From: Enterobacteria phage RB18
Sequence record: NC_054906.1
Length of the DNA: 64,000 nucleotides
Direction: 5' to 3' (one strand)
Shown here: piece by piece, positions 1-64,000 of the stretch
How positions within the stretch are numbered: the first letter of the stretch is position 1
How the letters are laid out: each line of letters begins with the position of its first letter
Notes under the pieces: model-generated
What the model was told of the DNA's origin: nothing
What the model saw: only the letters and a program-made list of their open reading frames with translations
Databases searched by the model: none
Position numbers and translations under genes: made by a program

Positions 1-1634
1 TCACGGTCAAATATGTTTCAGATGATATTGAAACTGAAGGTAAAATTACTGAAGTAGACGCAGATGGAAAAATTAAGAAAATTAATATTCCTACTGCAAA
101 AATTATCGCTAAAGCTAAAGAAGTCGGTGAATACCCAACATTAGGTTCTAACTGGACTGCAGAAATTTCTTCGTCTTCCTCTGGTTTAGCCGCAGTAATA
201 ACTCTTGGAAAAATTATTACTGATTCTGGTATTTTATTAGCTGAAATTGAAAATGCTGAAGCTGCTATGACAGCGGTTGACTTTCAAGCAAATCTCGAAA
301 AATACGGAATTCCAGGAGTAGTAGCTCTTTATCCAGGCGAATTAGGCGATAAAATTGAAATTGAAATCGTATCTAAAGCTGACTATGCAAAAGGAGCTTC
401 TGCATTACTCCCAATTTATCCAGGTGGTGGTACTCGTGCATCTACTGCTAAAGCAGTGTTTGGATATGGACCACAAACTGATTCACAGTACGCTATTATA
501 GTTCGTCGTAATGATGCTATTGTTCAGAGTGTTGTTCTTTCAACTAAGCGTGGTGAAAAAGATATTTACGATAGTAACATCTATATCGATGACTTTTTCG
601 CAAAAGGTGGTTCAGAATATATTTTTGCAACTGCACAAAACTGGCCAGAAGGCTTCTCTGGAATTTTAACTCTGTCTGGTGGATTATCATCAAATGCTGA
701 AGTAACAGCAGGAGATTTGATGGAAGCTTGGGACTTCTTTGCTGACCGCGAATCTGTTGACGTTCAACTGTTTATTGCGGGTTCTTGTGCCGGTGAATCT
801 TTAGAAACAGCATCTACTGTCCAAAAACACGTCGTTTCAATTGGGGATGCTCGTCAAGATTGCTTAGTATTGTGCTCACCACCACGTGAAACTGTAGTTG
901 GAATTCCTGTAACTCGTGCTGTTGATAACTTAGTCAATTGGAGAACTGCAGCAGGTTCATACACTGATAATAACTTTAATATCAGTTCAACCTATGCAGC
1001 AATCGATGGCAACTACAAATATCAGTATGACAAATATAATGATGTGAATCGTTGGGTTCCATTAGCAGCTGATATTGCTGGTTTATGCGCGAGAACCGAT
1101 AACGTTTCTCAGACTTGGATGTCTCCAGCTGGTTATAATCGTGGCCAGATTCTTAACGTTATTAAACTTGCTATTGAAACTCGCCAGGCTCAGCGCGACC
1201 GTTTATACCAAGAAGCTATCAACCCGGTAACTGGTACAGGTGGTGATGGTTACGTATTGTATGGTGATAAAACAGCTACTTCTGTTCCTTCTCCGTTTGA
1301 TCGTATTAACGTTCGTCGTCTGTTTAATATGTTGAAAACGAACATCGGACGTAGTTCAAAATATCGTTTGTTCGAATTAAACAATGCGTTTACTCGTTCA
1401 TCATTCCGCACAGAAACTGCCCAGTACTTGCAGGGAATTAAAGCTCTCGGTGGAATTTATGAATATCGTGTAGTTTGCGATACAACAAATAACACTCCGT
1501 CAGTAATTGATAGAAATGAGTTTGTTGCAACATTCTACATCCAACCTGCTAGAAGCATTAACTACATTACCTTAAACTTCGTAGCAACTGCTACTGGTGC
1601 AGACTTCGATGAGTTAACTGGTCTTGCAGGTTAA
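1..1634 (+). CDS. 18: Tail sheath protein gp18, C-terminal 544 codons (5' end lies outside window; codon phase starts at nt 3)
   Basis: Open frame runs from window edge to TAA at 1632-1634; translation matches remembered T4 gp18; followed by stem-loop and TATAAATA late promoters. Confidence 0.93.
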   Translation, partial: TVKYVSDDIETEGKITEVDADGKIKKINIPTAKIIAKAKEVGEYPTLGSNWTAEISSSSSGLAAVITLGKIITDSGILLAEIENAEAAMTAVDFQANLEKYGIPGVVALYPGELGDKIEIEIVSKADYAKGASALLPIYPGGGTRASTAKAVFGYGPQTDSQYAIIVRRNDAIVQSVVLSTKRGEKDIYDSNIYIDDFFAKGGSEYIFATAQNWPEGFSGILTLSGGLSSNAEVTAGDLMEAWDFFADRESVDVQLFIAGSCAGESLETASTVQKHVVSIGDARQDCLVLCSPPRETVVGIPVTRAVDNLVNWRTAAGSYTDNNFNISSTYAAIDGNYKYQYDKYNDVNRWVPLAADIAGLCARTDNVSQTWMSPAGYNRGQILNVIKLAIETRQAQRDRLYQEAINPVTGTGGDGYVLYGDKTATSVPSPFDRINVRRLFNMLKTNIGRSSKYRLFELNNAFTRSSFRTETAQYLQGIKALGGIYEYRVVCDTTNNTPSVIDRNEFVATFYIQPARSINYITLNFVATATGADFDELTGLAG

Positions 1635-1650
1635 TACGGTGCATTCTAAA

Positions 1651-1668
1651 GGCCTGTTTCGGCAGGCC
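1651..1668 (+). terminator. Stem-loop GGCCTG-TTTCGG-CAGGCC after gene 18 (partial terminator / RNA stabiliser)
   Basis: 6-bp perfect stem, 6-nt loop, 17 nt after stop. Confidence 0.5.
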
Positions 1669-1669
1669 A

Positions 1670-1677
1670 TATAAATA
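1670..1677 (+). promoter_or_regulatory. Late promoter TATAAATA (upstream of gene 19)
   Basis: Exact T4 late consensus. Confidence 0.6.
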
Positions 1678-1728
1678 CACTATATCCTTAATTCTTTAAT
1701 TCTATATGCCCTAGGTTAAACATAGGGA

Positions 1729-1736
1729 TATAAATA
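1729..1736 (+). promoter_or_regulatory. Late promoter TATAAATA (gene 19, proximal)
   Basis: Exact consensus 15 nt upstream of ATG. Confidence 0.7.
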
Positions 1737-1750
1737 CTACAGAGGCTAAT

Positions 1751-2242
1751 ATGTTTGTAGATGATGTAACACGAGCGTTTGAATCTGGTGATTTTGCTCG
1801 ACCTAACTTATTCCAAGTAGAAATTTCTTATCTTGGACAAAATTTTACGTTTCAATGTAAAGCCACTGCTTTACCAGCTGGTATTGTAGAAAAAATTCCA
1901 GTCGGATTTATGAACCGTAAAATTAACGTAGCAGGCGATCGTACATTCGATGACTGGACTGTTACAGTAATGAACGATGAAGCTCATGATGCTCGCCAGA
2001 AGTTCGTTGATTGGCAAAGCATTGCTGCGGGACAAGGAAACGAAATTACTGGTGGAAAACCTGCAGAGTATAAAAAGAGCGCTATCGTTCGTCAATATGC
2101 TCGTGACGCTAAAACAGTAACAAAAGAAATTGAAATTAAAGGTCTGTGGCCTACTAACGTGGGTGAACTTCAATTAGATTGGGATTCAAACAATGAAATC
2201 CAAACATTTGAAGTAACTCTTGCTCTCGATTATTGGGAATAA
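1751..2242 (+). CDS. 19: Tail tube protein gp19 (163 aa)
   Basis: ATG at 1751, 22 nt after TATAAATA; length and sequence match T4 gp19; position after gene 18. Confidence 0.93.
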   Translation: MFVDDVTRAFESGDFARPNLFQVEISYLGQNFTFQCKATALPAGIVEKIPVGFMNRKINVAGDRTFDDWTVTVMNDEAHDARQKFVDWQSIAAGQGNEITGGKPAEYKKSAIVRQYARDAKTVTKEIEIKGLWPTNVGELQLDWDSNNEIQTFEVTLALDYWE

Positions 2243-2249
2243 AATGAAT

Positions 2250-2263
2250 GGGGAGAAATCCCC
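2250..2263 (+). terminator. Hairpin GGGGA-GAAA-TCCCC after gene 19
   Basis: 5-bp stem with GAAA tetraloop. Confidence 0.5.
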
Positions 2264-2274
2264 ATCCTGCTTAA

Positions 2275-3899
<1,625 letters not shown>

Positions 3900-3900
<1 letters not shown>

Positions 3901-4145
3901 TGGAAGGTTTAATTGAAGCTATTAAATCAAACGACCTCGTAGCCGCTCGTAAATTATTTGCTGAAGCCATGGCTGCAAGAACGATTGATTTAATTAAAGA
4001 AGAAAAAATCGCTATCGCTCGTAATTTCTTAATCGAAGGTGAAGAACCTGATGACGAGGATGATGACGAAGACGAAGACGAAGATAGTGATGATAAAGAC
4101 GACAAAAAAGACAAAGACTCTGACGAAGACGAGGATGATGAATAA
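3900..4145 (+). CDS. 67: Prohead core protein gp67 with acidic D/E-rich C-terminal tail
   Basis: TAATG overlap with gene 20 stop; 81 aa; poly-Asp/Glu tail; synteny. Confidence 0.88.
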
Positions 4146-4570
4146 TGCTTCTGATCCCTGAAACTCATGAATTAGTTCTCGAGAATGTCGAAGCACTTAT
4201 TCCTGAAGCACAGGGTCGCTTTGACGAATTGTCTTCTGCTTTAAATAAAGACGATATAAATACAATTGTCGAGAATATGCTTGATGATGAAACTGATTTA
4301 GCGGTTGCATTAGCTTCTATTAATGAAAATATGCCGTTAAATGAATTTATCGTTAAACATGTTTCCGCCCGTGGTGAAATTACTCGCACTAAAGACCGCA
4401 AAACGCGTGAACGTAATGCATTTCAAACCACTGGGCTGTCTAAAGCAAAACGTAGACAAATTGCTCGTAAAGCTACCAAAACGAAGATTGCCAATCCAGC
4501 AGGTCAATCTCGTGCTCAGCGTAAGCGTAAAAAAGCTCTTAAACGCCGTAAAGCATTAGGATTAAGCTAA
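4145..4570 (+). CDS. 68: Prohead core protein gp68 (141 aa, basic C-terminus)
   Basis: TAATG coupling to gene 67; synteny between 67 and 21. Confidence 0.85.
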
Positions 4571-5208
4571 TGAATGAACCCCAATTACTAATTGAAACTT
4601 GGGGTCAACCTGGCGAAATTATTGATGGCGTACCAATGCTTGAATCTCATGATGGAAAAGACTTAGGTTTAAAACCGGGTTTATACATCGAAGGAATATT
4701 CATGCAAGCGGAAGTTGTCAATAGAAATAAACGTCTTTATCCAAAACGTATATTAGAAAAAGCGGTAAAAGACTATATTAATGAGCAAGTTTTAACTAAA
4801 CAAGCTCTCGGAGAATTAAATCATCCTCCACGCGCTAATGTTGACCCGATGCAAGCCGCTATCATTATAGAAGATATGTGGTGGAAAGGAAATGACGTAT
4901 ACGGACGAGCTCGTGTTATTGAAGGTGACCATGGTCCTGGAGATAAATTAGCAGCTAATATTCGTGCCGGATGGATTCCAGGAGTTTCTTCTCGTGGATT
5001 AGGTTCATTGACTGACACAAATAAAGGTTATCGTATCGTAAACGAAGGATTCAAATTAACTGTAGGTGTTGATGCAGTATGGGGTCCAAGTGCTCCAGAT
5101 GCATGGGTAACTCCTAAGGAAATTACCGAATCACAGACGGCGGAAGCCGATACAAGTGCCGATGACGCCTATATGGCTCTCGCAGAGGCCATGAAAAAAG
5201 CGTTATAA
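4570..5208 (+). CDS. 21: Prohead core scaffold / maturation protease gp21 (212 aa)
   Basis: Length and sequence match T4 gp21; TAATG coupling to gene 68. Confidence 0.92.
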   Translation: MNEPQLLIETWGQPGEIIDGVPMLESHDGKDLGLKPGLYIEGIFMQAEVVNRNKRLYPKRILEKAVKDYINEQVLTKQALGELNHPPRANVDPMQAAIIIEDMWWKGNDVYGRARVIEGDHGPGDKLAANIRAGWIPGVSSRGLGSLTDTNKGYRIVNEGFKLTVGVDAVWGPSAPDAWVTPKEITESQTAEADTSADDAYMALAEAMKKAL

Positions 5209-5211
5209 ATA
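5204..5211 (+). promoter_or_regulatory. Late promoter TATAAATA (gene 22), overlapping gene 21 stop
   Basis: Exact consensus. Confidence 0.7.
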
Positions 5212-5238
5212 TTATTATCTAAACAACAGGACTACAAA

Positions 5239-6048
5239 ATGCTTAAAGAACAACTGATTGCCGAAGCGCAGAAAATTGATGCTTCCGTTGCTCTTGATAG
5301 TATTTTCGAATCAGTTAATATTTCTCCGGAAGCAAAAGAAACTTTCGGCACTGTATTCGAAGCTACCGTCAAGCAGCACGCCGTTAAATTAGCTGAATCT
5401 CATATCGCTAAAATTGCTGAAAAAGCAGAAGAAGAAGTAGAAAAAAATAAAGAAGAAGCCGAAGAAAAAGCTGAGAAGAAAATCGCTGAGCAAGCTTCTA
5501 AATTCATTGACCATCTTGCGAAAGAATGGCTCGCTGAAAATAAATTAGCAGTTGATAAAGGCATCAAAGCCGAACTGTTTGAATCCATGCTTGGTGGATT
5601 AAAAGAGCTCTTTGTTGAACACAACGTTGTTGTTCCAGAAGAATCAGTTGATGTTGTAGCTGAAATGGAAGAAGAGCTGCAAGAACATAAAGAAGAATCA
5701 GCTCGTCTGTTCGAAGAACTCAATAAGCGTGACGCATATATCAATTATGTGCAGCGTGAAGTGGCATTGAGCGAAAGTACTAAAGATCTGACTGAGTCTC
5801 AAAAAGAAAAAGTCTCTGCTCTGGTCGAAGGTATGGATTATTCAGATGCATTCTCAAGTAAATTGAGTGCAATCGTAGAAATGGTGAAGAAATCTAATAA
5901 AGATGAAAGCACTATTACTGAGAGTATAAATACTCCTGATACTGAAGCAGCCGGACTGAATTTCGTCACTGAAGCTGTAGAAGATAAAGCTGCACAGGGT
6001 GCAGAAGATATTGTAAGTGTATATGCGAAAGTCGCATCTCGTTTCTAA
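5239..6048 (+). CDS. 22: Prohead core scaffold protein gp22 (269 aa, Glu/Lys-rich coiled coil)
   Basis: Late promoter TATAAATA at 5204-5211; length 269 aa; composition typical of gp22. Confidence 0.9.
   Translation: MLKEQLIAEAQKIDASVALDSIFESVNISPEAKETFGTVFEATVKQHAVKLAESHIAKIAEKAEEEVEKNKEEAEEKAEKKIAEQASKFIDHLAKEWLAENKLAVDKGIKAELFESMLGGLKELFVEHNVVVPEESVDVVAEMEEELQEHKEESARLFEELNKRDAYINYVQREVALSESTKDLTESQKEKVSALVEGMDYSDAFSSKLSAIVEMVKKSNKDESTITESINTPDTEAAGLNFVTEAVEDKAAQGAEDIVSVYAKVASRF
5925..5932 (+). promoter_or_regulatory. Late promoter TATAAATA inside 3' end of gene 22 (candidate gene 23 promoter)
   Basis: Exact consensus about 135 nt upstream of gene 23 ATG. Confidence 0.55.
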
Positions 6049-6066
6049 TTTTAAAGGTTAACACAA

Positions 6067-7632
6067 ATGACTATCAAAACTAAAGCTGAACTTTTGAACA
6101 AATGGAAGCCATTACTGGAAGGTGAAGGTTTACCGGAAATTGCTAATAGCAAACAAGCGATTATCGCTAAAATCTTTGAAAACCAGGAAAAAGATTTCCA
6201 GACAGCTCCGGAATATAAAGACGAAAAAATTGCTCAGGCATTCGGTTCTTTCTTAACAGAAGCTGAAATCGGCGGTGACCACGGTTACAATGCTACTAAC
6301 ATCGCTGCAGGTCAGACTTCTGGCGCAGTAACTCAGATTGGCCCAGCTGTTATGGGTATGGTACGTCGTGCTATTCCTAACCTGATTGCTTTCGATATTT
6401 GTGGTGTTCAGCCGATGAACAGCCCGACTGGCCAGGTATTCGCACTGCGTGCAGTATATGGTAAAGATCCAATCGCTTCCGGTGCTAAAGAAGCATTCCA
6501 CCCAATGTATGGTCCAGATGCAATGTTCTCTGGTCAGGGTGCTGCTAAGAAATTCCCAGCTCTTGCTGCTAGCACACAAACCGTTGTAGGTGATATCTAT
6601 ACTCACTTCTTCCAGGAAACTGGTACTGTGTATCTGCAAGCTTCCGCTGTAGTAACAATCGATGCTGGTGCGACTGATGCTGCTAAATTAGATGCCGAAG
6701 TTAAGAAACAAATGGAAGCTGGTGTACTGGTAGAAATCGCTGAAGGCATGGCTACTTCTATCGCTGAACTTCAGGAAGGTTTCAACGGTTCTACCGATAA
6801 CCCATGGAATGAAATGGGCTTCCGTATCGATAAACAAGTTATCGAAGCTAAATCTCGTCAGCTGAAAGCTGCTTACTCTATCGAATTAGCACAGGACCTC
6901 CGCGCTGTTCACGGTATGGATGCTGATGCTGAACTGTCTGGTATTCTGGCTACAGAAATTATGCTGGAAATCAACCGCGAAGTTGTTGATTGGATTAACT
7001 ACTCAGCTCAGGTTGGTAAATCTGGTATGACCCTGACTCCGGGTTCTAAAGCTGGTGTATTTGACTTCCAGGATCCGATTGATATTCGTGGTGCTCGCTG
7101 GGCAGGTGAATCCTTTAAAGCTCTGTTGTTCCAGATTGACAAAGAAGCAGTTGAAATTGCTCGTCAGACCGGTCGTGGTGAAGGTAACTTCATTATCGCT
7201 TCCCGTAACGTAGTTAACGTTCTGGCTTCAGTTGATACCGGCATTTCTTATGCTGCACAGGGTCTGGCTACCGGCTTTAACACTGATACTACCAAGTCAG
7301 TATTTGCTGGTGTTCTGGGTGGTAAATACCGTGTATATATCGACCAGTATGCTAAACAGGATTATTTCACTGTAGGTTATAAAGGTCCGAACGAAATGGA
7401 TGCTGGTATTTACTATGCTCCATATGTAGCTCTGACTCCGCTGCGTGGTTCCGATCCGAAGAACTTCCAACCGGTAATGGGATTCAAAACTCGTTACGGT
7501 ATCGGTATCAACCCATTTGCAGAATCCGCTGCTCAGGCTCCGGCTTCTCGCATCCAGAGCGGTATGCCTTCTATTCTGAATAGCCTTGGTAAAAACGCTT
7601 ACTTTAGACGTGTATATGTTAAAGGTATCTAA
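6067..7632 (+). CDS. 23: Major capsid protein gp23 (521 aa)
   Basis: 521 aa as in T4; high-expression codon usage; strong terminator hairpin immediately downstream. Confidence 0.95.
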   Translation: MTIKTKAELLNKWKPLLEGEGLPEIANSKQAIIAKIFENQEKDFQTAPEYKDEKIAQAFGSFLTEAEIGGDHGYNATNIAAGQTSGAVTQIGPAVMGMVRRAIPNLIAFDICGVQPMNSPTGQVFALRAVYGKDPIASGAKEAFHPMYGPDAMFSGQGAAKKFPALAASTQTVVGDIYTHFFQETGTVYLQASAVVTIDAGATDAAKLDAEVKKQMEAGVLVEIAEGMATSIAELQEGFNGSTDNPWNEMGFRIDKQVIEAKSRQLKAAYSIELAQDLRAVHGMDADAELSGILATEIMLEINREVVDWINYSAQVGKSGMTLTPGSKAGVFDFQDPIDIRGARWAGESFKALLFQIDKEAVEIARQTGRGEGNFIIASRNVVNVLASVDTGISYAAQGLATGFNTDTTKSVFAGVLGGKYRVYIDQYAKQDYFTVGYKGPNEMDAGIYYAPYVALTPLRGSDPKNFQPVMGFKTRYGIGINPFAESAAQAPASRIQSGMPSILNSLGKNAYFRRVYVKGI

Positions 7633-7658
7633 TCTCTAACGATAGAAACACAATTTTA

Positions 7659-7682
7659 GGGAACCTTCGGGTTCCCTTTTTC
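7659..7682. terminator. Bidirectional terminator GGGAACC-TTCG-GGTTCCC + T6 between convergent genes 23 and segD
   Basis: 7-bp GC stem, UUCG tetraloop, T-run. Confidence 0.85.
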
Positions 7683-8344
7683 TATTTTATACGATAGCAA
7701 TCAGGCATATCATCCGCATTTATCCAATTGCGAATAGTTTTAGGACTAACTTTAAAATGCTCCGCTGCGTAATCAGGATTATCAAATTTAACGCCCTTTA
7801 TACATATTGGAATAAATTTTTTAATACCACCAAGTTTTTCAGAAATAGCTTTACGATGTGAAATCGATATAGGTTTATTTTTTCGTGGATGAACATGTGT
7901 TTTATAATATTCATTGCGCCCTTTAACTCGCTTCGCAATAGTTTCATCAGATTGCTTAACGCCTGTTTTTGCCTTTGATATTTTTCGTTTAGCTTCCACA
8001 GTCATTCCTTCTTTTGTTCGTATTGATAACATATTACGATATGAAGGATCTTGCAAATGAACTATAACTGGATTTCCTCTGCCACCAATAGCAGCATTAT
8101 AGGTATCAGTTCTCATAACGAATTCCTCATTGACTAGTAAAGCTTCCATTTTATACATCTCCTCAGATGAGGAGAAAGAATAAAGAATTTCTTTTTTAAA
8201 GTTATGAATACCATATTTTTTGATGGATTTTTTGATGTTTACGCCAGAACCCATATAACCATCGTTTTCGTCAAGAGTAGCATGAGCTCCGATGTAAATT
8301 TTTCCATTGATGATATTAGTAATTTGATATATTAAATATTTCAT
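7682..8344 (-). CDS. segD: GIY-YIG homing-endonuclease-like protein (seg family), at the T4 segD position between genes 23 and 24
   Basis: MKYLIYQITNIINGKIYIGAH GIY-YIG motif near N-terminus; start taken at third ATG (8344), best spaced from GGAG; track ORF extends to 8383. Confidence 0.75.
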   Translation of the reverse strand: MKYLIYQITNIINGKIYIGAHATLDENDGYMGSGVNIKKSIKKYGIHNFKKEILYSFSSSEEMYKMEALLVNEEFVMRTDTYNAAIGGRGNPVIVHLQDPSYRNMLSIRTKEGMTVEAKRKISKAKTGVKQSDETIAKRVKGRNEYYKTHVHPRKNKPISISHRKAISEKLGGIKKFIPICIKGVKFDNPDYAAEHFKVSPKTIRNWINADDMPDCYRIK

Positions 8345-8408
8345 TTTAAACATCGCTCCGTTTGTATATGAATATAATATCATATTACTTTGGTCTTGTA
8401 AATAACTT

Positions 8409-8416
8409 TATAAATA
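8409..8416 (+). promoter_or_regulatory. Late promoter TATAAATA (gene 24)
   Basis: Exact consensus 28 nt upstream of ATG. Confidence 0.7.
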
Positions 8417-8443
8417 GTATTATATTTCAACAAGGAAAATACA

Positions 8444-9727
8444 ATGGCTAAAATCAACGAACTTCTGCGCGAATCAACCACAACGAATAGCAACTCAATC
8501 GGTCGCCCAAATCTCGTTGCTTTGACTCGCGCTACCACTAAATTAATATATTCTGACATTGTAGCAACGCAAAGAACTAATCAACCTGTTGCTGCTTTTT
8601 ATGGTATCAAATACCTTAACCCAGACAATGAATTTACATTTAAAACTGGTGCTACTTACGCTGGCGAAGCTGGATATGTAGACCGAGAACAAATCACAGA
8701 ATTAACAGAAGAGTCTAAATTAACTCTCAATAAAGGCGATTTATTCAAATATAATAATATCGTTTATAAAGTATTAGAAGATACTCCATTTGCTGATATT
8801 GAAGAAAGCGACTTAGAGTTAGCTCTTCAGATTGCAATTGTTCTTTTAAAGGTTCGTCTATTTTCTGACGCAGCGTCAACAAGCAAATTTGAAAGCTCTG
8901 ATAGTGAAATTGCGGATGCTAGATTCCAGATTAATAAATGGCAAACCGCAGTTAAATCTCGTAAACTTAAAACTGGCATCACAGTTGAATTAGCACAAGA
9001 TTTAGAAGCAAATGGATTCGATGCTCCTAATTTCTTGGAAGATTTGCTTGCAACTGAAATGGCAGATGAAATCAATAAAGATATTCTGCAGTCTTTGATT
9101 ACAGTGTCAAAACGCTATAAAGTTACAGGAATTACTGATAGTGGATTCATCGATTTGAGTTATGCATCTGCTCCTGAAGCTGGTCGTTCATTATACCGAA
9201 TGGTATGTGAAATGGTTTCGCATATCCAAAAAGAATCAACTTATACAGCAACGTTCTGTGTTGCTTCAGCTCGTGCTGCTGCGATTCTTGCTGCATCAGG
9301 TTGGTTAAAACATAAACCAGAAGATGACAAATATCTTTCACAAAATGCCTATGGGTTCTTAGCTAATGGTTTACCGCTTTATTGCGATACTAACAGCCCA
9401 TTAGATTATGTAATCGTTGGCGTAGTAGAAAATATCGGTGAAAAAGAAATTGTTGGATCAATTTTCTATGCTCCGTATACAGAAGGTCTCGACTTAGATG
9501 ACCCTGAACATGTGGGTGCATTTAAAGTTGTTGTTGATCCAGAAAGCTTACAACCGTCTATCGGTTTATTAGTTAGATATGCTTTATCAGCAAATCCTTA
9601 TACCGTAGCAAAAGATGAAAAAGAAGCAAGAATAATTGACGGTGGAGACATGGATAAAATGGCGGGTCGTTCAGATTTGTCTGTTTTATTAGGTGTTAAA
9701 TTACCAAAAATTATTATTGATGAATAA
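8444..9727 (+). CDS. 24: Capsid vertex protein gp24 (427 aa)
   Basis: 427 aa; TATAAATA at 8409-8416; gp23-like fold family member by position. Confidence 0.92.
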   Translation: MAKINELLRESTTTNSNSIGRPNLVALTRATTKLIYSDIVATQRTNQPVAAFYGIKYLNPDNEFTFKTGATYAGEAGYVDREQITELTEESKLTLNKGDLFKYNNIVYKVLEDTPFADIEESDLELALQIAIVLLKVRLFSDAASTSKFESSDSEIADARFQINKWQTAVKSRKLKTGITVELAQDLEANGFDAPNFLEDLLATEMADEINKDILQSLITVSKRYKVTGITDSGFIDLSYASAPEAGRSLYRMVCEMVSHIQKESTYTATFCVASARAAAILAASGWLKHKPEDDKYLSQNAYGFLANGLPLYCDTNSPLDYVIVGVVENIGEKEIVGSIFYAPYTEGLDLDDPEHVGAFKVVVDPESLQPSIGLLVRYALSANPYTVAKDEKEARIIDGGDMDKMAGRSDLSVLLGVKLPKIIIDE

Positions 9728-9733
9728 AGCAAA

Positions 9734-9755
9734 GGGACCTTTCGGTCCCTTTTTA
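9734..9755. terminator. Terminator GGGACC-TTTC-GGTCCC + T-run between genes 24 and rnlB
   Basis: 6-bp stem, tetraloop, T5. Confidence 0.8.
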
Positions 9756-9756
9756 T

Positions 9757-10761
9757 TTAGCTCACCAACTCAATCCAAGCTGGACGAAGTACATCTTGTA
9801 CCATTTTAACTAATTCCTTCTTAATCAAAGAAGGATTATCCGCTTGAGTTAGAGTAATACCTTCACGAGAAGTTTCTTCCAAAATATCTTGAACAGTTAG
9901 CCCCATCACCTTTCCAAAATCCTTTGGACCAATTTCACCAATTTTAGAAATAACGTTATTTACTCGGTTTAGTGTAACGTAACAAGCTAAAATCCCCACC
10001 AATTTGTTATCAGCTTCTGACAGTTCAACTTTAGCTTTAATAGGCTTATCAGACTTTTTCTTTTCACTAAATTTGGAATTCTTGCATTTAATCGCTACAC
10101 GATTGCGATTAGGCAGCCAAGAAGGATAACAAGGTTTCAATACATATCCTTCAGCGGTAAATACTTCGCCTTTTGCTTCGGCATTCCAAACGCATTTATT
10201 TGCATCAACTAATCCAGCATGGTCTACTGTAAAATTATAATCTTGGACAACAGAATCTAAATCATTTGGCAATTTAATAAGCTCTTCAAATTTACCGCGA
10301 CCTAAAAGTGGAGCCATTTTAAATTTAAATGTATTGCAGAATGATTCCATCATATAATCGTCGACATAAGTCACATCGCCACTTTCTGTAGTGACAATAA
10401 TGTCAAATACATAAAAATCTTTATCACCATAATCGACATTCTTCTGAATGCCAGGTCCAGCGAATTCGCCAAAGACTTGATAAGATACAACCGCTGAGGT
10501 TTCCATAATATCTTGTACTGCTTTAATGGAATCAGCGTAATTCTTTAAAATAATTTCATACCCAAAGAAATCTTCAGCAGGAAGAATCGGTCCAGTACGT
10601 TTAGCGCAAGTTACTTTATCACGCTCAATAATCAATGAGAAATTTGTGCCGTGAATCTTTTCACGAGCTACCCATTCGCCGCCAGTCAATCCTAAGCTAT
10701 AAAGTTTTTCAATAAATTTAGAGTTGTAATGATTTTCAAGACTGCTATACTTTTTAAACAT
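9757..10761 (-). CDS. rnlB: RNA ligase 2 (334 aa)
   Basis: KIHGTN nucleotidyltransferase lysine motif; length 334 aa; position after gene 24 on opposite strand as in T4. Confidence 0.92.
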
Positions 10762-10770
10762 AATTAATCC

Positions 10771-11049
10771 TCAAAATGTAATTTCTAACCAATCACCATC
10801 ACGCTGATCACTATTAACTTTAAAGCTGAATCCTTCTTTTCTCAGCCAATCACCAATTTCTTCAGTAATCAATTTATCACGAGCAATACAATAATAATTA
10901 AAATGTGTTTTACCTTGTTCAGCTGCTTTATTAGCAAGTTCCGAAAAATCTTTAATAAAACACTCTAGCTTAAACTGTTTACTTTTAAGTGCTTTTTCGC
11001 GCAATTGATTAGCAAAAGATTCATTTTCATAAAGATCATACTGTTCCAT
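10771..11049 (-). CDS. Hypothetical protein (positional equivalent of T4 24.2)
   Basis: ATG-initiated ORF, overlaps upstream ORF stop; synteny. Confidence 0.6.
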   Translation of the reverse strand: MEQYDLYENESFANQLREKALKSKQFKLECFIKDFSELANKAAEQGKTHFNYYCIARDKLITEEIGDWLRKEGFSFKVNSDQRDGDWLEITF

Positions 11050-11251
11050 TTTTCACCTTTTTATTGATATGTCTTTTTCTATAGACAACTTTTTCTCGAG
11101 TTTCAAATTTATTCTTAGCAGTCATAGCTCGAGCCCATAATACAGCCACTTCTTTTGCCTGTAAGTTTAATTCACGAGCAATTTCAATGAATGGCTTTCC
11201 AGACTCATGAAGAGTAAACACCACAACCTCAGTTCTCATAATCAATCTCAT
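11036..11251 (-). CDS. Small hypothetical protein with helix-turn-helix-like segment (positional equivalent of T4 24.3)
   Basis: ATG start; FIEIARELNLQAKEVAVLWARA resembles a DNA-binding HTH; no clear SD. Confidence 0.55.
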   Translation of the reverse strand: MRLIMRTEVVVFTLHESGKPFIEIARELNLQAKEVAVLWARAMTAKNKFETREKVVYRKRHINKKVKNGTV

Positions 11252-11319
11252 GTTATCGAGTTGGTGCCATTATATACATCATTTTCTGATTGTGTTTTGT
11301 GTGCTTTCAAAATGAAGAA

Positions 11320-11335
11320 AGGGGCCGAAGCCCCT
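11320..11335 (-). terminator. Hairpin AGGGGC-CGAA-GCCCCT after hoc
   Basis: 6-bp stem, CGAA loop, U-rich tract on minus strand. Confidence 0.65.
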
Positions 11336-11339
11336 ATGA

Positions 11340-12470
11340 TTATGGATAGGTATAGATGATACCAGTTTCTAAAGCAGTTTTATGAATGATGTATCCATTA
11401 CGCGATTCTTGGACATCAACTTCTGGATAGTCTTTCATCATCTTCTGAAGAGTGTAACGATGCAAGTAGTACTTACTATCTGGATCGTCAGTTTTCCAAT
11501 CTTTACCTTCTTCGGTCATTTTTTGGATTTCATCCATAACCCACCAACCGCACCAGATGTAAGCTGAAGTACGATGTGGAAGAGGATGAACATAAGGTAA
11601 TTCACCTTCTGGTTCTGGAGCAACTTTATCAGTTACCTGAACTTGACCTTCTGCTGTAATAGTTTTGCTATCATAATCAGTAGCAGTAACAATTGCAGTA
11701 ACTTCAATAGTTTGACTTCCAATAGATGAGGTATCAACGGTATATACATTAGTTGACCCTTCTACAGGAGAAGAATCTTTCTTCCATGAATACTCAATTT
11801 GCGCTTCTTCTGGAGCATCAGTGACATTAGCGGTAAATGTAGCCGAAGCATCTTGCTGAACGTTAATAGAAGGAGGAGTCAATGTAACCTGTGGATTCAT
11901 TGTCTTCTTATTAACTGTTAATGATACTTCATTAGAAGTAACTTCCTTTGCATCATAATCTGCCGCGGTTACTTGAGCCACACACTTAATTCTTTTTACT
12001 CCGCTTTCGGCAGGAGTGTAATTGAACGTAGCGTTAGTTGCTTCGCCCACAGGAGAATCATCTACATACCATTGATAAGTAGCGTTTGCGCCCGCTGGCT
12101 GCGAAGCTAAAGCGGCAGTAAATTCAACAGCTGTTCCGATTACTCCAGCAGCAGGGCTATCAGGAGTTACAGCCAATGTAGTCGTCTGTGTCTTATTTTG
12201 AACTGTGATAGTTGTAGTAGCTTCTGCTGTTTCAGCTTCAGCTTCTGGAACTGTATTTGTTGCAACTACTTTAATAGTCTTTTGTCCAGCAGGTCCTTTT
12301 AATACATAATCAAAAGTTTCTTCAGCTCCATCTTGTGGAACATTATCTACAGTCCAAGCATATGTAATAGGTCCATCTCCAGTTTGACCACTGGGTGTAG
12401 CAGTAAACTGCTTGGTTTCATCAATAACCCCTGTCGGTGTTTTAGGAGTTATATCAACTGTAAAAGCCAT
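11340..12470 (-). CDS. hoc: Highly immunogenic outer capsid protein Hoc (376 aa, Ig-like repeats)
   Basis: 376 aa; Thr/Val-rich Ig-like repeat composition; terminator hairpin downstream. Confidence 0.9.
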   Translation of the reverse strand: MAFTVDITPKTPTGVIDETKQFTATPSGQTGDGPITYAWTVDNVPQDGAEETFDYVLKGPAGQKTIKVVATNTVPEAEAETAEATTTITVQNKTQTTTLAVTPDSPAAGVIGTAVEFTAALASQPAGANATYQWYVDDSPVGEATNATFNYTPAESGVKRIKCVAQVTAADYDAKEVTSNEVSLTVNKKTMNPQVTLTPPSINVQQDASATFTANVTDAPEEAQIEYSWKKDSSPVEGSTNVYTVDTSSIGSQTIEVTAIVTATDYDSKTITAEGQVQVTDKVAPEPEGELPYVHPLPHRTSAYIWCGWWVMDEIQKMTEEGKDWKTDDPDSKYYLHRYTLQKMMKDYPEVDVQESRNGYIIHKTALETGIIYTYP

Positions 12471-12479
12471 AAGTTATCC

Positions 12480-13160
12480 TTATTTTAATGTTACGAAAGA
12501 AGAATTGCGTGTTTCACGAATTAAAACTGATCCGTCACGGTTAATGTAATAAATTAAGCTAAATAAAGTTTGGTGTGCTGACGCATGCTCAAAACTTGTT
12601 GGGTGAGATTTCCAATCCGGAGTTTCAGCAATCCATTGATAAATCCACCAAGGAACAGTACAGAATCCTGGATTTTTTCCAATCAACTGAAGATTCGGGC
12701 TAAAGTTTTCCGGAAGAGTAAATACAGACGGCTTTTCAGATTCAATAATCTCAGCTACAGCCTGTTCAAATTTTTCTTCAACAAAAGGAGTATCTTCAAT
12801 CAAAACATCGGTATTTTCAGGAATTTTATCCGTTTCTACTACTTCAATTTTAATGTCAGATTTAACCGGAGAATCAATCAAAAGTGCTGCTTCTGGATTG
12901 ACTTCTTCATCGTCATATTTTAATCCCTCTGCAGCATCAGCAGCATCAATTAAGTCTTTAATAGATAACCCATCAGTCTCTGGCATAGGTTCACTAGCGA
13001 GCTTCTGGAGGGCTTCTTCAATATCAACAACGATATTATCAAAAGATTTATTCTTTTTGACCTTTATACCAAACTGTTCAGCATATTCAGCTAATTTAGC
13101 TTTAGCTTCTTTGTTATCATCAAGAGCCTTCAGCTCTGCAATATAATCTTTATCTATCAT
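12480..13160 (-). CDS. inh: Inhibitor of prohead protease Inh (226 aa)
   Basis: Length and position between hoc and uvsW; acidic N-terminal half. Confidence 0.85.
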   Translation of the reverse strand: MIDKDYIAELKALDDNKEAKAKLAEYAEQFGIKVKKNKSFDNIVVDIEEALQKLASEPMPETDGLSIKDLIDAADAAEGLKYDDEEVNPEAALLIDSPVKSDIKIEVVETDKIPENTDVLIEDTPFVEEKFEQAVAEIIESEKPSVFTLPENFSPNLQLIGKNPGFCTVPWWIYQWIAETPDWKSHPTSFEHASAHQTLFSLIYYINRDGSVLIRETRNSSFVTLK

Positions 13161-13173
13161 AATATTTCCTCAG

Positions 13174-13181
13174 TATAAATA
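13174..13181 (+). promoter_or_regulatory. Late promoter TATAAATA (uvsW)
   Basis: Exact consensus 30 nt upstream of ATG. Confidence 0.7.
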
Positions 13182-13210
13182 TAGATATATTTATTACATG
13201 GTATTTAGAC

Positions 13211-14722
13211 ATGACTGACATTAAAGTACATTTTTATGATTTTAGTCACGTGAGAATTGATTGTGAAGAAAGTACATTTCATGAACTCCGTGATTTCTTT
13301 AGCTTTGAAGCTGATGGGTATCGTTTTAATCCGAAATACAAATATGGCCACTGGGATGGACGAATCCGTCTTTTAGATTATAATCGTCTTCTTCCATTCG
13401 GCTTAGTCGGGCAAATTAAAAAGTTCTGTGATAACTTTGGCTATAAAGCCTGGATTGACCCACAAATTAACGAAAAAGAAGAATTATCAAGAAAAGATTT
13501 TGATGAATGGCTTTCTAAATTAGAAATCTATTCAGGAAATAAAAGAATTGAACCACACTGGTATCAAAAAGATGCAGTGTTCGAAGGATTAGTTAATCGT
13601 CGTAGAATTCTTAATCTTCCAACATCCGCTGGTAAATCGTTAATTCAAGCTTTGCTTGCGCGATATTATTTGGAAAATTATGAAGGTAAAATTCTTATCA
13701 TTGTTCCAACAACTGCTTTAACAACTCAGATGGCTGATGACTTCGTTGACTATCGTTTATTCAGTCATGCAATGATAAAGAAAATTGGTGGCGGAGCATC
13801 AAAAGATGATAAATATAAAAATGATGCACCAGTTGTTGTTGGTACATGGCAAACTGTAGTAAAACAACCAAAAGAATGGTTCTCACAGTTTGGAATGATG
13901 ATGAATGATGAATGCCATCTTGCTACAGGAAAAAGTATTTCATCTATCATATCAGGTTTAAATAACTGCATGTTCAAATTCGGTTTGTCTGGTTCATTAC
14001 GTGATGGCAAAGCCAATATCATGCAGTATGTTGGAATGTTTGGTGAAATATTTAAGCCAGTAACGACTTCTAAATTAATGGAAGATGGACAAGTAACTGA
14101 GCTAAAAATTAATAGTATTTTTCTTCGCTATCCCGATGAGTTCACTACTAAATTAAAGGGAAAAACTTATCAAGAAGAAATAAAAATTATTACTGGGCTT
14201 AGTAAAAGAAATAAATGGATCGCTAAATTAGCTATTAAGCTTGCGCAAAAAGATGAAAACGCTTTTGTCATGTTTAAACATGTATCACATGGTAAAGCTA
14301 TTTTCGATTTAATTAAAAATGAATACGATAAAGTTTATTACGTATCAGGGGAAGTTGATACCGAAACCCGCAATATAATGAAAACCTTAGCTGAAAATGG
14401 TAAAGGAATAATTATAGTAGCTAGTTATGGTGTATTTTCTACTGGTATTTCAGTTAAAAATCTGCATCACGTTGTTTTAGCGCACGGTGTTAAATCAAAA
14501 ATCATTGTATTACAAACAATCGGTCGTGTATTACGTAAGCATGGTTCTAAGACAATAGCAACCGTCTGGGACCTCATAGATGATTGTGGCGTTAAGCCAA
14601 AATCTGCTAATACGAAAAAGAAATATGTTCATTTGAACTATCTTTTAAAACACGGCATTGATCGTATTCAGCGCTACGCAGATGAAAAATTTAATTACGT
14701 AATGAAAACAGTTAATTTATAA
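13211..14722 (+). CDS. uvsW: UvsW RNA-DNA/DNA-DNA helicase (503 aa)
   Basis: Walker A PTSAGKS and DECH motifs; late promoter TATAAATA 13174-13181. Confidence 0.93.
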   Translation: MTDIKVHFYDFSHVRIDCEESTFHELRDFFSFEADGYRFNPKYKYGHWDGRIRLLDYNRLLPFGLVGQIKKFCDNFGYKAWIDPQINEKEELSRKDFDEWLSKLEIYSGNKRIEPHWYQKDAVFEGLVNRRRILNLPTSAGKSLIQALLARYYLENYEGKILIIVPTTALTTQMADDFVDYRLFSHAMIKKIGGGASKDDKYKNDAPVVVGTWQTVVKQPKEWFSQFGMMMNDECHLATGKSISSIISGLNNCMFKFGLSGSLRDGKANIMQYVGMFGEIFKPVTTSKLMEDGQVTELKINSIFLRYPDEFTTKLKGKTYQEEIKIITGLSKRNKWIAKLAIKLAQKDENAFVMFKHVSHGKAIFDLIKNEYDKVYYVSGEVDTETRNIMKTLAENGKGIIIVASYGVFSTGISVKNLHHVVLAHGVKSKIIVLQTIGRVLRKHGSKTIATVWDLIDDCGVKPKSANTKKKYVHLNYLLKHGIDRIQRYADEKFNYVMKTVNL

Positions 14723-14737
14723 GGGCTTCGGCCCTTT
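14723..14737 (+). terminator. Hairpin GGGC-TTCG-GCCC + TTT after uvsW
   Basis: 4-bp GC stem, UUCG loop. Confidence 0.45.
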
Positions 14738-14747
14738 GGAGAAAAAG

Positions 14748-14978
14748 ATGTTACTAGAATTTAAACAATTTCTTTATGAAGCTTCTATTGATGAATTTAT
14801 GGGTAAAATTGCCTCTTGTCAAACATTAGAAGGTCTAGAAGAACTTGAAGCTTATTATAAGAAAAGAGTCAAAGAAACTGAATTAAAAGATACTGATGAC
14901 ATCTCAGTCAGAGATGCTTTGGCAGGAAAAAGAGCTGAATTAGAAGATTCAGACGATGAAGTAGAAGAAAGCTTTTAA
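14748..14978 (+). CDS. uvsW.1: UvsW.1 small acidic protein (76 aa)
   Basis: Track ORF starts at TTG 14736; first ATG 14748 preceded by GGAGAAAAAG. Confidence 0.8.
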   Translation: MLLEFKQFLYEASIDEFMGKIASCQTLEGLEELEAYYKKRVKETELKDTDDISVRDALAGKRAELEDSDDEVEESF

Positions 14979-14981
14979 ATT

Positions 14982-15010
14982 AAAAAAGGCCCAACCAAAA
15001 AGGAAGGGCC
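14982..15010 (-). terminator. Terminator (GGCCC / GGGCC stem, 13-nt loop, T6 on minus strand) between uvsW.1 and the 55-aa ORF
   Basis: Stem 14988-14992 / 15006-15010; A-run 14982-14987 on plus strand. Confidence 0.55.
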
Positions 15011-15033
15011 AAAACTATAGACTAAAGGTCACA

Positions 15034-15201
15034 CTATAGCAAAAGTTGTGTTTCATTTAATTGTTCTTCCGAACTTTCTGAAACTGGTAGTTCTTTAATG
15101 TAATTATAGCAAGGCCCAGGATGTACAGGACCTTTGTCTGTTTCAACAACCAATGCAGAATCGATTGGAGTTTTACAGACAACACAAATCTTATCTGACA
15201 T
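15034..15201 (-). CDS. Small hypothetical protein (55 aa; MSDKICVVCKTP..., T4 uvsY.-2 position)
   Basis: Not in ORF track (<60 aa); ATG 15199-15201, stop 15034-15036; own TATAAATA 26 nt upstream and terminator hairpin downstream. Confidence 0.55.
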   Translation of the reverse strand: MSDKICVVCKTPIDSALVVETDKGPVHPGPCYNYIKELPVSESSEEQLNETQLLL

Positions 15202-15226
15202 GATTGTCTCCTCTGAATTATATATC

Positions 15227-15234
15227 TATTTATA
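15227..15234 (-). promoter_or_regulatory. Late promoter TATAAATA on minus strand (upstream of 55-aa ORF)
   Basis: Forward TATTTATA; 26 nt upstream of ATG 15201. Confidence 0.55.
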
Positions 15235-15324
15235 ACCCCATCTTAAAGCGCATTTCTTGTACACGCTTTAAACATGCTTCCATTTCTGCTAAAAGTCTAA
15301 ATACTTCTTTATAATTTGTCATAT

Positions 15325-15552
15325 TTACCCCATATCTCTCATATGCATATCAATGCCCATATCTTTAGAATAAAAATATTCATCAAGATATCCGGCAAAT
15401 TTTCCTTTAATATAAAGGACATCTTCACCACACGGGTGGTCGGCCAGAATACGAATATCCTGACGCTTAAGATTATGCTTTTTCATTAAGAATTGAATCT
15501 CAGTTTCAAATTCTTCTTCATAATTAAAAGCATCATCAATGCTATATCTCAT
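15325..15552 (-). CDS. Hypothetical protein (75 aa, T4 uvsY.-1 position)
   Basis: ATG start overlapping uvsY stop; synteny. Confidence 0.65.
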   Translation of the reverse strand: MRYSIDDAFNYEEEFETEIQFLMKKHNLKRQDIRILADHPCGEDVLYIKGKFAGYLDEYFYSKDMGIDMHMRDMG

Positions 15553-15965
15553 TATTTTCCAGCCTCAAATGCTCGCATGTCTTGAATATGCTTAATAGCA
15601 AATCCGCGTGATTTGATAGCATCAAGAGCTCCGCTACAGAAATCTAATAAAATTCCCCAATATTGTAATGAAGTATCAACCTTTAAAACATCCTTATCAG
15701 CTGATAGAACTGTCTTCATTTCTGATTTCTCGTAACGATCCATACTAAATTCATCACCATCTCCTCGTCCCGAGTAGTAGTCTAATTTAGCTTTAAGAGC
15801 AACTTTTTTCTGTGCATCAATTCTAAGCATTTCCTTTTTAATACTTGAATGCTTATTAAGCCATTTACTATATAACATCACATTATTAGCTGCTTCATAC
15901 TGTAATTTAGTCGAATCTATAAACACATCTTTCTTCAATTCTTCTTGAAGATCTTCTAATCTCAT
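15552..15965 (-). CDS. uvsY: Recombination mediator UvsY (137 aa)
   Basis: 137 aa; MotA-box middle promoter upstream; position next to gene 25. Confidence 0.9.
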   Translation of the reverse strand: MRLEDLQEELKKDVFIDSTKLQYEAANNVMLYSKWLNKHSSIKKEMLRIDAQKKVALKAKLDYYSGRGDGDEFSMDRYEKSEMKTVLSADKDVLKVDTSLQYWGILLDFCSGALDAIKSRGFAIKHIQDMRAFEAGK

Positions 15966-16005
15966 ATTGTTCTCTATTCAATTGTTATTGGATGGACTTA
16001 GATTC

Positions 16006-16031
16006 ATTATACCACGTTTATACGTGAAGCA
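16006..16031 (-). promoter_or_regulatory. Middle promoter for uvsY: MotA box TAATGCTTCA + 13 nt + TATAAT
   Basis: Read on minus strand: TGCTTCA (rc of 16025-16031), TATAAT (rc of 16006-16011). Confidence 0.7.
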
Positions 16032-16430
16032 TTATACTCTGTTACTGGAAGCCAGTTGTAGTTTTATCTGCTCAATATCATCAGGGTTATCGATGACCGA
16101 AAAGCGTATTTCTACTATCAGAGTATAATCATCATAAACCGGTATTACATTAACTGCTAATTTATCAATACGTGGCTCATAGTTTCTTACTGCGCTTTCG
16201 ATATTACGCTCAACCGTGTCAGCAGTAAGAGGAGTCATATTCTCAAAAAGTTGGTCAGATAAATCGCATCCAAATTCAGGGTCAAACGGTCTTGAACCTT
16301 TTCTTGTTGTAATAATTCCTAAAAGACTATTTTTAATTGACCTTAATCCAAGTGATCTTGAAACGTCTTTGTTCCAATCCATTTTCATTTCTGGGTCAAT
16401 ATCAGAATAAAGCTTATTAATATTTGCCAT
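16032..16430 (-). CDS. 25: Baseplate wedge protein gp25 (132 aa)
   Basis: Length and sequence match T4 gp25; synteny 25-26. Confidence 0.92.
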   Translation of the reverse strand: MANINKLYSDIDPEMKMDWNKDVSRSLGLRSIKNSLLGIITTRKGSRPFDPEFGCDLSDQLFENMTPLTADTVERNIESAVRNYEPRIDKLAVNVIPVYDDYTLIVEIRFSVIDNPDDIEQIKLQLASSNRV

Positions 16431-17056
16431 TACAATAGCTCAAAGAATTCTTTGAGTCCTCTTATTACGTGAGCATGGGTTTTTCCACACTCTGGACACT
16501 TAATTGGAACAGCCAAATAAACAGTAGGCTTTAAAAGCATATCTTTTATAGCTACAATATCTGACTCTGTGATGATAGAATATAAATCTTCCAGTTCTTT
16601 TTCATTTAAGTCTTCAACTGGAATGCTTTCCCCGTTAGCATGAATCGTTTCTATGCATGATACTATCATGTGGGCTATATTTTTATCATCAAAAATTTTA
16701 GGGTAATGGAATTTAATTTTAATGTCATCCAGTGTATACCAGAGGTCTTCTGGTGCATCTATTTGTGTATGTAATAGATTTATATGGGTTGGTATTTCAG
16801 TTCCACAGGTGCACTTCCAGGAGTTTTCGTGATTAACTTCTCCAAGAGAATGCGCCCATAAATGAATCAGTAATAGTTCTGATTCTTGGCGGTTTAAATC
16901 TTTTGCATTTGTACAGTCTTTGATTAGCTTTTTAACAATCTCTTCTACTGAACCATTCTTTTTAGCAGTAATAAGTTCTAGATATTCTTTAAGAGTAAAT
17001 GCGCGACAGTTGATTATTTTAGAACCAACTCTCACATCAAATTTGTATTCATACAT
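16430..17056 (-). CDS. 26: Baseplate hub protein gp26 (208 aa)
   Basis: 208 aa; minus-strand TATAAATA 22 nt upstream; synteny. Confidence 0.88.
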
Positions 17057-17077
17057 ATTTAGCTCCTTTATTTATCA

Positions 17078-17089
17078 TATTTATAAATA
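17078..17089. promoter_or_regulatory. Palindromic 12-mer TATTTATAAATA giving divergent late promoters for gene 26 (minus) and gene 51 (plus)
   Basis: TATAAATA on plus at 17082-17089 and on minus at 17078-17085. Confidence 0.65.
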
Positions 17090-17106
17090 GAATAAAAGGA
17101 GCATCT

Positions 17107-17859
17107 ATGGCAAACATTATTCGTTGTAAATTACCAGATGGTGTTCATCGTTTTAAACCATTTACGGTAGAAGATTATCGAGATTTTTTGTTAGTTCGAA
17201 ACGATATAGAACATCGGTCACCACAAGAACAAAAAGAAGTAATTGCTGATTTAATTGCTGATTATTTTGGAGATTATCCAAAGACTTGGCAACCATTTAT
17301 ATTTTTGCAGGTATTTGTAGGGTCAATAGGTAAAACTAAAGTACCAGTCACATTTGTATGTCCAAAATGTAAAAAAGAAAAGACAGTTCCATTTGAAATA
17401 TATCAAAAAGAATTAAAGGAACCTGTTTTTGATGTAGCTAATGTTAAAATTAAATTAAAGTTTCCTTCTGAGTTTTATGAAAATAAAGCAAAGATGATTA
17501 CTGAAAATATTCATTCTGTCCAAGTAGATGAAACGTGGTATGATTGGAAGGAAATTAGTGAATCAAGTCAAATAGAACTTGTTGACGCCATCGAGATAGA
17601 AACATTAGAAAAAATTCTCGATGCAATGAATCCTATTAATTTAACATTGCATATGTCATGTTGTAATAAGTATGTAAAAAAATACACTGATATAGTAGAT
17701 GTGTTTAAGCTATTAGTTAACCCAGATGAAATATTTACTTTTTATCAAATCAATCACACGCTTGTAAAAAGTAATTATAGCTTAAATTCAATAATGAAAA
17801 TGATTCCTGCCGAGCGCGGATTCGTATTAAAACTGATTGAGAAGGATAAACATCAATGA
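17107..17859 (+). CDS. 51: Baseplate hub assembly protein gp51
   Basis: Divergent from gene 26; late promoter 17082-17089; Cys-rich motifs. Confidence 0.88.
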
Positions 17860-19031
17860 GTATGTTACAACGCCCTGGATATCCAAATCTCAGCGTTAAA
17901 TTATTTGAGAGTTATGACGCTTGGAGTAATAATAGATTTGTTGAATTAGCTGCTACTATTACCACATTAACTATGCGTGACTCTCTTTATGGTCGAAATG
18001 AAGGAATGCTACAATTTTATGATTCTAAAAACATTCATACAAAAATGGATGGAAATGAAATAATTCAGATTTCTGTAGCTAATGCAAACGATATTAATAA
18101 TGTTAAAACACGAATTTATGGATGCAAGCATTTTTCCGTGTCAGTAGATTCAAAAGGCGATAACATCATTGCTATTGAATTAGGAACTATTCATTCTATA
18201 GAAAATCTTAAATTTGGTAGACCATTTTTCCCTGATGCCGGTGAATCTATAAAGGAAATGCTTGGCGTAATTTATCAAGATCGTACATTATTAACTCCAG
18301 CGATAAATGCTATTAATGCTTATGTTCCTGATATTCCATGGACTAGCACATTTGAAAACTATTTGTCCTATGTAAGAGAAGTTGCTCTAGCTGTAGGAAG
18401 TGACAAATTTGTATTTGTGTGGCAAGACATCATGGGAGTTAACATGATGGACTATGATATGATGATAAATCAAGAACCATATCCAATGATTGTAGGTGAG
18501 CCAACTTTAATAGGTCAATTCGTCCAAGAATTGAAATATCCATTAGCATATGATTTTGTTTGGTTGACTAAATCAAACCCGCATAAACGTGATCCAATGA
18601 AAAATGCTACTATCTATGCTCATTCATTTTTAGATTCTTCATTACCAATGATTACTACAGGAAAGGGTGAAAACTCTATTGTAGTGTCAAGGTCAGGTGC
18701 TTATTCTGAAATGACTTATAGAAATGGATATGAAGAAGCTATTCGTCTTCAGACTATGGCGCAGTATGATGGTTACGCTAAATGTTCTACTGTCGGTAAT
18801 TTTAACTTGACTCCTGGCGTTAAAATTATTTTTAATGATAGTAAAAACCAATTTAAAACAGAATTTTATGTTGATGAAGTTATCCATGAATTATCAAATA
18901 ATAATTCAGTAACTCATCTTTATATGTTCACTAATGCAACGAAACTGGAAACAATAGACCCAGTTAAGGTTAAAAATGAATTTAAATCTGATACTACCAC
19001 TGAAGAAAGTAGTTCTTCCAATAAGCAATAA
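17856..19031 (+). CDS. 27: Baseplate hub protein gp27 (391 aa)
   Basis: ATGA overlap with gene 51; 391 aa. Confidence 0.92.
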
Positions 19032-19509
19032 AGAAGTTTCTATTCCTAAAATGGGTCTTAAACATTATAACATTTTAAAGGATGTTAAAGGTCCTGATGA
19101 AAATTTAAAACTTCTTATTGATTCTATTTGTCCGAATTTATCACCGGCAGAAGTTGATTTCGTTTCTATTCATTTATTGGAATTTAATGGAAAGATTAAA
19201 TCTCGTAAAGAAATAGATGGCTATACTTATGACATTAATGATGTCTATGTATGCCAAAGATTGGAATTTCAATACCAAGGAAATACATTTTATTTTAGAC
19301 CTCCTGGAAAATTTGAACAATTTTTAACGGTGAGCGATATGTTATCTAAATGCTTACTTAAGGTCAATGATGAAGTTAAAGAAATTAATTTTCTTGAGAT
19401 GCCAGCATTCGTTTTAAAATGGGCAAATGATATTTTTACAACTTTAGCAATTCCTGGCCCTAATGGTCCAATAACTGGAATTGGCAATATTATTGGATTA
19501 TTTGAATGA
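18976..19509 (+). CDS. 28: Baseplate hub distal protein gp28 (177 aa)
   Basis: 177 aa; overlaps 3' end of gene 27 in another frame. Confidence 0.85.
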
Positions 19510-21278
19510 AAAAGCCACAAGAAATGCAAACGATGCGTAGAAAAGTTATTTCAGATAATAAACCAACACAGGAAGCGGCTAAATCTGCTTCTAACACTTT
19601 ATCTGGACTTAATGATATATCTACGAAATTGGATGATACTCAAGCTGCTTCTGAATTAATAGCTCAGACTGTTGAAGAAAAATCAAATGAAATAGTTGGA
19701 GCAATTGATAACGTTGAAAGCGCAGTAAGTGATACTACTGCCGGTTCTGAGTTAATTGCTGAAACTGTTGAAATTGGAAACAATATTAATAAAGAAATCG
19801 GTGAATCGCTCGGAAGCAAATTAGATAAATTAACAAGTTTACTGGAACAAAAAATTCAGACAGCTGGAATTCAGCAAACTGGAACGAGTTTAGCAGTAGT
19901 CGAAAATGCTATTCCTGTTAAAGTCGTCGAGGATGATACAGCTGAATCTGTGGGTCCTTTATTACCGGCTCCTGAAGCAGTTAATAATGATCCTGATGCT
20001 GATTTTTTCCCTACTCCTCAGCCAATTGAACCAAAACAAGAGTCTCCAGAAGAGAAGCAAAAAAGAGACGCATTTAACTTAAAATTATCTCAAGCTTTAG
20101 ATAAATTAACAAAGACAGTTGATTTCGGATTTAAGAAATCTATTTCAATTACTGATAAAATATCTAGCATGCTATTTAAGTATACCGTCAGTGCTGCTAT
20201 TGAAGCTGCTAAAATGGTTGCATTGATAATGGCTGTTGTTATTGGAATAGACCTGCTGATGGTTCATTTTAAATACTGGTCAGATAAATTTTCAAAAGCC
20301 TGGGATTTATTTAGCACTGATTTTAAAACTTTCTCAAGCGAAACAGGAACTTGGGGCCCTTTATTACAAAGCATCTTTGAATCTATTGATGAAATTAAAA
20401 AGTTCTGGGAAGCTGGAGATTGGGGCGGATTAACAGTAGCTATTGTTGAAGGGCTTGGAAGTGTTCTTTATAATTTAGGAGAGCTTATTCAATTAGGTAT
20501 GGCTAAATTATCTGCAGCAATTCTTCGAGTTATTCCTGGCATGAAGGATACTGCTGATGAAGTAGAAGGAAGAGCATTAGAAAATTTTCAAAATTCTACT
20601 GGAGCATCTCTTAATAAAGAAGACCAAGAAAAAGTAGCAAATTATCAAGATAAACGAATGAATGATGATCTTGGCCCAATAGCAAAAGGATTAGACAAAA
20701 TTGCGAACTGGAAAACTCGTGCATCTAACTGGATTCGTGGTGTAGATAATAAAGAAGCATTGACTACTGACGAAGAACGTGCAGCAGAAGAAGAAAAATT
20801 AAAACAACTTTCACCGGAAGAAAGAAAAAATGCTTTAATGAAAGCTAATGAAGCTCGTGCTGCGATGATTCGTTTTGAAAAATACGCTGATTCAGCTGAT
20901 ATGAGCAAAGACTCGACAGTTAAATCAATTGAAGCTGCTCATGAAGACCTTAAAAAACGAATGAATGATCCGGATTTAAATAATTCACCAGCAGTTAAAA
21001 AAGAACTTGCTTCTAGATTTGCTAAAATTGATGCCACTTATCAAGAGCTCAAGAAAAATCAACCTGAAGCAAAACCTGAAACTTCTGCTAAATCACCAGA
21101 AGCAAAACAGGTCCAGGTGATTGAAAAGAACAAAGCACAACAAGCTCCTGTTCAACAAGCATCTCCTTCAATCAATAATACTAATAATGTTATTAAGAAA
21201 AATACTGTCGTTCATAATATGACACCTGTCACAAGCACAACTGCTCCTGGTGTATTTGGTGCGACGGGAGTTAATTAA
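19506..21278 (+). CDS. 29: Tail tube tape-measure / baseplate hub protein gp29 (590 aa)
   Basis: 590 aa; ATGA overlap with gene 28. Confidence 0.92.
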   Translation: MKKPQEMQTMRRKVISDNKPTQEAAKSASNTLSGLNDISTKLDDTQAASELIAQTVEEKSNEIVGAIDNVESAVSDTTAGSELIAETVEIGNNINKEIGESLGSKLDKLTSLLEQKIQTAGIQQTGTSLAVVENAIPVKVVEDDTAESVGPLLPAPEAVNNDPDADFFPTPQPIEPKQESPEEKQKRDAFNLKLSQALDKLTKTVDFGFKKSISITDKISSMLFKYTVSAAIEAAKMVALIMAVVIGIDLLMVHFKYWSDKFSKAWDLFSTDFKTFSSETGTWGPLLQSIFESIDEIKKFWEAGDWGGLTVAIVEGLGSVLYNLGELIQLGMAKLSAAILRVIPGMKDTADEVEGRALENFQNSTGASLNKEDQEKVANYQDKRMNDDLGPIAKGLDKIANWKTRASNWIRGVDNKEALTTDEERAAEEEKLKQLSPEERKNALMKANEARAAMIRFEKYADSADMSKDSTVKSIEAAHEDLKKRMNDPDLNNSPAVKKELASRFAKIDATYQELKKNQPEAKPETSAKSPEAKQVQVIEKNKAQQAPVQQASPSINNTNNVIKKNTVVHNMTPVTSTTAPGVFGATGVN

Positions 21279-21286
21279 GGAATAAT

Positions 21287-22381
21287 ATGGCAATTGTTAA
21301 AGAAATAACTGCTGATTTAATTAAAAAGTCCGGTGAAACAATTTCAGCCGGACAGAGTACTAAATCAGAAGTAGGAACTAAAACATACACAGCCCAGTTT
21401 CCAACTGGGCGTGCTAGTGGTAATGACACTACAGGGGACTTCCAGGTAACAGATCTATATAAGAATGGATTATTATTTACTGCATACAATATGTCATCTA
21501 GGGATTCTGGAAGTCTTAGAACGATGAGATCTAACTACTCTTCTTCATCTTCGAGTATTTTACGTACAGCCAGAAACACTATCAGTAATACAGTATCAAA
21601 ACTATCAAATGGACTAATATCAGATAATAATTCAGGAACAATAAGTAAAGTTCCTGTTGCAAATATTCTTTTACCTAGATCTAAATCTGACGTCGATACG
21701 TCATCACATAGATTTAATGATGTTCAAGATAGTCTTATTACAAAAGGCGGAGGAACTGCTACGGGCGTATTAAGTAATATGGCTTCAACTGCAGTATTTG
21801 GCGCGCTTGAAAGTATAACACAAGGAATAATGGCTGATAATAATGAACAGATTTATACGACAGCCAGAAGTATGTATGGAGGTGCTGAAAATAGAACTAA
21901 AGTGTTTACATGGGATTTGACTCCACGTTCAACAGAAGATTTAATGGCTATTATTAATATCTATCAATATTTTAACTATTTTTCTTATGGTGAAACGGGT
22001 AAATCTCAATATGCTGCTGAAATAAAAGGATATTTAGATGAGTGGTATCGTTCTACATTTATTGAACCATTAACGCCAGAAGACGCGATTAAAAACAAGA
22101 CGTTATTTGAAAAAATGACATCGAGTTTAACGAACGTTCTTGTAGTTTCAAACCCGACAATTTGGATGGTGAAAAACTTTGGTGCAACTTCTAAATTTGA
22201 TGGAAAGACTGAAGTATTCGGTCCATGCCAAATACAGAGTATTAGATTTGATAAAACACCAAATGGTAACTTTAATGGATTAGCTATTGCTCCTAACCTT
22301 CCAAGTTCTTTTACACTCGAGATTACTATGAGAGAGATTATTACGTTAAACCGTGCTTCTTTATATACGGGGACTTTCTAA
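21287..22381 (+). CDS. 48: Baseplate tail-tube cap gp48 (364 aa)
   Basis: 364 aa; synteny 29-48-54. Confidence 0.92.
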   Translation: MAIVKEITADLIKKSGETISAGQSTKSEVGTKTYTAQFPTGRASGNDTTGDFQVTDLYKNGLLFTAYNMSSRDSGSLRTMRSNYSSSSSSILRTARNTISNTVSKLSNGLISDNNSGTISKVPVANILLPRSKSDVDTSSHRFNDVQDSLITKGGGTATGVLSNMASTAVFGALESITQGIMADNNEQIYTTARSMYGGAENRTKVFTWDLTPRSTEDLMAIINIYQYFNYFSYGETGKSQYAAEIKGYLDEWYRSTFIEPLTPEDAIKNKTLFEKMTSSLTNVLVVSNPTIWMVKNFGATSKFDGKTEVFGPCQIQSIRFDKTPNGNFNGLAIAPNLPSSFTLEITMREIITLNRASLYTGTF

Positions 22382-23346
22382 TGTATTCTTTAGAGGAATT
22401 TAATAATCAAGCAATAAACGCAGACTTCCAACGTAATAATATGTTCAGCTGTGTTTTTGCTACAACTCCATCAACTAAAAGCTCATCGTTAATAAGCTCA
22501 ATTAGTAACTTTGCTTATAATAACTTGGGTCTAAATTCAGATTGGTTGGGATTAACTCAAGGTGATATTAATCAGGGAATTACCACGCTAATTACCGCTG
22601 GCACACAAAAACTAATAAGAAAATCGGGAGTCAGTAAATATCTTATTGGCGCTATGAGTCAGCGTACTGTCCAGAGTTTATTAGGCTCATTTACAGTTGG
22701 TACATATTTAATTGACTTCTTTAACATGGCATATAATTCATCTGGATTGATGATATATTCTGTAAAAATGCCAGAAAATAGATTATCTTATGAAACTGAC
22801 TGGAACTATAACTCTCCTAATATTCGTATAACTGGAAGAGAATTAGACCCTTTGGTTATTTCATTCAGAATGGATTCAGAAGCTTGTAACTATCGTGCAA
22901 TGCAAGACTGGGTTAACGCTGTTCAAGACCCAGTAACTGGATTGCGTGCTTTACCGCAAGATGTCGAGGCAGATATTCAGGTTAATCTTCATTCTCGCAA
23001 TGGATTACCACATACTGCGGTGATGTTCACTGGCTGTATTCCAATATCTGTGAGTGCTCCTGAGTTATCGTATGATGGAGATAACCAAATAACTACATTT
23101 GATGTTACTTTCGCTTATAGAGTCATGCAGGCTGGAGCAGTTGATAGACAAGCTGCCCTTGAATGGCTTGAATCTGCTACTATAAATGGTATTCAAAGCG
23201 TTCTCGGAAATAGTGGAGGTGTTACTGGACTATCTAATTCGCTTTCACGACTTAGTAGATTAGGAGGAACTGCAGGAAGCATTTCAAATATTAATACTAT
23301 GACAGGAATTATCAATTCGCAAAGTAAAATATTAGGAGCAATATAA
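22381..23346 (+). CDS. 54: Baseplate tail-tube initiator gp54
   Basis: TAATG coupling to gene 48; terminator hairpin downstream. Confidence 0.92.
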   Translation: MYSLEEFNNQAINADFQRNNMFSCVFATTPSTKSSSLISSISNFAYNNLGLNSDWLGLTQGDINQGITTLITAGTQKLIRKSGVSKYLIGAMSQRTVQSLLGSFTVGTYLIDFFNMAYNSSGLMIYSVKMPENRLSYETDWNYNSPNIRITGRELDPLVISFRMDSEACNYRAMQDWVNAVQDPVTGLRALPQDVEADIQVNLHSRNGLPHTAVMFTGCIPISVSAPELSYDGDNQITTFDVTFAYRVMQAGAVDRQAALEWLESATINGIQSVLGNSGGVTGLSNSLSRLSRLGGTAGSISNINTMTGIINSQSKILGAI

Positions 23347-23350
23347 CAAT

Positions 23351-23368
23351 GGGGACCGAAAGGTCCCC
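23351..23368. terminator. Terminator GGGGACC-GAAA-GGTCCCC between gene 54 and alt.-3-like gene
   Basis: 7-bp stem, GAAA loop, flanking T/A runs. Confidence 0.8.
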
Positions 23369-23374
23369 ATATTT

Positions 23375-23665
23375 TTATTTACGGAATGAAATAAAAGCAG
23401 CAACTGAAGCAACAGAGGTTTCTTCAATATAAACTTCAATTTTTACCGGAGCTTCTGACTCAAATTTACCTGTTACTACACCCTGAAAAATACTTTCAGT
23501 CTGTTCTGGCTTTGAAAAATTTTCAGAAGGAAAAATTCCGAACTTTTTATCTGTTCCAAAAATTTTAATAAATTCATCGTAAACTGCTTCATTAAAAGCA
23601 TTATCAGCAGGAATAACGCCTTCAACTACAAGTTCTTGACCTAAAAAGCGCAAAGAAGATTTCAT
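23375..23665 (-). CDS. Hypothetical protein (96 aa, T4 alt.-3 position)
   Basis: ATG start with GAGGA SD; preceded by conserved 54-bp leader element. Confidence 0.7.
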   Translation of the reverse strand: MKSSLRFLGQELVVEGVIPADNAFNEAVYDEFIKIFGTDKKFGIFPSENFSKPEQTESIFQGVVTGKFESEAPVKIEVYIEETSVASVAAFISFRK

Positions 23666-23672
23666 TTTGTGT

Positions 23673-23726
23673 TCCTCATGTTATGTCAGTAAGACTACTA
23701 TAACACAATATGAGGGACTTGTAAAC
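23673..23726 (-). repeat. 54-bp leader element, copy A (early-type promoter GTTTAC-N18-TATAGT plus leader stem-loop) upstream of alt.-3-like gene
   Basis: 51 of 54 identical to 38812-38865; -35 at 23721-23726 overlaps stop of Alt paralog. Confidence 0.7.
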
Positions 23727-25783
23727 TACATTTTGAACTTTTTAGACATTCCGTTGATGTTAACCAAAGAAGCTAAGATTTGAGAAACTTCGTTTTCCTC
23801 TTCTTTTGATTCTTCTACAAGGAATTGATTAAATCCAGCCATTGGACGAACTTCTCCGGTTTCCATTAGATAGTCACCATCATATACTGATTCTTCTAAT
23901 TGTTCAGAAGGAGGAACGATTGTACCTTCGATTAGATACTTGTTATAAGCAGTTTCTTTCATAAAGTAAGTACTTACTTTATTAATCTTCAGTAAAATTC
24001 CACGCGGTAGAATAACTTCAGCTTCTGATGGAAATCCTGTTAAATGACCTGGAACGATAACTTTGATTCGCTCAGCTCCTTTAATTACCATACCCACGCT
24101 AGTTTCAGCATCTTCATTAGCATATGTAGAATGACTACCCATATGCATCAAATCTTCTGCATCAACAGAACCTTCTCCTTCACCAGAAAATACTGCGCCG
24201 GAATCATCTAGAGCCATATAGTTTTTACCATGCTCACCGAAGATATTTGGTTTAAGTGATGTCGATACGAAGTTCTTGAAATAGAACATTTTGTTTTCAA
24301 TGTTATGACGCAAAGTTTTAAAGGTAACTTCTTGTCCACGATAAAGCGTAGTTCCTGGAGGAAGAACTGAACCTTTAGCGAATGCAGAATCCAACGTCTC
24401 GATGTGCTTAATAGCTCGTTCCATATATTCTTCACGGGTAGAATCTGGTTTACCCAAAAGGAACGAGTTCATTTCAACATATGAATCTGCACAATAATCT
24501 TCAATTACATCAGATTCAGCTTGAGTTAATCCTTTTGGAGTTACTTCGGTGCTTGCGTATTCATATGCCTGAGCAGCAGATTCATTAATCAATTTATAAA
24601 TGCCATTCATGACAAATTGAATAATAGCTGTCTTTTCATCTGGCGTAGCTTTAGAACCTTTAACCAAATCATTGATAATTTTCTTAATAACATCAAAGCT
24701 ATTAGAAATATTAATATCAGCAAGATCGCTTAAAATTTTATCAGTTTTATAATCAAAGAATTCTTTATTCTTTAAATATTCTTGAGAACCTTGATATGTT
24801 ATATCGCTCTGCAACTTGATGGATGGATCACGTAAACGTGCATGGGCTAATGCAATATGATTTCGGAAGTTTTCTAGTTCATAATCGCTAGATTTAAAAC
24901 GAGAAGCACTCCTCATACCACCGATAGCTCCTTTGTTGAAGTTTGAACCAATCTGAATAACGCCAGAGTTCATTGGTCCTTCTGCTTTATATACCGGAAC
25001 TTTGGATTCAAACTCTTGATATTTCTTAGCAGCGAAGCTATCACCCTGAAGTGAAGCATCAACAGTAGAATATTGAGCTTGTGCTGCTAATCGACGACTA
25101 ATTTTAGTTTTCTGAATAACAGCTTGGTCAGTGCGCTTATCATTTTCTAAAGCAATAGAAGCAGCAACTGCGACAGCTTTAGGAACAGCATTACCTGTTT
25201 TAACGTCTACATAAACATCACCAACCTTTGATTCAACTTTTGTGAATAACTCAGCTGAAATAGGAGGTACACCTGGAATGTCTTCTAAATTGGCATTTTT
25301 ACGGTAAACCATAATATATGCATATTTCTTATCATAGTCCCAGATTTCCTTTAAAAGAACATATCGGCCTGCTCCTTTAGTACGTACTAAACGGTCAGCA
25401 ATAACTTGCATTTGACGAGCAGCGCCATTTGTTTTACTCTTTAGTACGCGGAATAAGCATGCATCAATTTTATACTGTTTCATTGTTTGAAGAGCAGTAT
25501 CAAAAACAGCATTAATGACGCCAATTGGATTTCCACCCAAGTTTTTAAGCTTAACTAATGATAGTTTCTCATTAACACCTATCATTACGATATGCATCAT
25601 TTTGTCGCCTGGCTTAACGTTTTTATTCGTATCACCGCCAGAGGTGTATGTACAAAATCTAAATCCGGGGAGAACGCTTTCTTCACCGGCTTGAATAGCA
25701 AAAATTTGTGGTATTTTATGCTTAGGATTTAAGTTAACAACCGGCGCCGAAGCGCCGTCAAATAATTCTGTAATAAGTTCCAT
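23726..25783 (-). CDS. Alt-like mono-ADP-ribosyltransferase paralog (685 aa), intact
   Basis: N-terminus MELITELFDG identical in type to Alt; C-terminal R (LYRGQ), STS (FVSTSL) and EAEV motifs; diverged central region. Confidence 0.85.
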   Translation of the reverse strand: MELITELFDGASAPVVNLNPKHKIPQIFAIQAGEESVLPGFRFCTYTSGGDTNKNVKPGDKMMHIVMIGVNEKLSLVKLKNLGGNPIGVINAVFDTALQTMKQYKIDACLFRVLKSKTNGAARQMQVIADRLVRTKGAGRYVLLKEIWDYDKKYAYIMVYRKNANLEDIPGVPPISAELFTKVESKVGDVYVDVKTGNAVPKAVAVAASIALENDKRTDQAVIQKTKISRRLAAQAQYSTVDASLQGDSFAAKKYQEFESKVPVYKAEGPMNSGVIQIGSNFNKGAIGGMRSASRFKSSDYELENFRNHIALAHARLRDPSIKLQSDITYQGSQEYLKNKEFFDYKTDKILSDLADINISNSFDVIKKIINDLVKGSKATPDEKTAIIQFVMNGIYKLINESAAQAYEYASTEVTPKGLTQAESDVIEDYCADSYVEMNSFLLGKPDSTREEYMERAIKHIETLDSAFAKGSVLPPGTTLYRGQEVTFKTLRHNIENKMFYFKNFVSTSLKPNIFGEHGKNYMALDDSGAVFSGEGEGSVDAEDLMHMGSHSTYANEDAETSVGMVIKGAERIKVIVPGHLTGFPSEAEVILPRGILLKINKVSTYFMKETAYNKYLIEGTIVPPSEQLEESVYDGDYLMETGEVRPMAGFNQFLVEESKEEENEVSQILASLVNINGMSKKFKM

Positions 25784-25786
25784 GAT

Positions 25787-27883
25787 TTATCCTTGAACGA
25801 ACTTGTAAGGCATGTTTGTAATATCTATGCAAGACGCAATAATTCCAAGAGATGATTCTACTTTCTGTTTAACATTTGATGAAACAAATGATGCAAAGTC
25901 AACTCTGTCTTCTATTTCAATATCACCTGTCATTGCAACCAATTCACCAGTTTCCATTAAATGGTCTCCGTCATAGATTACCGATTCGGTGAGTTCTTCG
26001 GTGGTCATAACTTCAGCTTGAATGAGTTTTGTATTATTAGACGTGGTTCCGTCATTATTAGAAGCATCAGTTATTTTATTAACTTTGACCATCAATCCGC
26101 GCGGTAGAATAACTTCAGCTTCTGTTGCTATTCCGAGATTTCCTGGATATACAACATTAACTTTATGAGCTCCATCAATTGCCCATCCTATTTGAACTTT
26201 AACGTATTCAGGATTTTCTTTATACGCTCTTATTTCGCTTGGATTAATAGTTATTCCTTCTTCATTTTTATCAACTGTCAATTCATTACGAGCTTCTGGT
26301 TCTAAAAGACCAATACCAGCATGTGTAATTCCAAAACGTCCAAAAATGATAGGAGTTAAAGAAGTAGATACAAAATTTCTGAAATAGAACACTTTATTTT
26401 TAACTAGTGCTTCGTATATAGGAGCAGTCATACTTTGAGCACGATAAACTGTGATGCCTTCCGGTATGCGGTCACCATTTTCAAAAGCTGAATCTAAGTT
26501 ATTTATAGCAGATTCAATTTCTTTTTCACTCATTACATCATATCGTTCTGGATTGTAACGACCTAAAAGAAGATTATTGATGTCAGTATATCCTGAACCG
26601 CAATATTCTCTAATGCCACGCTTTTGTGATGGAGTATATTTAGAACCATCGCGGGCAATAGTAATATCAATCATTGGACCAGCACCAATTCCAGAAAAAC
26701 TGTAAATCATTCGTTTGAGGAATTTAGTTTTTGCTGCGTTCCAGGAATTTTTAGTTATTTCTTCCCAGACTTCATCTGGTTGTCCTTTACGATTTTTATT
26801 ATGATTAGCAAGCCATTTATCTTTATAATCTTCAAAGAATTGATTTACAGCTGCTGCGTATTTCTCTAAACATTTTATTGAAGTAGTTGGTTCATTTTTA
26901 ATTGCATTAAAAATTACTTCTTTAATTTTTTCTGAAACTTCACCGACTTGACTCATTGGAAAGAATTTATAATCATAGTGAAGTTCATCTGCCGTTCCTT
27001 CAGCAATAATTTTTGCTGCCTTTGTTTTAGAAGCTAATGAATTAATTCCAATTTTCATTTCTTCTGCTTCGGGAATTAAAGGTGCAGTAGCTGGTTTATT
27101 AAAATTAGCTGCTGTAGATTCATACTTCTGGAATAATTCACTTTCAAATCTAGAAGATTCCAATGACTGACTTTGTGCAATTGCTCTACGGGAAATTTTA
27201 ACTTTAACGATTACAGCTTGGTCAGAACGTTTATCATTTTCTTGCGCAATAGATGCTGCAATTGCCTCATTTTTAGTTACTTGGGCTCCAGTATCTTTAT
27301 TGATATAAACATCACCGACTTTCGATTCAACTTTAGTAAAGAGCTCGGTACTAATTTCCGGAACTCCTGGAATGTCTTCTAGTGATACATTTTTGCGATG
27401 TATAAGAATATATGCATACTTTTTATCGTAATCCCAGAGTTCCTTAAGAAGGACGTATCTACCACCTGAACGACTACGGATAAGTCTATCAGCAATAACT
27501 TGAATTTGTCGAGCTTGGCCAGCAGTTTTAGACTTAAGAATACGAAGCATACAAGCATCAATTTTATATTGACGCATTGTTTGCATTGCAACAGTAAAAA
27601 CTGAATTGATATAATTAATCGGGCTTGGACCAAGACCTTTTAATTTGGCAATTGAACCTTTAGCAGTTAATGTAAAAGGAACAATATGCATCATTTTATC
27701 GCCCATCTTTAAATCGCGATTAGTATCACCTCCAGATGTATAGGTACATAAACGAAAGCCTGGTTGTTCAATTGCATCATCAACATGAACTGAAAAAATT
27801 TGTGGTATTTTCTTCTTTGGATTTAAGTTTGTAATCGGAAGAGTAGTATCTTCGTCAAATAATTCTGTAATAAGTTCCATCAT
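25787..27883 (-). CDS. alt: Alt ADP-ribosyltransferase, packaged internal head protein (697-698 aa)
   Basis: MELITELFDEDTTLPITNLNPKK N-terminus; VYRAQ / FVSTSL / TEAEV ART motifs; TATAAATA upstream; adjacent to gene 30 as in T4. Confidence 0.92.
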   Translation of the reverse strand: MMELITELFDEDTTLPITNLNPKKKIPQIFSVHVDDAIEQPGFRLCTYTSGGDTNRDLKMGDKMMHIVPFTLTAKGSIAKLKGLGPSPINYINSVFTVAMQTMRQYKIDACMLRILKSKTAGQARQIQVIADRLIRSRSGGRYVLLKELWDYDKKYAYILIHRKNVSLEDIPGVPEISTELFTKVESKVGDVYINKDTGAQVTKNEAIAASIAQENDKRSDQAVIVKVKISRRAIAQSQSLESSRFESELFQKYESTAANFNKPATAPLIPEAEEMKIGINSLASKTKAAKIIAEGTADELHYDYKFFPMSQVGEVSEKIKEVIFNAIKNEPTTSIKCLEKYAAAVNQFFEDYKDKWLANHNKNRKGQPDEVWEEITKNSWNAAKTKFLKRMIYSFSGIGAGPMIDITIARDGSKYTPSQKRGIREYCGSGYTDINNLLLGRYNPERYDVMSEKEIESAINNLDSAFENGDRIPEGITVYRAQSMTAPIYEALVKNKVFYFRNFVSTSLTPIIFGRFGITHAGIGLLEPEARNELTVDKNEEGITINPSEIRAYKENPEYVKVQIGWAIDGAHKVNVVYPGNLGIATEAEVILPRGLMVKVNKITDASNNDGTTSNNTKLIQAEVMTTEELTESVIYDGDHLMETGELVAMTGDIEIEDRVDFASFVSSNVKQKVESSLGIIASCIDITNMPYKFVQG

Positions 27884-27903
27884 AGCCTCTCTAGTGTTTA
27901 TTC

Positions 27904-27911
27904 TATTTATA
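27904..27911 (-). promoter_or_regulatory. Late promoter TATAAATA on minus strand (alt)
   Basis: Forward TATTTATA, about 20 nt upstream of alt ATG. Confidence 0.7.
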
Positions 27912-27917
27912 AAATTA

Positions 27918-27934
27918 AAGGCCCGAAGGCCTTT
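27918..27934 (-). terminator. Hairpin AAGGCC-CGAA-GGCCTT after gene 30 operon
   Basis: GC stem with CGAA loop. Confidence 0.55.
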
Positions 27935-28121
27935 AATAATCTAGTGGTAAGAGAGTACGGTATATTTCAAACTTTGGACCTTTTTCATAGGCATCAAATG
28001 TTTCTGTGAATTTATTATAAGCATATGCATCTACAAATTCGAGAATGACTTGTGATACAGAAGTAGAAACATCTCCACCTTCTTTTTGAGCAATGACAAT
28101 TGTTTCTAAGTAAGCTTTCAT
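27933..28121 (-). CDS. Small hypothetical protein (62 aa)
   Basis: ATG start overlapping gene 30 stop; hairpin downstream. Confidence 0.55.
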   Translation of the reverse strand: MKAYLETIVIAQKEGGDVSTSVSQVILEFVDAYAYNKFTETFDAYEKGPKFEIYRTLLPLDY

Positions 28122-29581
28122 AAACCAGTTACCTCATGAAAATCACCAAATACATCCTCGAATGTATTAGCTTTAGTTTTATCTTCACGTAAACGAATCG
28201 CAATCGGAAGAAATAATTTAACGTAATCAGTGCGGCCATCAGATTTTAACCAACCGTTACATTCGCACTCTAGAATTTTTCCAATATAATAATTTTGGTT
28301 TTCCATAATGCGAGTACGGTCAAGTTCATGTGATTTTACGCCGGCTTTATCTTTTAAGCCTGAACCAGCATTTACCTTAATTTTTCCACACTCTGACTCA
28401 AGAATAAATCCACCCGCTTTAGTAGGGTCTTTACGGTGAGGATAAATTCCTACAATTTTTAAATCAACATCAATTACTTCTTTAAATTTATAGAGATTTT
28501 TTGAACGAGCATTTTCCCATAATCCATCGATATTTTTGAGAATAATACCTTCAAGACCTTGGTCAATATACTTTTTATAAATTACCTTAGCTTCATCTAG
28601 GTTATTTACTACTTGGTTTTCAATTAAAATTACTTTATCATATCCTGATGTCATTTGTTCTAGTTTAGAAAAACGTACATCATATTTTAAACGAAACACC
28701 GGAAGACCATATATTTCTACTAATGGAACATAGTCCCAGACCTGAAACTTCATGCATTGAGCTTCTTTTTCTGAAATAGTTCCCTTTAAAGATTTATTGG
28801 CGATGCCATTAGATGCAGTACGTGATTCAGCTACTTCGGCGAATTCTTTAGCTTTACTAATTTCAGGATAAGCATCAAAAAGAAAATCTAGGCCTTCTGG
28901 CTCCTTTTTAACTTGCTCATGGTATACCAATTCGCCATCAATTAACACACCTTCTGGATGAATCTGGCGGGCTTCAGCGGTCATTTTAATTAACTCTTCC
29001 TTAAGAAGATCTAATCCTAGATATTCATTACCAGCTCGTGATAAAAGACGAACATCATCTAATTCATCACCTCTGACTTCAGCAAAGCACCGAGCTCCAT
29101 CAGCTTTTAACTGGGCAAAAGCTGGAAATTTGATATTCTTATTAATGCCTTTTTCATCATAAGAACTTGCAAGCATTTGAGGTTGTTCAGGAATTAAACC
29201 TGGCCAAACTTTGTTTGCAATAGATACTGAAGCACCGCATTCAAGGTCTCGCATCATCACACGACGCAAAACTTCAACATCATCTTTTTTACCGTCAGTA
29301 ATATATCCAGTTAATTCCTCAATTGCCGCATTTCCAGTCAATTTCCGAGTAGCTAACGTTAATTCAATGAAGTCAAGCATATCGGTAAGAGTCAACATTC
29401 CAAAACTCTGGGTAGCAATACCCGGTTTAGGCCATTTCTTGATATAATACTGTAACCCGCGAGAATAAGTCAGACGATATACTCGTTTAAGCAATTCATT
29501 ATCTTTGTTCTTTTCAAGAATTGCTTGCTTCTGCTTAGTTGAACCAATAGATGCTATTTCGTTCAGAATTTTAAGAATCAT
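28118..29581 (-). CDS. 30: ATP-dependent DNA ligase gp30 (487 aa)
   Basis: 487 aa; adenylation lysine context; synteny. Confidence 0.93.
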   Translation of the reverse strand: MILKILNEIASIGSTKQKQAILEKNKDNELLKRVYRLTYSRGLQYYIKKWPKPGIATQSFGMLTLTDMLDFIELTLATRKLTGNAAIEELTGYITDGKKDDVEVLRRVMMRDLECGASVSIANKVWPGLIPEQPQMLASSYDEKGINKNIKFPAFAQLKADGARCFAEVRGDELDDVRLLSRAGNEYLGLDLLKEELIKMTAEARQIHPEGVLIDGELVYHEQVKKEPEGLDFLFDAYPEISKAKEFAEVAESRTASNGIANKSLKGTISEKEAQCMKFQVWDYVPLVEIYGLPVFRLKYDVRFSKLEQMTSGYDKVILIENQVVNNLDEAKVIYKKYIDQGLEGIILKNIDGLWENARSKNLYKFKEVIDVDLKIVGIYPHRKDPTKAGGFILESECGKIKVNAGSGLKDKAGVKSHELDRTRIMENQNYYIGKILECECNGWLKSDGRTDYVKLFLPIAIRLREDKTKANTFEDVFGDFHEVTGL

Positions 29582-29847
29582 TGTTCATCCTTTAGAGTTT
29601 GGTTTACAGCTCTATTATAAATCAATTCATCATTAAGCTCAGTCAAAGACCTGTGGTACGTGGTTCTAACTTTATTTCCTTGCATCCAGTGCTTGACGTA
29701 AATGAAACCTTGCTCTACACATTTTTTAAAAATTCGTTCGTCTTTTTGAGCTCGGAATTCTGGATTGCATCTAAAAAATTGATTTACGTGACCGTAATCA
29801 CGTGTAGTATTACCTTCATTTTCATAAATAGTGTGAACGACAAACAT
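29578..29847 (-). CDS. Hypothetical protein (89 aa, T4 30.1 position)
   Basis: ATGA coupling; synteny. Confidence 0.65.
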   Translation of the reverse strand: MFVVHTIYENEGNTTRDYGHVNQFFRCNPEFRAQKDERIFKKCVEQGFIYVKHWMQGNKVRTTYHRSLTELNDELIYNRAVNQTLKDEQ

Positions 29848-30683
29848 TAGAATGCTCCTTGGAAAATATTATCACCACTAGTAGGTCTATTATACAAATA
29901 CTCTATGCCACCAGGTTTAATATAGTTCCATGTCTGAAACGGATGTGTCTGATATGGATGATATAGATTATAAGGATTAAATCCAGGAGTTCTCCAGGTA
30001 GTGTTCCAAGGAAAAGAATCATTTTTAATCATCTTTTCAATTACATCTTTTATAACTTTTTCACTATCAAAACTTTCTTTATTTTCCTTCGATGGAAAAA
30101 GCTTATTCTCTACATCATTCCATGTATAAACTCGCTGAGCGGTTTTTGGAATACTGTCACGCTCCCCTCGAGCCATCCAATAAACAGGAACATTTAATAT
30201 TTCACTCGCGTGATCGCAATGGTGAGCGAGATCGTCAATATAACAAATTACGTTATATTTCTCTTTTGCCTTTTTGAACAACTCTTCTTTTGAAGAATCA
30301 TGACCACACATCAATACTTCTGAGAAGGCACCAGGAAAAAGAGCATTCAAATTAAATTGACGATTCAGCAGAGCGTCAATAGAATCACCCAATGCTGTAA
30401 CAGCTACAAAATTATAATCTTCTTTTAATTTGTTAATTACACACAGGGCATCTTTATATGGAGACAAGTAACGAATAAAATCTGAACGATTATACTTTTC
30501 GATTAATTTAACACCGAGTTCTTCATCGCAATTAAAGAGCTTACCAGGAGAAATAAATTTTTCGTCCTGAATCATTTTTAAAATATGTTCCAACGGAAGA
30601 TTATATTTTTGGGCAAAATAAGGAAGGCCCGATTGCCAGCTTAAACATACCCCGTCAATATCAGTCAAAATAGTAGGCTTCAT
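29847..30683 (-). CDS. HAD-superfamily hydrolase-like protein (278 aa, T4 30.2 position)
   Basis: N-terminal DIDGV motif I of HAD phosphatases; downstream DD motif. Confidence 0.7.
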   Translation of the reverse strand: MKPTILTDIDGVCLSWQSGLPYFAQKYNLPLEHILKMIQDEKFISPGKLFNCDEELGVKLIEKYNRSDFIRYLSPYKDALCVINKLKEDYNFVAVTALGDSIDALLNRQFNLNALFPGAFSEVLMCGHDSSKEELFKKAKEKYNVICYIDDLAHHCDHASEILNVPVYWMARGERDSIPKTAQRVYTWNDVENKLFPSKENKESFDSEKVIKDVIEKMIKNDSFPWNTTWRTPGFNPYNLYHPYQTHPFQTWNYIKPGGIEYLYNRPTSGDNIFQGAF

Positions 30684-31138
30684 AGAGAGTCTCTTAATAG
30701 GTTTAACACATCAATAAATTCAGCTTCGGTTAGTATTGTATCATCTTTTGTTAGACCGCTGGCCATGCTGTGCTTCAAAATTTTTCCTTTAGAGGCTTGT
30801 AAGGCATCACGAAACCCCTTGTTTTGAATCGCTGCTTCAAAATATGCATTTGTGTACAACTCTTTCCACGCTGGTGAGTATCTTGAAAACGGAACTCCAA
30901 GCCAGAAGAGGGTCCCACGGTCCTGAGCTCTAGCATAAGACCTTCCAGCTTGTTGGGCGGCAAGCCCGGATAACCCAAATATACGTCTTTGCTGCTCAAC
31001 ATTTTTCACCTTGCATCCTTGGAGGAATCCTTCGAGACCTCCAAATTGAATACCATCCATGACGAAAGGCCATTGGGCGAAATTACTTAATGCGCATGAT
31101 GGCCATCTAAAATTGCTTCTAATCTCTAACTCAGACAT
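30680..31138 (-). CDS. NADAR/YbiA-like (DUF1768-type) protein (T4 30.3 position)
   Basis: SNFAQWP...DG...E...Q..K pattern resembling YbiA core; track ORF begins at TTG 31144, first ATG 31138. Confidence 0.55.
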   Translation of the reverse strand: MSELEIRSNFRWPSCALSNFAQWPFVMDGIQFGGLEGFLQGCKVKNVEQQRRIFGLSGLAAQQAGRSYARAQDRGTLFWLGVPFSRYSPAWKELYTNAYFEAAIQNKGFRDALQASKGKILKHSMASGLTKDDTILTEAEFIDVLNLLRDSL

Positions 31139-31337
31139 TTTCAATACTTATAATTTCAACATCAGCCCAATGACCATAACAAGGAAGACGAAATTCAACT
31201 GGCCAGTTAGGGTCCTTTTCTAATATAATAGACTTAACTTGTGGTTCTTCATGTTCATCAGTATATGGATTTTTATCTGTTACTTTATATGTGACCTTAA
31301 TGTACTGAATTCCAAAAATCTTATTAATTATATTCAT
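31131..31337 (-). CDS. Hypothetical protein (68 aa)
   Basis: ATG start, tightly packed operon. Confidence 0.55.
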   Translation of the reverse strand: MNIINKIFGIQYIKVTYKVTDKNPYTDEHEEPQVKSIILEKDPNWPVEFRLPCYGHWADVEIISIENV

Positions 31338-31531
31338 GCTAATTCCTTTAATCCGTAAATAGGAGATAATTCATCACCCATACGAAGGTCTTCATTTCCA
31401 TCTACCCAGGAAACAATATAAGCCTCTTTTATTTGAACACCACTCCATTTAAATGGAGGTAGAACCTTAGAAATTAATCCAGGTATACCAACTCCCTTTA
31501 ATTCAACAGTTTGACCTAAAAAGAATTTCAT
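31334..31531 (-). CDS. Hypothetical protein (65 aa)
   Basis: ATG start overlapping upstream stop. Confidence 0.55.
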   Translation of the reverse strand: MKFFLGQTVELKGVGIPGLISKVLPPFKWSGVQIKEAYIVSWVDGNEDLRMGDELSPIYGLKELA

Positions 31532-31818
31532 TAGAACCTCATCTGAAAACCGTGCGATTTAACATTACCACCGCCAATATCAGAAATGTTAATTTCACTC
31601 GCAATTGAAGGGTCAATGTCAATTTCACGATTAAGTTTAGTGATAGCTAAAGTATCGCGCCCATTTACAGTACGGAACTCTAAAGGGCAGACTACATTAA
31701 CGTAGTTTTTAATCGATTCACTGGTAGGCTGCAAATGAGCAGGAAGGTCTTTGGGCGCCTTTGAGAAAACAACTTCACAGAAATTTTTGCGGGTGTCAAA
31801 ATAAGTAGTCATAAACAT
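31531..31818 (-). CDS. Hypothetical protein (95 aa)
   Basis: Track start 31854 lies inside a GC hairpin; first ATG with GAGGAAAA SD is at 31816-31818. Confidence 0.55.
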   Translation of the reverse strand: MFMTTYFDTRKNFCEVVFSKAPKDLPAHLQPTSESIKNYVNVVCPLEFRTVNGRDTLAITKLNREIDIDPSIASEINISDIGGGNVKSHGFQMRF

Positions 31819-31835
31819 AATATTTTCCTCAGTAA

Positions 31836-31849
31836 GGGGCCGAAGCCCC
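31836..31849 (-). other. Intergenic hairpin GGGGC-CGAA-GCCCC
   Basis: 5-bp GC stem, CGAA loop; no clear U-tract. Confidence 0.45.
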
Positions 31850-31859
31850 CTCATTCATT

Positions 31860-32225
31860 TTAAATATCAAATTCGTTAAGAACTACATCAAAGATTGCTT
31901 CAAGATGCTCAGGTTTAGCTCTGTTACTCAGAATATGACGAATCCAAGTTTTAACCAAAAGCTTGCGATTAACGCCATTCCAGCAAGGATGAGTCCCTAA
32001 ATCGCGTTCACGGAAATCATCATCCAGAGCGATTTTAAAGTTGGAACCTTCCATCGTGATTGAAACCGTGATACCGTTTTCAAATCGCATATAAACGTAA
32101 TTAGGAGTCATATACTGCTCAATTTCGCATACTGATCCATTTTGATGTTTCCAGAGGCAAATAGTATCAATAGAACCTGCAATACCATTAGAAACATATT
32201 TACGTTCAAAGTTAATGTAGTTCAT
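31860..32225 (-). CDS. Hypothetical protein (121 aa)
   Basis: Track start is TTG 32237; first ATG 32225 preceded by GGAG; early-type promoter upstream. Confidence 0.6.
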   Translation of the reverse strand: MNYINFERKYVSNGIAGSIDTICLWKHQNGSVCEIEQYMTPNYVYMRFENGITVSITMEGSNFKIALDDDFRERDLGTHPCWNGVNRKLLVKTWIRHILSNRAKPEHLEAIFDVVLNEFDI

Positions 32226-32250
32226 TTTATTCTCCAAGATGTTTAATTGC

Positions 32251-32290
32251 GGTACAGGTATATAATATCATATCCTGTACCAAAGTAAAC
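32251..32290 (-). promoter_or_regulatory. Early-type promoter GTTTAC-N17-TATTAT with 8-bp inverted repeat (GGTACAGG / CCTGTACC) centred on the -10
   Basis: -35 = rc of 32285-32290; -10 = rc of 32262-32267; IR arms 32251-32258 and 32274-32281. Confidence 0.6.
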
Positions 32291-32292
32291 AA

Positions 32293-32625
32293 TTATTTTA
32301 CTACTTTCCAATGCTGCATGTCAAGTTTACCAACTTTTTTCATCTTCTCAATTAAGCGTTCGGCACGTTGGCGAGCTGTAACATAATACCATTCACCTAA
32401 TTCATTTTGTTCAATTTTTCCAACGATTACTGTATTCAATTCATAAATCCAACCAGTAAAGAAATTATGAACTTGAATTGTAAAGGTGAAATCTGTTCCC
32501 ATACCTTCTGTTGTTTCTACTTCAATAATATCACCTTCAACTGCCATTAAGAACCACATAGTTTCATCATATTTACCATTGAAGCATTTAGTTTTAACTG
32601 TAGCGTTCAGATTAATCGTTTTCAT
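32293..32625 (-). CDS. Hypothetical protein (110 aa)
   Basis: ATG start; early-type promoter 32653-32682 upstream. Confidence 0.6.
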   Translation of the reverse strand: MKTINLNATVKTKCFNGKYDETMWFLMAVEGDIIEVETTEGMGTDFTFTIQVHNFFTGWIYELNTVIVGKIEQNELGEWYYVTARQRAERLIEKMKKVGKLDMQHWKVVK

Positions 32626-32652
32626 TTTATTCTCCTTTGTTTGTGTAAGATA

Positions 32653-32682
32653 ATACTATCACAAAGGAACCATACTGTAAAC
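32653..32682 (-). promoter_or_regulatory. Early-type promoter GTTTAC-N18-TAGTAT
   Basis: -35 = rc of 32677-32682; -10 = rc of 32653-32658. Confidence 0.55.
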
Positions 32683-32700
32683 AACTTTATGCAATCTTTG

Positions 32701-32731
32701 GAAAATAAAAAAGGACTCCCGAAGGAGTCCT
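32701..32731 (-). terminator. Rho-independent terminator GGACTCC-CGAA-GGAGTCC + T-run (minus strand)
   Basis: 7-bp stem, tetraloop, TTTTTATTTTC on minus strand. Confidence 0.8.
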
Positions 32732-32735
32732 CAAC

Positions 32736-32954
32736 TTATGCTTTCTGCTTACCAAAACGAGAAGCATCATCTCGAAGAACCGCACGTGCTCGGCGCATGA
32801 TCTTCTCAACAGTTTGATTGATACGAGAGTTCGACCCACGCTTGTAGCCAGCGCGTTTAGAATCACCAACTTTCTTTTCAACTGCTTTCTTTGCTTTAGC
32901 TTGTTTTGCCATTATAAATTCTCTTTTAAATGAAAATGCAGGACTTATTGGCAT
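32736..32954 (-). CDS. Small basic hypothetical protein (start uncertain: 32954 or internal ATG 32912)
   Basis: Lys/Arg-rich; strong terminator immediately downstream. Confidence 0.5.
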   Translation of the reverse strand: MPISPAFSFKREFIMAKQAKAKKAVEKKVGDSKRAGYKRGSNSRINQTVEKIMRRARAVLRDDASRFGKQKA

Positions 32955-33035
32955 TGCCTGCGCAAGCCCTCAAAAAAGGGGTACTTAGGTTTTGAATATT
33001 TACCGACAGGATAACCATAAACCTCGTCAACATAA

Positions 33036-33284
33036 TTACTTCAGTGTTACCACAAAGTGACGAACTGCTTTTCGTGCAGCAGAAGCCAAAGGCTTAGCAT
33101 ATTTAAGTTCATCTTTTTCCTGAAGCTCAGCAGCTAATGCAGTTTGAGCAGGATTCAGATGTTTGAAATAACGCAGGATTTCAAGAGCTTCGGCTTCAAC
33201 ATCAATAGATGCGCCATAGTTTTCGTGACCATTATTCCATGCGTTTCGTTGCAGTTCAAGAGCGTGTTGTAATTGTTTAATCAT
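33036..33284 (-). CDS. rIII: rIII lysis-inhibition accessory protein (82 aa)
   Basis: 82 aa; position upstream of gene 31 as in T4. Confidence 0.85.
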   Translation of the reverse strand: MIKQLQHALELQRNAWNNGHENYGASIDVEAEALEILRYFKHLNPAQTALAAELQEKDELKYAKPLASAARKAVRHFVVTLK

Positions 33285-33402
33285 TTAAAAATTCTCGTTA
33301 GAGATTAAAACTCGGTAGTCACGTTCTTCTGAATTTCATCTTCTTTCGACAGATCTCTCAGTTGTAGACTACCACATAGAATTGAAACTCAATTCATATT
33401 AT

Positions 33403-33410
33403 TATTTATA
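33403..33410 (-). promoter_or_regulatory. Late promoter TATAAATA on minus strand between gene 31 and rIII
   Basis: Forward TATTTATA. Confidence 0.5.
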
Positions 33411-33746
33411 TCACTTATAAAGACACGGAATAGCTTTATAGTGACAGGTAACGAATTTTTGTTTAATTTCTTTTGGCTGCTTAAGACCCAGAGCTACAAA
33501 AGGATGTGGAACGTTTCGAATTTGACCAACTGGAAGAGAAGTCAAATCACCAACTTCACAGAAACCTTCAGGAACATCAGGACCAACAGAGTGAATTACA
33601 CACAGTTCAGGAACTTCACCTTGAACACGTTTACCGATAATAAGTCCTGATTCTGTAACTTCTTCATCACCGGCTTGTGCAGGTTCAGAAACTAAAATAA
33701 CATATTCACCGACAGCACGAATTGGTAGCTGTTGTACTTCAGACAT
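33411..33746 (-). CDS. 31: Co-chaperonin gp31 (GroES analogue, 111 aa)
   Basis: 111 aa; MotA-box middle promoter upstream. Confidence 0.92.
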
Positions 33747-33776
33747 CGTTTTTCCTTTTTGTTAACAGATGAATTA

Positions 33777-33804
33777 ATAATAACAAATAATTCTTAAAGC
33801 ATTT
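33777..33804 (-). promoter_or_regulatory. Middle promoter for gene 31: MotA box AAATGCTTTA + 12 nt + TATTAT
   Basis: Box = rc of 33795-33804; -10 = rc of 33777-33782. Confidence 0.65.
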
Positions 33805-34111
33805 ATTTACCAATAAATTGGAGTAAATGCTCAACTTTCATACCATTAACAGAAATCAATTTGTCAATAGAAAAACCTCGCCACTCGCCAAGCTCAACAT
33901 CAAATACTGGAATCATGTCAGTAGATTCTTTCCGAGCAGATTCAGTCAATTTACCAGTTTGCATGGTTGGCATAAAGTCAGCATCGCGAGTACCTTTCAT
34001 AGTACGAATAGTACCATCAGACTTTTCAAAAACTACGTTTGAAATACCCATGGACAATTTAGTTTTCAAAATTTCACGAATTGCCACTTTCTGTTCAGTT
34101 GTCAGTTTCAT
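33803..34111 (-). CDS. Hypothetical protein (102 aa, T4 31.1 position)
   Basis: ATG start; synteny. Confidence 0.65.
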   Translation of the reverse strand: MKLTTEQKVAIREILKTKLSMGISNVVFEKSDGTIRTMKGTRDADFMPTMQTGKLTESARKESTDMIPVFDVELGEWRGFSIDKLISVNGMKVEHLLQFIGK

Positions 34112-34348
34112 TTATTTACCTATTACAGTTTTAATATGAGTTGTTCCACGTTCTTTAAGGGTGGAAAGTAATTTTTGGCATTTTTCTAAATCAGATTTCC
34201 AACTATATGGTCTATCAATACTAGTCCAATCAGTTTTATAATACTGTTTCCATTTAGAGAAAAAATATTTCTTATACTCTACAGCAAACGAGATGTTCTC
34301 GTTAGAATAAGAACTAATTGCTGTGAGTTGTACCAAACGAAATTTCAT
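34112..34348 (-). CDS. Hypothetical protein (78 aa, T4 31.2 position)
   Basis: ATG start; synteny. Confidence 0.6.
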   Translation of the reverse strand: MKFRLVQLTAISSYSNENISFAVEYKKYFFSKWKQYYKTDWTSIDRPYSWKSDLEKCQKLLSTLKERGTTHIKTVIGK

Positions 34349-34929
34349 TATTCACCACAGAATTCGTTGATATTTTCCCAGTTTAACTTATTCAAGTTTT
34401 TCTTAGGAACATTAAACACTTCAATACCTGCATTTCGCAGAATATCATCCCAACCAGGTTTATTTTTATCGTATGTTTCGCAATAAACCAGCTTTTTAAT
34501 ACCAGATTGAGCTATCGCTTTTGCACAATCTGGACAAGGAGAAAGTGTTACATACATAGTAGCACCTTCAATAGAAGAACCATTTCGTGCAGCAAACAAA
34601 ATTGCATTTAGTTCAGCATGAATTTCATTTTTAGACGACCATTCAGAGTGAGCGCTACGGTGTTCTTTCGCCAAGACAAAGCGATCAGTTGAACCAAATG
34701 ATACGCATTCAGGCTTATGGCCTTGGATAATAGTATGTTTAGGTTTATTCAGCAACCAACCTTGCTCGGCGGCATAATCACAACAGTTCACACCACCAGC
34801 AGGTGAACCATTATATCCAGTAGAAATAATACGTCCATTCTTTTCAATTACTGCTCCTACCTTCCAGGAGCAACATTTTGATTCCTGCGATACTAAATAT
34901 GCAATTTGAAGTACTGTACTCGCTTTCAT
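34348..34929 (-). CDS. cd: dCMP deaminase (193 aa)
   Basis: Zinc-binding HAE ... PCxxC deaminase motifs (HSEWSSKNEIHAE, SPCPDC). Confidence 0.93.
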   Translation of the reverse strand: MKASTVLQIAYLVSQESKCCSWKVGAVIEKNGRIISTGYNGSPAGGVNCCDYAAEQGWLLNKPKHTIIQGHKPECVSFGSTDRFVLAKEHRSAHSEWSSKNEIHAELNAILFAARNGSSIEGATMYVTLSPCPDCAKAIAQSGIKKLVYCETYDKNKPGWDDILRNAGIEVFNVPKKNLNKLNWENINEFCGE

Positions 34930-35264
34930 TTCATAATCACCAGATAAGCAGATTTAGCAGTTTCAACACGATAAATTTCGTGACGAAGTTTAGTTATACT
35001 TTTAATAACAGAACTAATTATATTCTGCCCATCTTTAAAGCGGTTTTTCTTATCAATAAAAATTGCGCCAACCATCTTTTTGTGAAGCTCAACTGGATAC
35101 TTCGTCACAATAATAGCATCATATACGGAAGGATGAATACTATTCACCAGAGTGTCATTCATTAAAGTTATTCTAATGAACTGAGCTGTTTCAGAGTCAA
35201 GCGCTCTATGATCGCCAGTATCATTTTCAAGACAATTATCAATTATATCAGTTAAATTCATCAT
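34926..35264 (-). CDS. Hypothetical protein (112 aa)
   Basis: ATGA coupling to cd; synteny with T4 cd.x genes. Confidence 0.6.
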   Translation of the reverse strand: MMNLTDIIDNCLENDTGDHRALDSETAQFIRITLMNDTLVNSIHPSVYDAIIVTKYPVELHKKMVGAIFIDKKNRFKDGQNIISSVIKSITKLRHEIYRVETAKSAYLVIMK

Positions 35265-35500
35265 AGTACGCCATACACCCTTTGTGCTTCAACTAATCCA
35301 TCAAAATCCAATTTGAGATGTGTTATTTGATCACCATCACCTGGATTCACAATTACTAATACTGAACGAGGAGTTTCGGTAATAACACGAACTGATGTTT
35401 CAGGAAATCGTTCAGAAACCTTATTTACCAATTCCTGTGCAAATAGCTTAACTTTTTCTTGGAATTCTTTAACAGTAATCGGTTTTTCACTTAGCAGCAT
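35261..35500 (-). CDS. Hypothetical protein (79 aa)
   Basis: ATG with GAGGAAAA SD; early-type promoter upstream. Confidence 0.6.
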   Translation of the reverse strand: MLLSEKPITVKEFQEKVKLFAQELVNKVSERFPETSVRVITETPRSVLVIVNPGDGDQITHLKLDFDGLVEAQRVYGVL

Positions 35501-35520
35501 TTTGTTTTCCTCATTTGTTT

Positions 35521-35559
35521 GGTAGAGCTATAATATCACAACTCTACCGTAAAGTAAAC
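35521..35559 (-). promoter_or_regulatory. Early-type promoter GTTTAC-N18-TATTAT with 7-bp inverted repeat (GGTAGAG / CTCTACC) centred on the -10
   Basis: -35 = rc of 35554-35559; -10 = rc of 35530-35535; IR arms 35521-35527 and 35542-35548. Confidence 0.6.
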
Positions 35560-35561
35560 TA

Positions 35562-35837
35562 TTAAATTGCTTTGAATTCTGCTGTCTGCGATTCAAAACG
35601 AATATCGCCTTTGATAACTAGCTCAGCATCAAGACCGAATACAACAATGATATGCGCGGAACCTGGATACAACGTAATTGCAATAGAATCCACTTGGTCT
35701 GGAAGCAAAGCGTTCAATACATGAGTCACTTGAGCATGGATTCGAAGCTCAGCTGCATTATCAAGTTTTTCAAACATATTATTAGCGATAATTTGGCTAA
35801 ACACTACTTCTACGATTTTAGAGTAAGTCGGAAACAT
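35562..35837 (-). CDS. Hypothetical protein (91 aa)
   Basis: ATG start. Confidence 0.55.
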   Translation of the reverse strand: MFPTYSKIVEVVFSQIIANNMFEKLDNAAELRIHAQVTHVLNALLPDQVDSIAITLYPGSAHIIVVFGLDAELVIKGDIRFESQTAEFKAI

Positions 35838-35839
35838 AT

Positions 35840-36040
35840 TTACCTCACATAATTTTCTTCAAGCCAATCAATAACATCCAACGCATTATCAAAAGTTGAA
35901 CCATCTACTCTGTCTTCTGTTTCATAATCAAGAACATCTAAGCCTACTCTTCCATCAACAATAGGCCATAAACAAAATAGATATTTCTTTTCTTTTTCAA
36001 TTTTATCACAAAGACGATAAATCTTTTCTAGGTTATTCAT
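35840..36040 (-). CDS. Hypothetical protein (66 aa)
   Basis: ATG start. Confidence 0.55.
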   Translation of the reverse strand: MNNLEKIYRLCDKIEKEKKYLFCLWPIVDGRVGLDVLDYETEDRVDGSTFDNALDVIDWLEENYVR

Positions 36041-36229
36041 AAGTTTTCCACGGTAAAGGCAGTTTAGTTTTCTTTACTGTTAGTTCAACATCGGGATTCT
36101 TTTCTCTTAATTTAAGGCATTCCTCCCAAGCTCTGATTTCACTAGTGAATATACAAAATTGCCCATTACTAGTACCAACTAAACCGCTATTTACAATAAC
36201 AATAGCCCAAGTTTCATGATGCCAAGCCA

Positions 36230-36230
<1 letters not shown>
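36033..36230 (-). CDS. Hypothetical protein (65 aa)
   Basis: Start moved to internal ATG 36228-36230, which overlaps pseT stop; track start 36260 would overlap pseT by 31 nt. Confidence 0.5.
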
Positions 36231-37433
<1,203 letters not shown>

Positions 37434-37437
<4 letters not shown>

Positions 37438-37664
37438 TTATTTTTCTCAACCAATGATTGAATATAATCATGTAGGTCTTTAGATGCTTTACCCCACTTA
37501 TTTTGGTATTCATTTTTAAGATTAGCACGTGATTGAGCTAATAAAACATCATTAGTTGGAGGTAAAGATTCTAACCGCTGAATCTGGCGTCCATAAATCA
37601 TTGCAGCCATCTCGGATTCATAAATCAATCCTTTGAGATGTTCAAATTGATGCCACGAAATCAT
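37434..37664 (-). CDS. Hypothetical protein (76 aa)
   Basis: ATGA coupling. Confidence 0.55.
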
Positions 37665-37960
37665 TTACATTTATCCTCTTTTAACTCTTGACGATAATAA
37701 CATATCATAGTTTTCTGGTCATGTACATATCGTTTTACATCATTAAGCCAAATACGAAATTCCTGGGAATCTTCAAATGGCATACCGACCCAAGCTTTAC
37801 CATCGATAACTTTAACTTGCCAAGATAGTTTAGCTTCGTCATATGACTTTATTTGCACAGGCCAATTGGGATGAACTGTTTCTTTCTTTACTTCTAGAGG
37901 CTTTGTAGAACAACCAACTAGAAGACCAATAGATAATATTACTGCTGATAGTTTAATCAT
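37661..37960 (-). CDS. Outer-membrane spanin lipoprotein (o-spanin, Rz1-like; T4 pseT.2 equivalent)
   Basis: Signal peptide with lipobox LLVGC; small periplasmic protein adjacent to i-spanin. Confidence 0.75.
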   Translation of the reverse strand: MIKLSAVILSIGLLVGCSTKPLEVKKETVHPNWPVQIKSYDEAKLSWQVKVIDGKAWVGMPFEDSQEFRIWLNDVKRYVHDQKTMICYYRQELKEDKCK

Positions 37961-38310
37961 TTAGAAAGGTCCTGGATGTCTTCTGCGAACTTGTTGAAGG
38001 AGTTGTTGATTTGTTTTTCAACCAATCCTGGCTTATGAGCCACCACATCCGCCTTCTTTGCGTCTTTGCGCAGCTTTTCATTTTCACGCTCAATAGCAGC
38101 AATTGCCTCACGATTTTTATTATTCATCGCATCAATATAATTATACTGAATTCGCAAATTATTTAATGCTAAAGCGTTTTCATTGGCCGTTTTTGTAATT
38201 TCTACAACAGACGTTTCTAATCTTTCAATTTTATTTTTTAAAATTAAAGAAGTTCCGCCCAATGCAATTACAATTAATAACAAGCCTGCTGTCGTATTAC
38301 TTAATTGCAT
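37957..38310 (-). CDS. Inner-membrane spanin (i-spanin, Rz-like; T4 pseT.3 equivalent)
   Basis: N-terminal transmembrane helix followed by coiled-coil region. Confidence 0.75.
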   Translation of the reverse strand: MQLSNTTAGLLLIVIALGGTSLILKNKIERLETSVVEITKTANENALALNNLRIQYNYIDAMNNKNREAIAAIERENEKLRKDAKKADVVAHKPGLVEKQINNSFNKFAEDIQDLSK

Positions 38311-38804
38311 AAAGTTTTAATAACCTCTATAATATCGTCTTGAGAAAGACCGTTAATTAAAATATGATGTTCAGCCGGAGATTTAGAAATTTTAAAGCAT
38401 GCCTCAACATCTTCTGCCATATCCGATGCACTACGATTTGGATTACTAATACCAAGGCGGTGTTTTCCCGTCAAAGGATTAACGATGATATAGCATTTGC
38501 AGCTATTGATATGAACATTGGGTTGAGTCTGATTAATGAACACTTCACAATCATACTTAGCGAGTTGATTTTCTAAAAAGACTTTCATCTCTTCAACCGC
38601 ATCAGGAAGCATATCACGGGCTTGCTCAAGACGACGATTTCGATATTCTTTAATGGTCGTTTTCCGCTTGACTTGCTTTGCTAAATCTTTCTTAAGATCG
38701 GTGATATATCCAACTCGACGATTTCCTTTGAATACAGAAATCCCATCTGTAGTATCACCGTATGCTTCAACGACCATTTCAGTAGTAATAAGCTGTAAAT
38801 CCAT
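38301..38804 (-). CDS. alc: Alc, inhibitor of host transcription (167 aa)
   Basis: Two adjacent ATGs; second better spaced from GAGGA; 54-bp leader element upstream. Confidence 0.85.
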   Translation of the reverse strand: MDLQLITTEMVVEAYGDTTDGISVFKGNRRVGYITDLKKDLAKQVKRKTTIKEYRNRRLEQARDMLPDAVEEMKVFLENQLAKYDCEVFINQTQPNVHINSCKCYIIVNPLTGKHRLGISNPNRSASDMAEDVEACFKISKSPAEHHILINGLSQDDIIEVIKTLCN

Positions 38805-38811
38805 CATAAAG

Positions 38812-38865
38812 TCCTCATGTTATGTCAGTAAGACTACTGTAACACAACACGAGGGACTTGTAAAC
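38812..38865 (-). repeat. 54-bp leader element, copy B (GTTTAC-N18-TACAGT plus leader stem-loop) upstream of alc
   Basis: 51 of 54 identical to copy A at 23673-23726. Confidence 0.7.
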
Positions 38866-38868
38866 AGC

Positions 38869-40456
<1,588 letters not shown>

Positions 40457-40464
40457 AATAAAAT

Positions 40465-40478
40465 GGGCCTTGCGGCCC
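40465..40478 (-). other. Hairpin GGGCC-TTGC-GGCCC between nrdB and denA
   Basis: 5-bp GC stem; followed on minus strand by AU-rich tract and denA ATG. Confidence 0.5.
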
Positions 40479-40483
40479 ACTCC

Positions 40484-41662
40484 TTAAAAATATTTTTTAA
40501 AACTCATCATAACTTTATCATCAACATCATTATCAATCTGTGCAACAAGGTAAGATGACAGTTCTACTTCTTGCGGTGCAGATTGAACATTATCAGAATT
40601 AAGATATTCACGAATCCAAGGATATGGATGTTTAACCGGAGCATCGGTAATTGGGCATGGAAGACCGCACTGTTTCATACGAGATACAGTTAAGTAATCA
40701 ATAAAGCTCCACATGCTATTTGTATTTAATCCAGGAACATCGCCATCTTTAAATAAATGAACTGCCCAATCTTTTTCTTGGCGGTTAACTTCCATGAAAA
40801 TATCAACTGCTTCTTGTTCACACTCTTGAGCAATTTTAACCCATTCATCGCCATCAGTACCAGATTGAAGTTGACGAATAATATATTGAGTGCCTTTAAG
40901 GTGAAGCTGTTCATCGCGTGCAATGAACTTCATAATCTTGGCATTACCTTCCATGATTTCCATGTTCTTATGGAAGTTAAAGGTACATGCGAAAGATACA
41001 TAAAAACGAATAGCTTCCAATGCGTTGATTACATGCAAACAGAGGTAAAGAGATTTCATTAGCTCACGCTTCCAATATGTCTCATGCTCAATAGCATCTT
41101 CAATAACGTCTTCGTCTGCATTAATTTCTTTTTGGTATTCGATATCAGCTTTAGCGTTTTCCCAATAACGAGTTTTAATCAGAACATCATCATAATAACG
41201 TCCAATGGATTCAGCACGTTTCATAATAGCTTCATCTAATACAATTTCATCAAATACCTTCGATGGATCAGTATAAAGATTTCGCATGATATGTGTATAT
41301 GAACGGCTGTGAATAGTTTCACTAAAAGTCCACGTAGCAACCCATGTATCAAGGCTTGGGTCTGAAATTAATGACATAAGTACAGCAGACGGCGCACGAC
41401 CCTGAATGCTATCCAAAAGTGATTGATACTTCAAGTTATTAGTAAAAATATCTTGCTGATACTGAGGAAGCTTGTTAAATTGTGCAGCATCCATCATCAA
41501 GTTTACTTCTTCAGGACGCCAGAAAAATGACAATTGCTTTTCGGTTAAATCTTCAAAAACTTTATGACGTTGAATATCATAACGCGCAATACCAAGACCT
41601 GAACCAAAAAACATAGGTTCTTTTAAAACATCAACTGGATTTGTATTAAAAACTGTGCTCAT
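40484..41662 (-). CDS. nrdB: Ribonucleotide reductase beta subunit, uninterrupted (392 aa)
   Basis: Di-iron ligand motifs in one continuous frame; no intron. Confidence 0.93.
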   Translation of the reverse strand: MSTVFNTNPVDVLKEPMFFGSGLGIARYDIQRHKVFEDLTEKQLSFFWRPEEVNLMMDAAQFNKLPQYQQDIFTNNLKYQSLLDSIQGRAPSAVLMSLISDPSLDTWVATWTFSETIHSRSYTHIMRNLYTDPSKVFDEIVLDEAIMKRAESIGRYYDDVLIKTRYWENAKADIEYQKEINADEDVIEDAIEHETYWKRELMKSLYLCLHVINALEAIRFYVSFACTFNFHKNMEIMEGNAKIMKFIARDEQLHLKGTQYIIRQLQSGTDGDEWVKIAQECEQEAVDIFMEVNRQEKDWAVHLFKDGDVPGLNTNSMWSFIDYLTVSRMKQCGLPCPITDAPVKHPYPWIREYLNSDNVQSAPQEVELSSYLVAQIDNDVDDKVMMSFKKYF

Positions 41663-41688
41663 AAATTTTCCGCTTAGTTAATAGTTGG

Positions 41689-41706
41689 TGACTCGTCCGT
41701 GAGTCA
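41689..41706 (-). other. Hairpin TGACTC-GTCCGT-GAGTCA between nrdA and nrdB
   Basis: 6-bp stem, 6-nt loop. Confidence 0.4.
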
Positions 41707-41713
41707 AATTATA

Positions 41714-43978
41714 TCATAATTTACAGGATGAACAATCTTCAGCTTTTGGAGTTTCTATTTCATAATCATCAGTACCAGAACCATCGCGGGTATTGTGATA
41801 ATAGAAATTTTTTCCGCCAAAATACCAAAAATACAAAAGGTCATCAATCATTATTGACATTGGAACCTTGCCTTTAGGGAAGATTTGGGGGTCATAGTAT
41901 GTATTCGCCGAAGCTGATTGACAAACCCATTTCAGCATAATAGCTACCTGCGTAAGATAAGGTTTATTACCTTTCTTAGCTAATTTCCATGTATAGTCGT
42001 AAAGGTCTATGTTATGCTCAATATTGGGCACGACTTGATTAAAGGAGCCCTCTTTTGATTCTTTAACAGAGACTGGTCCACGTGGAGGCTCGATACCGTT
42101 TGTACTGTTAGAAACTTGGGAAGATGACTCACATGGCATAAGTGCTGATAATGTGCTATTACGGATGCCAAAGAGCTTAAGGTCTTCCCGCAACGACGAC
42201 CAGTCACAAACGTATTTTGGAGCTGCGATTTGGTCAATCTTTTTATTGTACCAGTCGATAGGTAATTCGCCTCGAGACCAACGAGTGTCTGAATAATATT
42301 CACAAGGTCCTTTTTCTTTGGCGAGCTTAATGGATGCTTTAATGAGTCCATACTGTAATCTCTCAAATAGTTCATGTGTTAAATCGTTAGCATCTTCATA
42401 AGAAGCAAAGTTACTTGCCAGCCAAGCTGCATAGTTAGTAACACCTACACCGAGGTTACGACGCTTTTTAGCTTTTTCTGCTTCAGGAACTGGATATCCT
42501 TGGTAATCCAAAAGATTATCAAGAGCACGAACTTGGACTTCTGCCAATTCATTAATTTTATCTTGGTCTTGCCAGTCAAAATTATCTAGTACGAATGCAG
42601 AGAGAGTACACAATCCAATTTCAGCATCAGGGCTATTCACATCATTTGTTGGAATAGCAATTTCACAGCACAAGTTACTCTGACGAATAGGTGCCTTTTC
42701 ACGAATAAACGGAGTGTAGTTATTCGTATTATCAATGAACTGTACATAAATCCTTGCTGTTCCTGAGCGTTCAGTCATGAGCAATTCAAATAGTTCACGG
42801 GCTTTAATACGCTTTTTACGAATATTAGGGTCTTTTTCTGCTGCTTCGTATAATTCACGGAAACGGTCTTGGTCTTTAAAATAAGAATAATAAAGCTCGC
42901 CACCCATTTCATGCGGACTGAACAAAGTAATGTAATCGTTCTTTCCGAATCGTTCCATCATCAAATCATTCAGCTGAACACCATAATCCATATGACGAAT
43001 GCGGTTTTCTTCTACGCCTTTGTTATTTTTCAAAACGAGAAGATTTTCAACTTCCAAATGCCAAATAGGATAATAAGCAGTAGCAGCGCCGCCACGAATT
43101 CCACCCTGTGAACATGATTTAACTGCAGTCTGAAAATGTTTCCAAAAAGGAATAACACCGGTATGGCGTACTTCACCCATACCAATCTTAGAACCTTCAG
43201 CACGAATCATACCAACGTTAATACCAATTCCAGCGCGTTTAGAGATATATTCAACAATTGAAGCGGAAGCCTTGTTGATAGACTTTAATGAATCACCTGC
43301 CTCAATAACAACACATGAACTAAACTGTCTAGTCGGAGTACGACAACCAGCCATAATAGGAGTTGGCAATGAAATCTGTCGAGTGGATACTGCTTCATAA
43401 AAATGGATAACATGTTTTAATCTATCAACAGGTTCATCTTGATGCAGTGCCATTCCAATAGTCATAAATGCAAACTGTGGAGTTTCATAAATTTGACCAG
43501 TGGTTTTATCTTTAACTAAATATTTTTCTTTTAATTGCATCGCCCCGGAATAAGTAAATTCCATATCCCGTTCGTGCTTAATTTTTGATTCTAAAAATGT
43601 AATTTCTTCTGCTGAATATTTTGACAATAATTCAGGGTCATATTTACCTGCATTTACACAATAAGAAATATGGTCAATAAATGAACGTGGTTCATACTGC
43701 CCATAAACATGCTTACGAAGAGCGAACATTAAACAACGTGCAGCTACATATTGGTAATCAGGCTCTTCAACCGAAATAGAATTCGCAGCGGCCTTAATGA
43801 CAATAGTCTGAATATCATCAGTTGTCATTCCATCACGGAGATAAGATTTAATATTTTCATATAATTCATAAGGATCTACTGATGTTCCTTCAGCTGCCCA
43901 AGATAAAACTTTAATAATTTTTTGTGGGTCAAAGCTCTGAGAAACACCACTACTTTTGATAACATTAATTAATTGCAT
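41714..43978 (-). CDS. nrdA: Ribonucleotide reductase alpha subunit (754 aa)
   Basis: 754 aa; ATP-cone N-terminus; C-terminal CxxC tail. Confidence 0.95.
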   Translation of the reverse strand: MQLINVIKSSGVSQSFDPQKIIKVLSWAAEGTSVDPYELYENIKSYLRDGMTTDDIQTIVIKAAANSISVEEPDYQYVAARCLMFALRKHVYGQYEPRSFIDHISYCVNAGKYDPELLSKYSAEEITFLESKIKHERDMEFTYSGAMQLKEKYLVKDKTTGQIYETPQFAFMTIGMALHQDEPVDRLKHVIHFYEAVSTRQISLPTPIMAGCRTPTRQFSSCVVIEAGDSLKSINKASASIVEYISKRAGIGINVGMIRAEGSKIGMGEVRHTGVIPFWKHFQTAVKSCSQGGIRGGAATAYYPIWHLEVENLLVLKNNKGVEENRIRHMDYGVQLNDLMMERFGKNDYITLFSPHEMGGELYYSYFKDQDRFRELYEAAEKDPNIRKKRIKARELFELLMTERSGTARIYVQFIDNTNNYTPFIREKAPIRQSNLCCEIAIPTNDVNSPDAEIGLCTLSAFVLDNFDWQDQDKINELAEVQVRALDNLLDYQGYPVPEAEKAKKRRNLGVGVTNYAAWLASNFASYEDANDLTHELFERLQYGLIKASIKLAKEKGPCEYYSDTRWSRGELPIDWYNKKIDQIAAPKYVCDWSSLREDLKLFGIRNSTLSALMPCESSSQVSNSTNGIEPPRGPVSVKESKEGSFNQVVPNIEHNIDLYDYTWKLAKKGNKPYLTQVAIMLKWVCQSASANTYYDPQIFPKGKVPMSIMIDDLLYFWYFGGKNFYYHNTRDGSGTDDYEIETPKAEDCSSCKL

Positions 43979-44295
43979 AAGTCCTCAACTTGAAAATCGT
44001 CTTTAAACAATCGGTTAACTATATGAGCTATTATATCACCATGACACGGCTTTGGTTTACATGTGCATCCTAGCCTCATTCCACGTAAAGGCTCTAAATG
44101 TGCTTTAGTTATTTCTCCGGATTTAATTCGACGTATAAAATCTTTTTTGAATAATTCAATGGCAGCCTCCCGGCTGCCAGCATCTTTACCGACGTAATTT
44201 CCCCAAAATGTACCACGGTGAATATTAACATCAAAGTCGGATTTGTATTTATTCACTACCCGGCATAGACGGCCCACGCTGGAATAATTCGTCAT
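43969..44295 (-). CDS. Hypothetical Cys/His-motif protein (108 aa, T4 nrdA.1 position)
   Basis: [12 protein letters not shown] motif; overlaps nrdA start. Confidence 0.65.
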
Positions 44296-44512
44296 ATTGT
44301 TTTTCCGTTAATACAGTAATATCATAGTAACAATCGGAAGAAGTTTTAACTGTGGAAATTTTATTGTCAAAATACTCACGAGTCATTTTATGAGTATAGT
44401 ATTTTTTACCATAAATGGTAATAGGCTGTTCTGGTCCTGGAACTTCTAACTCGCTTGGGTTAGGAAGTGTAAAAAGAACAACGCCAGAAGTATCTTTAAA
44501 TCGTAAAATCAT
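44249..44512 (-). CDS. Hypothetical protein (87 aa, T4 nrdA.2 position)
   Basis: ATGA coupling to td. Confidence 0.6.
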
Positions 44513-45369
44513 ATTGCCATTTTCCCTTTAATTGCTGGATGCGATTCATAATTTTCAAGGATAAAATCTTTCGGTTTCATGTATTCAGTTAACCAGTAAA
44601 GCTGTGTTTCGGTGTCACAATTTCCAAACTCTATAGGCCAATCAATTTTAAGTTCACACAGTTCTTTAGGCTCACGACGTAAAATTTCTTTACATTGCGC
44701 AGTATGATTCATATAGATGTGAGTATTACCACCAGAAAATATCAAATCTCCTGGGATAAGATTACACATCTTAGCCACAATATGCGTCAAGGCAGCGTAC
44801 GAGGCAATGTTGAATGGCAATCCCAAGAAAACATCTACACTTCTTTGGTACCATTGTAAATCAAGATAACCATTACGCACATTAAACTGATAGAACATAT
44901 GACAGGGCGGTAATGCCATTTGATTGATTTCAGCTGGATTCCATGCTGAAACGATTTGACGTCGATCAGTTGGTAATTTTTTAATACGATCAATAGTTTC
45001 AACTAATTGATCCACACCGCCGAAATCACGCCATTGTTTACCGTATATAGGACCAAGTTCACCACTATGATATCCTAGGTCTTTAGCCTGGTTTTCATAG
45101 TTATCGTCCCAAATAGTTTTACCTTGAATAAGACTGCCATGAGTGCGAAGACGTAAATCATTAACATTGGTAGAACCGGAAATAAACCATAGAAGCTCAG
45201 CAATGCATGCATTCCAGGCGAGCTTTTTAGTTGTTACCGCAGGAAAACCTTTAGTTAAATCCCAGCGTAATTTAGTACCGAACAAAGCAATTGTTCCTGT
45301 GCCTGTTCGGTCATCGGTTTCATAGCCATTTTCAAAAATGTCTTTAATTAAATCTTGGTATTGTTTCAT
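44509..45369 (-). CDS. td: Thymidylate synthase, uninterrupted (286 aa)
   Basis: Active-site PPCH motif ([11 protein letters not shown]) in one continuous 286-codon frame; no intron. Confidence 0.93.
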
Positions 45370-45414
45370 TTAGTACCTTATATAAATTATAATACATTTT
45401 ATGAAGCTAAATAA

Positions 45415-45762
45415 TCAATACGGTTTAGCATCAAATTTTCTCTCAATTTCAGGCGTGAAATATAATTCTTTACCGCGTTTGGAAAAGCGACCAATAATAT
45501 GATAATTATTTTCATCAAATGTGATATTACCAATATCCATAGCTTTCAACCAAATATCGATATTTCTATCCAGCTTTATGTCAAAATTCCAATACGGAGA
45601 ACTATTACCGAAAATACTGCAAGCGGATTCAGTGAAACAACTGCTATAAATCTTGTCTTTAGGAACTACTAATTGATAGACGCCTTTAATAAACTGAGGA
45701 CCTTGCCATTTTGGCTGTTTCACGTCTTTTTCTAATAGAATAGGGTAATAATTAAAATTCAT
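45415..45762 (-). CDS. Hypothetical protein between frd and td (115 aa from first ATG; track ORF starts at GTG 45774)
   Basis: Continuous ORF filling the frd-td junction; no recognisable motif. Confidence 0.6.
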   Translation of the reverse strand: MNFNYYPILLEKDVKQPKWQGPQFIKGVYQLVVPKDKIYSSCFTESACSIFGNSSPYWNFDIKLDRNIDIWLKAMDIGNITFDENNYHIIGRFSKRGKELYFTPEIERKFDAKPY

Positions 45763-45782
45763 ATTTTCCGCCACGCGTTATT

Positions 45783-46609
<827 letters not shown>

Positions 46610-46620
46610 ATTATCTCCTA

Positions 46621-46953
46621 TTAAAAAGGATCAGGAACATATCCGCTAGCTTTAATCATTTTAATTAACGTTAACATTCCTTTGTTAACTGCTCGTGAGA
46701 TTTCATCAAAAACTTCATCACTAAAAAGTTCTAACACGCCCTTCTGAACTTTTAATTTACAGCCAACAATTTCTTCATCGCCTATAGTAAATTCATTACC
46801 ACCAATTCCACCGAAAAACTTAATTACACCAGTTAACTGTCTTCCACGAGAATATGGGTCGTGTGATAAAGTAATATGAGTCACCCCGGGTACAGTTTTA
46901 AATTGGCAGCGAATATTTACTTGTGAAATTCCAGTTACATGAATGTCAGACAT
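46621..46953 (-). CDS. Hypothetical protein (110 aa, T4 frd.2 position)
   Basis: ATG start. Confidence 0.6.
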   Translation of the reverse strand: MSDIHVTGISQVNIRCQFKTVPGVTHITLSHDPYSRGRQLTGVIKFFGGIGGNEFTIGDEEIVGCKLKVQKGVLELFSDEVFDEISRAVNKGMLTLIKMIKASGYVPDPF

Positions 46954-46963
46954 AATATTTTCC

Positions 46964-47206
46964 TCAAATAGACTTTTTCACAATTTTCCAATCAGCTTTA
47001 AACTGATCAACGTCAGAGTGATAAATCCAAAATCCTGCGCTTTCACCGTCTTCATAAAGCGGACACCCATCGCATTCATCTTCCCATCCCATATCACGCA
47101 AAAGATGTTCAGCTTTTTCAACAAGCTCAGAATCTTTACCGATGATATTAAAATACCATTTACCTCTAACTTCTGAATCTTTGATGCTCTGACGTTGTAA
47201 TCTCAT
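46964..47206 (-). CDS. Hypothetical protein (80 aa, T4 frd.3 position)
   Basis: Track ORF starts at TTG 47263 inside the promoter; internal ATG 47204-47206 has AAGGAG SD. Confidence 0.6.
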   Translation of the reverse strand: MRLQRQSIKDSEVRGKWYFNIIGKDSELVEKAEHLLRDMGWEDECDGCPLYEDGESAGFWIYHSDVDQFKADWKIVKKSI

Positions 47207-47226
47207 TTTATTCTCCTTAGTTGATA

Positions 47227-47261
47227 AGGCTATAGTATCACTACCATAGCCTGTTGTAAAC
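47227..47261 (-). promoter_or_regulatory. Early-type promoter GTTTAC-N18-TACTAT with 7-bp inverted repeat (AGGCTAT / ATAGCCT) around the -10
   Basis: -35 = rc of 47256-47261; -10 = rc of 47232-47237; IR arms 47227-47233 and 47246-47252. Confidence 0.55.
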
Positions 47262-47263
47262 AA

Positions 47264-47524
47264 TTATTTTTGAATTTTATCAAGCCACTTACCAAGCTTA
47301 ATCATTTCTTTAGTAGCCTTTTCCATACTTCTGAACTTAACCAATAGAGGATAGGTATCGACACCCATAACTAAGCTAGTTACAAGACTGTGTTCACCCA
47401 CAAGCCATAACGAATACGTTTGAATATCGAGCCCGTAATTTCTGTCTTTATGGACCCGTACACCCATCACTTCAAATTTCTCACTAGCTTTTTCTACCGC
47501 ATCCAGGAAATCATCTTTAGTCAT
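47264..47524 (-). CDS. Hypothetical protein (start uncertain: 47566 or coupled internal ATG 47524)
   Basis: ATG 47522-47524 lies 1 nt after upstream stop. Confidence 0.5.
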   Translation of the reverse strand: MTKDDFLDAVEKASEKFEVMGVRVHKDRNYGLDIQTYSLWLVGEHSLVTSLVMGVDTYPLLVKFRSMEKATKEMIKLGKWLDKIQK

Positions 47525-47525
47525 A

Positions 47526-47906
47526 TTAGGCCTTAAAAGTTTTTCGCAAAAGTTCAATGATTTCATCTACATTGTTTTCGTCAACAATGCAGTGAATTTT
47601 TGTTACGCCAGAAACCTTGTCTTTGACTTCATCTTTTTCAGAAGTCGGTTCTTTATACTCACGAAAACAATGAAATTCGTCTTCGCAAATTTCTAAAAGT
47701 CTATCTTTGAGGTAAAAATGCTTTCCATTTGCGCATTCAATGTGTTTTACTGCTTTATATCCATTAGCGACGGAAACTTCTTTAACTTCAAACCATCCGC
47801 CATTATCTCGAATCGCTTTAACTATTGATGAATTAGAACGTGGGCTATAATTAATAAATGTATCAATAAGTCTTGGAACAAGCTCATACTTTTTACCGGT
47901 ATACAT
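47526..47906 (-). CDS. Hypothetical Cys-containing protein (126 aa)
   Basis: ATG start; several Cys/His residues. Confidence 0.55.
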   Translation of the reverse strand: MYTGKKYELVPRLIDTFINYSPRSNSSIVKAIRDNGGWFEVKEVSVANGYKAVKHIECANGKHFYLKDRLLEICEDEFHCFREYKEPTSEKDEVKDKVSGVTKIHCIVDENNVDEIIELLRKTFKA

Positions 47907-47951
47907 TACGTTTTCCTCATTTTAATAGGGGCTGTAATAGCCCCTCGATAA

Positions 47952-48200
47952 TTATTGTTCAATCAGTCCCATGTAAAATTCTGCGTCTTCAGAATCCATG
48001 CCATCACAGTATTCATTAGCCATAAAGCGGGTGAGGTCTTCAAGAGGACCTTCAATAACAATTTGAATACTCCAAAACTTAGAATCTTGCACGCTTGTGA
48101 TACTAAGTTCAGGATAACGATTACGAATAATTTCTTCGATATATTCAAAATCAACGATGTCAATATCAACTTTAGCCATATTATTTTCCTCTTTAATCAT
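47952..48200 (-). CDS. Small highly acidic hypothetical protein (82 aa)
   Basis: ATG with AAAGAGGAAAA SD; own early-type promoter 48223-48252; about 21 D/E versus 6 K/R. Confidence 0.6.
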
Positions 48201-48222
48201 CAGCAGTATTGCCGATAGTTGT

Positions 48223-48252
48223 ATAGTACCATGGAAGAACAGGGATGTAAAC
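48223..48252 (-). promoter_or_regulatory. Early-type promoter GTTTAC-N18-TACTAT for the acidic 82-aa ORF
   Basis: -35 = rc of 48247-48252; -10 = rc of 48223-48228. Confidence 0.55.
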
Positions 48253-48275
48253 AGTTTTGTGAAAAAATTTTTGAA

Positions 48276-48302
48276 ATAAAAAAGGGGACCCTAGAGGTCC
48301 CC
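48276..48302 (-). terminator. Rho-independent terminator after gene 32: GGGGACC-CTAGA-GGTCCCC + T8 (minus strand)
   Basis: 7-bp stem, A-run 48276-48283 on plus strand. Confidence 0.85.
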
Positions 48303-48324
48303 AATTAATTAGTAATATAATCTA

Positions 48325-49233
48325 TTAAAGGTCATTCAAAAGGTCATCCAGGTCCGTGTCATCAGCACTAGATGAACTGCCAGAGCTTGAGCTCATAAAA
48401 TCATCTTCAGTTTTTGTATTGAAGTCATCAACATTGAATGCATCCAAATCATCAGCAACTTTATCAGCTTTCTTAGCGGCAGTTGCTGCGGCACCGCCCA
48501 TCACAGCAGTTCCCATAACTTGACCGAATTTAGTGCTCAGTTCTTCAAACGATTTGAATTTATCTTTAGAAGTCATTTCAGAAAGGTCAACCATTTGTTC
48601 GAACAGTTCTTTCTGGAAAGATTCATCGTCAATGTTTGGAATCGCAGATTGATTCAGGAATTTAGATTCGTCGTAGTTACTAAATCCAGAAACTTGTTTA
48701 ACTTTCAGTACAAAGTTAGCACCTTCCCACGGACAAGTTACATCAACCGGAGTTTCACCCATTTCAACATCAACTGCAATCATTGCATTGATTTTATCCC
48801 AGATTTTCTTACCGAAACGGTATTTAAATACTTTACCTTCATTTTCTGGAGCAGCTGGGTCTTTTACTACAAGAATGTTAGCCCAGTAAGAAGTTTTACG
48901 TTTAACAAGACTGTACTCTTTATTGTCAGTGTTGTACAGATCATTTTTACTAATGTATTGACATACTGGGCAAGAATCGTAATCACCGTGGGTAGATGAA
49001 CAGTTTTCAATATACCATTTACCATTTTTCTTGAAACCGTGATTTACAAGAATTGCGAATGGTGCTTGTTCATCATTTTTAGACGGAAGAAAACGAATTA
49101 CTGCTTGACCGTTACCCGCATTATCGAGTTTCAGTTTCCACTCGCCTTTATCTTCAGAAGAAAAACCGCCTTTATTTCCAGCCAGTTTAGCCATTTGTGC
49201 AGCGAGTTCAGCAGTAGATTTACGTTTAAACAT
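48325..49233 (-). CDS. 32: Single-stranded DNA-binding protein gp32 (302 aa)
   Basis: Sequence recognised (zinc-binding H/C cluster, acidic Ser/Asp C-terminus); leader pseudoknot upstream; terminator downstream. Confidence 0.95.
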
Positions 49234-49267
49234 TTTTATTTCCTTTTTAATTTAATTAACAGTTGGT

Positions 49268-49299
49268 GCTATGACGATGTATGACCTCATAGCTGGTCA
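49268..49299 (-). promoter_or_regulatory. Gene 32 mRNA leader H-type pseudoknot (autoregulatory translational operator)
   Basis: Minus-strand RNA UGACC-A-GCUAUGA-GGUCA-UACAUCG-UCAUAGC: interleaved stems UGACC/GGUCA and GCUAUGA/UCAUAGC; matches known T4 gene 32 element. Confidence 0.85.
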
Positions 49300-49316
49300 G
49301 TGAGATAATTATAATC

Positions 49317-49324
49317 TATTTATA
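49317..49324 (-). promoter_or_regulatory. Late promoter TATAAATA on minus strand upstream of gene 32 leader
   Basis: Forward TATTTATA. Confidence 0.55.
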
Positions 49325-49332
49325 ATAAGCAA

Positions 49333-49986
49333 TTAATACTTGCAAGATTTCACAGTTTCAATAAAAACACTTTTAGCTTTCTGTGAATCAATATTTAAAA
49401 TTTTTCTATAAGCCTTTAACTTTATAGAATAATTATTCCAGACTAAATTATCAGTCTGTTCATCATGTTTATCAATTATATTTAAAAACGAATCAAGCAA
49501 GATAAACGTCTCAAACGAAATTATATTTGATTGAAGTAGTTTAAAAATATAACTTGATTGAACTTTTGGATTATACTCAAAAATTTCTTTAAAAGCAGAA
49601 ACTTCAACTTTTTTACTAAAATAATAAATGTTGCGAATATCTTCTTCAAACTTAAATTTAATTTGCTTTAAGCGTCCGATATATTCACGATAAAACACAA
49701 GTGCATCAGCGTCAGAGATGTCACCAATCCAAGCATCTTGGTTAGCAACCAAATTACTTATAAAGATTAAAGCAAGTTCCTTTAATTTATATTTTTCTGA
49801 TAACTTCTGGAAAAAATACTTATCCCTTCGCTTTTGATAAGCGGCATCAGACACCCGCATGCACCAATTATACTTAATAACATCATACTTTCCATTCATA
49901 TGTTGTTTTATCATTAAGTATAATTTATAAACTGATTTACCATCAATGTATCTTTCACCACCAGCAGGCATGCGGAGTTTAATCAT
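49333..49986 (-). CDS. 59: Helicase loader gp59 (217 aa)
   Basis: 217 aa; adjacent to gene 32. Confidence 0.9.
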   Translation of the reverse strand: MIKLRMPAGGERYIDGKSVYKLYLMIKQHMNGKYDVIKYNWCMRVSDAAYQKRRDKYFFQKLSEKYKLKELALIFISNLVANQDAWIGDISDADALVFYREYIGRLKQIKFKFEEDIRNIYYFSKKVEVSAFKEIFEYNPKVQSSYIFKLLQSNIISFETFILLDSFLNIIDKHDEQTDNLVWNNYSIKLKAYRKILNIDSQKAKSVFIETVKSCKY

Positions 49987-50321
49987 AGTAGAAAATCTAA
50001 TGTATTAGTTTTTTCACAACGAACAACAGAAGGACGTAAAAGATTTTCGTCAATAGCTTCTGACTGAATTTTTTCAATTATACCCGAAGGAATAAATTTA
50101 GCAAATTGGGTTTCAGGAATAGAGTTTTCTTCCAAGAATGCTGTCGTAGCTTCAAGATAACTCATTCCAAACTCTTCTACCATTTTTTCAATGATAAATC
50201 CATTTTCTTGACGATCAAGAAGCTTTGCAATTTCATCCTTTTCTTTCTTAAGGGAAAGTTCTTTTTCTGAAAGCCCGGCCTCATCGACCGGACGAATATC
50301 ATTTAGAGAAAACTGTGTCAT
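49983..50321 (-). CDS. 33: Late transcription accessory protein gp33 (112 aa)
   Basis: Track start is TTG 50330; ATG 50321 gives MTQFSLNDIRP N-terminus. Confidence 0.88.
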   Translation of the reverse strand: MTQFSLNDIRPVDEAGLSEKELSLKKEKDEIAKLLDRQENGFIIEKMVEEFGMSYLEATTAFLEENSIPETQFAKFIPSGIIEKIQSEAIDENLLRPSVVRCEKTNTLDFLL

Positions 50322-50568
50322 AAAGTTCAACTACCTCTTCAGTTTCAGCTTCAAACACATCACGATTATCTTTATGATACAAAGCTAATAGACGATTAAA
50401 CATCTTACCATCAACGCCAAGTTCATCTTTAGCACGAATTCGAATATCTTTAATCAGTTCATTATAACCGGAAATTTTCAGTTTATGATCAGATGCTTCT
50501 TTAATAAATTTAGCCAAGTCTTCGCCATGGATAGCTTCATCAAATTCAACCATTTCTTTTTTAGCCAT
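50299..50568 (-). CDS. dsbA: dsDNA-binding protein DsbA (89 aa)
   Basis: 89 aa; overlaps gene 33 start. Confidence 0.88.
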   Translation of the reverse strand: MAKKEMVEFDEAIHGEDLAKFIKEASDHKLKISGYNELIKDIRIRAKDELGVDGKMFNRLLALYHKDNRDVFEAETEEVVELYDTVFSK

Positions 50569-50576
50569 TATTCACC

Positions 50577-51494
50577 TCAAAATTCATTAATGCTATTAGT
50601 TAATTTAGAAAGACCCGCTTTTACAAAATATGAATAAATTTTGCCACGCGGTGGTAATTTATATGAATTATAGTAATTCACAATGTTTGAAGCAATATTA
50701 TCAGGAATATAATCAAAATCAATTAGAACTAGATTTTCTTTATAACGATTATATTCAGATTCTGTGAGAAGCACCTTAGCTTGCTCACGGTCATTAGCAA
50801 TAGCTTCAACGATTGAAGTTTTCATTGAAGGAGTTCGTTCACCTTCAACTTTGGTAAACCAAAAGTCAGATCGTACTTTAACTGAAGCAACGTTATCCTT
50901 TTTGTCGCCTTTAAGGATTTTAGTCATACAGTCAATTTCAGCAGAACCGCTTTTAATTTTAACCCATTTCTTGTGCATCGGTGACCATTGCTTAACATTT
51001 GGGTATTTGTGAAGTTGAGTAAAGTCACCATCCGACGAAATGATTAAAATCTTATGTCCTTCTAAAGAGAACTTTTTAACAAGAACAGCAATGTGGTCAT
51101 CTGCTTCATACTTATCAATATCCATAACAATGTATGGCATATAAGCTTTCAATTCATCTATAACTTTATGGCTGGATTCAAAATAACCTTCCCAGTCCCA
51201 AGTAGATTCTTCTCGTGCTTTTCCACGGTTTTTCTTGTAATAGTAAGCAAAATCACGACGCCAGTATCCAGATTTCGCATTATCAATACACAGTACAATT
51301 TTAGTGTATCCAAGCGTTTTTGCTTTTTTGACATTAAACTTAATTGAGTTCAATATCAAATGACGAACCATTGATAAATTAATTTTTTCTTTATCTGGGA
51401 AGTTTACCAGAGCAGTTGAAAGCGCGATTTGACTAAAGTCAATAAAGCAAATTCCCTCTTTGTAATCTTCATCCAGCATCATTTCTAAATCCAT
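50577..51494 (-). CDS. rnh: RNase H / 5'-3' flap exonuclease (305 aa)
   Basis: Start at internal ATG (MDLEMMLDEDYKEG); early promoter GTTTAC-N18-TATAAT upstream. Confidence 0.92.
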   Translation of the reverse strand: MDLEMMLDEDYKEGICFIDFSQIALSTALVNFPDKEKINLSMVRHLILNSIKFNVKKAKTLGYTKIVLCIDNAKSGYWRRDFAYYYKKNRGKAREESTWDWEGYFESSHKVIDELKAYMPYIVMDIDKYEADDHIAVLVKKFSLEGHKILIISSDGDFTQLHKYPNVKQWSPMHKKWVKIKSGSAEIDCMTKILKGDKKDNVASVKVRSDFWFTKVEGERTPSMKTSIVEAIANDREQAKVLLTESEYNRYKENLVLIDFDYIPDNIASNIVNYYNSYKLPPRGKIYSYFVKAGLSKLTNSINEF

Positions 51495-51523
51495 ATGAAC
51501 CTCGTTCAATTAGTGAGATTTCT

Positions 51524-51553
51524 ATTATATACCATCCAAATCTTAAAGTAAAC
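51524..51553 (-). promoter_or_regulatory. Early promoter for rnh: GTTTAC-N18-TATAAT
   Basis: -35 = rc of 51548-51553; -10 = rc of 51524-51529. Confidence 0.7.
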
Positions 51554-51556
51554 AAG

Positions 51557-51564
51557 TATAAATA
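51557..51564 (+). promoter_or_regulatory. Late promoter TATAAATA (gene 34)
   Basis: Exact consensus 35 nt upstream of ATG. Confidence 0.7.
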
Positions 51565-51598
51565 CTTATTATTGAAAACACAATAGGAGCCCGGGAGA

Positions 51599-54500
51599 AT
51601 GGCCGAGATTAAAAGAAAGTTCAGAGCAGAAGATGGTCTGGACGCAGGTGGTGATAAAATAATCAACGTAGCTTTAGCTGATCGTGCCGTAGGAACTGAC
51701 GGTGTTAACGTTGATTACTTAATTCAAGAAAACACAGTTCAACAATATGATCCAACTCGTGGATATTTAAAAGATTTTGTAATCATTTATGATAACCGCT
51801 TTTGGGCTGCTATAAATGATATTCCAAAACCAGCAGGAGCTTTTAATAGCGGACGCTGGAGAGCATTACGTACTGATGCTAACTGGATTACGGTTTCATC
51901 TGGTTCATATCAATTAAAATCTGGTGAAGCAATTTCGGTTAACACCGCAGCTGGAAATGACATCACGTTTACTTTACCATCTTCTCCAATTGATGGTGAT
52001 ACTATCGTTCTCCAAGATATTGGAGGAAAACCTGGAGTTAACCAAGTTTTAATTGTAGCTCCAGTACAAAGTATTGTAAACTTTAGAGGTGAACAGGTAC
52101 GTTCAGTACTAATGACTCATCCAAAGTCACAGCTAGTTTTAATTTTTAGTAATCGTCTGTGGCAAATGTATGTTGCTGATTATAGTAGAGAAGCTATAGT
52201 TGTAACACCAGCGAATACTTATCAAGCGCAATCCAACGATTTTATCGTGCGTAGATTTACTTCTGCCGCACCGATAAATATTAAACTTCCAAGATTTGCT
52301 AATCATGGAGATATTATTAATTTCGTCGATTTAGATAAACTAAATCCACTTTATCATACAATTGTTACTACATACGATGAAACGACTTCAGTACAAGAAG
52401 TTGGAACTCATTCCATTGAAGGCCGTACAACAATTGACGGTTTCTTGATGTTTGATGATAATGAGAAATTGTGGAGATTGTTTGACGGGGATAGTAAAGC
52501 ACGTTTACGCGTTATAACAACTAATTCTAATATTCGTCCAAATGAAGAAGTTATGGTATTTGGTGCGAATAACGGAACAGCTCAGACAATTGAACTTCAG
52601 CTTCCAACTAATATTTCTGTTGGTGATACTGTTAAAATTTCCATGAATTACATGAGAAAAGGACAAACAGTTAAAATCAAAGCTGCCGGTGAAGATAAAA
52701 TTGCTTCTTCGGTTCAATTGTTGCAATTCCCAAAACGCTCAGAATATCCGCCTGAAGCTGAGTGGGTTACAGTTCAAGAATTAGTTTTTAACGGTGAAAC
52801 TAATTATGTTCCAGTTTTACAACTTGCTTATATAGAAGATTCTGATGGAAAATACTGGGTTGTGCAACAAAATGTTCCAACCGTAGAAAGAGTAGACTCT
52901 TTAAATGATTCTACTAGAGCAAGATTAGGCGTAATAGCTTTAGCTACACAAGCTCAAGCTAATGTCGATTTAGAAAATTCTCCACAAAAAGAATTAGCAA
53001 TTACTCCAGAAACATTAGCTAACCGTACTGCTACTGAAACTCGTAGAGGTATTGCAAGAATAGCAACTACTGCTCAAGTGAATCAGAACACCACATTCTC
53101 TTTTGCTGATGACCTTATCATCACTCCTAAAAAGCTGAATGAAAGAACTGCTACAGAAACTCGCAGAGGTGTCGCAGAAATTGCTACACAACAGGAAACT
53201 AATACAGGTACTGATGATACTACAATCATCACTCCTAAAAAGCTTCAAGCTCGTCAAGGTTCTGAATCATTATCTGGTATTGTAACTTTTGTATCTACTG
53301 CAGGTGCTACTCCGGCTTCTAGCCGCGAATTAAATGGTACCAACGTTTATAATAAAAACACTAATAATTTAGTTGTTTCACCTAAAGCTTTGAATCAGTA
53401 TAAAGCTACTCCAACGCAACAAGGTGCAGTAATTTTAGCAGTTGAAAGTGAAGTAATTGCTGGACAAAGTCAGCAAGGATGGGCAAATGCTGTTGTAACG
53501 CCAGAAACGTTACATAAAAAGACATCAACTGATGGAAGAATTGGTTTAATTGAAATTGCTACGCAAAGTGAAGTTAATACAGGAACTGATTATACTCGTG
53601 CAGTCACTCCTAAAACTTTAAATGACCGCAGAGCAACTGAAAGTTTAAGTGGTATAGCTGAAATTGCTACACAAGTTGAATTCGACGCAGGCGTCGACGA
53701 TACTCGTATCTCTACACCATTAAAAATTAAAACCAGATTTAATAGTACTGATCGTACTTCTGTTGTTGCTCTATCTGGATTAGTTGAATCAGGAACTCTC
53801 TGGGACCATTATACCCTTAATATTCTTGAAGCAAATGAGACACAACGTGGTACACTTCGTGTAGCTACACAAGTTGAAGCTGCTGCAGGAACACTAGATA
53901 ATGTTTTAATAACTCCTAAAAAGCTTTTAGGTACTAAATCTACTGAAGCACAGGAAGGTGTTATTAAAGTTGCAACTCAGTCTGAAACTGTGACTGGAAC
54001 GTCGGCAAATACTGCTGTATCTCCAAAAAATTTAAAATGGATTGTGCAGAGTGAACCTACTTGGGCAGCTACTACTGCAATAAGAGGTTTTGTTAAAACT
54101 TCATCTGGTTCAATTACATTCGTTGGTAATGATACAGTCGGTTCTACACAAGATTTAGAACTGTATGAGAAAAATAGCTATGCGGTATCACCATATGAAT
54201 TAAACCGTGTATTAGCAAATTATCTGCCGTTAAAAGCAAAAGCTGCAGATAGTAATTTATTGGATGGTCTAGATTCATCTCAGTTCATTCGTAGGGATAT
54301 TGCACAGACGGTTAATGGTTCACTAACCTTAACCCAGCAAACGAATCTGAGTGCCCCTCTTGTATCATCTAGTACTGCTACGTTTGGTGGATCAGTTTCG
54401 GCAAATAGTACATTAACTATTTCTAACACTGGAACGGCAACTCGTCTGATTTTTGAGAAAGGACCTCAAACTGGAACTAACCCAGCACAGACGATGACTA

Positions 54501-55468
54501 TCAGAGTTTGGGGAAATCAGTTTGGCGGCGGTTCAGATACAACACGTTCTACTGTATTTGAAGTTGGTGATGAAACATCTAATCACTTTTATTCTCAACG
54601 TAATAAAGCTGGGAATATAACGTTTAGTATCAATGGTACTGTGATGCCAATAAATGTTAACGCTTCAGGCACGTTGAATGCGAATGGCGTTGCAACATTC
54701 GGTCGTTCAGTTACAGCCAATGGTGAATTCATTAGCAAGTCTGCAAATGCTTTCAGAGCAATAAACGGTGATTATGGATTCTTTATCAGGAATGATGGTG
54801 GCAGCACATATTTTATGCTTACTGCATCTGGTGATCAGACTGGCGGATTTAATGGATTACGTCCTTTAGCTATTAATAATGTATCTGGTCAAGTAACAAT
54901 TGGTGAAAGCTTAATCATTGCCAAAGGTGCTACTATAAATTCAGGTGGTTTAACTGTTAACTCGAGAATTCGTTCTCAGGGCACTAAAACATCTGATTTA
55001 TATACCCGCGCGCCAACATCTGATACTGTAGGATTCTGGTCAATCGATATTAACGATTCAGCCACTTATAACCAATTCCCGGGTTATTTTAAAATGGTTG
55101 AAAAAACTAATGAAGTGACTGGGCTTCCATACTTAGAACGTGGCGAAGAAGTTAAATCTCCTGGTACATTGACTCAGTTTGGTAACACACTTGATTCGCT
55201 TTACCAAGATTGGATTACTTATCCAACGACGCCAGAAGCGCGTACCACTCGCTGGACACGTACATGGCAGAAAACCAAAAATTCTTGGTCAAGTTTTGTT
55301 CAGGTATTTGACGGAGGTAACCCTCCTCAACCATCTGATATCGGTGCTTTACCATCTGATAATGCCACAATGGGTAATCTTACTATTCGTGATTTCTTGC
55401 GAATTGGTAATGTTCGCATTATTCCTGACCCAGTGAATAAAACTGTTAAATTTGAATGGGTTGAATAA
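51599..55468 (+). CDS. 34: Long tail fiber proximal subunit gp34 (1289 aa)
   Basis: 1289 aa; late promoter 51557-51564; repeat-rich fibre sequence. Confidence 0.95.
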   Translation: MAEIKRKFRAEDGLDAGGDKIINVALADRAVGTDGVNVDYLIQENTVQQYDPTRGYLKDFVIIYDNRFWAAINDIPKPAGAFNSGRWRALRTDANWITVSSGSYQLKSGEAISVNTAAGNDITFTLPSSPIDGDTIVLQDIGGKPGVNQVLIVAPVQSIVNFRGEQVRSVLMTHPKSQLVLIFSNRLWQMYVADYSREAIVVTPANTYQAQSNDFIVRRFTSAAPINIKLPRFANHGDIINFVDLDKLNPLYHTIVTTYDETTSVQEVGTHSIEGRTTIDGFLMFDDNEKLWRLFDGDSKARLRVITTNSNIRPNEEVMVFGANNGTAQTIELQLPTNISVGDTVKISMNYMRKGQTVKIKAAGEDKIASSVQLLQFPKRSEYPPEAEWVTVQELVFNGETNYVPVLQLAYIEDSDGKYWVVQQNVPTVERVDSLNDSTRARLGVIALATQAQANVDLENSPQKELAITPETLANRTATETRRGIARIATTAQVNQNTTFSFADDLIITPKKLNERTATETRRGVAEIATQQETNTGTDDTTIITPKKLQARQGSESLSGIVTFVSTAGATPASSRELNGTNVYNKNTNNLVVSPKALNQYKATPTQQGAVILAVESEVIAGQSQQGWANAVVTPETLHKKTSTDGRIGLIEIATQSEVNTGTDYTRAVTPKTLNDRRATESLSGIAEIATQVEFDAGVDDTRISTPLKIKTRFNSTDRTSVVALSGLVESGTLWDHYTLNILEANETQRGTLRVATQVEAAAGTLDNVLITPKKLLGTKSTEAQEGVIKVATQSETVTGTSANTAVSPKNLKWIVQSEPTWAATTAIRGFVKTSSGSITFVGNDTVGSTQDLELYEKNSYAVSPYELNRVLANYLPLKAKAADSNLLDGLDSSQFIRRDIAQTVNGSLTLTQQTNLSAPLVSSSTATFGGSVSANSTLTISNTGTATRLIFEKGPQTGTNPAQTMTIRVWGNQFGGGSDTTRSTVFEVGDETSNHFYSQRNKAGNITFSINGTVMPINVNASGTLNANGVATFGRSVTANGEFISKSANAFRAINGDYGFFIRNDGGSTYFMLTASGDQTGGFNGLRPLAINNVSGQVTIGESLIIAKGATINSGGLTVNSRIRSQGTKTSDLYTRAPTSDTVGFWSIDINDSATYNQFPGYFKMVEKTNEVTGLPYLERGEEVKSPGTLTQFGNTLDSLYQDWITYPTTPEARTTRWTRTWQKTKNSWSSFVQVFDGGNPPQPSDIGALPSDNATMGNLTIRDFLRIGNVRIIPDPVNKTVKFEWVE

Positions 55469-55476
55469 GAGGTATT

Positions 55477-56592
55477 ATGGAAAAATTTATGGCAGAGTTT
55501 GGACAAGGATATGTCCAAACACCATTTTTATCGGAAAGTAATTCAGTAAGATATAAAATAAGTATAGCGGGTTCTTGTCCGCTTTCTACCGCAGGACCGT
55601 ATGTTAAATTTCAGGATAATCCTGTAGGAAGTCAAACATTTAGCGCAGGTCTTCATTTAAGAGTTTTTGACCCTTCCACCGGAGCATTAGTTGATAGTAA
55701 GTCATATGCTTTTTCGACTTCAAATGATACTACATCAGCTGCTTTTGTTAGTTTCATGAATTCTTTGACGAATAATCGAATTGTTGCTATATTAACTAGT
55801 GGAAAGGTTAATTTTCCTCCTGAAGTAGTATCTTGGTTAAGAACCGCAGGAACGTCTGCCTTTCCATCTGACTCTATATTGTCAAGATTTGACGTATCAT
55901 ATGCTGCTTTTTATACTTCTTCTAAAAGAGCTATTGCATTAGAGCATGTTAAACTGAGTAACAGAAAAAGCACAGATGACTATCAAACTATTTTAGATGT
56001 TGTATTTGACAGTTTAGAAGACGTCGGAGCTACCGGGTTTCCAAGAAGAACGTATGAAAGCGTTGAGCAATTTATGTCAGCGGTTGGTGGAACTAATAAC
56101 GAAATTGCGCGTCTACCAACTTCAGCTGCTATAAGTAAACTCTCTGATTATAATTTAATTCCTGGTGATGTTCTTTATCTTAAAGCACAGTTATATGCTG
56201 ATGCTGATTTACTTGCTCTTGGAACTACAAATATATCTATCCGTTTTTATAATGCATCTAATGGATATATTTCCTCGACACAAGCTGAGTTTACTGGACA
56301 AGCTGGGTCATGGGAATTAAAGGAAGATTATGTAGTTGTTCCAGAAAACGCAGTAGGATTTACGATATATGCACAAAGAACTGCACAAGCTGGTCAAGGC
56401 GGCATGAGAAATTTAAGTTTTTCTGAAGTATCAAGAAACGGCGGCATTTCAAAACCTGCTGAATTTGGCGTCAATGGTATTCGTGTTAATTATATCTGTG
56501 AATCTGCTTCACCTCCGGATATAATGGTACTTCCTACACAAGCATCGTCTAAAACTGGTAAAGTGTTTGGGCAAGAATTTAGAGAAGTATAA
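55477..56592 (+). CDS. 35: Long tail fiber hinge connector gp35
   Basis: 371 aa; synteny 34-35-36-37. Confidence 0.9.
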   Translation: MEKFMAEFGQGYVQTPFLSESNSVRYKISIAGSCPLSTAGPYVKFQDNPVGSQTFSAGLHLRVFDPSTGALVDSKSYAFSTSNDTTSAAFVSFMNSLTNNRIVAILTSGKVNFPPEVVSWLRTAGTSAFPSDSILSRFDVSYAAFYTSSKRAIALEHVKLSNRKSTDDYQTILDVVFDSLEDVGATGFPRRTYESVEQFMSAVGGTNNEIARLPTSAAISKLSDYNLIPGDVLYLKAQLYADADLLALGTTNISIRFYNASNGYISSTQAEFTGQAGSWELKEDYVVVPENAVGFTIYAQRTAQAGQGGMRNLSFSEVSRNGGISKPAEFGVNGIRVNYICESASPPDIMVLPTQASSKTGKVFGQEFREV

Positions 56593-56597
56593 ATTGA

Positions 56598-56620
56598 GGG
56601 AGCCTTCGGGTTCCCTTTTT
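56598..56620 (+). terminator. Terminator GGGAGCC-TTCG-GGTTCCC + T5 after gene 35
   Basis: 7-bp stem (one G-U), UUCG loop, T-run. Confidence 0.8.
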
Positions 56621-56623
56621 CTT

Positions 56624-56631
56624 TATAAATA
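56624..56631 (+). promoter_or_regulatory. Late promoter TATAAATA (gene 36)
   Basis: Exact consensus 24 nt upstream of ATG. Confidence 0.7.
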
Positions 56632-56654
56632 CTATTAAAATAAAGGGGCATACA

Positions 56655-57320
56655 ATGGCTGATTTAAAAGTAGGTTCAACAACCGGAGGCTCTGTCATTT
56701 GGCATCAAGGAAATTTTCCATTGAATCCAGCCGGTGACGATGTACTCTATAAATCATTTAAAATATATTCAGAATATAATAAACCACAAGCTGCTGATAA
56801 CGATTTCGTTTCTAAAGCTAATGGTGGTACTTATGCATCAAAGGTAACATTTAATGCTGGTGTTCAAGTACCATATGCTATAAACAACACAAACCAATGT
56901 GGTATTTATCCAGGTAACGGTGATAATGCTACTTTTGCTGTAGCAAATATTGATATTGTTTCGTGGAATGGTATTGGTTTTAAATCATCACAGGGTTCAG
57001 CAGAACGAACTGTTGTAATTAATGCACGTAATGGTGATATTAGTACAAAAGGCGTTGTGACAGCAGTAGGTCAAATAAGAAGTAATGCAGTTGCTCCTAT
57101 AGCAGCGAATGACCTTACTAGAAAGGACTATGTTGATGGAGCAATAAATACTGTTACGGCAAATGCAAACTCTAGGGTGCTACGGTCTGGTGACATCATG
57201 ACAGGTAATTTAACAGCGCCAAACTTTTTCTCACAGAATCCTGCATCTCAACCTTCACATGTTCCACGATTTGACCAAATCGTAATTAAGGATTCTGTTC
57301 AAGATTTCGGCTATTATTAA
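56655..57320 (+). CDS. 36: Long tail fiber proximal connector gp36 (221 aa)
   Basis: 221 aa; late promoter 56624-56631. Confidence 0.9.
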   Translation: MADLKVGSTTGGSVIWHQGNFPLNPAGDDVLYKSFKIYSEYNKPQAADNDFVSKANGGTYASKVTFNAGVQVPYAINNTNQCGIYPGNGDNATFAVANIDIVSWNGIGFKSSQGSAERTVVINARNGDISTKGVVTAVGQIRSNAVAPIAANDLTRKDYVDGAINTVTANANSRVLRSGDIMTGNLTAPNFFSQNPASQPSHVPRFDQIVIKDSVQDFGYY

Positions 57321-57328
57321 GAGGACTT

Positions 57329-60300
57329 ATGGCTACTTTAAAACAAATACAATTTAAAAGAAGCAAAATCGCAGGTGCACGTCCTGCTGCTTCAGTATTA
57401 GCCGAAGGTGAATTGGCTATAAACTTAAAAGATAGAACAATTTTTACTAAAGATGATTCAGGAAATATCATTGACTTAAGCATTTCTGCTGGTGGTAATA
57501 TCAGTGGAAATATCACTCAAACTGGTGATTATACACAGACTGGAAAATTTAATTTAATTGGTCCGCAAATTGTAGCAAGCGGTGGATATATTGAGTTTAA
57601 TTATCGTACTACTGGAAGTGGGGCTTGGTCCGGTCAACATACTGCGAAAGCTCCAATTTTTGTAGATTTAAGCTCAGCTACTTCCACATCTGAATATAAT
57701 CCTATAATTAAACAGCGCTTTAAAGATGGAACTTTTTCATTAGGTACTTTAGTTTCTGAAGGTTCGTTGAAGATTCATTATATCAATGAATCTGGCGATT
57801 CGAAATATTGGACGTTTCGACGTGACGGCGGATTTACTGTTGACGGTGGAGGTTTAGGAGTATCAGGAGGTAGTATAACTACATCTGGAAATATTGCAGC
57901 TCTCGGAAATATTACTTCGCCTCAGATTAATACTAAAAATATTATTTTAGATACAAAAGCATTTGGACAATACGATTCGCAATCATTAGTTCAATATGTT
58001 TATCCTGGAACAGGTGAAGAAAATGGTATAAACTATCTTCGTAAAGTTCGAGCTAAATCAGGCGGAACCATTTACCATGAAATCGCTTCAGCTCAAACCG
58101 GTAAAAATGATGAAATTTCTTGGTGGACCGGAAATACACTTACTACTAAATTAATGGGTCTTCGTAATGATGGCGCAATGGTATTACGTCGTTCACTTGC
58201 TATTGGCACAATTACCACTGACGAAAATACTAACAACTATGGTTCTCCTACTCCAATGGGAGAAAGATATATTGCTTTGGGCGATGCTGCCACTGGTTTA
58301 AAATACATTAAGCAGGGTGTTTATGATTTAGTAGGTAATTGGAATTCTGTTGCTTCTATTACTCCTGATAGTTTCCGTAGTACTCGTAAAGCGTTATTTG
58401 GACGTTCAGAAGACCAAGGCGGAACCTGGACAATGCCTGGAACGAACGCTGCCTTTTTATCAGTTCAAACACAGGCTGATGAAAACACTGCTGGAGACGG
58501 CCAGACGCATATTGGCTATAACTCAGGCGGAAAAATGAACCACTATTTCCGTGGTAAAGGCAAAACTAATATTAATACTCAGGAAGGTATGGAAGTTAAT
58601 CCGGGTATTTTGAAATTGGTAACTGGCTCTAATAATGTAATGTTTTATGCTGATGGCGGTATTACATCTGTTAAGCAGCTTTCAATATATAATGGCATAT
58701 ATTTAGCAGCTAATAATTCTACTGCTGGGCTAACATTCGCTCCAACTACTACAATTGATGGTACTAAGCAAATTTTGTGGGAAGGCGGTACTCGCGCTGG
58801 GCAGAATAAAAGCTATGTAACTGTTAAAGCATGGGGTAATTCATTTAACGCATCTGGCGATCGTAATCGTGAAACGGTTTTTGAAGTAGCTGATGGACAA
58901 GGATATTATTTTTATTCACAGCGTGTGGCTCCAAGTGGCTCTGAAACTACTGGGCCTGTTGTAACCCAGTTCAATGGACAAGTTAATGCTAGAGGAAGTA
59001 TTATTACTGACGGAAGTTTTAAAGTTAATGGATTAAGCACTTTAGTCGGTAATGTTACTATGTCTAATGGTTTGTTTGTCCAAGGTGGTTCTTCTATTAC
59101 TGGACAGGTAAAAATTGGTGGAACGGCTGATGCATTAAGAATTTGGAATGCTGAATACGGTGCTATTTTCCGTCGCTCAGAAAGTAATCTTTATATTATC
59201 CCGACTCCTAAAGATGCTGGAGAATCGGGCGGTATAAGTAATCTTAGACCATTGATAATAGAACTGAACACTGGCACAGTTAAAATGTCGCATGATGTTC
59301 ATTTAGGAGATTCTGGATCTGGTACAGGACTTTTACAAGTAAGTAATAGTCTTAAAACTATTAAAATGATATGTCCAGTAACTATTAATTCACCTAATGC
59401 AGTGCTTACTCTAGATTCTCCTTCATCTTCTGCTAATTATTTACTGGGTTCTAGAGATGGAACTAGATCGTGGTATGTTGGTCTTGGTGGCGCTGGAAAT
59501 GATTTATCGCTTTATAGTCAATATAATGGACACGGTCTTGTTATAAGCAATAATTTAGTATCAATCACTAAACCTCTTAAAGTCGGAAATGCACAATTAG
59601 GAACTGACGGTAATATTACCAATGGTTCAGGAAACTTTGCCAACTTAAATACCACGTTAAATCGTAAAGTTAATTCTGGATTTATTACTTATGGAGCAAC
59701 CTCTGGATGGTATAAGTTTGCAACAGTAACAATGCCACAATCCACTTCAACAGTCTTCTTTAAAATAGTTGGAGGTTCTGGATTTAATAGCGGATTATTC
59801 ACCCAATGTAATATTGCTGAAATTGTTTTACGTACTGGTAATGAAAGACCTTCTGACTTAAATGCTGTATTATACACAAGAACAACTGGAATGTATAGCG
59901 CAGCATTTAGAAATATTGCAGTTAACAATGTCTCTGGAAATACATATGACATTTATGTTTATGCTGGAACATATTGTAATCAACTAGTTTGTGAATGGTC
60001 ATGTACCGAAAATGCTACTGTTAGCGTTATTGGTATTAACTCATCTACCCAATCACCTGTGGATGCTCTTCCAGATACAGCAGTTGATGGGCAAGTTGCT
60101 AATGTTCTTAATAACTTGGTTGATCGCGGTAAAGTTAAGCGTTATGAAGCCGATTCTGAAATAGCTATTAATAGCCCAACCGGTATTCGTATCAGAAGCA
60201 ATGGCGATAAAACTGGTTCTGTTGCTACAATGCTACGAAATGATGGCGGCAGTTTTTATATTCTGTTTACAGATAAAAATGCCACCGATGGCGCAGCAAC

Positions 60301-61114
60301 TGTTAATGGTGATTGGAATAGTAAACGTCCTTTCGCAATTAACTTAACAACCGGCGAAGTGATGATGAATAATGGCATAGCTGTTCGCAGCGCTGCTTTA
60401 TTCTATAATAGCATAAACGTCAAAGATAATGGTTCTATTAACTTTGATAAATCAGGTGCTAACCCGAGAAATATGAGAATATTTCATGCTGGCGATGCTT
60501 CTCGCGGTAACCGCATTGAAATTGCAGATGAAACTAACTATATTGCTTACTTTGAAAAGGCTCCAGGTGGAGCTAACCGCTTTGTAGTAAATAATGCTAC
60601 TGTAGCTGGTGTTAACCAAATGAATTCATTTGGTATTAATATCAATAACGCACTTGGTGGAAATAGTATAGCATTTGGTGATAGCGATACTGGTATTAAG
60701 CAAAATGGCGATGGATTATTAGACATATATGCGAACAGCGTACAAGTGTTCCGTTTCCAAAACGGTGATTTGTACTCATACAAAAATATAAATGCTCCAA
60801 ACGTTTATATTCGTTCTGATATTCGTTTAAAATCCAACTTTAAGCCTATCGAAAATGCACTTGATAAAGTTGAAAAACTTAACGGTGTCATTTACGATAA
60901 AGCTGAATACATCGGTGGAGAGGCAATTGAAACTGAAGCGGGTATTGTGGCTCAAACGTTACAAGACGTTTTACCAGAAGCTGTCCGCGAAACAGAAGAT
61001 AGCAAGGGTAATAAAATACTCACTGTTTCTTCTCAAGCCCAGATTGCTCTTCTGGTTGAAGCTGTGAAAACACTTTCTTCTCGTGTAAAAGAACTTGAAT
61101 CTAAACTTATGTAA
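57329..61114 (+). CDS. 37: Long tail fiber distal subunit gp37, T2-type (1261 aa) with C-terminal intramolecular-chaperone-like domain
   Basis: Conserved N-terminal region; length differs from T4 (1026 aa from memory); C-terminal coiled segment ending ...KELESKLM. Confidence 0.9.
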   Translation: MATLKQIQFKRSKIAGARPAASVLAEGELAINLKDRTIFTKDDSGNIIDLSISAGGNISGNITQTGDYTQTGKFNLIGPQIVASGGYIEFNYRTTGSGAWSGQHTAKAPIFVDLSSATSTSEYNPIIKQRFKDGTFSLGTLVSEGSLKIHYINESGDSKYWTFRRDGGFTVDGGGLGVSGGSITTSGNIAALGNITSPQINTKNIILDTKAFGQYDSQSLVQYVYPGTGEENGINYLRKVRAKSGGTIYHEIASAQTGKNDEISWWTGNTLTTKLMGLRNDGAMVLRRSLAIGTITTDENTNNYGSPTPMGERYIALGDAATGLKYIKQGVYDLVGNWNSVASITPDSFRSTRKALFGRSEDQGGTWTMPGTNAAFLSVQTQADENTAGDGQTHIGYNSGGKMNHYFRGKGKTNINTQEGMEVNPGILKLVTGSNNVMFYADGGITSVKQLSIYNGIYLAANNSTAGLTFAPTTTIDGTKQILWEGGTRAGQNKSYVTVKAWGNSFNASGDRNRETVFEVADGQGYYFYSQRVAPSGSETTGPVVTQFNGQVNARGSIITDGSFKVNGLSTLVGNVTMSNGLFVQGGSSITGQVKIGGTADALRIWNAEYGAIFRRSESNLYIIPTPKDAGESGGISNLRPLIIELNTGTVKMSHDVHLGDSGSGTGLLQVSNSLKTIKMICPVTINSPNAVLTLDSPSSSANYLLGSRDGTRSWYVGLGGAGNDLSLYSQYNGHGLVISNNLVSITKPLKVGNAQLGTDGNITNGSGNFANLNTTLNRKVNSGFITYGATSGWYKFATVTMPQSTSTVFFKIVGGSGFNSGLFTQCNIAEIVLRTGNERPSDLNAVLYTRTTGMYSAAFRNIAVNNVSGNTYDIYVYAGTYCNQLVCEWSCTENATVSVIGINSSTQSPVDALPDTAVDGQVANVLNNLVDRGKVKRYEADSEIAINSPTGIRIRSNGDKTGSVATMLRNDGGSFYILFTDKNATDGAATVNGDWNSKRPFAINLTTGEVMMNNGIAVRSAALFYNSINVKDNGSINFDKSGANPRNMRIFHAGDASRGNRIEIADETNYIAYFEKAPGGANRFVVNNATVAGVNQMNSFGININNALGGNSIAFGDSDTGIKQNGDGLLDIYANSVQVFRFQNGDLYSYKNINAPNVYIRSDIRLKSNFKPIENALDKVEKLNGVIYDKAEYIGGEAIETEAGIVAQTLQDVLPEAVRETEDSKGNKILTVSSQAQIALLVEAVKTLSSRVKELESKLM

Positions 61115-61116
61115 AA

Positions 61117-61132
61117 GAGGGCTTCGGCCCTC
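61117..61132 (+). other. Hairpin GAGGGC-TTCG-GCCCTC between genes 37 and 38
   Basis: 6-bp stem, UUCG loop; no immediate U-tract. Confidence 0.5.
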
Positions 61133-61144
61133 TAAGGATTTTTA

Positions 61145-61936
61145 ATGGCAATTGTAGGTGTTCCTGGCTGGATTGGCGAATCTGCCGTGAATGAAACTGG
61201 ACAACGTTGGATGGATGCTGCAATGAAAGCAGTTCGTGTTTCAGTTCCTGGTTGGATGAGCTCAATGGCTGGACAATCTAAAGAAGTATATTACAGCATT
61301 GGTGCTAGCAATTCTTATAATAAAGATACACTAATAAATTGGATAAAAGCCCAAGGAAGTACTCCTGTTGTTATTACTATTACAGGAAATATTGTTTCTC
61401 AATCTACTGGTGTTCCATGCTTAGATTTTCCTAGCTCATTAACTAATGCATATGTTACCTTAAATATTAATAGTGGGGTTCATGTATTAGGTCGGGGAGG
61501 AAATGGCGGAAGTAACTCTGCTGGTGGAGCAGGAGGAACTGCAATAAATAACGGAATTGGAACTCGTTTAAGAATAAACAATAATGGTATTATTGGTGGC
61601 GGTGGCGGTGGCGGCGCAGGTGCTAGATACAATCCTTTCCCTCAAATGGATATGAAATTTGGTGGCGGCGGAGGTCGTCCATTTGGCGCAGCTGGCGCAG
61701 CAGGAGGTGGCGCAGCTGCAGCATCTGCTGGTACAATTTCTGCTCCCGGTAAAGGCACTGTTTCTGGGGTTCACCATGGAGGAGATGGTGGAGATTTAGG
61801 AGCTGCTGGCAAATCTTCATATATTCAAGGTGGTACTGGAGGAACTGTTCACTCGGGTGGTGCTGCGGGTAAAGCTGTTACTGGTAATGCTCCAACTTGG
61901 ACTAAAGTTGGCACAATATATGGTTCAAGAGTATAA
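61145..61936 (+). CDS. 38: Tail fiber adhesin gp38, T2-type with glycine-rich motifs (263 aa)
   Basis: Poly-Gly segments (GGGGGGGAGA, FGGGGGRPFG) separating variable segments; conserved N-terminus MAIVGVPGWIGES. Confidence 0.88.
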   Translation: MAIVGVPGWIGESAVNETGQRWMDAAMKAVRVSVPGWMSSMAGQSKEVYYSIGASNSYNKDTLINWIKAQGSTPVVITITGNIVSQSTGVPCLDFPSSLTNAYVTLNINSGVHVLGRGGNGGSNSAGGAGGTAINNGIGTRLRINNNGIIGGGGGGGAGARYNPFPQMDMKFGGGGGRPFGAAGAAGGGAAAASAGTISAPGKGTVSGVHHGGDGGDLGAAGKSSYIQGGTGGTVHSGGAAGKAVTGNAPTWTKVGTIYGSRV

Positions 61937-61968
61937 TTTTTGAATAAATATCCTTAAAAGGAGGGTCT

Positions 61969-62625
61969 ATGGCAGCACCTAGAATATCATTTTCGCCCTC
62001 TGATATTCTATTTGGTGTTCTAGATCGCTTGTTCAAAGATAACGCTACCGGGAAAGTTCTTGCTTCCCGGGTAGCTGTCGTAATTCTTTTATTTATGATG
62101 GCGATTGTTTGGTATAGGGGAGATAGTTTCTTTGAGTACTATAAGCAATCAAAGTATGAAACATACAGTGAAATTATTGAAAAGGAAAGAAATGCACGCT
62201 TTGAATCTGTCGCCCTGGAACAACTCCAGATAGTTCATATATCATCTGAGGCAGACTTTAGTGCGGTGTATTCTTTCCGCCCTAAAAACTTAAACTATTT
62301 TGTTGATATTATAGCATACGAAGGAAAATTACCTTCAACAATAAGTGAAAAATCACTTGGAGGATATCCTGTTGATAAAACTATGGATGAATATACAGTT
62401 CATTTAAATGGACGTCATTATTATTCCAACTCAAAATTTGCTTTTTTACCAACTAAAAAGCCTACTCCCGAAATAAACTACATGTACAGTTGTCCATATT
62501 TTAATTTGGATAATATCTATGCTGGAACGATAACCATGTACTGGTATAGAAATGATCATATAAGTAATGACCGCCTTGAATCAATATGTGCTCAGGCGGC
62601 CAGAATATTAGGAAGGGCTAAATAA
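61969..62625 (+). CDS. t: Holin T (218 aa)
   Basis: 218 aa; single N-terminal TMD and large periplasmic domain; sequence recognised. Confidence 0.93.
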   Translation: MAAPRISFSPSDILFGVLDRLFKDNATGKVLASRVAVVILLFMMAIVWYRGDSFFEYYKQSKYETYSEIIEKERNARFESVALEQLQIVHISSEADFSAVYSFRPKNLNYFVDIIAYEGKLPSTISEKSLGGYPVDKTMDEYTVHLNGRHYYSNSKFAFLPTKKPTPEINYMYSCPYFNLDNIYAGTITMYWYRNDHISNDRLESICAQAARILGRAK

Positions 62626-62898
62626 TTATTTGTTCGTATACATCTCTAGATATCGATATACACCCTCAAAACCCTCGTTGAATTCGTCGATGAGGGTTTT
62701 CTTATCTTCTTGAGTTAATTCAGAAACAATTTTACGGAATGAATTCTGATTTAATTTTCTACCTTCATGCGTTACTCCAATCTCATTCAGAAATGCAATA
62801 AAATTAGCACGATTCTCAACAATATCTTCTCTGGAAAATTTAATCAAAATAGACGCAATAGTAATAATTTCACGAACTGTATCAATATTTTTATTCAT
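62626..62898 (-). CDS. asiA: Anti-sigma70 factor AsiA (90 aa)
   Basis: MNKNIDTVREIIT... sequence recognised; 90 aa. Confidence 0.93.
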   Translation of the reverse strand: MNKNIDTVREIITIASILIKFSREDIVENRANFIAFLNEIGVTHEGRKLNQNSFRKIVSELTQEDKKTLIDEFNEGFEGVYRYLEMYTNK

Positions 62899-62910
62899 TA
62901 ACTATACCAC

Positions 62911-63063
62911 TCAATTAGTTGACTTTGTTATAATATCATCAGACGCTTGATTTGTAAACTGGTCTGTGTTATTTTCTTCAAAAATTTTTTCTACGAATTC
63001 CTTGAACGACTCACGTTCCTGAGCTACATTATGCTCGATTACCATTTCAAGATTATGACTCAT
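62911..63063 (-). CDS. Small hypothetical protein (50 aa, acidic)
   Basis: Not in ORF track; ATG 63061-63063 overlaps arn stop (ATGA); translated by hand to MSHNLEMVIEHNVAQERESFKEF... Confidence 0.45.
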   Translation of the reverse strand: MSHNLEMVIEHNVAQERESFKEFVEKIFEENNTDQFTNQASDDIITKSTN

Positions 63064-63338
63064 TCGAAATAATCTTCAATTTCGTAATCATGGACATAAA
63101 ACATTATAGTTTTTAATACATCATCGATACTTTTTCCTGGAGCTGGAATTACGTAAAAATATCCTGCTTTTGAGAGGTCTTTATAAGTTCCAATCAAGAA
63201 ATCATTATTCTCGAGATGTAGTTCTTCAACTAATTCATTAACAATTGAGTGGTATAAATTTGGTAGAAACTTATATAGCTTTTCTAGAATATCAATTTTG
63301 ATTGTGTATTGAACCACAGACTGAGAATCAATAATCAT
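63060..63338 (-). CDS. arn: Anti-restriction nuclease protein Arn (92 aa)
   Basis: 92 aa acidic protein; sequence and position next to asiA. Confidence 0.88.
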   Translation of the reverse strand: MIIDSQSVVQYTIKIDILEKLYKFLPNLYHSIVNELVEELHLENNDFLIGTYKDLSKAGYFYVIPAPGKSIDDVLKTIMFYVHDYEIEDYFE

Positions 63339-63421
63339 AGACCTTCCCCTTATGTTTCTGTTTGCGATTAGATTCTTTAAACGCTTTCTTCTTATCTTTA
63401 TGAACAGAAGCTTTATTAAAA

Positions 63422-63640
63422 TTATGCTTTGCGACTAAATTGTTCATAGTGCTGAATTACCTCTCTCAAACATTTGCATGTGAATGAAAACTTTTTAGCT
63501 ACACCACATTCAAATATGTGTTCTCTTAAATCACATGTATCGGTATATCCCATCTCAACAATAAAATGCCGTATTAGATTTTTATCTTTATCATTGAGAG
63601 AATTAAAATAATCAGATTTTGAATTAATTTCCCTGGCCAA
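63422..63640 (-). CDS. Hypothetical Cys-containing protein (start uncertain; track start is TTG, first ATG is codon 29)
   Basis: Overlaps upstream ORF by 17 nt; CxxxxC...CxC residues. Confidence 0.4.
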   Translation of the reverse strand: MAREINSKSDYFNSLNDKDKNLIRHFIVEMGYTDTCDLREHIFECGVAKKFSFTCKCLREVIQHYEQFSRKA

Positions 63641-63920
63641 ATTGAATCACCTTCAGTTGACGTTTTAATTCTTTTATCATTTCTTCGTTCATCGCAATAT
63701 AAAGATCGCGTAAAGCAGGTTTTAGCATGTCATTTATTATAGAACTAAATGGACATACATAATCTTTTCCTACGAGCTTTTTGGTGAATTCCATATCACA
63801 GAACTTAAATCCCGGCTCATTGGTATAAATTCCCCAATTAGTTGACATCATTTTATTGGCATATTCTAGTGCCTGGATTTGATTCATAATTCCATCAATT
63901 TGAAACTTTTTAATATTCAT
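63624..63920 (-). CDS. Hypothetical protein (98 aa)
   Basis: ATG start overlapping upstream stop. Confidence 0.55.
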   Translation of the reverse strand: MNIKKFQIDGIMNQIQALEYANKMMSTNWGIYTNEPGFKFCDMEFTKKLVGKDYVCPFSSIINDMLKPALRDLYIAMNEEMIKELKRQLKVIQFGQGN

Positions 63921-64000
63921 TAGTAAAGGTCCTCAGAGTAAAGTTCTTTTTCACTACCACCACGTTCAATACGTACTTGTCCAGCGTAAGTTGCAATAAT
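63920..64000 (-). CDS. 3' end of a CDS whose start lies beyond the window (C-terminus ...GSEKELYSEDLY)
   Basis: Open frame from window edge to TAA at 63920-63922. Confidence 0.5.
   Translation of the reverse strand: MIATYAGQVRIERGGSEKELYSEDLY

Follow-up and report, generated by a model that had tools for sequence, protein, structure and literature searches.

The window, a stretch of 64,000 nucleotides of the Enterobacteria phage RB18 genome (NC_054906.1), carries the alt locus, flanked by gene 30/alt.1 on one side and alt.-3/gene 54 on the other and preceded by a late promoter motif (Table 1). ORF calling revealed two adjacent ORFs at this position, an upstream one of 698 aa (25787-27883(-)) and a downstream one of 685 aa (23726-25783(-)), separated by 3 nt (TAA-ATC-ATG); the same spacing is found in the annotated loci of T2, RB14, wV7, and JS10. 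The preliminary description of this DNA had reported two intact minus-strand ORFs with a shared MELITELFD leader, and both points agree with the coordinates and translations obtained here, the 698-aa ORF carrying one extra methionine (MMELITELFD). The SD sequence GAGG (27886-27889) precedes the two ATG codons of upstream alt by 2 and 5 nt, respectively, and T4 alt, which starts with the same ATGATG, is annotated from the second ATG. In view of this spacing and of the T4 annotation, the upstream Alt most likely comprises 697 aa, with its start at 27880. The SD-like AAGGA of the downstream gene lies within the terminal codons of upstream alt, and this junction appears compatible with translational coupling or re-initiation.

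Table 1. Features of the RB18 alt locus, with positions counted from the first nucleotide of the window; promoter and terminator entries are motif matches only.
Feature	Position	Strand	Remarks
Terminator-like hairpin AAAGGCCTTCGGGCCTTT followed by AATTTT	27917..27934	(-)	between alt.1 stop and alt late promoter
T4-type late promoter motif TATAAATA	27904..27911	(-)	16 nt 5' of likely upstream start; motif match
Upstream alt gene, assigned T4 alt orthologue	25787..27880	(-)	697 aa from second ATG; ORF reaches 27883
Upstream Alt layout			N-propeptide 1-6; alpha/beta ~12-230; helical central ~250-470; ART ~470-628; C-propeptide from 633
Upstream N-terminal gp21 motif I-T-E, residues 4-6	27863..27871	(-)	identical to T4 Alt ITE-6
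Upstream catalytic residues	26114..26443	(-)	R480 26441-26443; STS505-507 26360-26368; EAE587-589 26114-26122
Upstream C-terminal gp21 motif L-T-E, residues 630-632	25985..25993	(-)	aligns with T4 Alt LTE-619
Intergenic junction	25784..25794	(-)	SD-like AAGGA 25790-25794, TAA 25787-25789, ATC spacer, downstream ATG
Downstream alt paralogue, 685 aa	23726..25783	(-)	intact form of T4 alt.-1 + alt.-2
Downstream N-terminal gp21 motif I-T-E, residues 4-6	25766..25774	(-)	E6 invariant in alignment A2
CTAAAGAGT, 5' copy of 9-bp direct repeat	25436..25444	(-)	T4-lineage deletion endpoint
Downstream catalytic residues	24017..24340	(-)	R482 24338-24340; STS507-509 24257-24265; EAE587-589 24017-24025
Downstream L-E-E, residues 629-631	23891..23899	(-)	aligned with T4 Alt C-terminal gp21 site
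CTAAAAAGT, 3' copy of 9-bp direct repeat	23737..23745	(-)	20 nt ahead of downstream stop codon
Early-promoter-like GTTTAC-N17-TATAGT	23697-23725	(-)	5' of alt.-3
alt.-3, 96 aa, DUF5498	23375..23665	(-)	PF17602 E 3e-62; final gene of same-strand unit
Bidirectional terminator-like hairpin	23349..23370	both	between alt.-3 and gene 54

T4, wV7, T2, and RB14 have the late promoter motif in the equivalent position. The hairpin preceding it has a predicted RNA folding energy of -13.5 kcal/mol (z = -3.5) and is also present 5' of the alt promoter in T4; a conserved terminator upstream of alt has been described (PMC1524935). This hairpin would shield alt against early/middle transcription coming from upstream. 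No terminator-like hairpin was found on the minus strand within either alt gene, and the first minus-strand terminator-like site 3' of the alt late promoter is the one between alt.-3 and gene 54. These signals fit one late transcription unit, as the earlier suggestion of co-transcription had it. That suggestion invoked a single late promoter and no internal terminator; the promoter motif and the lack of a terminator hold, but at the motif level this promoter is not the only one, as a second TATAAATA is located inside the upstream gene (26500-26507(-)) and could provide the downstream gene with a late transcript of its own.

Both proteins match PF03496 (cut-off 23.4), with 129.2 bits (E 1.6e-37) for the upstream and 70.3 bits (E 1.8e-19) for the downstream copy, and have the ART fold of the R-S-E clade (PF03496 ADPrib_exo_Tox, Alt/VIP2). 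PHROG 802 covers residues 1-696 of the upstream (E 2.2e-273) and 1-685 of the downstream protein (E 2.4e-255), their homologues carry precomputed PF26846 (Tevenvirinae_ADPRT) and PF03496 assignments, and the similarity to T4 Alt-like ARTs is full-length, including the phage-specific N-terminal domain. A PDB match at the sequence level was not found for the downstream Alt. The upstream catalytic Arg was placed via HMMER alignment to CdtA, at a position that we take to correspond to R295 of iota toxin Ia. In both copies this Arg is preceded by Tyr (Y-R480 upstream and Y-R482 downstream), giving the aromatic-Arg pair of beta-1; FVSTSL, with both serines of S-T-S invariant, is likewise common to both, and the upstream EAE was aligned by HMMER to E-Y-E of the CdtA chain, in keeping with the E-x-E motif of arginine-specific enzymes. 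The R/STS/EAE residues are invariant among the 18 family members of alignment A2 for the downstream copy and in alignment A4 for the upstream copy, which bears out the earlier observation that the R / STS / EAEV motifs are kept in both. The E577A mutant of T4 Alt is catalytically dead (PMC11404850), and by its numbering E577 would be the second Glu of the ExE motif. Judged from their sequences, both genes are intact Alt-family mono-ADP-ribosyltransferases of the arginine type (R-S-ExE).

The identity between the two Alt copies is 41% overall, with 55-80% over residues 1-230, 5-17% at ~300-440, and 30-50% in the ART domain. The domain order of the downstream Alt is that of the upstream copy, with a central helical domain unrelated in sequence; the two central domains give no mutual BLASTP match and fall into different groups, one comprising the upstream copy, T4 Alt and JS10 AltA, the other the downstream copy and JS10 AltB. 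The preliminary description had the central ~300 residues differing; the divergence is real, but by alignment the strongly divergent stretch comprises ~200 residues. Since the helical central domain of the downstream Alt has diverged beyond recognition from that of the upstream protein, a distinct substrate range of the downstream enzyme is plausible.

The upstream copy is 71% and the downstream copy 41% identical to T4 Alt, and the upstream copy is assigned as the T4 Alt orthologue. T4 Alt (gpAlt, NP_049811) resembles it in position, late promoter, 5' hairpin, R/STS/ExE residues and ITE and LTE motifs, and the two proteins are 100% identical over residues 1-230 and ~97% identical in the C-terminal 100 residues, whereas the identity is only 14-37% in the central helical domain and 50-77% in the ART domain. 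The difference between the central parts of the two genes is like that of a swapped allele. The T2/T6-type allele carried by the upstream copy is present at an identity of at least 90% in 317 records, and the T4-type allele is ~47% identical to it over that stretch.

Mass spectrometry showed that T4 Alt is cleaved at ITE-6 and LTE-619, yielding a 68.2 kDa product (PMC5694885), in line with the earlier view of the shared N-terminus as a processed leader of head proteins. Sites for gp21 (prohead protease), an N-terminal ITE and an L-x-E ~55-65 residues from the end, are recognizable at the motif level in both copies, and E6 as well as the Glu of the C-terminal motif are invariant (E632 upstream; E631 downstream, in alignment A2). 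The predicted mature proteins comprise 626 aa (70.1 kDa) for the upstream and 625 aa (69.2 kDa) for the downstream Alt; the same calculation gives the published 68.2 kDa for T4 Alt. The C-terminal tails are predicted to be disordered in both copies, with pLDDT ~35 for residues 629-685 of the downstream protein. T4 Alt is present in the virion (~40 copies) and injected with DNA (PMC9026906). Probably both Alt proteins of RB18 are carried in the head and, once injected, modify proteins of the host. For the downstream Alt, the searchable literature yielded neither proteomic data on virions nor transcript or enzymological data.

A short N-terminal leader cut by gp21 after hydrophobic-x-Glu is also characteristic of the IP proteins, which are injected with DNA (PMC7411985, PMC9026906). 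The Alt proteins resemble them in their short gp21-removed leader with the hydrophobic-x-Glu motif. However, the Alt leader has 6 residues (MELITE) vs. ~10 in IP proteins, and in Alt the C-terminus is trimmed too (PMC5694885). The C3-like and binary-toxin R-S-E ARTs (Vis, iota Ia/CdtA/CPILE-a, C3, VIP2, Certhrax; PF03496) share only 14-25% identity with Alt. Unlike these toxins, Alt proteins have a ~75-residue insert between STS and ExE, an N-domain specific to phages, a central helical domain and two propeptides that a protease removes, and are delivered from the phage head rather than via a toxin translocon.

In T4 the place of the downstream gene is taken by alt.-1 and alt.-2 (NP_049810, NP_049809), short ORFs (61 and 67 aa) that lack an ART domain. 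What remains there is a 347-nt stretch from the 5' end of the downstream gene (~96% nucleotide identity), fused to the final 20 nt of that gene. According to base-level alignment, 1,699 bp were lost between 9-bp repeats CTAAA(G/A)AGT, and T4 also lacks one A of an A5 run, resulting in a 1-nt frameshift. The PHROG families of alt.-1 and alt.-2 (23015, 15247) give a better match to the downstream copy. The intact counterpart of T4 alt.-1/alt.-2 is the downstream gene, and the T4 state is derived via microhomology deletion and frameshift; in the T4 record itself, alt.-1/alt.-2 are already labelled as what is left of a duplicate copy of alt. The statement in the preliminary description that T4 has one alt with fragmentary alt.-1/alt.-2 agrees with the T4 annotation, and the second copy is complete in RB18, as claimed, being an intact 685-aa ORF as opposed to the T4 fragments.

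The body of the downstream gene is present as one uninterrupted piece with at least 95% identity in ~400 of ~500 matching Tequatrovirus records, T2 and RB14 included; the identity of the uninterrupted body in ~400 records is 97-99.5%. At least 80% of the whole alt locus is found in 366 records, and the T4-type deletion junction in only 91. An identical, already annotated two-gene layout occurs in T2, RB14, wV7, and JS10 (Dhakavirus), and Alt-like names are given to both genes in RefSeq. The unusualness implied by the preliminary description is therefore not borne out, since most relatives carry both intact genes; the tandem pair is real, ordinary and already known. The second Alt-like genes of T2 (YP_010073850), RB14 ('alt.-2', YP_002854530), and wV7 (YP_007004936) are the same as the downstream copy, with 97-99% protein identity, 685 aa and the same spacing and neighbours; there is no substantive difference between them, and the gene is annotated and functionally uncharacterised. 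The altB gene of JS10, whose pair is named altA/altB, is the Dhakavirus orthologue of the downstream copy (48-50% identity).

Comparison of the downstream copy with wV7, T2, and RB14 gave dN/dS of 0.04-0.06 (55-61 synonymous vs. 8-14 non-synonymous differences), and both genes are under strong purifying selection. The two-gene layout, which most Tequatrovirus records share, is probably ancestral for their alt locus, with T4 as the exception that lost most of the second gene. As T4 and 90 further records lack the downstream gene, a phage can dispense with it on some hosts at least. Single fused alt genes, in which the upstream N-domain is joined to the downstream body, exist in ECML-134 and others. 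The N-domains appear interchangeable, given these natural single-gene hybrids.

The overall explanation that we consider likely is that of tandem paralogous packaged ARTs, produced from a late unit and acting on partly different substrates. Both genes would be transcribed late from the TATAAATA promoter 5' of the upstream gene, in one unit through alt.-3, and translation of downstream alt would be coupled to that of upstream alt. After injection, host proteins would be ADP-ribosylated on arginine by both enzymes. T4 Alt ADP-ribosylates Arg265 of the RNA polymerase alpha subunit (PMC2988021), and the upstream copy would act likewise on this and other proteins, while the substrate set of the downstream copy would be at least partly different, because neither its central domain nor its long STS-ExE insert is related in sequence to the upstream counterpart. 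Several observations count against this explanation: the downstream C-terminal site is L-E-E, not L-T-E, the downstream PF03496 score is lower (70 vs. 129 bits) and there is no PDB match to this copy at the sequence level, the TATAAATA inside the upstream gene could yield a separate transcript, and 91 records lack the downstream gene. The downstream ART could instead be active but redundant with Alt, modifying alpha Arg265 as an extra dose or backup with no distinct specificity. The copies share family, architecture and E-x-E motif, the 91 records without the downstream gene (T4 among them) suffer no obvious harm, natural hybrids retain one body only, and the specificities of Alt and ModA overlap in T4 (PMC2988021). 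Nevertheless, redundancy seems unlikely, as strong purifying selection on both genes in ~400 genomes is not expected of pure redundancy, the central domains are only 5-17% identical, and the two lineages have been distinct since before the Tequatrovirus/Dhakavirus split.

It is also conceivable, and in our estimate quite improbable, that the downstream ART is active but unpackaged and acts late inside the infected cell in the manner of Mod, its conserved termini serving another purpose. The lack of proteomic evidence for it in virions in the searchable literature and the internal TATAAATA, which could give separate late expression, are consistent with this. Such a role sits poorly with the retention of three features of packaged Alt (the unaltered MELITE leader, the L-x-E aligned at the C-terminus and the conserved N-domain), and with the hybrids, whose only alt gene at the locus combines the upstream N-domain with the downstream body. 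As for the downstream ORF being a decaying duplicate, an incipient pseudogene merely still open, T4 proves that loss of the gene is possible, but the low dN/dS, the uninterrupted body in ~400 records, the invariant catalytic residues and an orthologue kept in another genus make this scarcely credible. Taken together, conservation and selection all but refute the pseudogene reading.

With tandem packaged ARTs as the preferred reading, we tentatively propose, as a possibility that is still doubtful, that the downstream Alt is a second packaged, injected effector with substrates unlike those of Alt, for example a component of a defence system or of translation. If this is true, the T4-based picture of the immediate-early take-over misses an effector delivered by ~80% of Tequatroviruses, T2 included, and some of the contrasts between T2 and T4 in host range or sensitivity to defence could stem from the T4 lineage having lost it. 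The searchable literature contained no functional work on the second Alt enzyme. As a genome feature, the tandem pair changes little, being annotated in hundreds of genomes. T4 is atypical at the alt locus twice, in lacking the second gene and in carrying a different central and ART allele in alt; what has been concluded from T4 on injected ARTs may therefore not hold for T2-like phages, therapeutic isolates among them.

The conserved N-terminal domain gives weak matches to GNAT-like folds. One may speculate that this domain, common to both copies, adopts a GNAT-like fold and is more than a packaging module.

The alt locus lies among neighbours that place it in the gene 29-48-54/alt.-3/alt/alt.1/gene 30 segment of T4-like phages. 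The ORF list confirms the two minus-strand ORFs of the preliminary description, an upstream one of 698 aa beginning with MMELITELFD and a downstream one of 685 aa beginning with MELITELFD. They are separated by 3 nt (TAA-ATC-ATG), with a Shine-Dalgarno-like AAGGA within the final codons of upstream alt. Like T4 alt, for which the second ATG is the annotated start, upstream alt opens with a tandem ATG-ATG, and a GAGG element precedes these ATGs at distances of 2 and 5 nt, respectively. Mass spectrometry of T4 Alt revealed that six residues are cut off at ITE-6 (PMC5694885). This Shine-Dalgarno spacing and the published six-residue propeptide favor the second ATG, and the upstream protein is thus most likely 697 aa long, starting at 27880; automated callers choosing the longest ORF probably add one residue. 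The alt.1 gene and the end of the DNA ligase gene share 4 nt, and a terminator-like hairpin comes after alt.1. On the other side of the pair, alt.-3 has its normal length; T4 mutants that escape the CmdTAC defence system are changed in this gene, with an extended Alt.-3 C terminus (PMC11618068).

Features of the alt locus of phage RB18 (window coordinates)
Feature	Position	Strand	Remarks
alt.1	27933-28121	-	62 aa; Pfam PF24647 "Phage_blade", E 1.9e-29
Terminator-like hairpin	27917-27934		-13.5 kcal/mol, z -3.5
Late-promoter motif	27904-27911	-	TATAAATA
Upstream alt, longest ORF	25787-27883	-	698 aa
Tandem ATG-ATG	27878-27883	-	opens upstream alt
Segment divergent from T4 alt	26081-27163	-	residues ~240-600 of upstream copy
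Internal late-promoter motif	26500-26507	-	TATAAATA, exact match
Upstream C-terminal tail	25787-25984	-	predicted disordered
Downstream alt	23726-25783	-	685 aa
A5 run	~25620-25624		one A missing in T4
9-bp direct repeat, 5' copy	25436-25444	-	CTAAAGAGT
9-bp direct repeat, 3' copy	23737-23745	-	CTAAAAAGT
Downstream C-terminal tail	23726-23890	-	predicted disordered
Early-promoter-like GTTTAC-N17-TATAGT	23697-23725	-	directly past downstream stop codon, ahead of alt.-3
alt.-3	23375-23665	-	DUF5498; 96 aa
Bidirectional terminator-like hairpin	23349-23370		past alt.-3

Both products belong to the Alt family of ADP-ribosyltransferases (ART). They score far over the cut-off of Pfam PF03496, match PHROG 802 ("Alt-like RNA polymerase ADP-ribosyltransferase") end to end and have all those features of the Alt-like family and the R-S-E ART clade that can be assessed from sequence. 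An NCBIfam scan of both proteins gave no match. The catalytic motifs, said earlier to be kept in both copies, are indeed invariant in a three-way alignment with T4 Alt and in two 18-member family alignments: the catalytic Arg (R480 upstream, R482 downstream), S-T-S (505-507 and 507-509, respectively) and E-A-E (587-589 in both copies). HMMER aligned the upstream E-A-E to E-Y-E of the CdtA chain and the upstream Arg to the position corresponding to R295 of iota toxin Ia. A PDB sequence search yielded only these weak CdtA/iota matches for the upstream copy and no match for the downstream one; to our knowledge, no structure of an Alt protein has been solved. The E577A mutant of T4 Alt has no activity (PMC11404850), and this residue would be the second Glu of the E-x-E motif if numbering is counted from the first ATG.

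AlphaFold2 models (pLDDT 71.9 for the upstream and 74.9 for the downstream copy) have a common architecture, consisting of an alpha/beta N-terminal domain (N-domain, residues ~12-230), an all-helical central domain (~250-470; pLDDT mostly 75-92 upstream and 80-92 downstream), the ART domain and a disordered C-terminal tail. GNAT-like fold hits of the N-domain are without sequence support, since no Pfam family matched the first 240 residues of either copy, even at a permissive threshold of E <= 10.

Overall identity between the two copies is 41%, with 55-80% identity over residues 1-230, 5-17% over residues ~300-440 and 30-50% in the ART domain. BLASTP detected no similarity between their central segments of 185-188 residues. 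Instead, these segments fall into two orthologous groups, one comprising the window upstream copy, T4 alt and JS10 altA, and the other the window downstream copy and JS10 altB, so the duplication is older than the split between Tequatrovirus and Dhakavirus. T4 Alt shares 71% identity with the upstream copy, identified by sequence as its orthologue, and 41% with the downstream copy.

The downstream gene is the intact form of what is fragmented in T4. As the preliminary description stated, T4 carries alt.-1 and alt.-2 at this place; together they match, at about 96% at the base level, the first 347 nt of the downstream gene and then its last 20 nt. The T4 deletion is 1,699 bp long, with its junction within a 9-bp direct repeat of the form CTAAA(G/A)AGT (junction copy at 5105-5113 of the T4-type remnant locus L001). 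T4 has also lost one A of an A5 run, and the remnant is thereby split into two ORFs. Since the remnant maps to the intact downstream gene minus this deletion and one A, the two-gene state is ancestral and that of T4 degenerate. This reading agrees with the T4 record, where a note ascribes alt.-1 and alt.-2 jointly to an ancient duplication of the initial part of alt.

The frequency of the pair was assessed in a collection of 50,697 phage records, about 500-540 of which have any match to the locus. At least 80% of the 4.9-kb locus is present in one place in 366 records, and the 568 residues absent from T4 are found at 95% identity or more in 400 records, as single uninterrupted pieces in the rows inspected. 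The T4-type deletion junction occurs in 91 records, RB55, RB59, and T4T among them. T2, RB14, and wV7 have an identical layout, with 697/698-aa and 685-aa genes and a 3-nt gap, and JS10 has the same tandem arrangement of altA and altB. RefSeq gives both genes the name "Alt-like RNA polymerase ADP-ribosyltransferase"; the labels used are "alt.-2" for RB14 and "alta/altb" for JS10. A 2006 paper pointed out duplications of Alt, among them one of full length in Aeromonas phage 44RR (PMC1524935). Overall, the tandem alt pair exists as described and its reading was correct, yet the arrangement has been annotated before and is that of the majority. By the yardstick of the preliminary description, for which the pair would be ordinary if most relatives carry both genes intact, it is ordinary, and the unusualness implied there is not borne out by these records and layouts.

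The possibility that the downstream copy is a pseudogene or decaying duplicate was considered. Comparison with wV7, T2, and RB14 revealed 55-61 synonymous and 8-14 non-synonymous differences (dN/dS 0.04-0.06; 0.02-0.09 for the upstream gene). Such low dN/dS values and the invariant catalytic residues, along with the conservation of the gene, rule out decay. Natural single-gene hybrids also bear on the downstream copy. In the isolate genome of ECML-134 (NC_025449; locus L009, 3152-5212) a hybrid is the sole alt gene between alt.1 and alt.-3, and a lone hybrid occupies this place in three assembly contigs (L006, L007, and L008, each from position 5001). Their 5' parts are 94-100% identical to the window upstream copy and the remainder 90-100% to the downstream one, the switch points being located at about nt 150, 450, 540, and 630. 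These differing positions imply independent unequal crossovers, all of which kept the downstream body, the part of the protein beyond the N-domain. Because the hybrids join an upstream N-domain to a downstream body, the N-domains appear interchangeable, and the downstream body is functional in the "Alt slot." Collapse of the two copies during assembly could produce similar chimeras and is possible for metagenomic contigs; it is generally unlikely, as exact identity between the copies extends over no more than 28 nt, at the start codon, and over 18 nt or less in the rest of the N-domain region. Megablast with junction-spanning queries is poor at counting hybrids, because the similar N-domain DNA gives near-full-length alignments in two-copy genomes as well; only ECML-134/SCS4 stood out, and ECML-134 is borne out by its annotated locus.

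T4 Alt is a prohead-core protein; each head contains about 40 copies, which are injected along with the DNA (PMC9026906; PMC2988021). The prohead protease gp21 trims it at ITE-6 and LTE-619 to 68.2 kDa (PMC5694885), a mass also given by our own calculation. ITE-6 is kept in both window proteins, and the aligned C-terminal site is LTE-632 in the upstream and LEE-631 in the downstream copy, with the cleavage-site Glu residues invariant in the family alignments; the mature proteins are predicted to have masses of 70.1 and 69.2 kDa, respectively. The C-terminal 54-65 residues, past the aligned gp21 site, are predicted to be disordered. Nonetheless, they contain an invariant YDGD...E.GE (Y-D-G-D, then E-x-G-E) just past the cleavage site in both paralogue families, which suggests a conserved role of the C-terminal propeptide, for example in targeting, tethering or auto-inhibition before cleavage. 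Literature searches on how the second Alt copy functions, is named or is represented in virion proteomes gave no specific result and revealed neither proteomic nor transcript nor enzymatic data for the downstream protein; a paper on RADAR and a 2026 paper on a Klebsiella phage proved irrelevant. Its packaging, activity and targets are inferred. The second enzyme might, with considerable reservation, be regarded as a distinct injected effector, outside the textbook picture because T4 is without it.

The expression signals are only partly as first described. The late-promoter motif TATAAATA ahead of the pair is present, and its position is conserved in T4, wV7, T2, and RB14, but it is not the single one: another copy is located inside upstream alt, 717 nt upstream of the downstream gene start. 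T2, RB14, and wV7 carry this internal motif at an identical offset, and T4 alt lacks it. With about 0.16 occurrences per gene and strand expected by chance (our own estimate from the motif chance rate), it may have arisen by chance or may serve the downstream gene as an internal late promoter. The strong hairpin preceding the first motif matches the conserved terminator reported "upstream of alt" (PMC1524935). An internal terminator is lacking, as originally stated: neither alt gene contains a minus-strand terminator-like hairpin, the first being the bidirectional one.

Relative to T4 alt, upstream alt is an allelic mosaic. Its product matches T4 Alt completely (100% identity) over residues 1-230, and the C terminus is about 97% identical; by contrast, the ART domain is only 50-77% identical and the central helical domain 14-37%. 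T2 and T6 have the window-type allele, which occurs in 317 records at 90% identity or more; identity of the T4-type allele to it is about 47%. With their conserved flanks, the two alleles resemble cassettes that can be exchanged.

Follow-up and report, generated by a model that had tools for sequence, protein, structure and literature searches.

The locus and its neighbours

The DNA analysed here, referred to as the window, is a 64,000-nucleotide stretch of Enterobacteria phage RB18 (NC_054906.1) that belongs to Tequatrovirus and is 97–98% identical to T6-like and T4-like phages. It harbours two copies of a 54-nt element, both on the minus strand: copy A lies upstream of alt.-3 and copy B upstream of alc. 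A repeat search of the window found the copies to be identical at 51/54 positions (94%) and 15139 bases apart, in agreement with a first-pass annotation of this DNA that had reported 51/54 identity to the alc leader some 15 kb away. A search for further copies, which the same annotation had proposed, retrieved only these two sites in the window at up to three mismatches, against 0 expected from 100 shuffles. Read 5′ to 3′ on the minus strand, copy A is GTTTACAAGTCCCTCATATTGTGTTATAGTAGTCTTACTGACATAACATGAGGA and copy B is GTTTACAAGTCCCTCGTGTTGTGTTACAGTAGTCTTACTGACATAACATGAGGA, and the shared stretch is sharply bounded, extending from the G of GTTTAC to the last A of GAGGA. The elements and the genes that flank them are as follows.

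23673–23726, minus strand: copy A, 54-nt early promoter/leader cassette upstream of alt.-3 (repeat and mismatch search)
38812–38865, minus strand: copy B, same cassette upstream of alc (repeat and mismatch search)
23375–23665, minus strand: alt.-3, 96 aa, the gene served by copy A (RB51/RB32 annotation, T4 alt.-3, Pfam DUF5498)
23726–25783, minus strand: Alt-like ADP-ribosyltransferase paralogue, upstream of copy A
38301–38807, minus strand: alc, served by copy B; inhibits host transcription (Pfam ALC)
38869–39993, minus strand: rnlA (gene 63), upstream of copy B

The first G of copy A is the final G of the TAG stop codon of the Alt-like ORF, and 7 nt separate the end of the copy from the ATG of alt.-3. 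The TAA stop codon of rnlA sits 3 nt ahead of copy B. Both copies are present in T4 (NC_000866), at 123040–123093 (A) and 136283–136336 (B), where they differ by a single base. Two sites per genome are found in approximately 500 database phages, Tequatrovirus relatives of T4, and transition-tolerant pattern scans of IMG/VR and metagenomes added approximately 20 more copies.

The region upstream of copy A accommodates two full-length Alt-like ADP-ribosyltransferase genes in tandem on the minus strand (23726–25783, 685 aa, and 25787–27883, 698 aa), whose nucleotide identity of ∼70% is distributed in blocks. T4 keeps mere remnants (alt.-1 and alt.-2) of the second Alt-like copy, and its alt.-2 ORF stops at a TAG within the -10 box of copy A. 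Repeats of a different kind occupy 4041–4141 of the window: periodic GAC/GAA/GAT units of 9 and 12 nt that presumably encode an acidic low-complexity protein segment.

Promoter and leader anatomy

With p1 assigned to the G of GTTTAC, the -35 hexamer TTTACA occupies p2–7 and is followed by a 17-nt spacer (p8–24), which ends in a TGn motif (p22–24), and by the -10 box (p25–30). A promoter scan and a separate scan describe copy A as GTTTACA-17-TGT-TATAGT and copy B as GTTTACA-17-TGT-TACAGT. The early-type minus-strand promoter claimed in the first-pass annotation is thus upheld, with TTTACA-17-TA(T/C)AGT and TG in both copies, and the occurrence of the same promoter anatomy at both loci bears out its suggestion of a shared promoter module. 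The predicted start is A37, which corresponds to T4 positions 123057 (A) and 136300 (B). The Shine–Dalgarno sequence (SD) GAGGA lies at p50–54 within a leader of 25 nt; the alt.-3 ATG follows GAGGA at 7 nt, and alc displays two ATGs, at 4 and 7 nt. The individual parts map to these positions.

23720–23726, minus strand: copy A, -35 region GTTTACA, T4 early-type (promoter scan)
23697–23702, minus strand: copy A, -10 box TATAGT (promoter scan)
23690, minus strand: copy A, predicted transcription start, the A of CTTAC, 7 nt past the -10 box (from geometry)
23673–23677, minus strand: copy A, Shine–Dalgarno sequence GAGGA
38859–38864, minus strand: copy B, -35 hexamer TTTACA
38836–38841, minus strand: copy B, -10 box TACAGT
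38829, minus strand: copy B, predicted transcription start
38812–38816, minus strand: copy B, Shine–Dalgarno sequence GAGGA

Almost every early cassette examined, in the window and in other genera, shows a similar geometry: the predicted start is an A in most, and leaders measure 21–25 nt in most and 14–37 nt overall. The CTTAC/TCTAC start context also recurs in early cassettes of other genera. Upstream of the -35 hexamer copy A displays the A/T-rich, UP-like sequence AAAAAGTTCAAAATGTA, and the corresponding sequence of copy B, CCCAGAAGGATACTAAGCT, is not A/T-rich. Judged by its sequence, the element is a T4-type early (sigma-70) promoter–leader cassette.

Two families of published T4-type elements resemble it. 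The first is the PeSL, which is made up of a stop codon, an early promoter with an embedded stem-loop, an SD and an ATG (PMC2839356; PMC4122927). Copies A and B follow the same course, from a stop codon to an early promoter with an overlapping stem-loop and on to SD and ATG, and a genome likewise contains several similar PeSLs, which act as substrates for recombination (Arbiol et al. 2010; Comeau et al. 2014). Relative to the PST/T4 consensus TTTACW-N17-TAYWAT, the -10 box matches at 5/6 positions in copy A (TATAGT) and at 4/6 in copy B (TACAGT). The second family consists of the T4 ‘uber’ promoters with UP, -35, TGn and -10 elements (Hinton 2010, PMC2988021), with which the copies share the -35, the TGn, the -10, the 17-nt spacer and the association with early genes; however, a UP-like region can be seen at copy A and not clearly at copy B, and the -10 boxes are imperfect.

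Expression timing and expected read-through

In published T4 time-course data alt is a late gene, its RNA being assigned to 7 min and its protein to 8 min, whereas both alt.-3 and alc are early as RNA and as protein. As alt.-3 lies directly downstream of alt without a gap and yet is early, it needs an early promoter of its own, for which the 54-nt element is the sole candidate. The published T4 list contains no middle promoters at alc, alt.-3 or rnlA.

27904–27911, minus strand: late-promoter motif TATAAATA just upstream of alt (motif search)
23349–23370, no strand assigned: terminator-like hairpin, two-way, which closes the transcription unit between alt.-3 and gene 54

The terminator scan of the window detected no terminator between the alt genes and copy A. 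Given this result and the late motif upstream of alt, late read-through into copy A is to be expected. The Alt-like ORF is the likely source of such late RNA, and we infer that rnlA is the source of read-through RNA into copy B.

At 27904–27935 (minus strand), upstream of alt, a further terminator-like hairpin (AGGCCTTCGGGCCT then T's) comes first and the late-promoter motif TATAAATA directly after it. Elsewhere in the window, 7644–7683 and 56583–56622 constitute a 40-nt repeat with 85% identity, comprising a G/C-rich hairpin and a T-tract (GGGAACCTTCGGGTTCCCTTTTTCT), that looks like a reused intrinsic terminator.

A predicted hairpin that pairs the promoter spacer with the Shine–Dalgarno sequence

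Nearly the whole element is predicted to fold into a single interrupted hairpin of ∼22 bp, in which p14–24 pair with p41–51 and p27–31 with p36–40 around a loop at p32–35; the additional pairing of p7–12 with p52–57 is complete in copy B alone. The arms, as placed by folding, are the following.

23696–23719, minus strand: copy A, 5′ arm, comprising the 17-nt spacer, TGn and the -10 box
23671–23691, minus strand: copy A, 3′ arm, including the SD
38835–38859, minus strand: copy B, 5′ arm, comprising the last -35 base, the spacer, TGn and the -10 box
38809–38830, minus strand: copy B, 3′ arm, including the SD

The predicted fold energy is -29 kcal/mol for copy B (z = -4.9) and -17.2 kcal/mol for copy A (z = -2.3), and both hairpins survive in 221-nt contexts, in the MFE as well as the centroid fold. 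A stem-loop overlapping GAGGA had been proposed earlier as a structure of the leader. The palindrome is real, is larger than described and does overlap GAGGA; its location in the leader needs correction, as the 5′ arm consists of spacer and -10 box and lies upstream of the predicted start. With the arm in this position, only read-through RNA arriving from alt or rnlA could fold the hairpin. RNA beginning at the predicted start of the cassette itself folds at -3.5 and -4.6 kcal/mol, no better than shuffles (z ∼0). For copy B, the SD region has a predicted mean unpaired probability of 0.07 in read-through RNA against 0.60 in own-promoter RNA; for copy A the values are 0.20 and 0.42, respectively. 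A value as low as that of the copy B read-through RNA is reached in 0.01 of shuffled pre-start segments. The three differences between the copies, which had been singled out for a folding and covariation check, all fall at paired positions and each alters one side of its pair only (A-U/G.U, A.C/G-C and U.G/C-G), and they offer no covariation.

Spacer complementarity to downstream RNA is not confined to the two copies: it is significant in 5 of the 10 early-type promoters of the window. At the promoter with its -35 near 32681 (32620–32681, minus strand), CCTTTG pairs with the SD CAAAGG (p = 0.014). The promoters with a -35 near 35558 (35495–35558, minus strand; GGTAGAG/CTCTACC) and near 32289 (32220–32289, minus strand; GGTACAGG/CCTGTACC) pair with a segment just past the -10 box and not with the SD (p ≤ 0.002 for each).

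Variation within Tequatrovirus

We compared 32 Tequatrovirus copies, each with different flanking sequence, and found the variants to be single transitions. Of the 6 kinds of stem substitution in copy B, 5 preserve pairing, the remaining one affecting the terminal pair; in copy A, 4 of 7 kinds keep pairing and three break it (p12, p18 and p29). The p27–p40 pair occurs as C-G, U.G and U-A, each of which is one step from U.G. Two-sided covariation is absent from these Tequatrovirus substitutions, and the ratio of pair-keeping to pair-breaking changes is near the expectation for neutral transitions. Evidence for the hairpin from within the genus is therefore weak, and the weaker fold of copy A together with its pair-breaking variants suggests that the hairpin may not matter at alt.-3.

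Across the genus copies A and B have the same consensus, and in several genomes they are identical at 54/54 positions. Nucleotide diversity of the element amounts to 0.042 for copy A and 0.024 for copy B. Third codon positions show 0.092 in alt.-3 and 0.075 in alc, and first and second positions 0.002–0.011. Diversity of the element is thus 2–3 times below that of third codon positions and comparable in size to the A/B difference, so that a 3/54 difference needs no special explanation. The first-pass annotation had read the high identity as a sign of selection. The diversity values do point to moderate purifying selection, stronger at alc; the identity by itself indicates no unusual selection, the reduction being only two- to threefold.

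Spacer–SD pairing at alc in other genera

The picture becomes clearer beyond Tequatrovirus. A profile search of IMG/VR with the Alc alignment yielded 38 distinct alc-upstream cassettes. Counting as paired those with a duplex at or below -15 kcal/mol, 23 of the 38 form a duplex of -15 to -24 kcal/mol between pre-start segment and leader; shuffled pre-start segments give about -8 ± 2.5 kcal/mol, and for most cassettes 0/300 are as good. In the pairing cassettes the 3′ arm always includes the SD and stops 1–7 nt short of the ATG, and the helices in other genera measure 10–17 bp. Pairing between spacer and SD upstream of alc is found in at least eight lineages whose arm sequences are unlike, for example TCTCCATTTGGTT / AACCAAATGGAGA in Karamvirus and Moonvirus, TCCTCATTTTGTTG / CAACAAAATGAGGA in one further contig, TCCTCATCAG / CTGATGAGGA in Klebsiella phages, TCTCCTCATG / CATGAGGAGA in Dhakavirus, and ACCTCTCATTTT / AAAATGAGAGGT, CCTCTCGTTTTTG / CAAAAACGAGAGG, CCTCGTTTGTT / AACAAACGAGG and TCCTCATTTCGTT / AACGAAATGAGGA in four other classes. 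In Aeromonas phage 31 and Gualtarvirus Rgz1 the SD is buried by an arm located right after the -10 box, which still ends at or just past the predicted start. Among the alc cassettes compared, SD pairing is absent in Mosigvirus and several other lineages.

A whole-cassette MAFFT alignment put the arms out of register, and an energy matrix and an arm-only alignment were used instead. In the matrix of nine arm classes, each with one representative, cognate duplexes average -20.3 kcal/mol against -10.8 for non-cognate combinations; the cognate partner is the best in 8/9 rows and 9/9 columns, a result equalled in 0/20000 permutations. Indexed by promoter position, 13 of the 17 helix columns at alc contain compensatory differences. 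In the arm-only alignment, in which the arms were cut in a structure-informed register and joined by artificial linkers, 88.5% of cells are paired against 63.7% after shuffling (0/500), both sides have changed in 11/13 pairs, and the covariation score is 0.668 against 0.229 (0/500). Shifting the partner by 1–3 columns lowers the paired fraction to 41–58%. These comparisons support the view that spacer–SD pairing at alc has been kept through compensatory change across genera. We found no earlier description of such covariation-backed pairing, which is what the present analysis adds.

In two IMG/VR T4-like contigs a canonical intrinsic terminator (AAGGGG...CCCCTT then T's) is located between the upstream gene and alc, and the alc SD of the same contigs nevertheless retains partial pairing, with a segment immediately past the -10 box.

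The element is also an inverted repeat in duplex DNA and might act at that level, as a cruciform or as the site of a dimeric protein centred on the -10 box, or else serve as the operator of a translational repressor. Sense and antisense strands fold about equally well in most genera, Tequatrovirus alc being the exception, so that energy alone does not discriminate against a DNA-level palindrome. The arms, however, vary by lineage without loss of pairing, which speaks for base-pairing as the conserved property and against a fixed sequence read by a protein; loops of 12–25 nt disfavour cruciforms; and at Tequatrovirus alc the sense RNA is the more stable by 8–9 kcal/mol, owing to G.U pairs. Any of these roles is very improbable as the explanation.

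An RNA-processing site, which like a translational operator was among the roles suggested in the first-pass annotation, can be given slightly more credit and is still highly doubtful; RNase III, for instance, might cut a long stem between cistrons. The interrupted helix of copy B, ∼22 bp, is long enough for RNase III, but the shorter helices of the other genera fit poorly with such a role, and Rfam covariance models find no match over either copy at E up to 1. Cleavage by RegB does not fit either: GGAG, which the T4 enzyme requires within the SD of an early mRNA, is absent from the SD regions GAGGAA and GAGGAC (AUGAGGAAC and AUGAGGACU).

Origin of the two copies

Outgroup alt.-3 loci were compared in Dhakavirus, Marfavirus, Kagamiyamavirus, Karamvirus and Mosigvirus. 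In these genera alt.-3 is preceded by a different cassette (GTTTACAACACCACAAGGATGTGGTACTAT...), which has a small hairpin within the spacer and no SD pairing. At alc the SD-pairing type is present in four of the five, namely Dhakavirus, Marfavirus or F48-like contigs, Kagamiyamavirus and Karamvirus, and not in Mosigvirus. As the outgroup alt.-3 carries a different cassette, copying would have proceeded from alc to alt.-3: by parsimony, the Tequatrovirus ancestor probably had its alt.-3 promoter replaced by a copy of the alc cassette. A haplotype characterized by p11T, p15T and p16A (GTTCCTTATG) is found at copy A in some Tequatrovirus genomes and at copy B in others; its presence at both loci indicates occasional (ectopic) exchange between the copies, as the PeSL model predicts. 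With two copies per genome, a haplotype common to both loci and a replaced alt.-3 cassette type, the element behaves as the recombining copies of that model do. A fairly recent copy event, occasional exchange and moderate purifying selection would together explain the high identity of A and B.

An origin from a MITE-like mobile element was considered and rejected: there are no target-site duplications, and the outgroups have a cassette of the same length at the same place.

Cassettes related in part occur elsewhere. In the Shigella phage Shf125875 (Mosigvirus) the leader of ndd.1 has the stretch from the -10 box to the ATG in common with copy A (TATAGTAGTCcTACTGA-ACATGAGGAACACAAAATG), a likeness that includes 10 nt past the A/B boundary; the spacer differs, which gives the cassettes a mosaic appearance with the junction close to the -10 box. 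A second recurrent cassette, in which a CCACA-AGGA-TGTGG spacer hairpin is followed by TACTAT, is present at alt.-3 in several genera and at alc in Mosigvirus. Upstream of rnlA, window positions 40015–40046 contain the similar CCACA-TGGAA-TGTGG-TACTAT, preceded by a MotA-box-like TGCTTC.

The history of alt.-3 also bears on a rival reading of the repeat, namely that only the promoter counts, that the alt.-3 hairpin is functionless and that the likeness reflects a recent copy and ordinary purifying selection on promoter and SD. The common consensus at both loci and the match between A/B difference and within-locus diversity accord with it, as do the three pair-breaking changes of copy A, its diversity at twice that of copy B, and the lack of SD pairing in the outgroup alt.-3 cassettes. 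It leaves unaccounted for, however, the covariation at alc, and it sits uneasily with the retention of pairing by all but the terminal-pair kind of stem substitution in copy B. We regard a promoter-only explanation as a serious contender that is nonetheless unlikely.

Terminators, PeSLs and genes with an internal late promoter

In the PeSL papers the stem-loop figures as a terminator or attenuator, and neither translation nor SD pairing is brought up. By analogy, the stem-loop of copies A and B might terminate or attenuate upstream transcripts or stabilise their 3′ ends, burial of the SD being incidental. One PeSL stem-loop reduced expression of a downstream lacZ to roughly the same extent as rrnB T1 did, and PeSL stem-loops are located between -35 and -10 or over the -10 (Arbiol et al. 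2010, PMC2839356). The early promoters with a -35 near 35558 and 32289, whose spacer hairpins place the 3′ arm near +1 and not on the SD, are in keeping with such a role, and the copy B tail CUUUAUGAU is moderately U-rich. On the other hand, copy A is followed by no U-tract (GGAACACAAAAUG), and the alc cassettes of other genera have an A-rich stretch there; the terminator scan of the window includes neither copy; and the combination of G/C-rich stem and U-tract that defines an intrinsic terminator is lacking, the tails being AACACAAAAUG and CUUUAUGAUG. The PeSL stems tested previously are G/C-rich (GGGG...CCCC), unlike those of copies A and B, and the PST PeSL stems are drawn just upstream of the promoter, whereas in copies A and B the SD itself serves as the 3′ arm. 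Moreover, termination gives no reason for the presence of the SD in the 3′ arm of at least eight independent arm sequences. We thus hold a terminator, attenuator or stabiliser to be rather improbable.

A further parallel is provided by the T4 genes e, soc, 49 and I-TevI. There, long upstream transcripts fold the SD and/or AUG into a helix, and a proximal promoter within the DNA of the 5′ strand gives rise to transcripts that are devoid of this strand and are translated (Uzan and Miller 2010, PMC3014915). Copies A and B are alike in that the SD is predicted to be paired in read-through RNA. From the geometry, transcription at the copies would start in or after the loop, and the resulting RNA is predicted to be unstructured. 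In e, soc, 49 and I-TevI, however, a late internal promoter (TATAAATA) goes with silencing of early or middle RNAs, whereas copies A and B have an early sigma-70 promoter, and a motif search found the late motif in neither copy. With an early internal promoter and silenced RNAs that are middle or late, the timing would be reversed. Neither alc nor alt.-3 is among the cases in the review by Uzan and Miller (PMC3014915). Whether start-site gating here is a time-reversed counterpart of e, soc, 49 and I-TevI, and with it a PeSL function absent from the PeSL papers, is in our estimation evenly balanced.

Translational coupling by a hairpin that ribosomes open is familiar from classical RNA-phage and operon examples. 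At both copies the anti-SD arm lies close 3′ of the upstream stop codon, which recalls this arrangement: the arm starts 7–12 nt 3′ of that codon, and in copy A and in many genera the codon is a TAG that shares its G with GTTTAC. A ribosome terminating 7–12 nt upstream could open the stem, and the outcome would then be coupling rather than silencing. In contrast with coupled genes, alc and alt.-3 each have their own promoter, which gives a predicted open SD.

A proposed mechanism and its meaning

The reading we prefer, and consider rather probable, is that the early promoter has a spacer with a second role as anti-SD strand, which leaves freely translatable only those transcripts that begin at this promoter. 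RNA reading through, late from alt in the case of copy A and from rnlA in that of copy B, would fold and bury the SD. RNA begun at the promoter of the cassette would be devoid of the 5′ arm and would leave the SD free. As a result alc, with alt.-3 as a passenger, would likely be translated efficiently from its own early transcripts only, and middle or late read-through RNA would be silent, or else translated once a ribosome ending at the adjacent upstream stop had opened the stem. In this scheme we infer the start site, the read-through RNA and the translational effect from sequence and folding.

T4 serves as the standard model of temporal control in phage gene expression, and its early protein synthesis is known to be ended through RegB cleavage, RegA repression and promoter shut-off. 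A duplicated early cassette is, as such, of a known kind, occurs in T4 itself and is ordinary; if the hairpin had no effect, the element would amount only to a duplicated early promoter. There is about an even chance that T4-like phages possess, at early genes, a ribosome-binding site gated by the transcription start, in which the point where the mRNA begins sets its translatability and the cassette acts as a temporal insulator. If true, this would be a purely cis-acting addition to the known routes: one and the same DNA would serve as early promoter and as translation off-switch for later transcripts. PeSL stem-loops would gain a testable translational role, and a single cassette would have moved between unrelated genes, carrying its regulation along.

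Follow-up and report, generated by a model that had tools for sequence, protein, structure and literature searches.

Inverted repeats at the early promoters of T4-like phages were found to pair the promoter spacer with the leader of the same promoter. The dyads combine specific complementarity with covariation, a wobble bias in the sense strand, an association with early promoters and an absence of terminator features. Stem-loops at T-even early promoters are of a kind already published as the promoter-early stem-loop (PeSL), and the promoters concerned are identical in T4. From comparison of sequences we lean towards reading the dyads as the T-even form of PeSL, i.e. as hairpins of read-through RNA which, depending on their class, would mask the Shine-Dalgarno (SD) sequence or form a boundary. 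We infer that the hairpins form in vivo and that they have such roles.

Dyads at the early promoters of the window

The DNA investigated, referred to as the window, is a stretch of 64,000 nucleotides of Enterobacteria phage RB18 (NC_054906.1). It is 97-98% identical to Tequatrovirus phages, e.g. slur02 and slur04, and collinear with approximately 99-162 kb of T4; the phage is a Tequatrovirus. The ORFs located 3' of four dyads described in an initial annotation correspond to the T4 genes 30.7, 30.8 and cd.2 and to a frd.1-like gene, and in T4 the promoters of 30.7, 30.8 and cd.2 carry identical arms. All eight arm coordinates of that annotation proved exact, and at all four sites the dyad lies, as had been claimed, inside a minus-strand promoter of the form GTTTAC-N17/18-TAnnnT (Table 1). 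The transcribed minus strand shows a constant layout of GTTTAC, spacer with the 5' arm, -10 hexamer, 3' arm, SD and ATG. Leaders are short (20-38 nt), the four genes are small and lie in the plastic early region, and the DNA upstream of all GTTTAC-N17/18-TAnnnT sites is AT-rich.

The perfect repeats of 7-8 bp that had been described are real but incomplete, in that the stems, helped by G·U pairs, continue into the -10 hexamer. Folding of the intergenic RNA predicted stems of 11-23 pairs including G·U pairs (9 bp at P30.8), which comprise the -10 hexamer and in two cases reach the -35 hexamer. Fold energies ranged from approximately -12 to -26 kcal/mol with z-scores from -1.6 to -5.2, and z was -3 or lower in four of six folds. 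Further versions of 12-13 bp are present in the window at the promoters of alc (38836) and alt.-3 (23697), where their G·U pairs had caused them to be overlooked. As the annotation had stated, the arms differ in sequence from site to site; a shared half-site is absent. Its conclusion that the dyads are not one repeated element applies to the arms, but not to the promoters, which are related cassettes and in some cases (alc/alt.-3) repeated as a whole. No Rfam family matched anywhere in the window.

Table 1. Promoters, dyads, predicted hairpins and terminators in the window
Feature	Position	Strand	Remarks
P30.7 dyad	32251-32258 / 32274-32281	(-) promoter	GGTACAGG/CCTGTACC
P30.7 -35 hexamer	32284..32289	(-)	GTTTAC; same in T4
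P30.7 -10 hexamer	32262..32267	(-)	TATTAT; apical part of predicted hairpin
P30.7 5' arm	32274..32281	(-)	RNA sense GGUACAGG; within promoter spacer
P30.7 3' arm	32251..32258	(-)	CCUGUACC; ~-3 to +5 of own start
P30.7 full predicted read-through hairpin	32240..32291	(-)	-20.1 kcal/mol, z -4.6
Gene 30.7 SD	32232..32235	(-)	GGAG; unpaired in predicted hairpin
Gene 30.7 start codon	32223-32225	(-)	
P30.8 dyad	32634-32640 / 32661-32667	(-) promoter	CCTTTGT/ACAAAGG
P30.8 early promoter	32653..32682	(-)	-35 32677-32682; -10 TAGTAT 32653-32658
P30.8 5' arm	32661..32669	(-)	UUCCUUUGU; in spacer
P30.8 3' arm	32632..32640	(-)	ACAAAGGAG; SD of gene 30.8, start codon 32623-32625
Canonical intrinsic terminator	32711..32732	(-)	GAGGACUCC-UUCG-GGAGUCCUU + U-run; immediately upstream of P30.8, separate from dyad
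cd.2 dyad	35521-35527 / 35542-35548	(-) promoter	GGTAGAG/CTCTACC
cd.2 early promoter (T4 Pe133295)	35530..35559	(-)	-35 35554-35559; -10 TATTAT 35530-35535
cd.2 predicted hairpin	35521..35548	(-)	12-bp stem, 35537-35548 with 35521-35532; part of -10 included
frd.1-like dyad	47227-47233 / 47246-47252	(-) promoter	AGGCTAT/ATAGCCT
frd.1-like gene early promoter	47232..47261	(-)	-35 47256-47261; -10 TACTAT 47232-47237
frd.1-like predicted hairpin	47227..47252	(-)	11 bp, AGGCUAUGGUA / UACUAUAGCCU; GUGA loop
alc early promoter predicted hairpin	38809..38859	(-)	-25.7 kcal/mol, z -5.2
alt.-3 early promoter predicted hairpin	23671..23718	(-)	-17.2 kcal/mol, z -2.2; 3' arm = SD
Canonical intrinsic terminator	48284..48302	(-)	3-nt loop + T-run; directly upstream of 48223-48251 early promoter

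At P30.7 the 5' arm is unchanged in approximately 20 phages of four genera, and the sole variants of the 3' arm are C to U substitutions, giving G·U, in phages L008 and NHEP36. A search of IMG/VR with gp30.7 yielded 14 close relatives only, whose invariant arms are uninformative for covariation. The invariance of the 30.7 arms would also fit a protein-binding site. In the predicted fold UGUUUA of the -35 region pairs with UAAACA of the leader, and predicted SD accessibility is higher in read-through RNA than in the gene's own transcript (0.70 vs 0.55). RegB cleavage in T4 has been mapped experimentally to the GGAG, which lies 16 nt downstream of the hairpin (PMC9409239).

The P30.8 fold is weaker (-12.1 kcal/mol, z -1.6), and the 3' strand of its 9 bp is the SD itself. 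Predicted accessibility of this SD, calculated for the T4 copy, fell from 0.91 in the own transcript to 0.36 in read-through RNA. A conserved 'sequence for stem-loop structure' is reportedly listed among the features of the 30.7-30.8 region in the abstract of Truncaite 2006. In P30.8 of Mosigvirus (RB69, L020 ~32033-32100, minus strand; PECP20; NHEP36; mar005P1) the spacer carries CCTGTAGG and the region after the -10 hexamer CTTGTACC; each is similar to the 3' arm of the adjacent P30.7 hairpin, and the two are not complementary to each other. The -10 hexamer of RB69 P30.8 is degenerate (TTCTAT).

The whole cd.2 fold reached -18.1 kcal/mol (z -4.5), with weak outer pairs extending to the SD, and predicted SD accessibility decreased from 0.73 to 0.47 in read-through RNA (rank 11 of 33). 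The T4 record (NC_000866) carries a note at 133300-133313 (L001 8301-8314; approximately 35528-35541 of the window), 'inverted complement of previously reported sequence; corrects the early promoter Pe133295', and the 14 bp corrected there separate the two cd.2 arms. Either a past sequencing artefact or a real inversion may have been brought about by the inverted repeat. In phages VR7 (L021 ~20802), TH22 (L024 ~20839) and C6 (L026 ~4515) the site orthologous to the cd.2-region promoter carries the palindrome CACCATGGATGGTG, which lies wholly inside the spacer in place of arms bracketing the -10 hexamer. Spacer-internal CCAC...GTGG / ACACC...GGTGT could also be observed in the RB69 rnlA, RB69 alc and T4 ndd.6-proximal early promoters.

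At the frd.1-like site (47232) the 3' strand of the stem is the -10 hexamer itself (-15.6 kcal/mol, z -3.0). The RB69 orthologue has ATAGGGCU/AGCCCUAU and the T4 promoter at this place AGGGUA/UACCCU, so that three phages show three different complementary arm pairs.

Pairing is specific to each promoter

Duplex energies were calculated between the 24 nt before the -10 hexamer and either the promoter's own 48 nt after the -10 hexamer or those of other promoters, an own-versus-cross comparison that retains every consensus feature. Values were -11.9 (own) vs -8.4 kcal/mol (cross) for ten promoters of the window, -13.2 vs -8.3 kcal/mol (z = -12) for 33 early promoters of the T4 genome and -10.9 vs -7.8 kcal/mol for 49 distinct promoters of Mosig-, Dhaka-, Gapriver- and Gelderlandvirus; in each set none of 20,000 derangements reached the own value. 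In T4 the own partner was ranked top in 15 of the 33 promoters (p ~1e-14).

Perfect inverted repeats of at least 7 bp with a loop of 8-26 nt were present in four of the ten GTTTAC promoters of the window vs 4.5% of random 50-nt windows (binomial p = 7e-4). Dyad symmetry is thus commoner at these promoters than at control sites, and the objection foreseen in the initial annotation, that it might be no more frequent there than at random or might be missing from orthologous promoters, fails on both counts: the T4 orthologues have dyads as well. Approximately 60% of T4 early promoters carry a dyad; among the remaining ~40% are those of motA, srd, sp and asiA. Co-directional intergenic regions of T4 had a mean fold z of -2.6 with an early promoter vs -0.7 without one (p = 0.006). 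The promoters of rnh and segD are the sole early ones in T4 at the head of a unit without a co-directional upstream gene; both have weak dyads, which, with n = 2, fits the RNA model.

Evidence for pairing in the sense of the mRNA

Own stems contained 26 G·U vs 8 A·C mismatches when read in the mRNA sense, compared with 642 vs 763 in cross-pairs (p = 4e-4). This count scores G·U and A·C alike and is a cleaner test than the comparison of sense and antisense energies, in which sense duplexes were more stable by 2.1 kcal/mol vs 0.8 for cross-pairs (11 of 20,000 derangements). The bias of sense over antisense was small in promoters from outside Tequatrovirus (-0.60 vs -0.33). Pairing appears to occur in the mRNA sense; no wobble bias would be expected of an operator in double-stranded DNA or of a cruciform. 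Single substitutions in orthologues were likewise compatible with wobble in the sense strand, namely the C to U changes in the 30.7 3' arm of two phages, and A-U to G·U and U·G to U-A in cd.2 orthologues.

An alignment of the cd.2 site (eight sequences, three genera) showed a 9-bp helix in which 98.6% of cells were paired, a value reached by none of 500 shuffles, and slid registers gave 21-56%. Three pairs were changed on both sides (GGTAGAGTT/AGCTCTACC vs GGTAGGACT/AGTCCTACC). As all three compensations fall in one lineage they count as one event, which may be a single change or the replacement of a cassette. Compensated differences could also be observed in the motB-type family (GGGACC/GGTCCC vs GGGAGC/GCTCCC, with a series G-C to G·U to A-U) and between dmd and mobD.2 (GACAAGACT/AGTCTTGTC vs GACAAGATT/AATCTTGTC, C-G to U-A). 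These comparisons of sequence support the view that it is pairing, not sequence, that is preserved from site to site and from phage to phage.

Read-through RNA and the ribosome-binding site

In the mechanism proposed here, the 17-18-nt spacer, the only part of a T4 early promoter with unconstrained bases, carries the complement of the 10-25 nt that follow the -10 hexamer. RNA from an upstream promoter would fold into a hairpin whose apical part contains the -10 hexamer. By promoter geometry the own start lies in or after the 3' arm (T4 Pe133295 lies inside the cd.2 3' arm), so that only read-through RNA holds both arms; since only this RNA would fold, the hairpin would distinguish it from promoter-proximal RNA. 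The initial annotation had proposed either hairpins of the upstream transcript or operators of a dimeric repressor. Kept pairing, sense-strand wobble and the start inside the 3' arm support the former; the latter is at odds with the absence of a shared arm sequence, the compensatory changes and the strand asymmetry.

Two anatomical classes may be distinguished. In Class B (P30.8, alc and alt.-3 in the window) the 3' arm is the SD itself, from which poor translation of read-through RNA is predicted; this is the logic known for T4 e, soc, 49 and I-TevI, carried over to early promoters. At alc the spacer CCUCGUGUUGUGU pairs with ACAUAACAUGAGG, which is the SD, in a 12-13-bp stem with two G·U pairs. 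In Class A (P30.7, 47232 and, largely, cd.2) the predicted hairpin ends 5-15 nt before the ribosome site and leaves it open. The Class A hairpin is most likely an intercistronic boundary, which might block 3' exonucleases after cuts by RegB or another RNase at the next SD, insulate the ribosome site against sequence lying upstream, or both. RegB products are attacked from their 3' end by host exonucleases, and the idea of a boundary derives from this and from the position of a RegB site downstream of the 30.7 hairpin.

In terms of predicted accessibility, native upstream sequences masked the SD more effectively than nearly all foreign ones at nine T4 promoters (30.8, alc, regB, ndd.4, nrdC.8, nrdC.10, mobD.5, e.8 and motB.2), where they ranked 1-4 of 33 (p = 0.014). 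In an open class (30.7, dmd, motB, ipI and frd.1x) the site was as open or more open, with ranks of 26-33 of 33. Over all 33 T4 promoters, native upstream sequences masked no more than chimeric ones (p = 0.27), and masking as the single function of the dyads was dropped on this result. Nor can it be a general function, because the SD is unpaired at P30.7 and 47232 and meets only weak outer pairs at cd.2. As a tentative extension, which we regard as possible rather than probable, more than half of T4-type early promoters could contain a built-in sensor of transcript origin, the spacer acting as an anti-leader and, in roughly one case out of three or four, as an anti-Shine-Dalgarno sequence, with translation or RNA handling then differing by transcript origin.

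Relation to known systems

According to Arbiol 2010 (PMC2839356), a PeSL as defined in RB49 and phi1 consists of an early promoter with a stem-loop mostly between the -35 and -10 hexamers or over the -10 hexamer; G-T pairs are drawn, roles as terminators or attenuators and as recombination linkers are proposed, and AT-richer analogues are placed on T4 early promoters at the ip loci. Stem-loops at T-even ip loci had been noted earlier by Repoila 1994, as cited in PMC2839356 and PMC4122927. Comeau 2014 (PMC4122927) describes PeSLs in the pair PST/T4 with the consensus TTTACW-N17-TAYWAT and variable stems. The dyads share with PeSLs a strong sigma-70-type early promoter whose upstream region is AT-rich, the position of the stem-loop with its G-T pairs, a 3' end formed by the SD and ATG of a small gene, and a location among small early genes in plastic regions; with the PST/T4 pair they also share the consensus and the variable, AT-richer stems. 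The RB49/phi1 stems differ in being G-run/C-run stems on TTGACA promoters, one of which cut reporter expression, whereas the stems described here are AT-richer, unlike at every site and without a T-run. The word 'translation' is absent from Arbiol 2010, and both PeSL papers discuss termination and recombination, not translation.

Hairpins that sequester the ribosome site and contain an internal promoter are known for T4 e, soc, 49, I-TevI/II/III and segB (PMC3014915, PMC2988022); those at late promoters mask the ribosome site, and this logic is established for late genes only (PMC3014915). In these systems, as in the model proposed here, the promoter lies inside the hairpin, the proximal transcript, having no 5' arm, can be translated, and longer transcripts fold and hide the SD. 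This anatomy is shared by P30.8, alc and alt.-3 in the window and by regB, denV, ndd.4 and nrdC.8 in T4. The known cases, however, have late (or middle) promoters (TATAAATA is late) that delay expression, whereas the internal promoter here is an early GTTTAC promoter and the effect would be to confine translation to the immediate-early period. Also in contrast to the known cases, P30.7 and 47232 do not sequester the SD in the predicted folds, and cd.2 does so weakly.

The lac O1 operator, LexA boxes and lambda OR/OL resemble the dyads in their symmetry centred on the core promoter, but the dyads have no common half-site, variable spacing, compensatory changes and strand-specific wobble. With intrinsic terminators and REP-type 3' barriers they share a stable hairpin right after the stop codon at a cistron boundary; no U-tract is present at the dyads, which are thus not canonical terminators. 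By analogy, a role as stabiliser is plausible for hairpins of the P30.7 type, located upstream of a mapped RegB site.

Promoter cassettes

The promoters of alt.-3 (23669-23733, minus strand) and alc (38806-38872, minus strand) are one cassette of approximately 60 nt (GTTTACaagtccctc..ttgtgtTAyAGTagtcttactgacataacatgagga) ahead of unrelated genes. Its copies are distinguished by two positions of the 5' arm (G/A); alc has G·U at both, and in the alt.-3 copy one is A-U and the other is unpaired. The promoter at 48223-48251 (minus strand) belongs to the same cassette as T4 146839, with an entirely different 18-nt spacer. Its spacer atccctgttcttccatgg is one base off that of T4 e.8 (atccttgttcttccatgg), and the T4 146839 spacer aagcataaagctttatgg is a spacer-internal palindrome common to the T4 nrdC.10 promoter; on account of these two matches, spacers seem to have been exchanged between promoters. 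The terminators at 32711-32732 and 48284-48302 form back-to-back terminator-promoter units with their promoters.

In Dhakavirus and Gaprivervirus an extra ORF directly follows the cd.3-proximal promoter. In CGG4-1, a Salmonella phage of Gelderlandvirus (L030 ~3701-3774), the match comprised only the 73-nt cd.2 promoter cassette (78% identity), which lies in another genomic neighbourhood, upstream of a trna.4-like gene, and has a dyad of its own, GAGGGTT / AACCCT. The ORF insertion, the 48223 spacer swap and the CGG4-1 relocation are anecdotal cases of possible cassette exchange. In the T4 167050 region (L005) an 8-codon ORF, MKIAEIEL*, comes after the early promoter that precedes ndd.6; its start copies the leader and N-terminus of imm.1, and it looks like a remnant of cassette recombination.

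Alternative explanations

An accidental origin of the dyads, or one in which the promoter consensus produces them as a side effect in AT-rich DNA, is hardly credible. Short apical pairs of UGUGA with UAUUAUA do derive from the consensus TGTGA-TAYTAT and are expected at many promoters, and 17% of random 50-nt windows contain a perfect 6-bp inverted repeat; own pairs, however, beat cross-pairs that preserve the consensus in three independent sets (0/20,000 in each), and the own partner came first in 15/33 T4 promoters. Operators at which a dimeric phage or host repressor silences early promoters would account for symmetric sites centred on the -10 hexamer and for the invariance of the 30.7 arms across genera, and according to PMC3014915 it is not fully understood how T4 early promoters are shut off. 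We nevertheless consider this explanation very improbable: the arms differ at every site without a common half-site and their cross-pairing energy equals background, cd.2 orthologues change in sequence yet keep their pairing, arm position and loop length (4 to >20 nt) vary, the wobble bias is strand-specific, and many 3' arms are the SD of the next gene.

Termination or attenuation of upstream transcription, insulating each small early gene as the PeSL authors proposed, agrees with the position of the hairpins at gene boundaries, straight after the upstream stop codon, with stable folds of -15 to -26 kcal/mol, and with an experiment, reported in PMC2839356, in which a PeSL stem-loop of RB49/phi1 placed between promoter and lacZ cut expression approximately like rrnB T1. 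That lacZ test, however, does not separate termination from translational masking, and the G-run/C-run stems of RB49 are unlike those described here. None of the four dyads is followed by a T-run (tails are GCAATTAA, AAACAAAT, TATCAACT and similar), and a terminator scan of the window reported none of them; as canonical intrinsic terminators they were rejected on these features of the sequence. The same scan detected textbook terminators with a GC stem and T-run just upstream of two of these promoters, so that the phage appears to use a different device where termination is needed, and we regard a terminator role as unlikely. The strong terminator just upstream of P30.8 also means that little read-through RNA may exist there. 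A role in DNA, with the dyads as recombination linkers or cruciform sites for the shuffling of promoters with their genes and RNA folding as incidental, appears less likely still. Several observations suit it, namely the alc/alt.-3 cassette ahead of unrelated genes, the 48223 spacer with its counterpart at T4 e.8 instead of the T4 orthologue, the extra ORF after the cd.3-proximal promoter in Dhakavirus and Gaprivervirus, the displaced cassette in Gelderlandvirus, the T4 record of a loop between the cd.2 arms once reported inverted, and published evidence for PeSL mini-circles. Recombination of cassettes, however, requires identity between promoters, not self-complementarity within one; shuffling can follow from repeated promoter cassettes without explaining the stems; compensatory change preserves pairing; and a cruciform or double-stranded DNA predicts no strand bias, in conflict with the excess of G·U over A·C.

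Implications

Stem-loops that overlap T4-like early promoters are already in the literature, and the finding as such changes little. The quantitative picture of specific pairing, covariation, mRNA-strand bias and two anatomical classes was not found in the literature surveyed. One of these classes is predicted to hide the ribosome site of regB, alc, denV and 30.8 in read-through RNA. If this masking is true, it bears on the switch-off of T4 early protein synthesis and matters for the design of insulated phage expression cassettes. If, moreover, the reading of the promoters as sensors of transcript origin is true, the device known from the late genes e, soc and 49 and from I-TevI would be extended genome-wide to early genes such as regB, alc, denV and 30.8, and there would be a post-transcriptional reason why many early proteins stop after promoter shut-off despite read-through and middle transcripts.

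Follow-up and report, generated by a model that had tools for sequence, protein, structure and literature searches.

An early promoter spacer complementary to the Shine-Dalgarno sequence in a repeated Tequatrovirus element: a candidate promoter-coupled translational gate at alc and alt.-3

Why would a T4-like phage keep nearly the same 54-bp element in front of two genes, alc and alt.-3, that lie about 15 kb apart? We examined this question in a 64,000-nt stretch of the Enterobacteria phage RB18 genome (NC_054906.1), hereafter the window. The window comes from a T4/T2-like Tequatrovirus, and the surroundings of both copies of the element match about 500 Tequatrovirus genomes (T4, T2, T6, the RB phages, and Shigella and Yersinia relatives) at 95-98% identity. 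Alc is the T4 factor that shuts off host transcription, and in the literature we searched, control of its expression is not tied to RNA structure. The genes around both copies are on the minus strand, as follows.

38812-38865, minus strand: copy B of the 54-bp repeat, early promoter and alc leader
38301-38807, minus strand: alc (Pfam PF17527, ALC, E 8e-92); its second ATG, at 38804, is the start annotated in T4
38869-39993, minus strand: rnlA (RNA ligase 1), the gene 5′ of alc and candidate source of read-through; the mechanical open reading frame reaches 40029
23673-23726, minus strand: copy A of the 54-bp repeat, early promoter and alt.-3 leader
23375-23665, minus strand: alt.-3 (96 aa, DUF5498, no function assigned), with a probable bidirectional terminator at 23349-23370 beyond its 3′ end
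23726-25783, minus strand: alt paralogue (685 aa), 5′ of copy A and candidate source of read-through into alt.-3

The original prediction placed the two copies at 23673-23726 and 38812-38865 (plus-strand numbering), and we recovered exactly these positions, with 51/54 bases identical; that the element functions on the minus (coding) strand was a point outside that prediction. Copy B had been described as directly upstream of alc, and it indeed occupies the space from the rnlA stop to the alc start. Copy A begins on the alt paralogue's stop codon, and its other end falls 7 nt short of the alt.-3 start. Homology between the copies breaks off sharply at each end. A whole-window scan allowing up to 3 mismatches matched just these two 54-mers, and 100 dinucleotide shuffles yielded none. 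The ten candidate early promoter-leaders of the window have a mean identity of 60% and a maximum of 73%, making the 94% identity of copies A and B an outlier. Across Tequatrovirus we counted 995 occurrences in 498 records, essentially two per genome; T4 has copies at both loci, and its pair is 53/54 identical, one loop base apart.

The coding-strand sequence of the element is GTTTAC-AAGTCCCTC(G/A)T(G/A)TT-GTGT-TA(C/T)AGT-AGTCTTACTGACATAACAT-GAGGA, with the ATG 4-7 nt beyond. This layout reduces to GTTTAC-N14-GTGT-TAYAGT plus a leader of about 24 nt ending in the Shine-Dalgarno (SD) sequence GAGGA. A generic promoter scan returned TTTACA-17-TACAGT at copy B and TTTACA-17-TATAGT at copy A, with a TG on both.

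38859-38864, minus strand: -35 hexamer TTTACA of copy B (GTTTAC at 38860-38865)
38836-38841, minus strand: -10 hexamer TACAGT of copy B with TG in front, in the apical part of the hairpin described below
38829, minus strand: predicted transcription start (A) of copy B, 7 nt past the -10 in the apical loop region, placed by promoter geometry
23720-23725, minus strand: -35 hexamer TTTACA of copy A (GTTTAC at 23721-23726; base 23726 is also in the stop codon of the alt paralogue)
23697-23702, minus strand: -10 hexamer TATAGT of copy A with TG in front

We defined a T4 early promoter by a -35 of GTTTAC(A/T), a distance of 17 ± 1 nt to TAnnnT, an upstream TG or GTG, location on the coding strand and a position close 5′ of a gene, and both copies carry the T4-type early (sigma-70) sequence by this definition. 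They also fit the T4 early consensus GTTTAC(N14)gtggTAttaT (Miller et al. 2003, as quoted in GenBank MZ726795) with 2-3 mismatches; in the form quoted there, the consensus leaves N14 free, whereas here the N14 spacer bears an anti-SD sequence. The early promoter that had been claimed for the element is therefore upheld by sigma-70/T4-early geometry at both copies and by independent annotation in other records: MZ726795 annotates the copy A site as a T4 early promoter, and LR215724 has a predicted early promoter at the alc copy.

The three differences between the copies (A/G, T/C, T/C) were found at plus-strand positions 23700/38839, 23709/38848 and 23711/38850. As had been noted, they fall in the -10 and the spacer, changing position 3 of the -10 (TATAGT versus TACAGT) and two spacer bases (CATAT versus CGTGT) on the coding strand. 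The further suggestion that alc has the weaker -10 does not describe a conserved trait. When both copies from 12 Tequatrovirus genomes were aligned, TACAGT occurred in 3/12 alc copies; T4 has TATAGT at both loci, and other phages have the consensus hexamer TATAAT at one or both. Because TACAGT is this infrequent and is absent from T4, we regard the weaker alc promoter as a strain polymorphism. Differently tuned expression of the two genes likewise does not emerge as a conserved property, as the three differences are polymorphic among phages and some copies are identical.

The element also contains an inverted repeat that had not been noticed previously, in which the 14 free spacer bases and GTGT are complementary to the leader. 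When folded as minus-strand RNA, the spacer forms the 5′ arm, the -10 lies near the apex, and the leader with GAGGA forms the 3′ arm.

38842-38859, minus strand: 5′ arm of the copy B hairpin in the RNA fold, the spacer with its anti-SD (AAGUCC-C-UCGUGUUGUGU)
38809-38825, minus strand: 3′ arm of the copy B hairpin (ACAUAACAUGAGGACUU), ending in three bases, CUU, that belong to the alc-specific flank and not to the repeat
38812-38816, minus strand: SD GAGGA of alc, fully paired in the predicted read-through RNA
23702-23718, minus strand: 5′ arm of the copy A hairpin, the spacer with its anti-SD, with an A.C mismatch from the 23709 variant
23671-23687, minus strand: 3′ arm of the copy A hairpin, including the SD GAGGA (23673-23677)

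The hairpin predicted for read-through RNA has 17-22 bp, with GAGGA buried at its base. Copy B folds at -29 kcal/mol (z -4.4) and copy A at -17.5 kcal/mol (z -2.2); a further comparison of the two hairpins gave -25.7 versus -17.2 kcal/mol. All three A/B differences sit in the 5′ arm or the apical helix, and copy B is the stabler hairpin because they exchange an A.C mismatch for G-C, A-U for G.U and U.G for C-G. For RNA starting past the -10, no significant structure was predicted; the +1 of copy A, like that of copy B placed by geometry, would be at 23690, inside the loop. Exposing the SD is predicted to cost 7.8-8.7 kcal/mol on a read-through transcript; on a transcript begun at the predicted start, the cost falls to 0.8 kcal/mol for alc and 3.8 kcal/mol for alt.-3. 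For the entire SD-to-AUG stretch, the corresponding values are 11-12 and about 4 kcal/mol. A terminator scan between rnlA and alc, and between alt and alt.-3, found no terminator-like site, so upstream polymerase should cross the element. A search of the whole window against Rfam 15 at the gathering score gave no match.

We hypothesize that the element is a promoter-coupled translational gate, in which read-through RNA would be silent for alc or alt.-3 and RNA from the gene's own promoter would be translatable, and we place the probability of this reading at about 0.55. Because the spacer can pair with the ribosome-binding site, each gene would probably be translated only from own-promoter RNA. 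Polymerase coming from rnlA (at alc) or alt (at alt.-3) would transcribe both halves of the cassette, and the read-through RNA would form the hairpin with the SD at its base, blocking ribosomes from alc or alt.-3. Initiation at the embedded promoter, about 7 nt past the -10 in the apical loop, would produce RNA with the 3′ half only, leaving the SD free. Both genes would thereby be translated when each one's early promoter fires, within the first minutes of infection, and would be off when only middle or late read-through RNA is present. A gate of this kind calls for the SD and/or AUG to be sequestered in a stable helix on upstream transcripts, as GAGGA is in the predicted fold, whose helix is backed by covariation at alc, and for promoter transcripts to start inside the hairpin without the 5′ arm, as the geometry places them with the predicted +1. 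The analysis shows the repeat, its promoter-like geometry, the predicted hairpin, covariation of that hairpin across genera at alc and its absence at alt.-3 outside Tequatrovirus; where transcription starts, whether read-through occurs, and how and when translation responds are inferred. Alt is annotated as packaged in the capsid and would thus be made late, so late read-through would flood alt.-3, a setting in which a gate would presumably make biological sense. In the literature searched, we found no mapped start and no earlier account of the alc or alt.-3 promoter or hairpin; the older T4 promoter papers may contain a prior description.

Among the 24 aligned Tequatrovirus copies, the 3′ arm ACATAACATGAGG is invariant (24/24), and variation is confined to the 5′ arm, the -10 and the loop. 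The common 5′-arm variants keep their pairs (A-U/G.U and C-G/U.G), and the variants that break a pair are singletons. No difference is fixed between the alc and alt.-3 loci in the 12 genomes, and polymorphisms at element positions 16, 29 and 32 are common to both; two genomes have identical copies, and one of these genomes, UFV10, carries a rare TATAATAAT variant at both loci. The identical copies suggest occasional conversion between the two loci. We do not claim strong concerted evolution, as the mean number of A-B differences is nearly equal within genomes (2.92) and between genomes (3.16); within-genome concerted evolution is weakly supported on these figures, with the lack of a fixed difference and the shared polymorphisms remaining. 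Given an internal hairpin that pairs the spacer with the SD and a -10 that is not conserved, the element appears to be more than two tuned promoters, and the property shared by the copies is likely the promoter-dependent unmasking of a ribosome-binding site.

At alc, the pairing could be followed well beyond Tequatrovirus. We collected rnlA-alc spacers from Gelderlandvirus, Karamvirus, Moonvirus, Jiaodavirus, Dhakavirus, Gaprivervirus, Bragavirus, Winklervirus, Gualtarvirus, a Mosigvirus-like phage and IMG/VR contigs, and analyzed 19 lineage representatives, which span about ten named genera. We set aside the homologue farthest from the rest (L065, Acinetobacter phage Ac42), which lacks GTTTAC; every alc spacer analyzed has it. 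The native spacer/leader duplexes average -16.8 kcal/mol versus -9.1 kcal/mol for cross-lineage duplexes (19 representatives, permutation p < 5e-5). Duplexes of -15 to -24 kcal/mol, with z scores of -4 to -8 against shuffled spacers, were found in 15/19 representatives, and the SD is included in 13 of these 15. Likewise, among the minimum-energy folds of 35 distinct sequences, 27 have the SD wholly or mostly paired to the spacer. The arms involved have diverged yet remain complementary, as in CUCCAUUUGGUU/AACCAAAUGGAG, CCUCAUCAG/CUGAUGAGG and CCUCUCAUUUU/AAAAUGAGAGG versus CCUCUCGUUUU/AAAACGAGAGG and CCUCGUUUGUU/AACAAACGAGG, with further spacer/SD-region examples in CUCCUCAU/AUGAGGAG and CCUCAUUUCGUU/AACGAAAUGAGG.

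A covariance model (R1, alignment A7) recovered both window copies and a third promoter, described below. Because its alignment has the Tequatrovirus helix out of register and antisense matches mixed in, we left it out of the pair counts and took the evidence for pairing at alc from an unfitted MAFFT subset and the alignment-free native-versus-cross duplex energies. In the MAFFT alignment (10 representatives), 94.6% of cells pair, compared to 39-47% with slid partners, and both sides have changed in 4 pairs. Together, the native-versus-cross energies, the z scores and the alignment pairing indicate that spacer-leader pairing at alc is under selection, usually ending at the SD. In four of the 19 alc lineages (L048/NHEP10, which is Mosigvirus-like; L047; L062; and Gualtarvirus), we found no spacer-leader duplex, and in L043 and L050 the -10-spanning hairpin ends before the SD, suggesting that SD masking is not indispensable.

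A simpler account, in line with the original prediction, would have both copies be strong early promoter-leaders that resemble each other through selection on promoter and ribosome-binding site, with differences that tune strength and an inverted repeat devoid of function. Their promoter-like geometry fits this account, as does the contrast between an invariant 3′ half (24/24) and a variable 5′ half, which leader and SD constraint alone would give. It does not explain why a free N14 spacer stays complementary to the leader through differing sequences in many genera, nor an identity of 94% where 60% is typical of early promoter-leaders in the window, and its -10 difference is the within-species polymorphism, absent from T4, described above. 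We consider this account improbable.

The inverted repeat might otherwise act as DNA, either as the site of a dimeric protein or as a cruciform or single-stranded hairpin that modulates promoter opening, replication or recombination. Sense and antisense fold about equally well across genera, as a DNA-level palindrome would (the sense fold is the stabler in 9/18 lineages, and G.U counts are equal). Tequatrovirus alone clearly favors the sense strand, at about -25 versus -16/-17 kcal/mol, and G.U pairs account for the 8-10 kcal/mol by which the sense RNA is stabler. The SD lies within the stem in most lineages, and the arm sequences drift between genera while complementarity is kept, which argues against a sequence-specific protein site. 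On balance, a role as DNA seems very improbable.

A more serious alternative comes from the cassettes known as PeSLs. As set out in Arbiol et al. 2010 (PMC2839356) and Comeau et al. 2014 (PMC4122927), these promoter-early stem-loop cassettes comprise a strong intergenic early promoter, a stem-loop at or between its boxes, an SD and an ATG, and are repeated and movable; both copies fit the structural definition in PMC2839356. The authors of the concept favor a role in termination or attenuation and in recombination (PMC2839356), having found that one PeSL stem-loop reduced expression of lacZ placed after it to a degree similar to that of a strong terminator and that paired PeSLs undergo recombination (Arbiol et al. 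2010, PMC2839356). Comeau et al. 2014 (PMC4122927) extend PeSLs to the PST/T4 pair. Applied here, the stem-loop would attenuate, pause or terminate polymerase from rnlA or alt, or protect the 3′ end of the upstream mRNA, and the promoter would restart transcription. The near-identity of the copies would matter because it lets homologous recombination shuffle gene modules, and SD pairing would be a by-product of fitting a long stem into a short leader. In keeping with this, a deposited genome carries a rho-independent terminator annotation on copy A, other early promoters of the window have -10-spanning hairpins that stop short of the SD, and the cassette appears to have moved between loci.

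Insulation of this kind is harder to reconcile with the lack of a U-run after either hairpin, with the negative terminator scan at both copies and with an SD placed in the helix base in 13 of the 15 duplex-bearing alc lineages, which a pure terminator or insulator would not need. The alt-region indel between T4 and the window, moreover, ends about 20 bp outside the element, in alt coding sequence. PeSL stem-loops are described in the two papers as terminators or attenuators, often G/C-rich, and those of PST/T4 are drawn just upstream of the promoter, whereas the stem of the 54-bp element spans spacer to SD, has no U-run and occurs in just two near-identical copies. The PeSL and gate readings are compatible. 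Since there is no U-run and the SD is so consistently in the helix, we rank the former second and think it rather unlikely.

We rejected an intrinsic terminator as the primary reading at either copy, as neither has a U-run or a hit in the scan. The sole terminator-like site nearby, at 23349-23370, consists of a perfect 9-bp stem (ATGGGGACC GAAA GGTCCCCAT) and a T-run on each strand, and looks like a bidirectional terminator between the convergent gene 54 and alt.-3. We note that in MZ726795.1 (118463-118512; L073 113-162), the SD-masking hairpin of copy A is annotated as a rho-independent terminator that overlaps the alt.-3 start and lacks a U-run, which illustrates how automated annotation can call terminators on hairpins embedded in promoters.

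The two loci appear to have acquired their gates, if they are such, at different times. At the alt/alt.-3 junction of five other genera, we found the same -35 and the same ACATGAGGA-AAACAAAATG leader, with unrelated spacers that form no pairing with the SD (duplex -3 to -8 kcal/mol). As spacer/SD pairing at alt.-3 is confined to Tequatrovirus in this comparison, the alt.-3 cassette was probably copied from alc, where it is probably ancestral. The simplest history is one of overwriting: in a Tequatrovirus ancestor, the alc cassette would have replaced the interior of an older alt.-3 promoter between the shared -35 and ACATGAGGA. Consistent with copying in this direction, the Tequatrovirus alc helix reaches three pairs into the alc-specific flank (AAGUCC/GGACUU). 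In T2, PST and T6, the alt.-3 haplotype GUUCCUU, which is exact in 42/496 records, replaces a C.A mismatch by U-A pairing to GGAAC, the flank specific to alt.-3, at -25.7 versus -23.0 kcal/mol.

Two observations concern rearrangement around these loci. We rejected the element as the breakpoint of the T4 alt.-1/alt.-2 rearrangement, as T4 and the window remain homologous for about 20 bp beyond the -35, into the final codons of the alt paralogue. The window itself has two full-length alt (ADP-ribosyltransferase) paralogues in tandem on the minus strand (23726-25783 and 25787-27883; 685 and 698 aa, about 70% DNA identity, 3 bp between them); both are full in T2, T6, DalCa and others, and in T4 one of them exists only as fragments (alt.-1, alt.-2). 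Separately, in the Mosigvirus-like Escherichia phage NHEP10 (L007, L021), the alc and alt.-3 promoter-leaders are alike, having GTTTACAAACAC... and ...ATCAACAACAYGAGGA in common and a small hairpin entirely within the spacer with no anti-SD. This likeness could be a second independent exchange between the loci or just consensus.

The closest precedent for the proposed gate is a set of T4 genes, e (lysozyme), soc, 49 and I-TevI, that are translated only from RNA begun at a promoter inside an SD-masking hairpin (Uzan and Miller 2010, PMC3014915, section 29). As proposed here, the SD is in a helix on long transcripts, the promoter overlaps the 5′ arm, the genes' own transcripts lack that arm, and the structure is kept in related phages. 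Their internal promoter is late (TATAAATA) and stops early synthesis of a late protein (PMC3014915). In contrast, the type found at both alc and alt.-3 is not TATAAATA but an early, sigma-70-type -35/-10, with the predicted logic reversed to give early-only translation and the evidence coming from sequence. Since the internal promoter is of early type, we treat the alc/alt.-3 gate as a mechanistic analogue and not a member of the late-gene set; neither gene is among the hairpin-masked genes listed in the PMC3014915 review. What is new is probably a known kind of phage control at a new place, an early-promoter counterpart of e, soc, 49 and I-TevI housed in a PeSL-type cassette. As both the mechanism class and the PeSL cassette concept have already been published, no new field is opened.

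If the gate operates as proposed, a single 60-bp intergenic segment would serve as promoter, insulator and translational switch, and would reverse the logic of gene e by limiting a protein to the early period. The cassette could also be moved to a different gene through short-patch recombination and later adjusted to its surroundings there. Such a gate would be of use in reading many small early genes of T4-like phages and in phage engineering, where inserting a gene 3′ of the cassette, or deleting its 5′ arm, would shift the timing of translation.

More tentatively, and at somewhat less than even odds, T4-like phages may carry a class of early-only gates with an anti-SD in the early promoter spacer. 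In this extended proposal, the alc gate would be ancient (about ten genera) and portable, pasted into alt.-3 by conversion between microhomologies at the -35 box and ACATGAGGA, then co-adapting there through the C-to-U change, and a third case would lie before gene 30.8. That third early promoter, of the same design and unrelated sequence, is at 32623-32682 on the minus strand, 5′ of a 110-aa open reading frame (32293-32625) that corresponds to gene 30.8 by position and length. Its spacer UCCUUUGUG pairs with the SD-containing CAAACAAAGGA (-12.1 kcal/mol, z -2.7), and it is matched by an alc-derived covariance model with an E value of 0.005.

Minus-strand early promoters with their -35 at 47260, 35558 and 32289 also have hairpins, of -15.6, -18.3 and -19.4 kcal/mol respectively, in which the spacer pairs with the first transcribed bases across the -10, in PeSL-like fashion, and stops short of the SD. 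A PeSL-like, -10-spanning architecture appears to be general to early promoters of the window (6/10 candidates). Part of the structure may therefore serve a more general purpose, as these hairpins elsewhere do not touch the SD.

In Gaprivervirus VR25, VR20 and relatives (L004 160-393; L035/L036/L063), rnlA and alc are separated by an inserted 77-aa open reading frame. This frame carries a GTGTACA promoter of its own with a G/C stem-loop in front and is labelled "inhibitor of host transcription" in RefSeq, as alc is, which looks like annotation carry-over. Elsewhere in the window, 7644-7683 and 56583-56622 are 85%-identical, terminator-like GGGAACC-TTCG-GGTTCCC stems followed by TTTTTCT, 49 kb apart, and 4041-4141 contains a run of GAC/GAA/GAT codons with a 9-12 bp periodicity that probably encodes an acidic, Asp/Glu-rich protein stretch.

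Follow-up and report, generated by a model that had tools for sequence, protein, structure and literature searches.

Intron-free td and nrdB and empty homing-gene slots in Enterobacteria phage RB18 point to a probable recipient role in crosses with T4

The 64-kb stretch of Enterobacteria phage RB18 DNA analysed here (NC_054906.1; 'the window') most probably belongs to a Tequatrovirus of the RB14/RB32/T2 type with few homing-endonuclease genes, intron-free and with short spacers, that would act as a recipient in mixed infection with T4 (roughly 0.88 in our estimate). Alignment with T4 reveals five precise absences, namely the td intron, the nrdB intron, segE, segG, and mobE together with nrdB.1, and segD, which is common to T4, is the sole homing-endonuclease gene in the window. 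The features that bear on this reading are collected in Table 1.

Table 1. Genes, empty insertion sites, empty spacers and endonuclease target positions in the window (positions count from the first letter of the window)
Feature	Position	Strand	Description	Basis or remark
gene 23	6067-7632	+		ORF list
segD	7682-8353	-	GIY-YIG endonuclease gene antisense between 23 and 24	
gene 24	8444-9727	+		ORF list
inh	12480-13160	-		ORF list
inh-uvsW spacer	13161-13210	.	Empty segE slot, 50 bp	
uvsW	13211-14722	+		ORF list
nrdB	40484-41662	-	392 codons, single frame, no intron	ORF list; Pfam Ribonuc_red_sm, E 6e-37
Empty nrdB intron insertion site	40986-40987	-		598-nt gap vs T4 falls exactly here
nrdB codon 42	41537-41539	-	AAG	T2 AAG, T4 CGG
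nrdA-nrdB spacer	41663-41713	-	Empty mobE/nrdB.1 slot, 51 bp	Same short spacer in T2
nrdA	41714-43978	-	754-aa ORF	94% identity to T4 nrdA region
td	44509-45369	-	286 codons, single frame, no intron	Pfam Thymidylat_synt, E 2.5e-95
I-TevI homing-site equivalent	44810-44847	-	38 bp, -27 to +11	
Empty td intron insertion site	between 44821 and 44820	-		T4 has 1017-nt intron here
gene 32	48325-49233	-	302-aa ORF	SegG target gene per Table 1 of PMC2988022
59-32 spacer	49234-49332	-	Empty segG slot, 99 bp	
gene 59	49333-49986	-		ORF list

Gene identities were taken from colinear blastn matches (94-98% identity) to the annotated T4 record (NC_000866). The window runs colinear with T4 from position 100000 to about 162250, and most of it shows 94-98% identity. 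Against spliced T4 td, the td gene aligns without gaps and is identical at 238 of 287 positions (stop counted), and nrdB is colinear with spliced T4 nrdB except for a 12-nt indel distant from the insertion site; in length it equals T2 nrdB, at 94% nucleotide identity. Nothing corresponding to the T4 introns, which measure about 1017 nt in td and 598 nt in nrdB, lies at the conserved insertion sites, and the gaps are exactly intron-length. A sequence-only reading of this DNA had described td and nrdB as continuous frames without introns, a description borne out by the ORF list and by these gaps, and the alignment check that it proposed found no intron sequence inside either gene. Global alignment with MAFFT put the td intron gap in the wrong place, owing to the strong divergence of the 3' exon, and splice positions that keep the frame open were enumerated instead. 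An Rfam search detected no group I intron in the window, but it detected none in a T4 control segment holding both introns either; because the positive control was also blank, this negative carries no weight, and the conclusion is drawn from the alignments.

The intergenic absences are equally sharp in alignment. T4 positions 112045-112679 (segE, 635 bp) are replaced by 19 bp in the window, positions 147919-148541 (segG, 623 bp) by 35 bp, and the 700 bp of T4 nrdB.1 plus mobE by 55 unaligned bases. The earlier claim that the inh-uvsW and 32-59 junctions are too short to hold segE and segG stands on spacer length and on the T4 alignment. It had drawn on a T4 gene order (segE between inh and uvsW, segG between 32 and 59) that is right according to the annotated T4 record and to Edgell, Gibb and Belfort 2010, whose Table 1 gives the T4 positions of segE, segG and segD (PMC2988022); the T4 record also places segD antisense between 23 and 24, I-TevI within td and the I-TevIII relic within nrdB. 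Across the inh-uvsW junction the window is identical to T2 at 201/201 positions, and across the 59-32 spacer at 112/112; the latter contains a TATAAATA motif, read directly from the sequence, and the region just upstream of gene 32. The absence of mobE and nrdB.1 from the nrdA-nrdB spacer had been overlooked in the earlier reading.

The GIY-YIG gene reported between genes 23 and 24 is indeed present, and its identity can be sharpened. Translated from the ATG at 8353, its product matches T4 SegD at 223/223 amino acids, with 99.7% identity in DNA, and the gene previously called 'segD-like' is segD itself. The open frame extends to an upstream ATG at 8383 (ORF 7682-8383). Profile searches gave 27.8 bits for Pfam SegE_GIY-YIG (PF19835), above the cut-off of 25, 19.1 bits for PF01541, below its cut-off of 22.6, and PHROGs phrog_314 (homing endonuclease) at E 4.9e-57. 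The segD interval differs from T4 at 5 positions in 811 bp, and parts of genes 23 and 24 differ at up to 11 positions per 200 bp; T2, which is without segD, has 60 bp here vs 788 bp in the window. Because T4 has an identical segD, the gene would make no donor or recipient difference in a T4 cross. A passage of PMC2330249 mentions SegD activity in T4-infected extracts and, by the title of Sokolov et al. 2018 (cited in PMC10448857), SegD does not home its own gene.

Among relatives, the nrdB-td block matches >500 Tequatrovirus genomes, the best at about 98% (ESh33, JLBYU22 and RB14) and all annotated with plain nrdA, nrdB, td and denA. RB14, RB32, ESh33, JLBYU22 and teqsoen each carry a block 98% identical to that of the window and annotated without introns. 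Over 25 kb the best matches reach about 97% identity, and no record in the searched collection is identical to the window (best about 97-98%). T2 (AP018813) is colinear with the window through the td, nrdA-nrdB, inh-uvsW and 59-32 loci and, as in the window, has an uninterrupted td of 861 nt (286 codons) and nrdB of 1179 nt (392 codons). Its nrdA-nrdB, inh-uvsW and 59-32 spacers measure 51, 50 and 99 bp, the last two base-identical to the window, and in both phages a small additional ORF separates frd from td and two alt-like genes stand in tandem. Unlike the window, T2 has no segD, and its td is T4-type, at 78% identity to that of the window. T4 shares the gene order and an identical SegD protein but differs in having a td intron with I-TevI, an nrdB intron with an I-TevIII relic, mobE plus nrdB.1, segE and segG. 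With spacers of 50, 99 and 51 bp, the window fits the arrangement of T2/RB14-type Tequatrovirus genomes poor in homing-endonuclease genes.

This arrangement is common. The nrdB-td block is covered to 80% or more in about 578 records, and a T4 element was counted wherever a record contained 80% or more of it, a rough measure that includes duplicates and partial records: the td intron is found in 197 records, the nrdB intron in 118, segE in 159, segG in 142, T4-type nrdB.1 plus mobE in 20 (143 with partial matches) and segD in 51. On these rough counts, the T4 introns and homing genes are more often absent than present, and presence of segD is the less common feature, in agreement with published surveys. 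T4 is an outlier with 15 homing-endonuclease genes, and the majority of its relatives have only a few or lack them (PMC2988022, PMC2993671). In Table 5 of Petrov et al. 2010 the totals are 15 for T4, 2 for RB14, 4 for RB32, 1 for T2 and none for RB26 (PMC2993671), and the two of RB14 are seg-like, none being intron-encoded (PMC2993671). The absence of introns and homing genes here is ordinary and already documented for T4 relatives.

The MobE region of nrdB is of T2 type. MobE nicks T2 nrdB in codon 42, which is AAG in all phages without mobE, and its proposed recognition region comprises the polymorphic nucleotides 114-131 and the FFWRPEE codons (PMC2790892). The window carries the T2 codon, agrees with T2 at 17/18 positions of nucleotides 114-131 (the single difference being at nucleotide 129) and has the FFWRPEE codons as well; nrdB shows no difference from T2 over its first 128 nt, and 56 of the 59 sites that separate T2 from T4 between window positions 41500 and 41749 are T2-like. 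The gene is thereby predicted to be a MobE target of the T2 type, in agreement with the published description. Bases around the I-TevIII cleavage positions (-14/-16; PMC1865063) are the same as in T4, and from -31 to +25 the insertion site departs from the T4 exon junction at no more than 2 bases, pointing to a nearly intact I-TevIII homing site. A chimeric query that fused nrdB exon 1 of the window type with the nrdB intron matched about 10 records at 97-98%, which shows that this exon also occurs with the intron. Because T4 I-TevIII is defective, transfer of the nrdB intron would depend on MobE.

The td gene of the window is a divergent allele, with 77% nucleotide and 83% amino-acid identity to T4 and 77-78% nucleotide identity to T2; T2 td is 96% identical to T4 td, that is, a T4-type allele. 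In the 38-bp I-TevI site, for which the span -27 to +11 is our own placement, the window has 10/38 mismatches to T4 and T2 has 6; in the 20-bp primary binding region, which is centred on the insertion site, it has 5/20, the same number as T2. The cleavage motif 5'-CNNNG-3', which lies 23/25 nt upstream of the insertion site (PMC2988022), is kept, as CAAAG at the position of T4 CAACG. At the insertion positions where the sequence-only reading proposed to look for intact homing sites, nrdB is nearly identical to T4 and td retains this motif. Around the td cleavage site every changeable synonymous position has changed (Arg CGC to AGA, Ser TCA to AGT), and only two bases stay the same, C in the Gln codon and G in the Arg codon.

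The same td allele occurs elsewhere with an intron. A chimeric query made of the end of window exon 1 and the start of the T4 intron, against which a T4-type junction would score about 92%, matched U5 td (AY262155) at 97.7% identity and about a dozen (~12-16) other genomes at 95-97.5%. When spliced, U5 td has 98% nucleotide identity to window td and encodes the same protein, but it carries a 1016-nt intron where window td is uninterrupted. Almost all differences between the two genes fall between the I-TevI cleavage site and the insertion site: the 50 bases before the insertion site hold 8 and the 50 after it hold 2. Over roughly -28 to +3, U5 is T4-like, reading TATCAACGCTCAGTAGATGTTTTCTTGGGT up to the insertion site and CTT beyond it, and the window reads TACCAAAGAAGTGTAGATGTTTTCTTGGGA and TTG there. 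This T4-like stretch in U5 is the co-conversion tract that I-TevI cleavage at -23/-25, followed by repair from an intron donor, is expected to leave; the window-type td allele has therefore acquired the intron in nature.

The U5 comparison also bears on the proposal that target-site polymorphisms protect the empty sites, so that the phage would neither donate nor receive elements there. The recoding of CGC TCA to AGA AGT within an I-TevI site with so many mismatches is what such protection might look like, the allele is uninterrupted in about 100 records vs about 12-16 with the intron, and gene 32, between nucleotides 200 and 300, has the T4 base at several positions where T2 and T4 differ. 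We nevertheless consider such protection distinctly unlikely: the C and G of CNNNG are kept at their natural distance and I-TevI can accommodate many substitutions (PMC2988022), the sequence is T2-type in the MobE region and in the segE spacer, and U5 shows the allele invaded, with a co-conversion tract beginning at the cleavage site. The narrower suggestion that the U5-type td allele is partly refractory to I-TevI we likewise regard as unlikely.

A different history, in which introns and homing genes were formerly present and then precisely lost, would make the empty sites secondary. It could draw on a shift in window-T4 identity near the nrdB insertion site, from 85% in exon 1 to 98% in exon 2, and on the near-identity of segD to that of T4, which shows recent exchange with T4-like phages. 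The identity drop, however, reflects T4's own divergent exon 1 and is seen equally in T2, and three-way informative sites give no clean T2-to-T4 switch at the insertion site; we examined the breakpoint as a possible scar of intron loss and rejected it on these grounds. In td, the bases beside the insertion site are without the T4-like co-conversion signature seen in U5, and T2, itself without segE and segG, has the same inh-uvsW and 59-32 spacers base for base. Taken with these observations, precise loss seems highly improbable, and we retain the reading of the window as a T2-like genome segment with empty sites that would be filled in a cross with T4.

For the td, nrdB and mobE loci, this recipient role is well supported by inference from the natural intron-bearing counterparts of td and nrdB and from the T2-type MobE target. 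For segE and segG it is suggested, by analogy, only by the T2-like arrangement. SegE cuts the hoc.1-uvsW spacer of the segE-less phages RB30 and RB52, with homing of almost 100% (PMC2330249). Gene 32 is a T2/T4 mosaic, with 97.5% nucleotide identity to T2 and 97.6% to T4. In a mixed infection, I-TevI, MobE, SegE and SegG from T4 would cut or nick td, nrdB, the inh-uvsW spacer and gene 32, and in the ensuing repair, with T4 DNA as template, the phage would gain the td intron, segE, segG and mobE, the last accompanied by the nrdB intron, as well as T4 sequence on their flanks. No transfer in the opposite direction would be expected within the 64-kb interval, in which five mobile elements of T4 are missing from the window and none of the window is missing from T4. 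The claim that this phage would be a recipient rather than a donor towards T4 is accordingly upheld as an inference, given the five absent elements, the T2-like loci, the intron-bearing counterparts of its alleles and the T2-type codon at the MobE nick site. It agrees with the exclusion of T2 markers by T4, which is strongest at T4 homing-endonuclease cleavage sites (PMC2790892, PMC2988022).

Window DNA without a counterpart in T4 was found at 15235-15335, 37136-37430, 45373-45777, 46384-46941 and 47221-47532, in the alt region and in the gene 37/38 region. ORFs 45415-45774, 46364-46609, 46621-46953, 47264-47566 and 37135-37437 were considered as hidden homing genes and rejected, as Pfam and PHROGs searches gave no nuclease domain in them. 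Homing genes outside the 64-kb window could allow the phage to act as a donor elsewhere in its genome.

The finding adds one genome to a well-documented pattern and matters little beyond the example value of the td/U5 pair. If the td allele were partly refractory, this could explain why most of its carriers are intron-free despite circulating intron-bearing phages. The recoded Arg-Ser codons show why the I-TevI CNNNG motif relies on bases beyond the reach of synonymous change, and window td and U5 td, as the same allele without and with the intron, offer a textbook example of co-conversion.

The td gene of the window is a divergent allele, 77% identical at the nucleotide level to that of T4 and likewise to that of T2, and it differs at the I-TevI cleavage site, where the essential Arg-Ser codons CGC TCA are replaced by AGA AGT, with codon families swapped. 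The same allele is found in phage U5 (AY262155), where it carries the intron, and a T4-like tract spans positions of about -28 to +3 around the insertion site. At positions 2150-3455 of its record, phage e11/2 (KJ668714) joins a window-type td exon to a short intervening sequence of ~440 nt, in which the I-TevI remnant is only 168 nt. This intervening sequence looks like an intron from which the endonuclease gene has been mostly deleted. Rfam searches of T4 positions 134000-150000 at gathering thresholds detected neither the td nor the nrdB group I intron; Rfam intron screens of T4-like phages give false negatives.

The nrdA-nrdB interval also differs from that of T4, in which nrdB.1 and mobE fill 700 bp; both genes are missing from the window, an absence that the sequence-only reading had not listed. 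The coordinates of this spacer and of other features are collected below.

Features of the window compared with T4 and T2 (blank cells, no entry)
Feature	Coordinates	Strand	Details
uvsW 503-aa ORF, then separate 80-aa ORF	13211-14978		80-aa ORF at 14736-14978
Insertion, absent from T4 and T2	15235-15335		101 bp; adjoins uvsY.-1
Tandem full-length alt-like genes	23726-27883		685 and 698 aa
100-aa ORF	37135-37437	-	phrog_2364 match (unknown function)
nrdA-nrdB spacer, without mobE and nrdB.1	41663-41713		51 bp; likewise in T2
td	44509-45369	-	
Insertion relative to T4, between frd and td	45373-45777		405 bp; holds 119-aa ORF
119-aa ORF	45415-45774	-	phrog_1928 match (unknown function)
Small genes absent from T4, in the frd-frd.2 interval	46364-46953 and 47264-47566		
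Gene 37 distal part and gene 38	57475-61943		

At the position of the 119-aa ORF, which matched no Pfam family, T2 encodes an ORF of 115 aa, whereas frd and td of T4 overlap directly. Three proteins, none resembling a nuclease, are encoded by the extra genes between frd and frd.2: 81 aa (phrog_3183), 110 aa (DUF7247) and 100 aa (phrog_4423). The phrog_2364 ORF sits in a 295-bp insertion, relative to T4, between pseT and pseT.1, and the insertion beside uvsY.-1 appears to hold an ORF of ~30 codons on the minus strand.

The arrangement of uvsW followed by a separate ORF is shared with T2, whereas the T4 RefSeq record gives a single uvsW of 587 aa, annotated with a note on sequence discrepancies at that spot. 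Gene 38 and the distal part of gene 37 do not resemble their T4 counterparts, with which they are 75% identical or do not align, and the ORF downstream of gene 37 encodes 263 aa compared with 183 aa for T4 gp38. T2, like the window, carries a tandem pair of full-length alt-like genes, whereas T4 has a single alt gene plus the relics alt.-1 and alt.-2.
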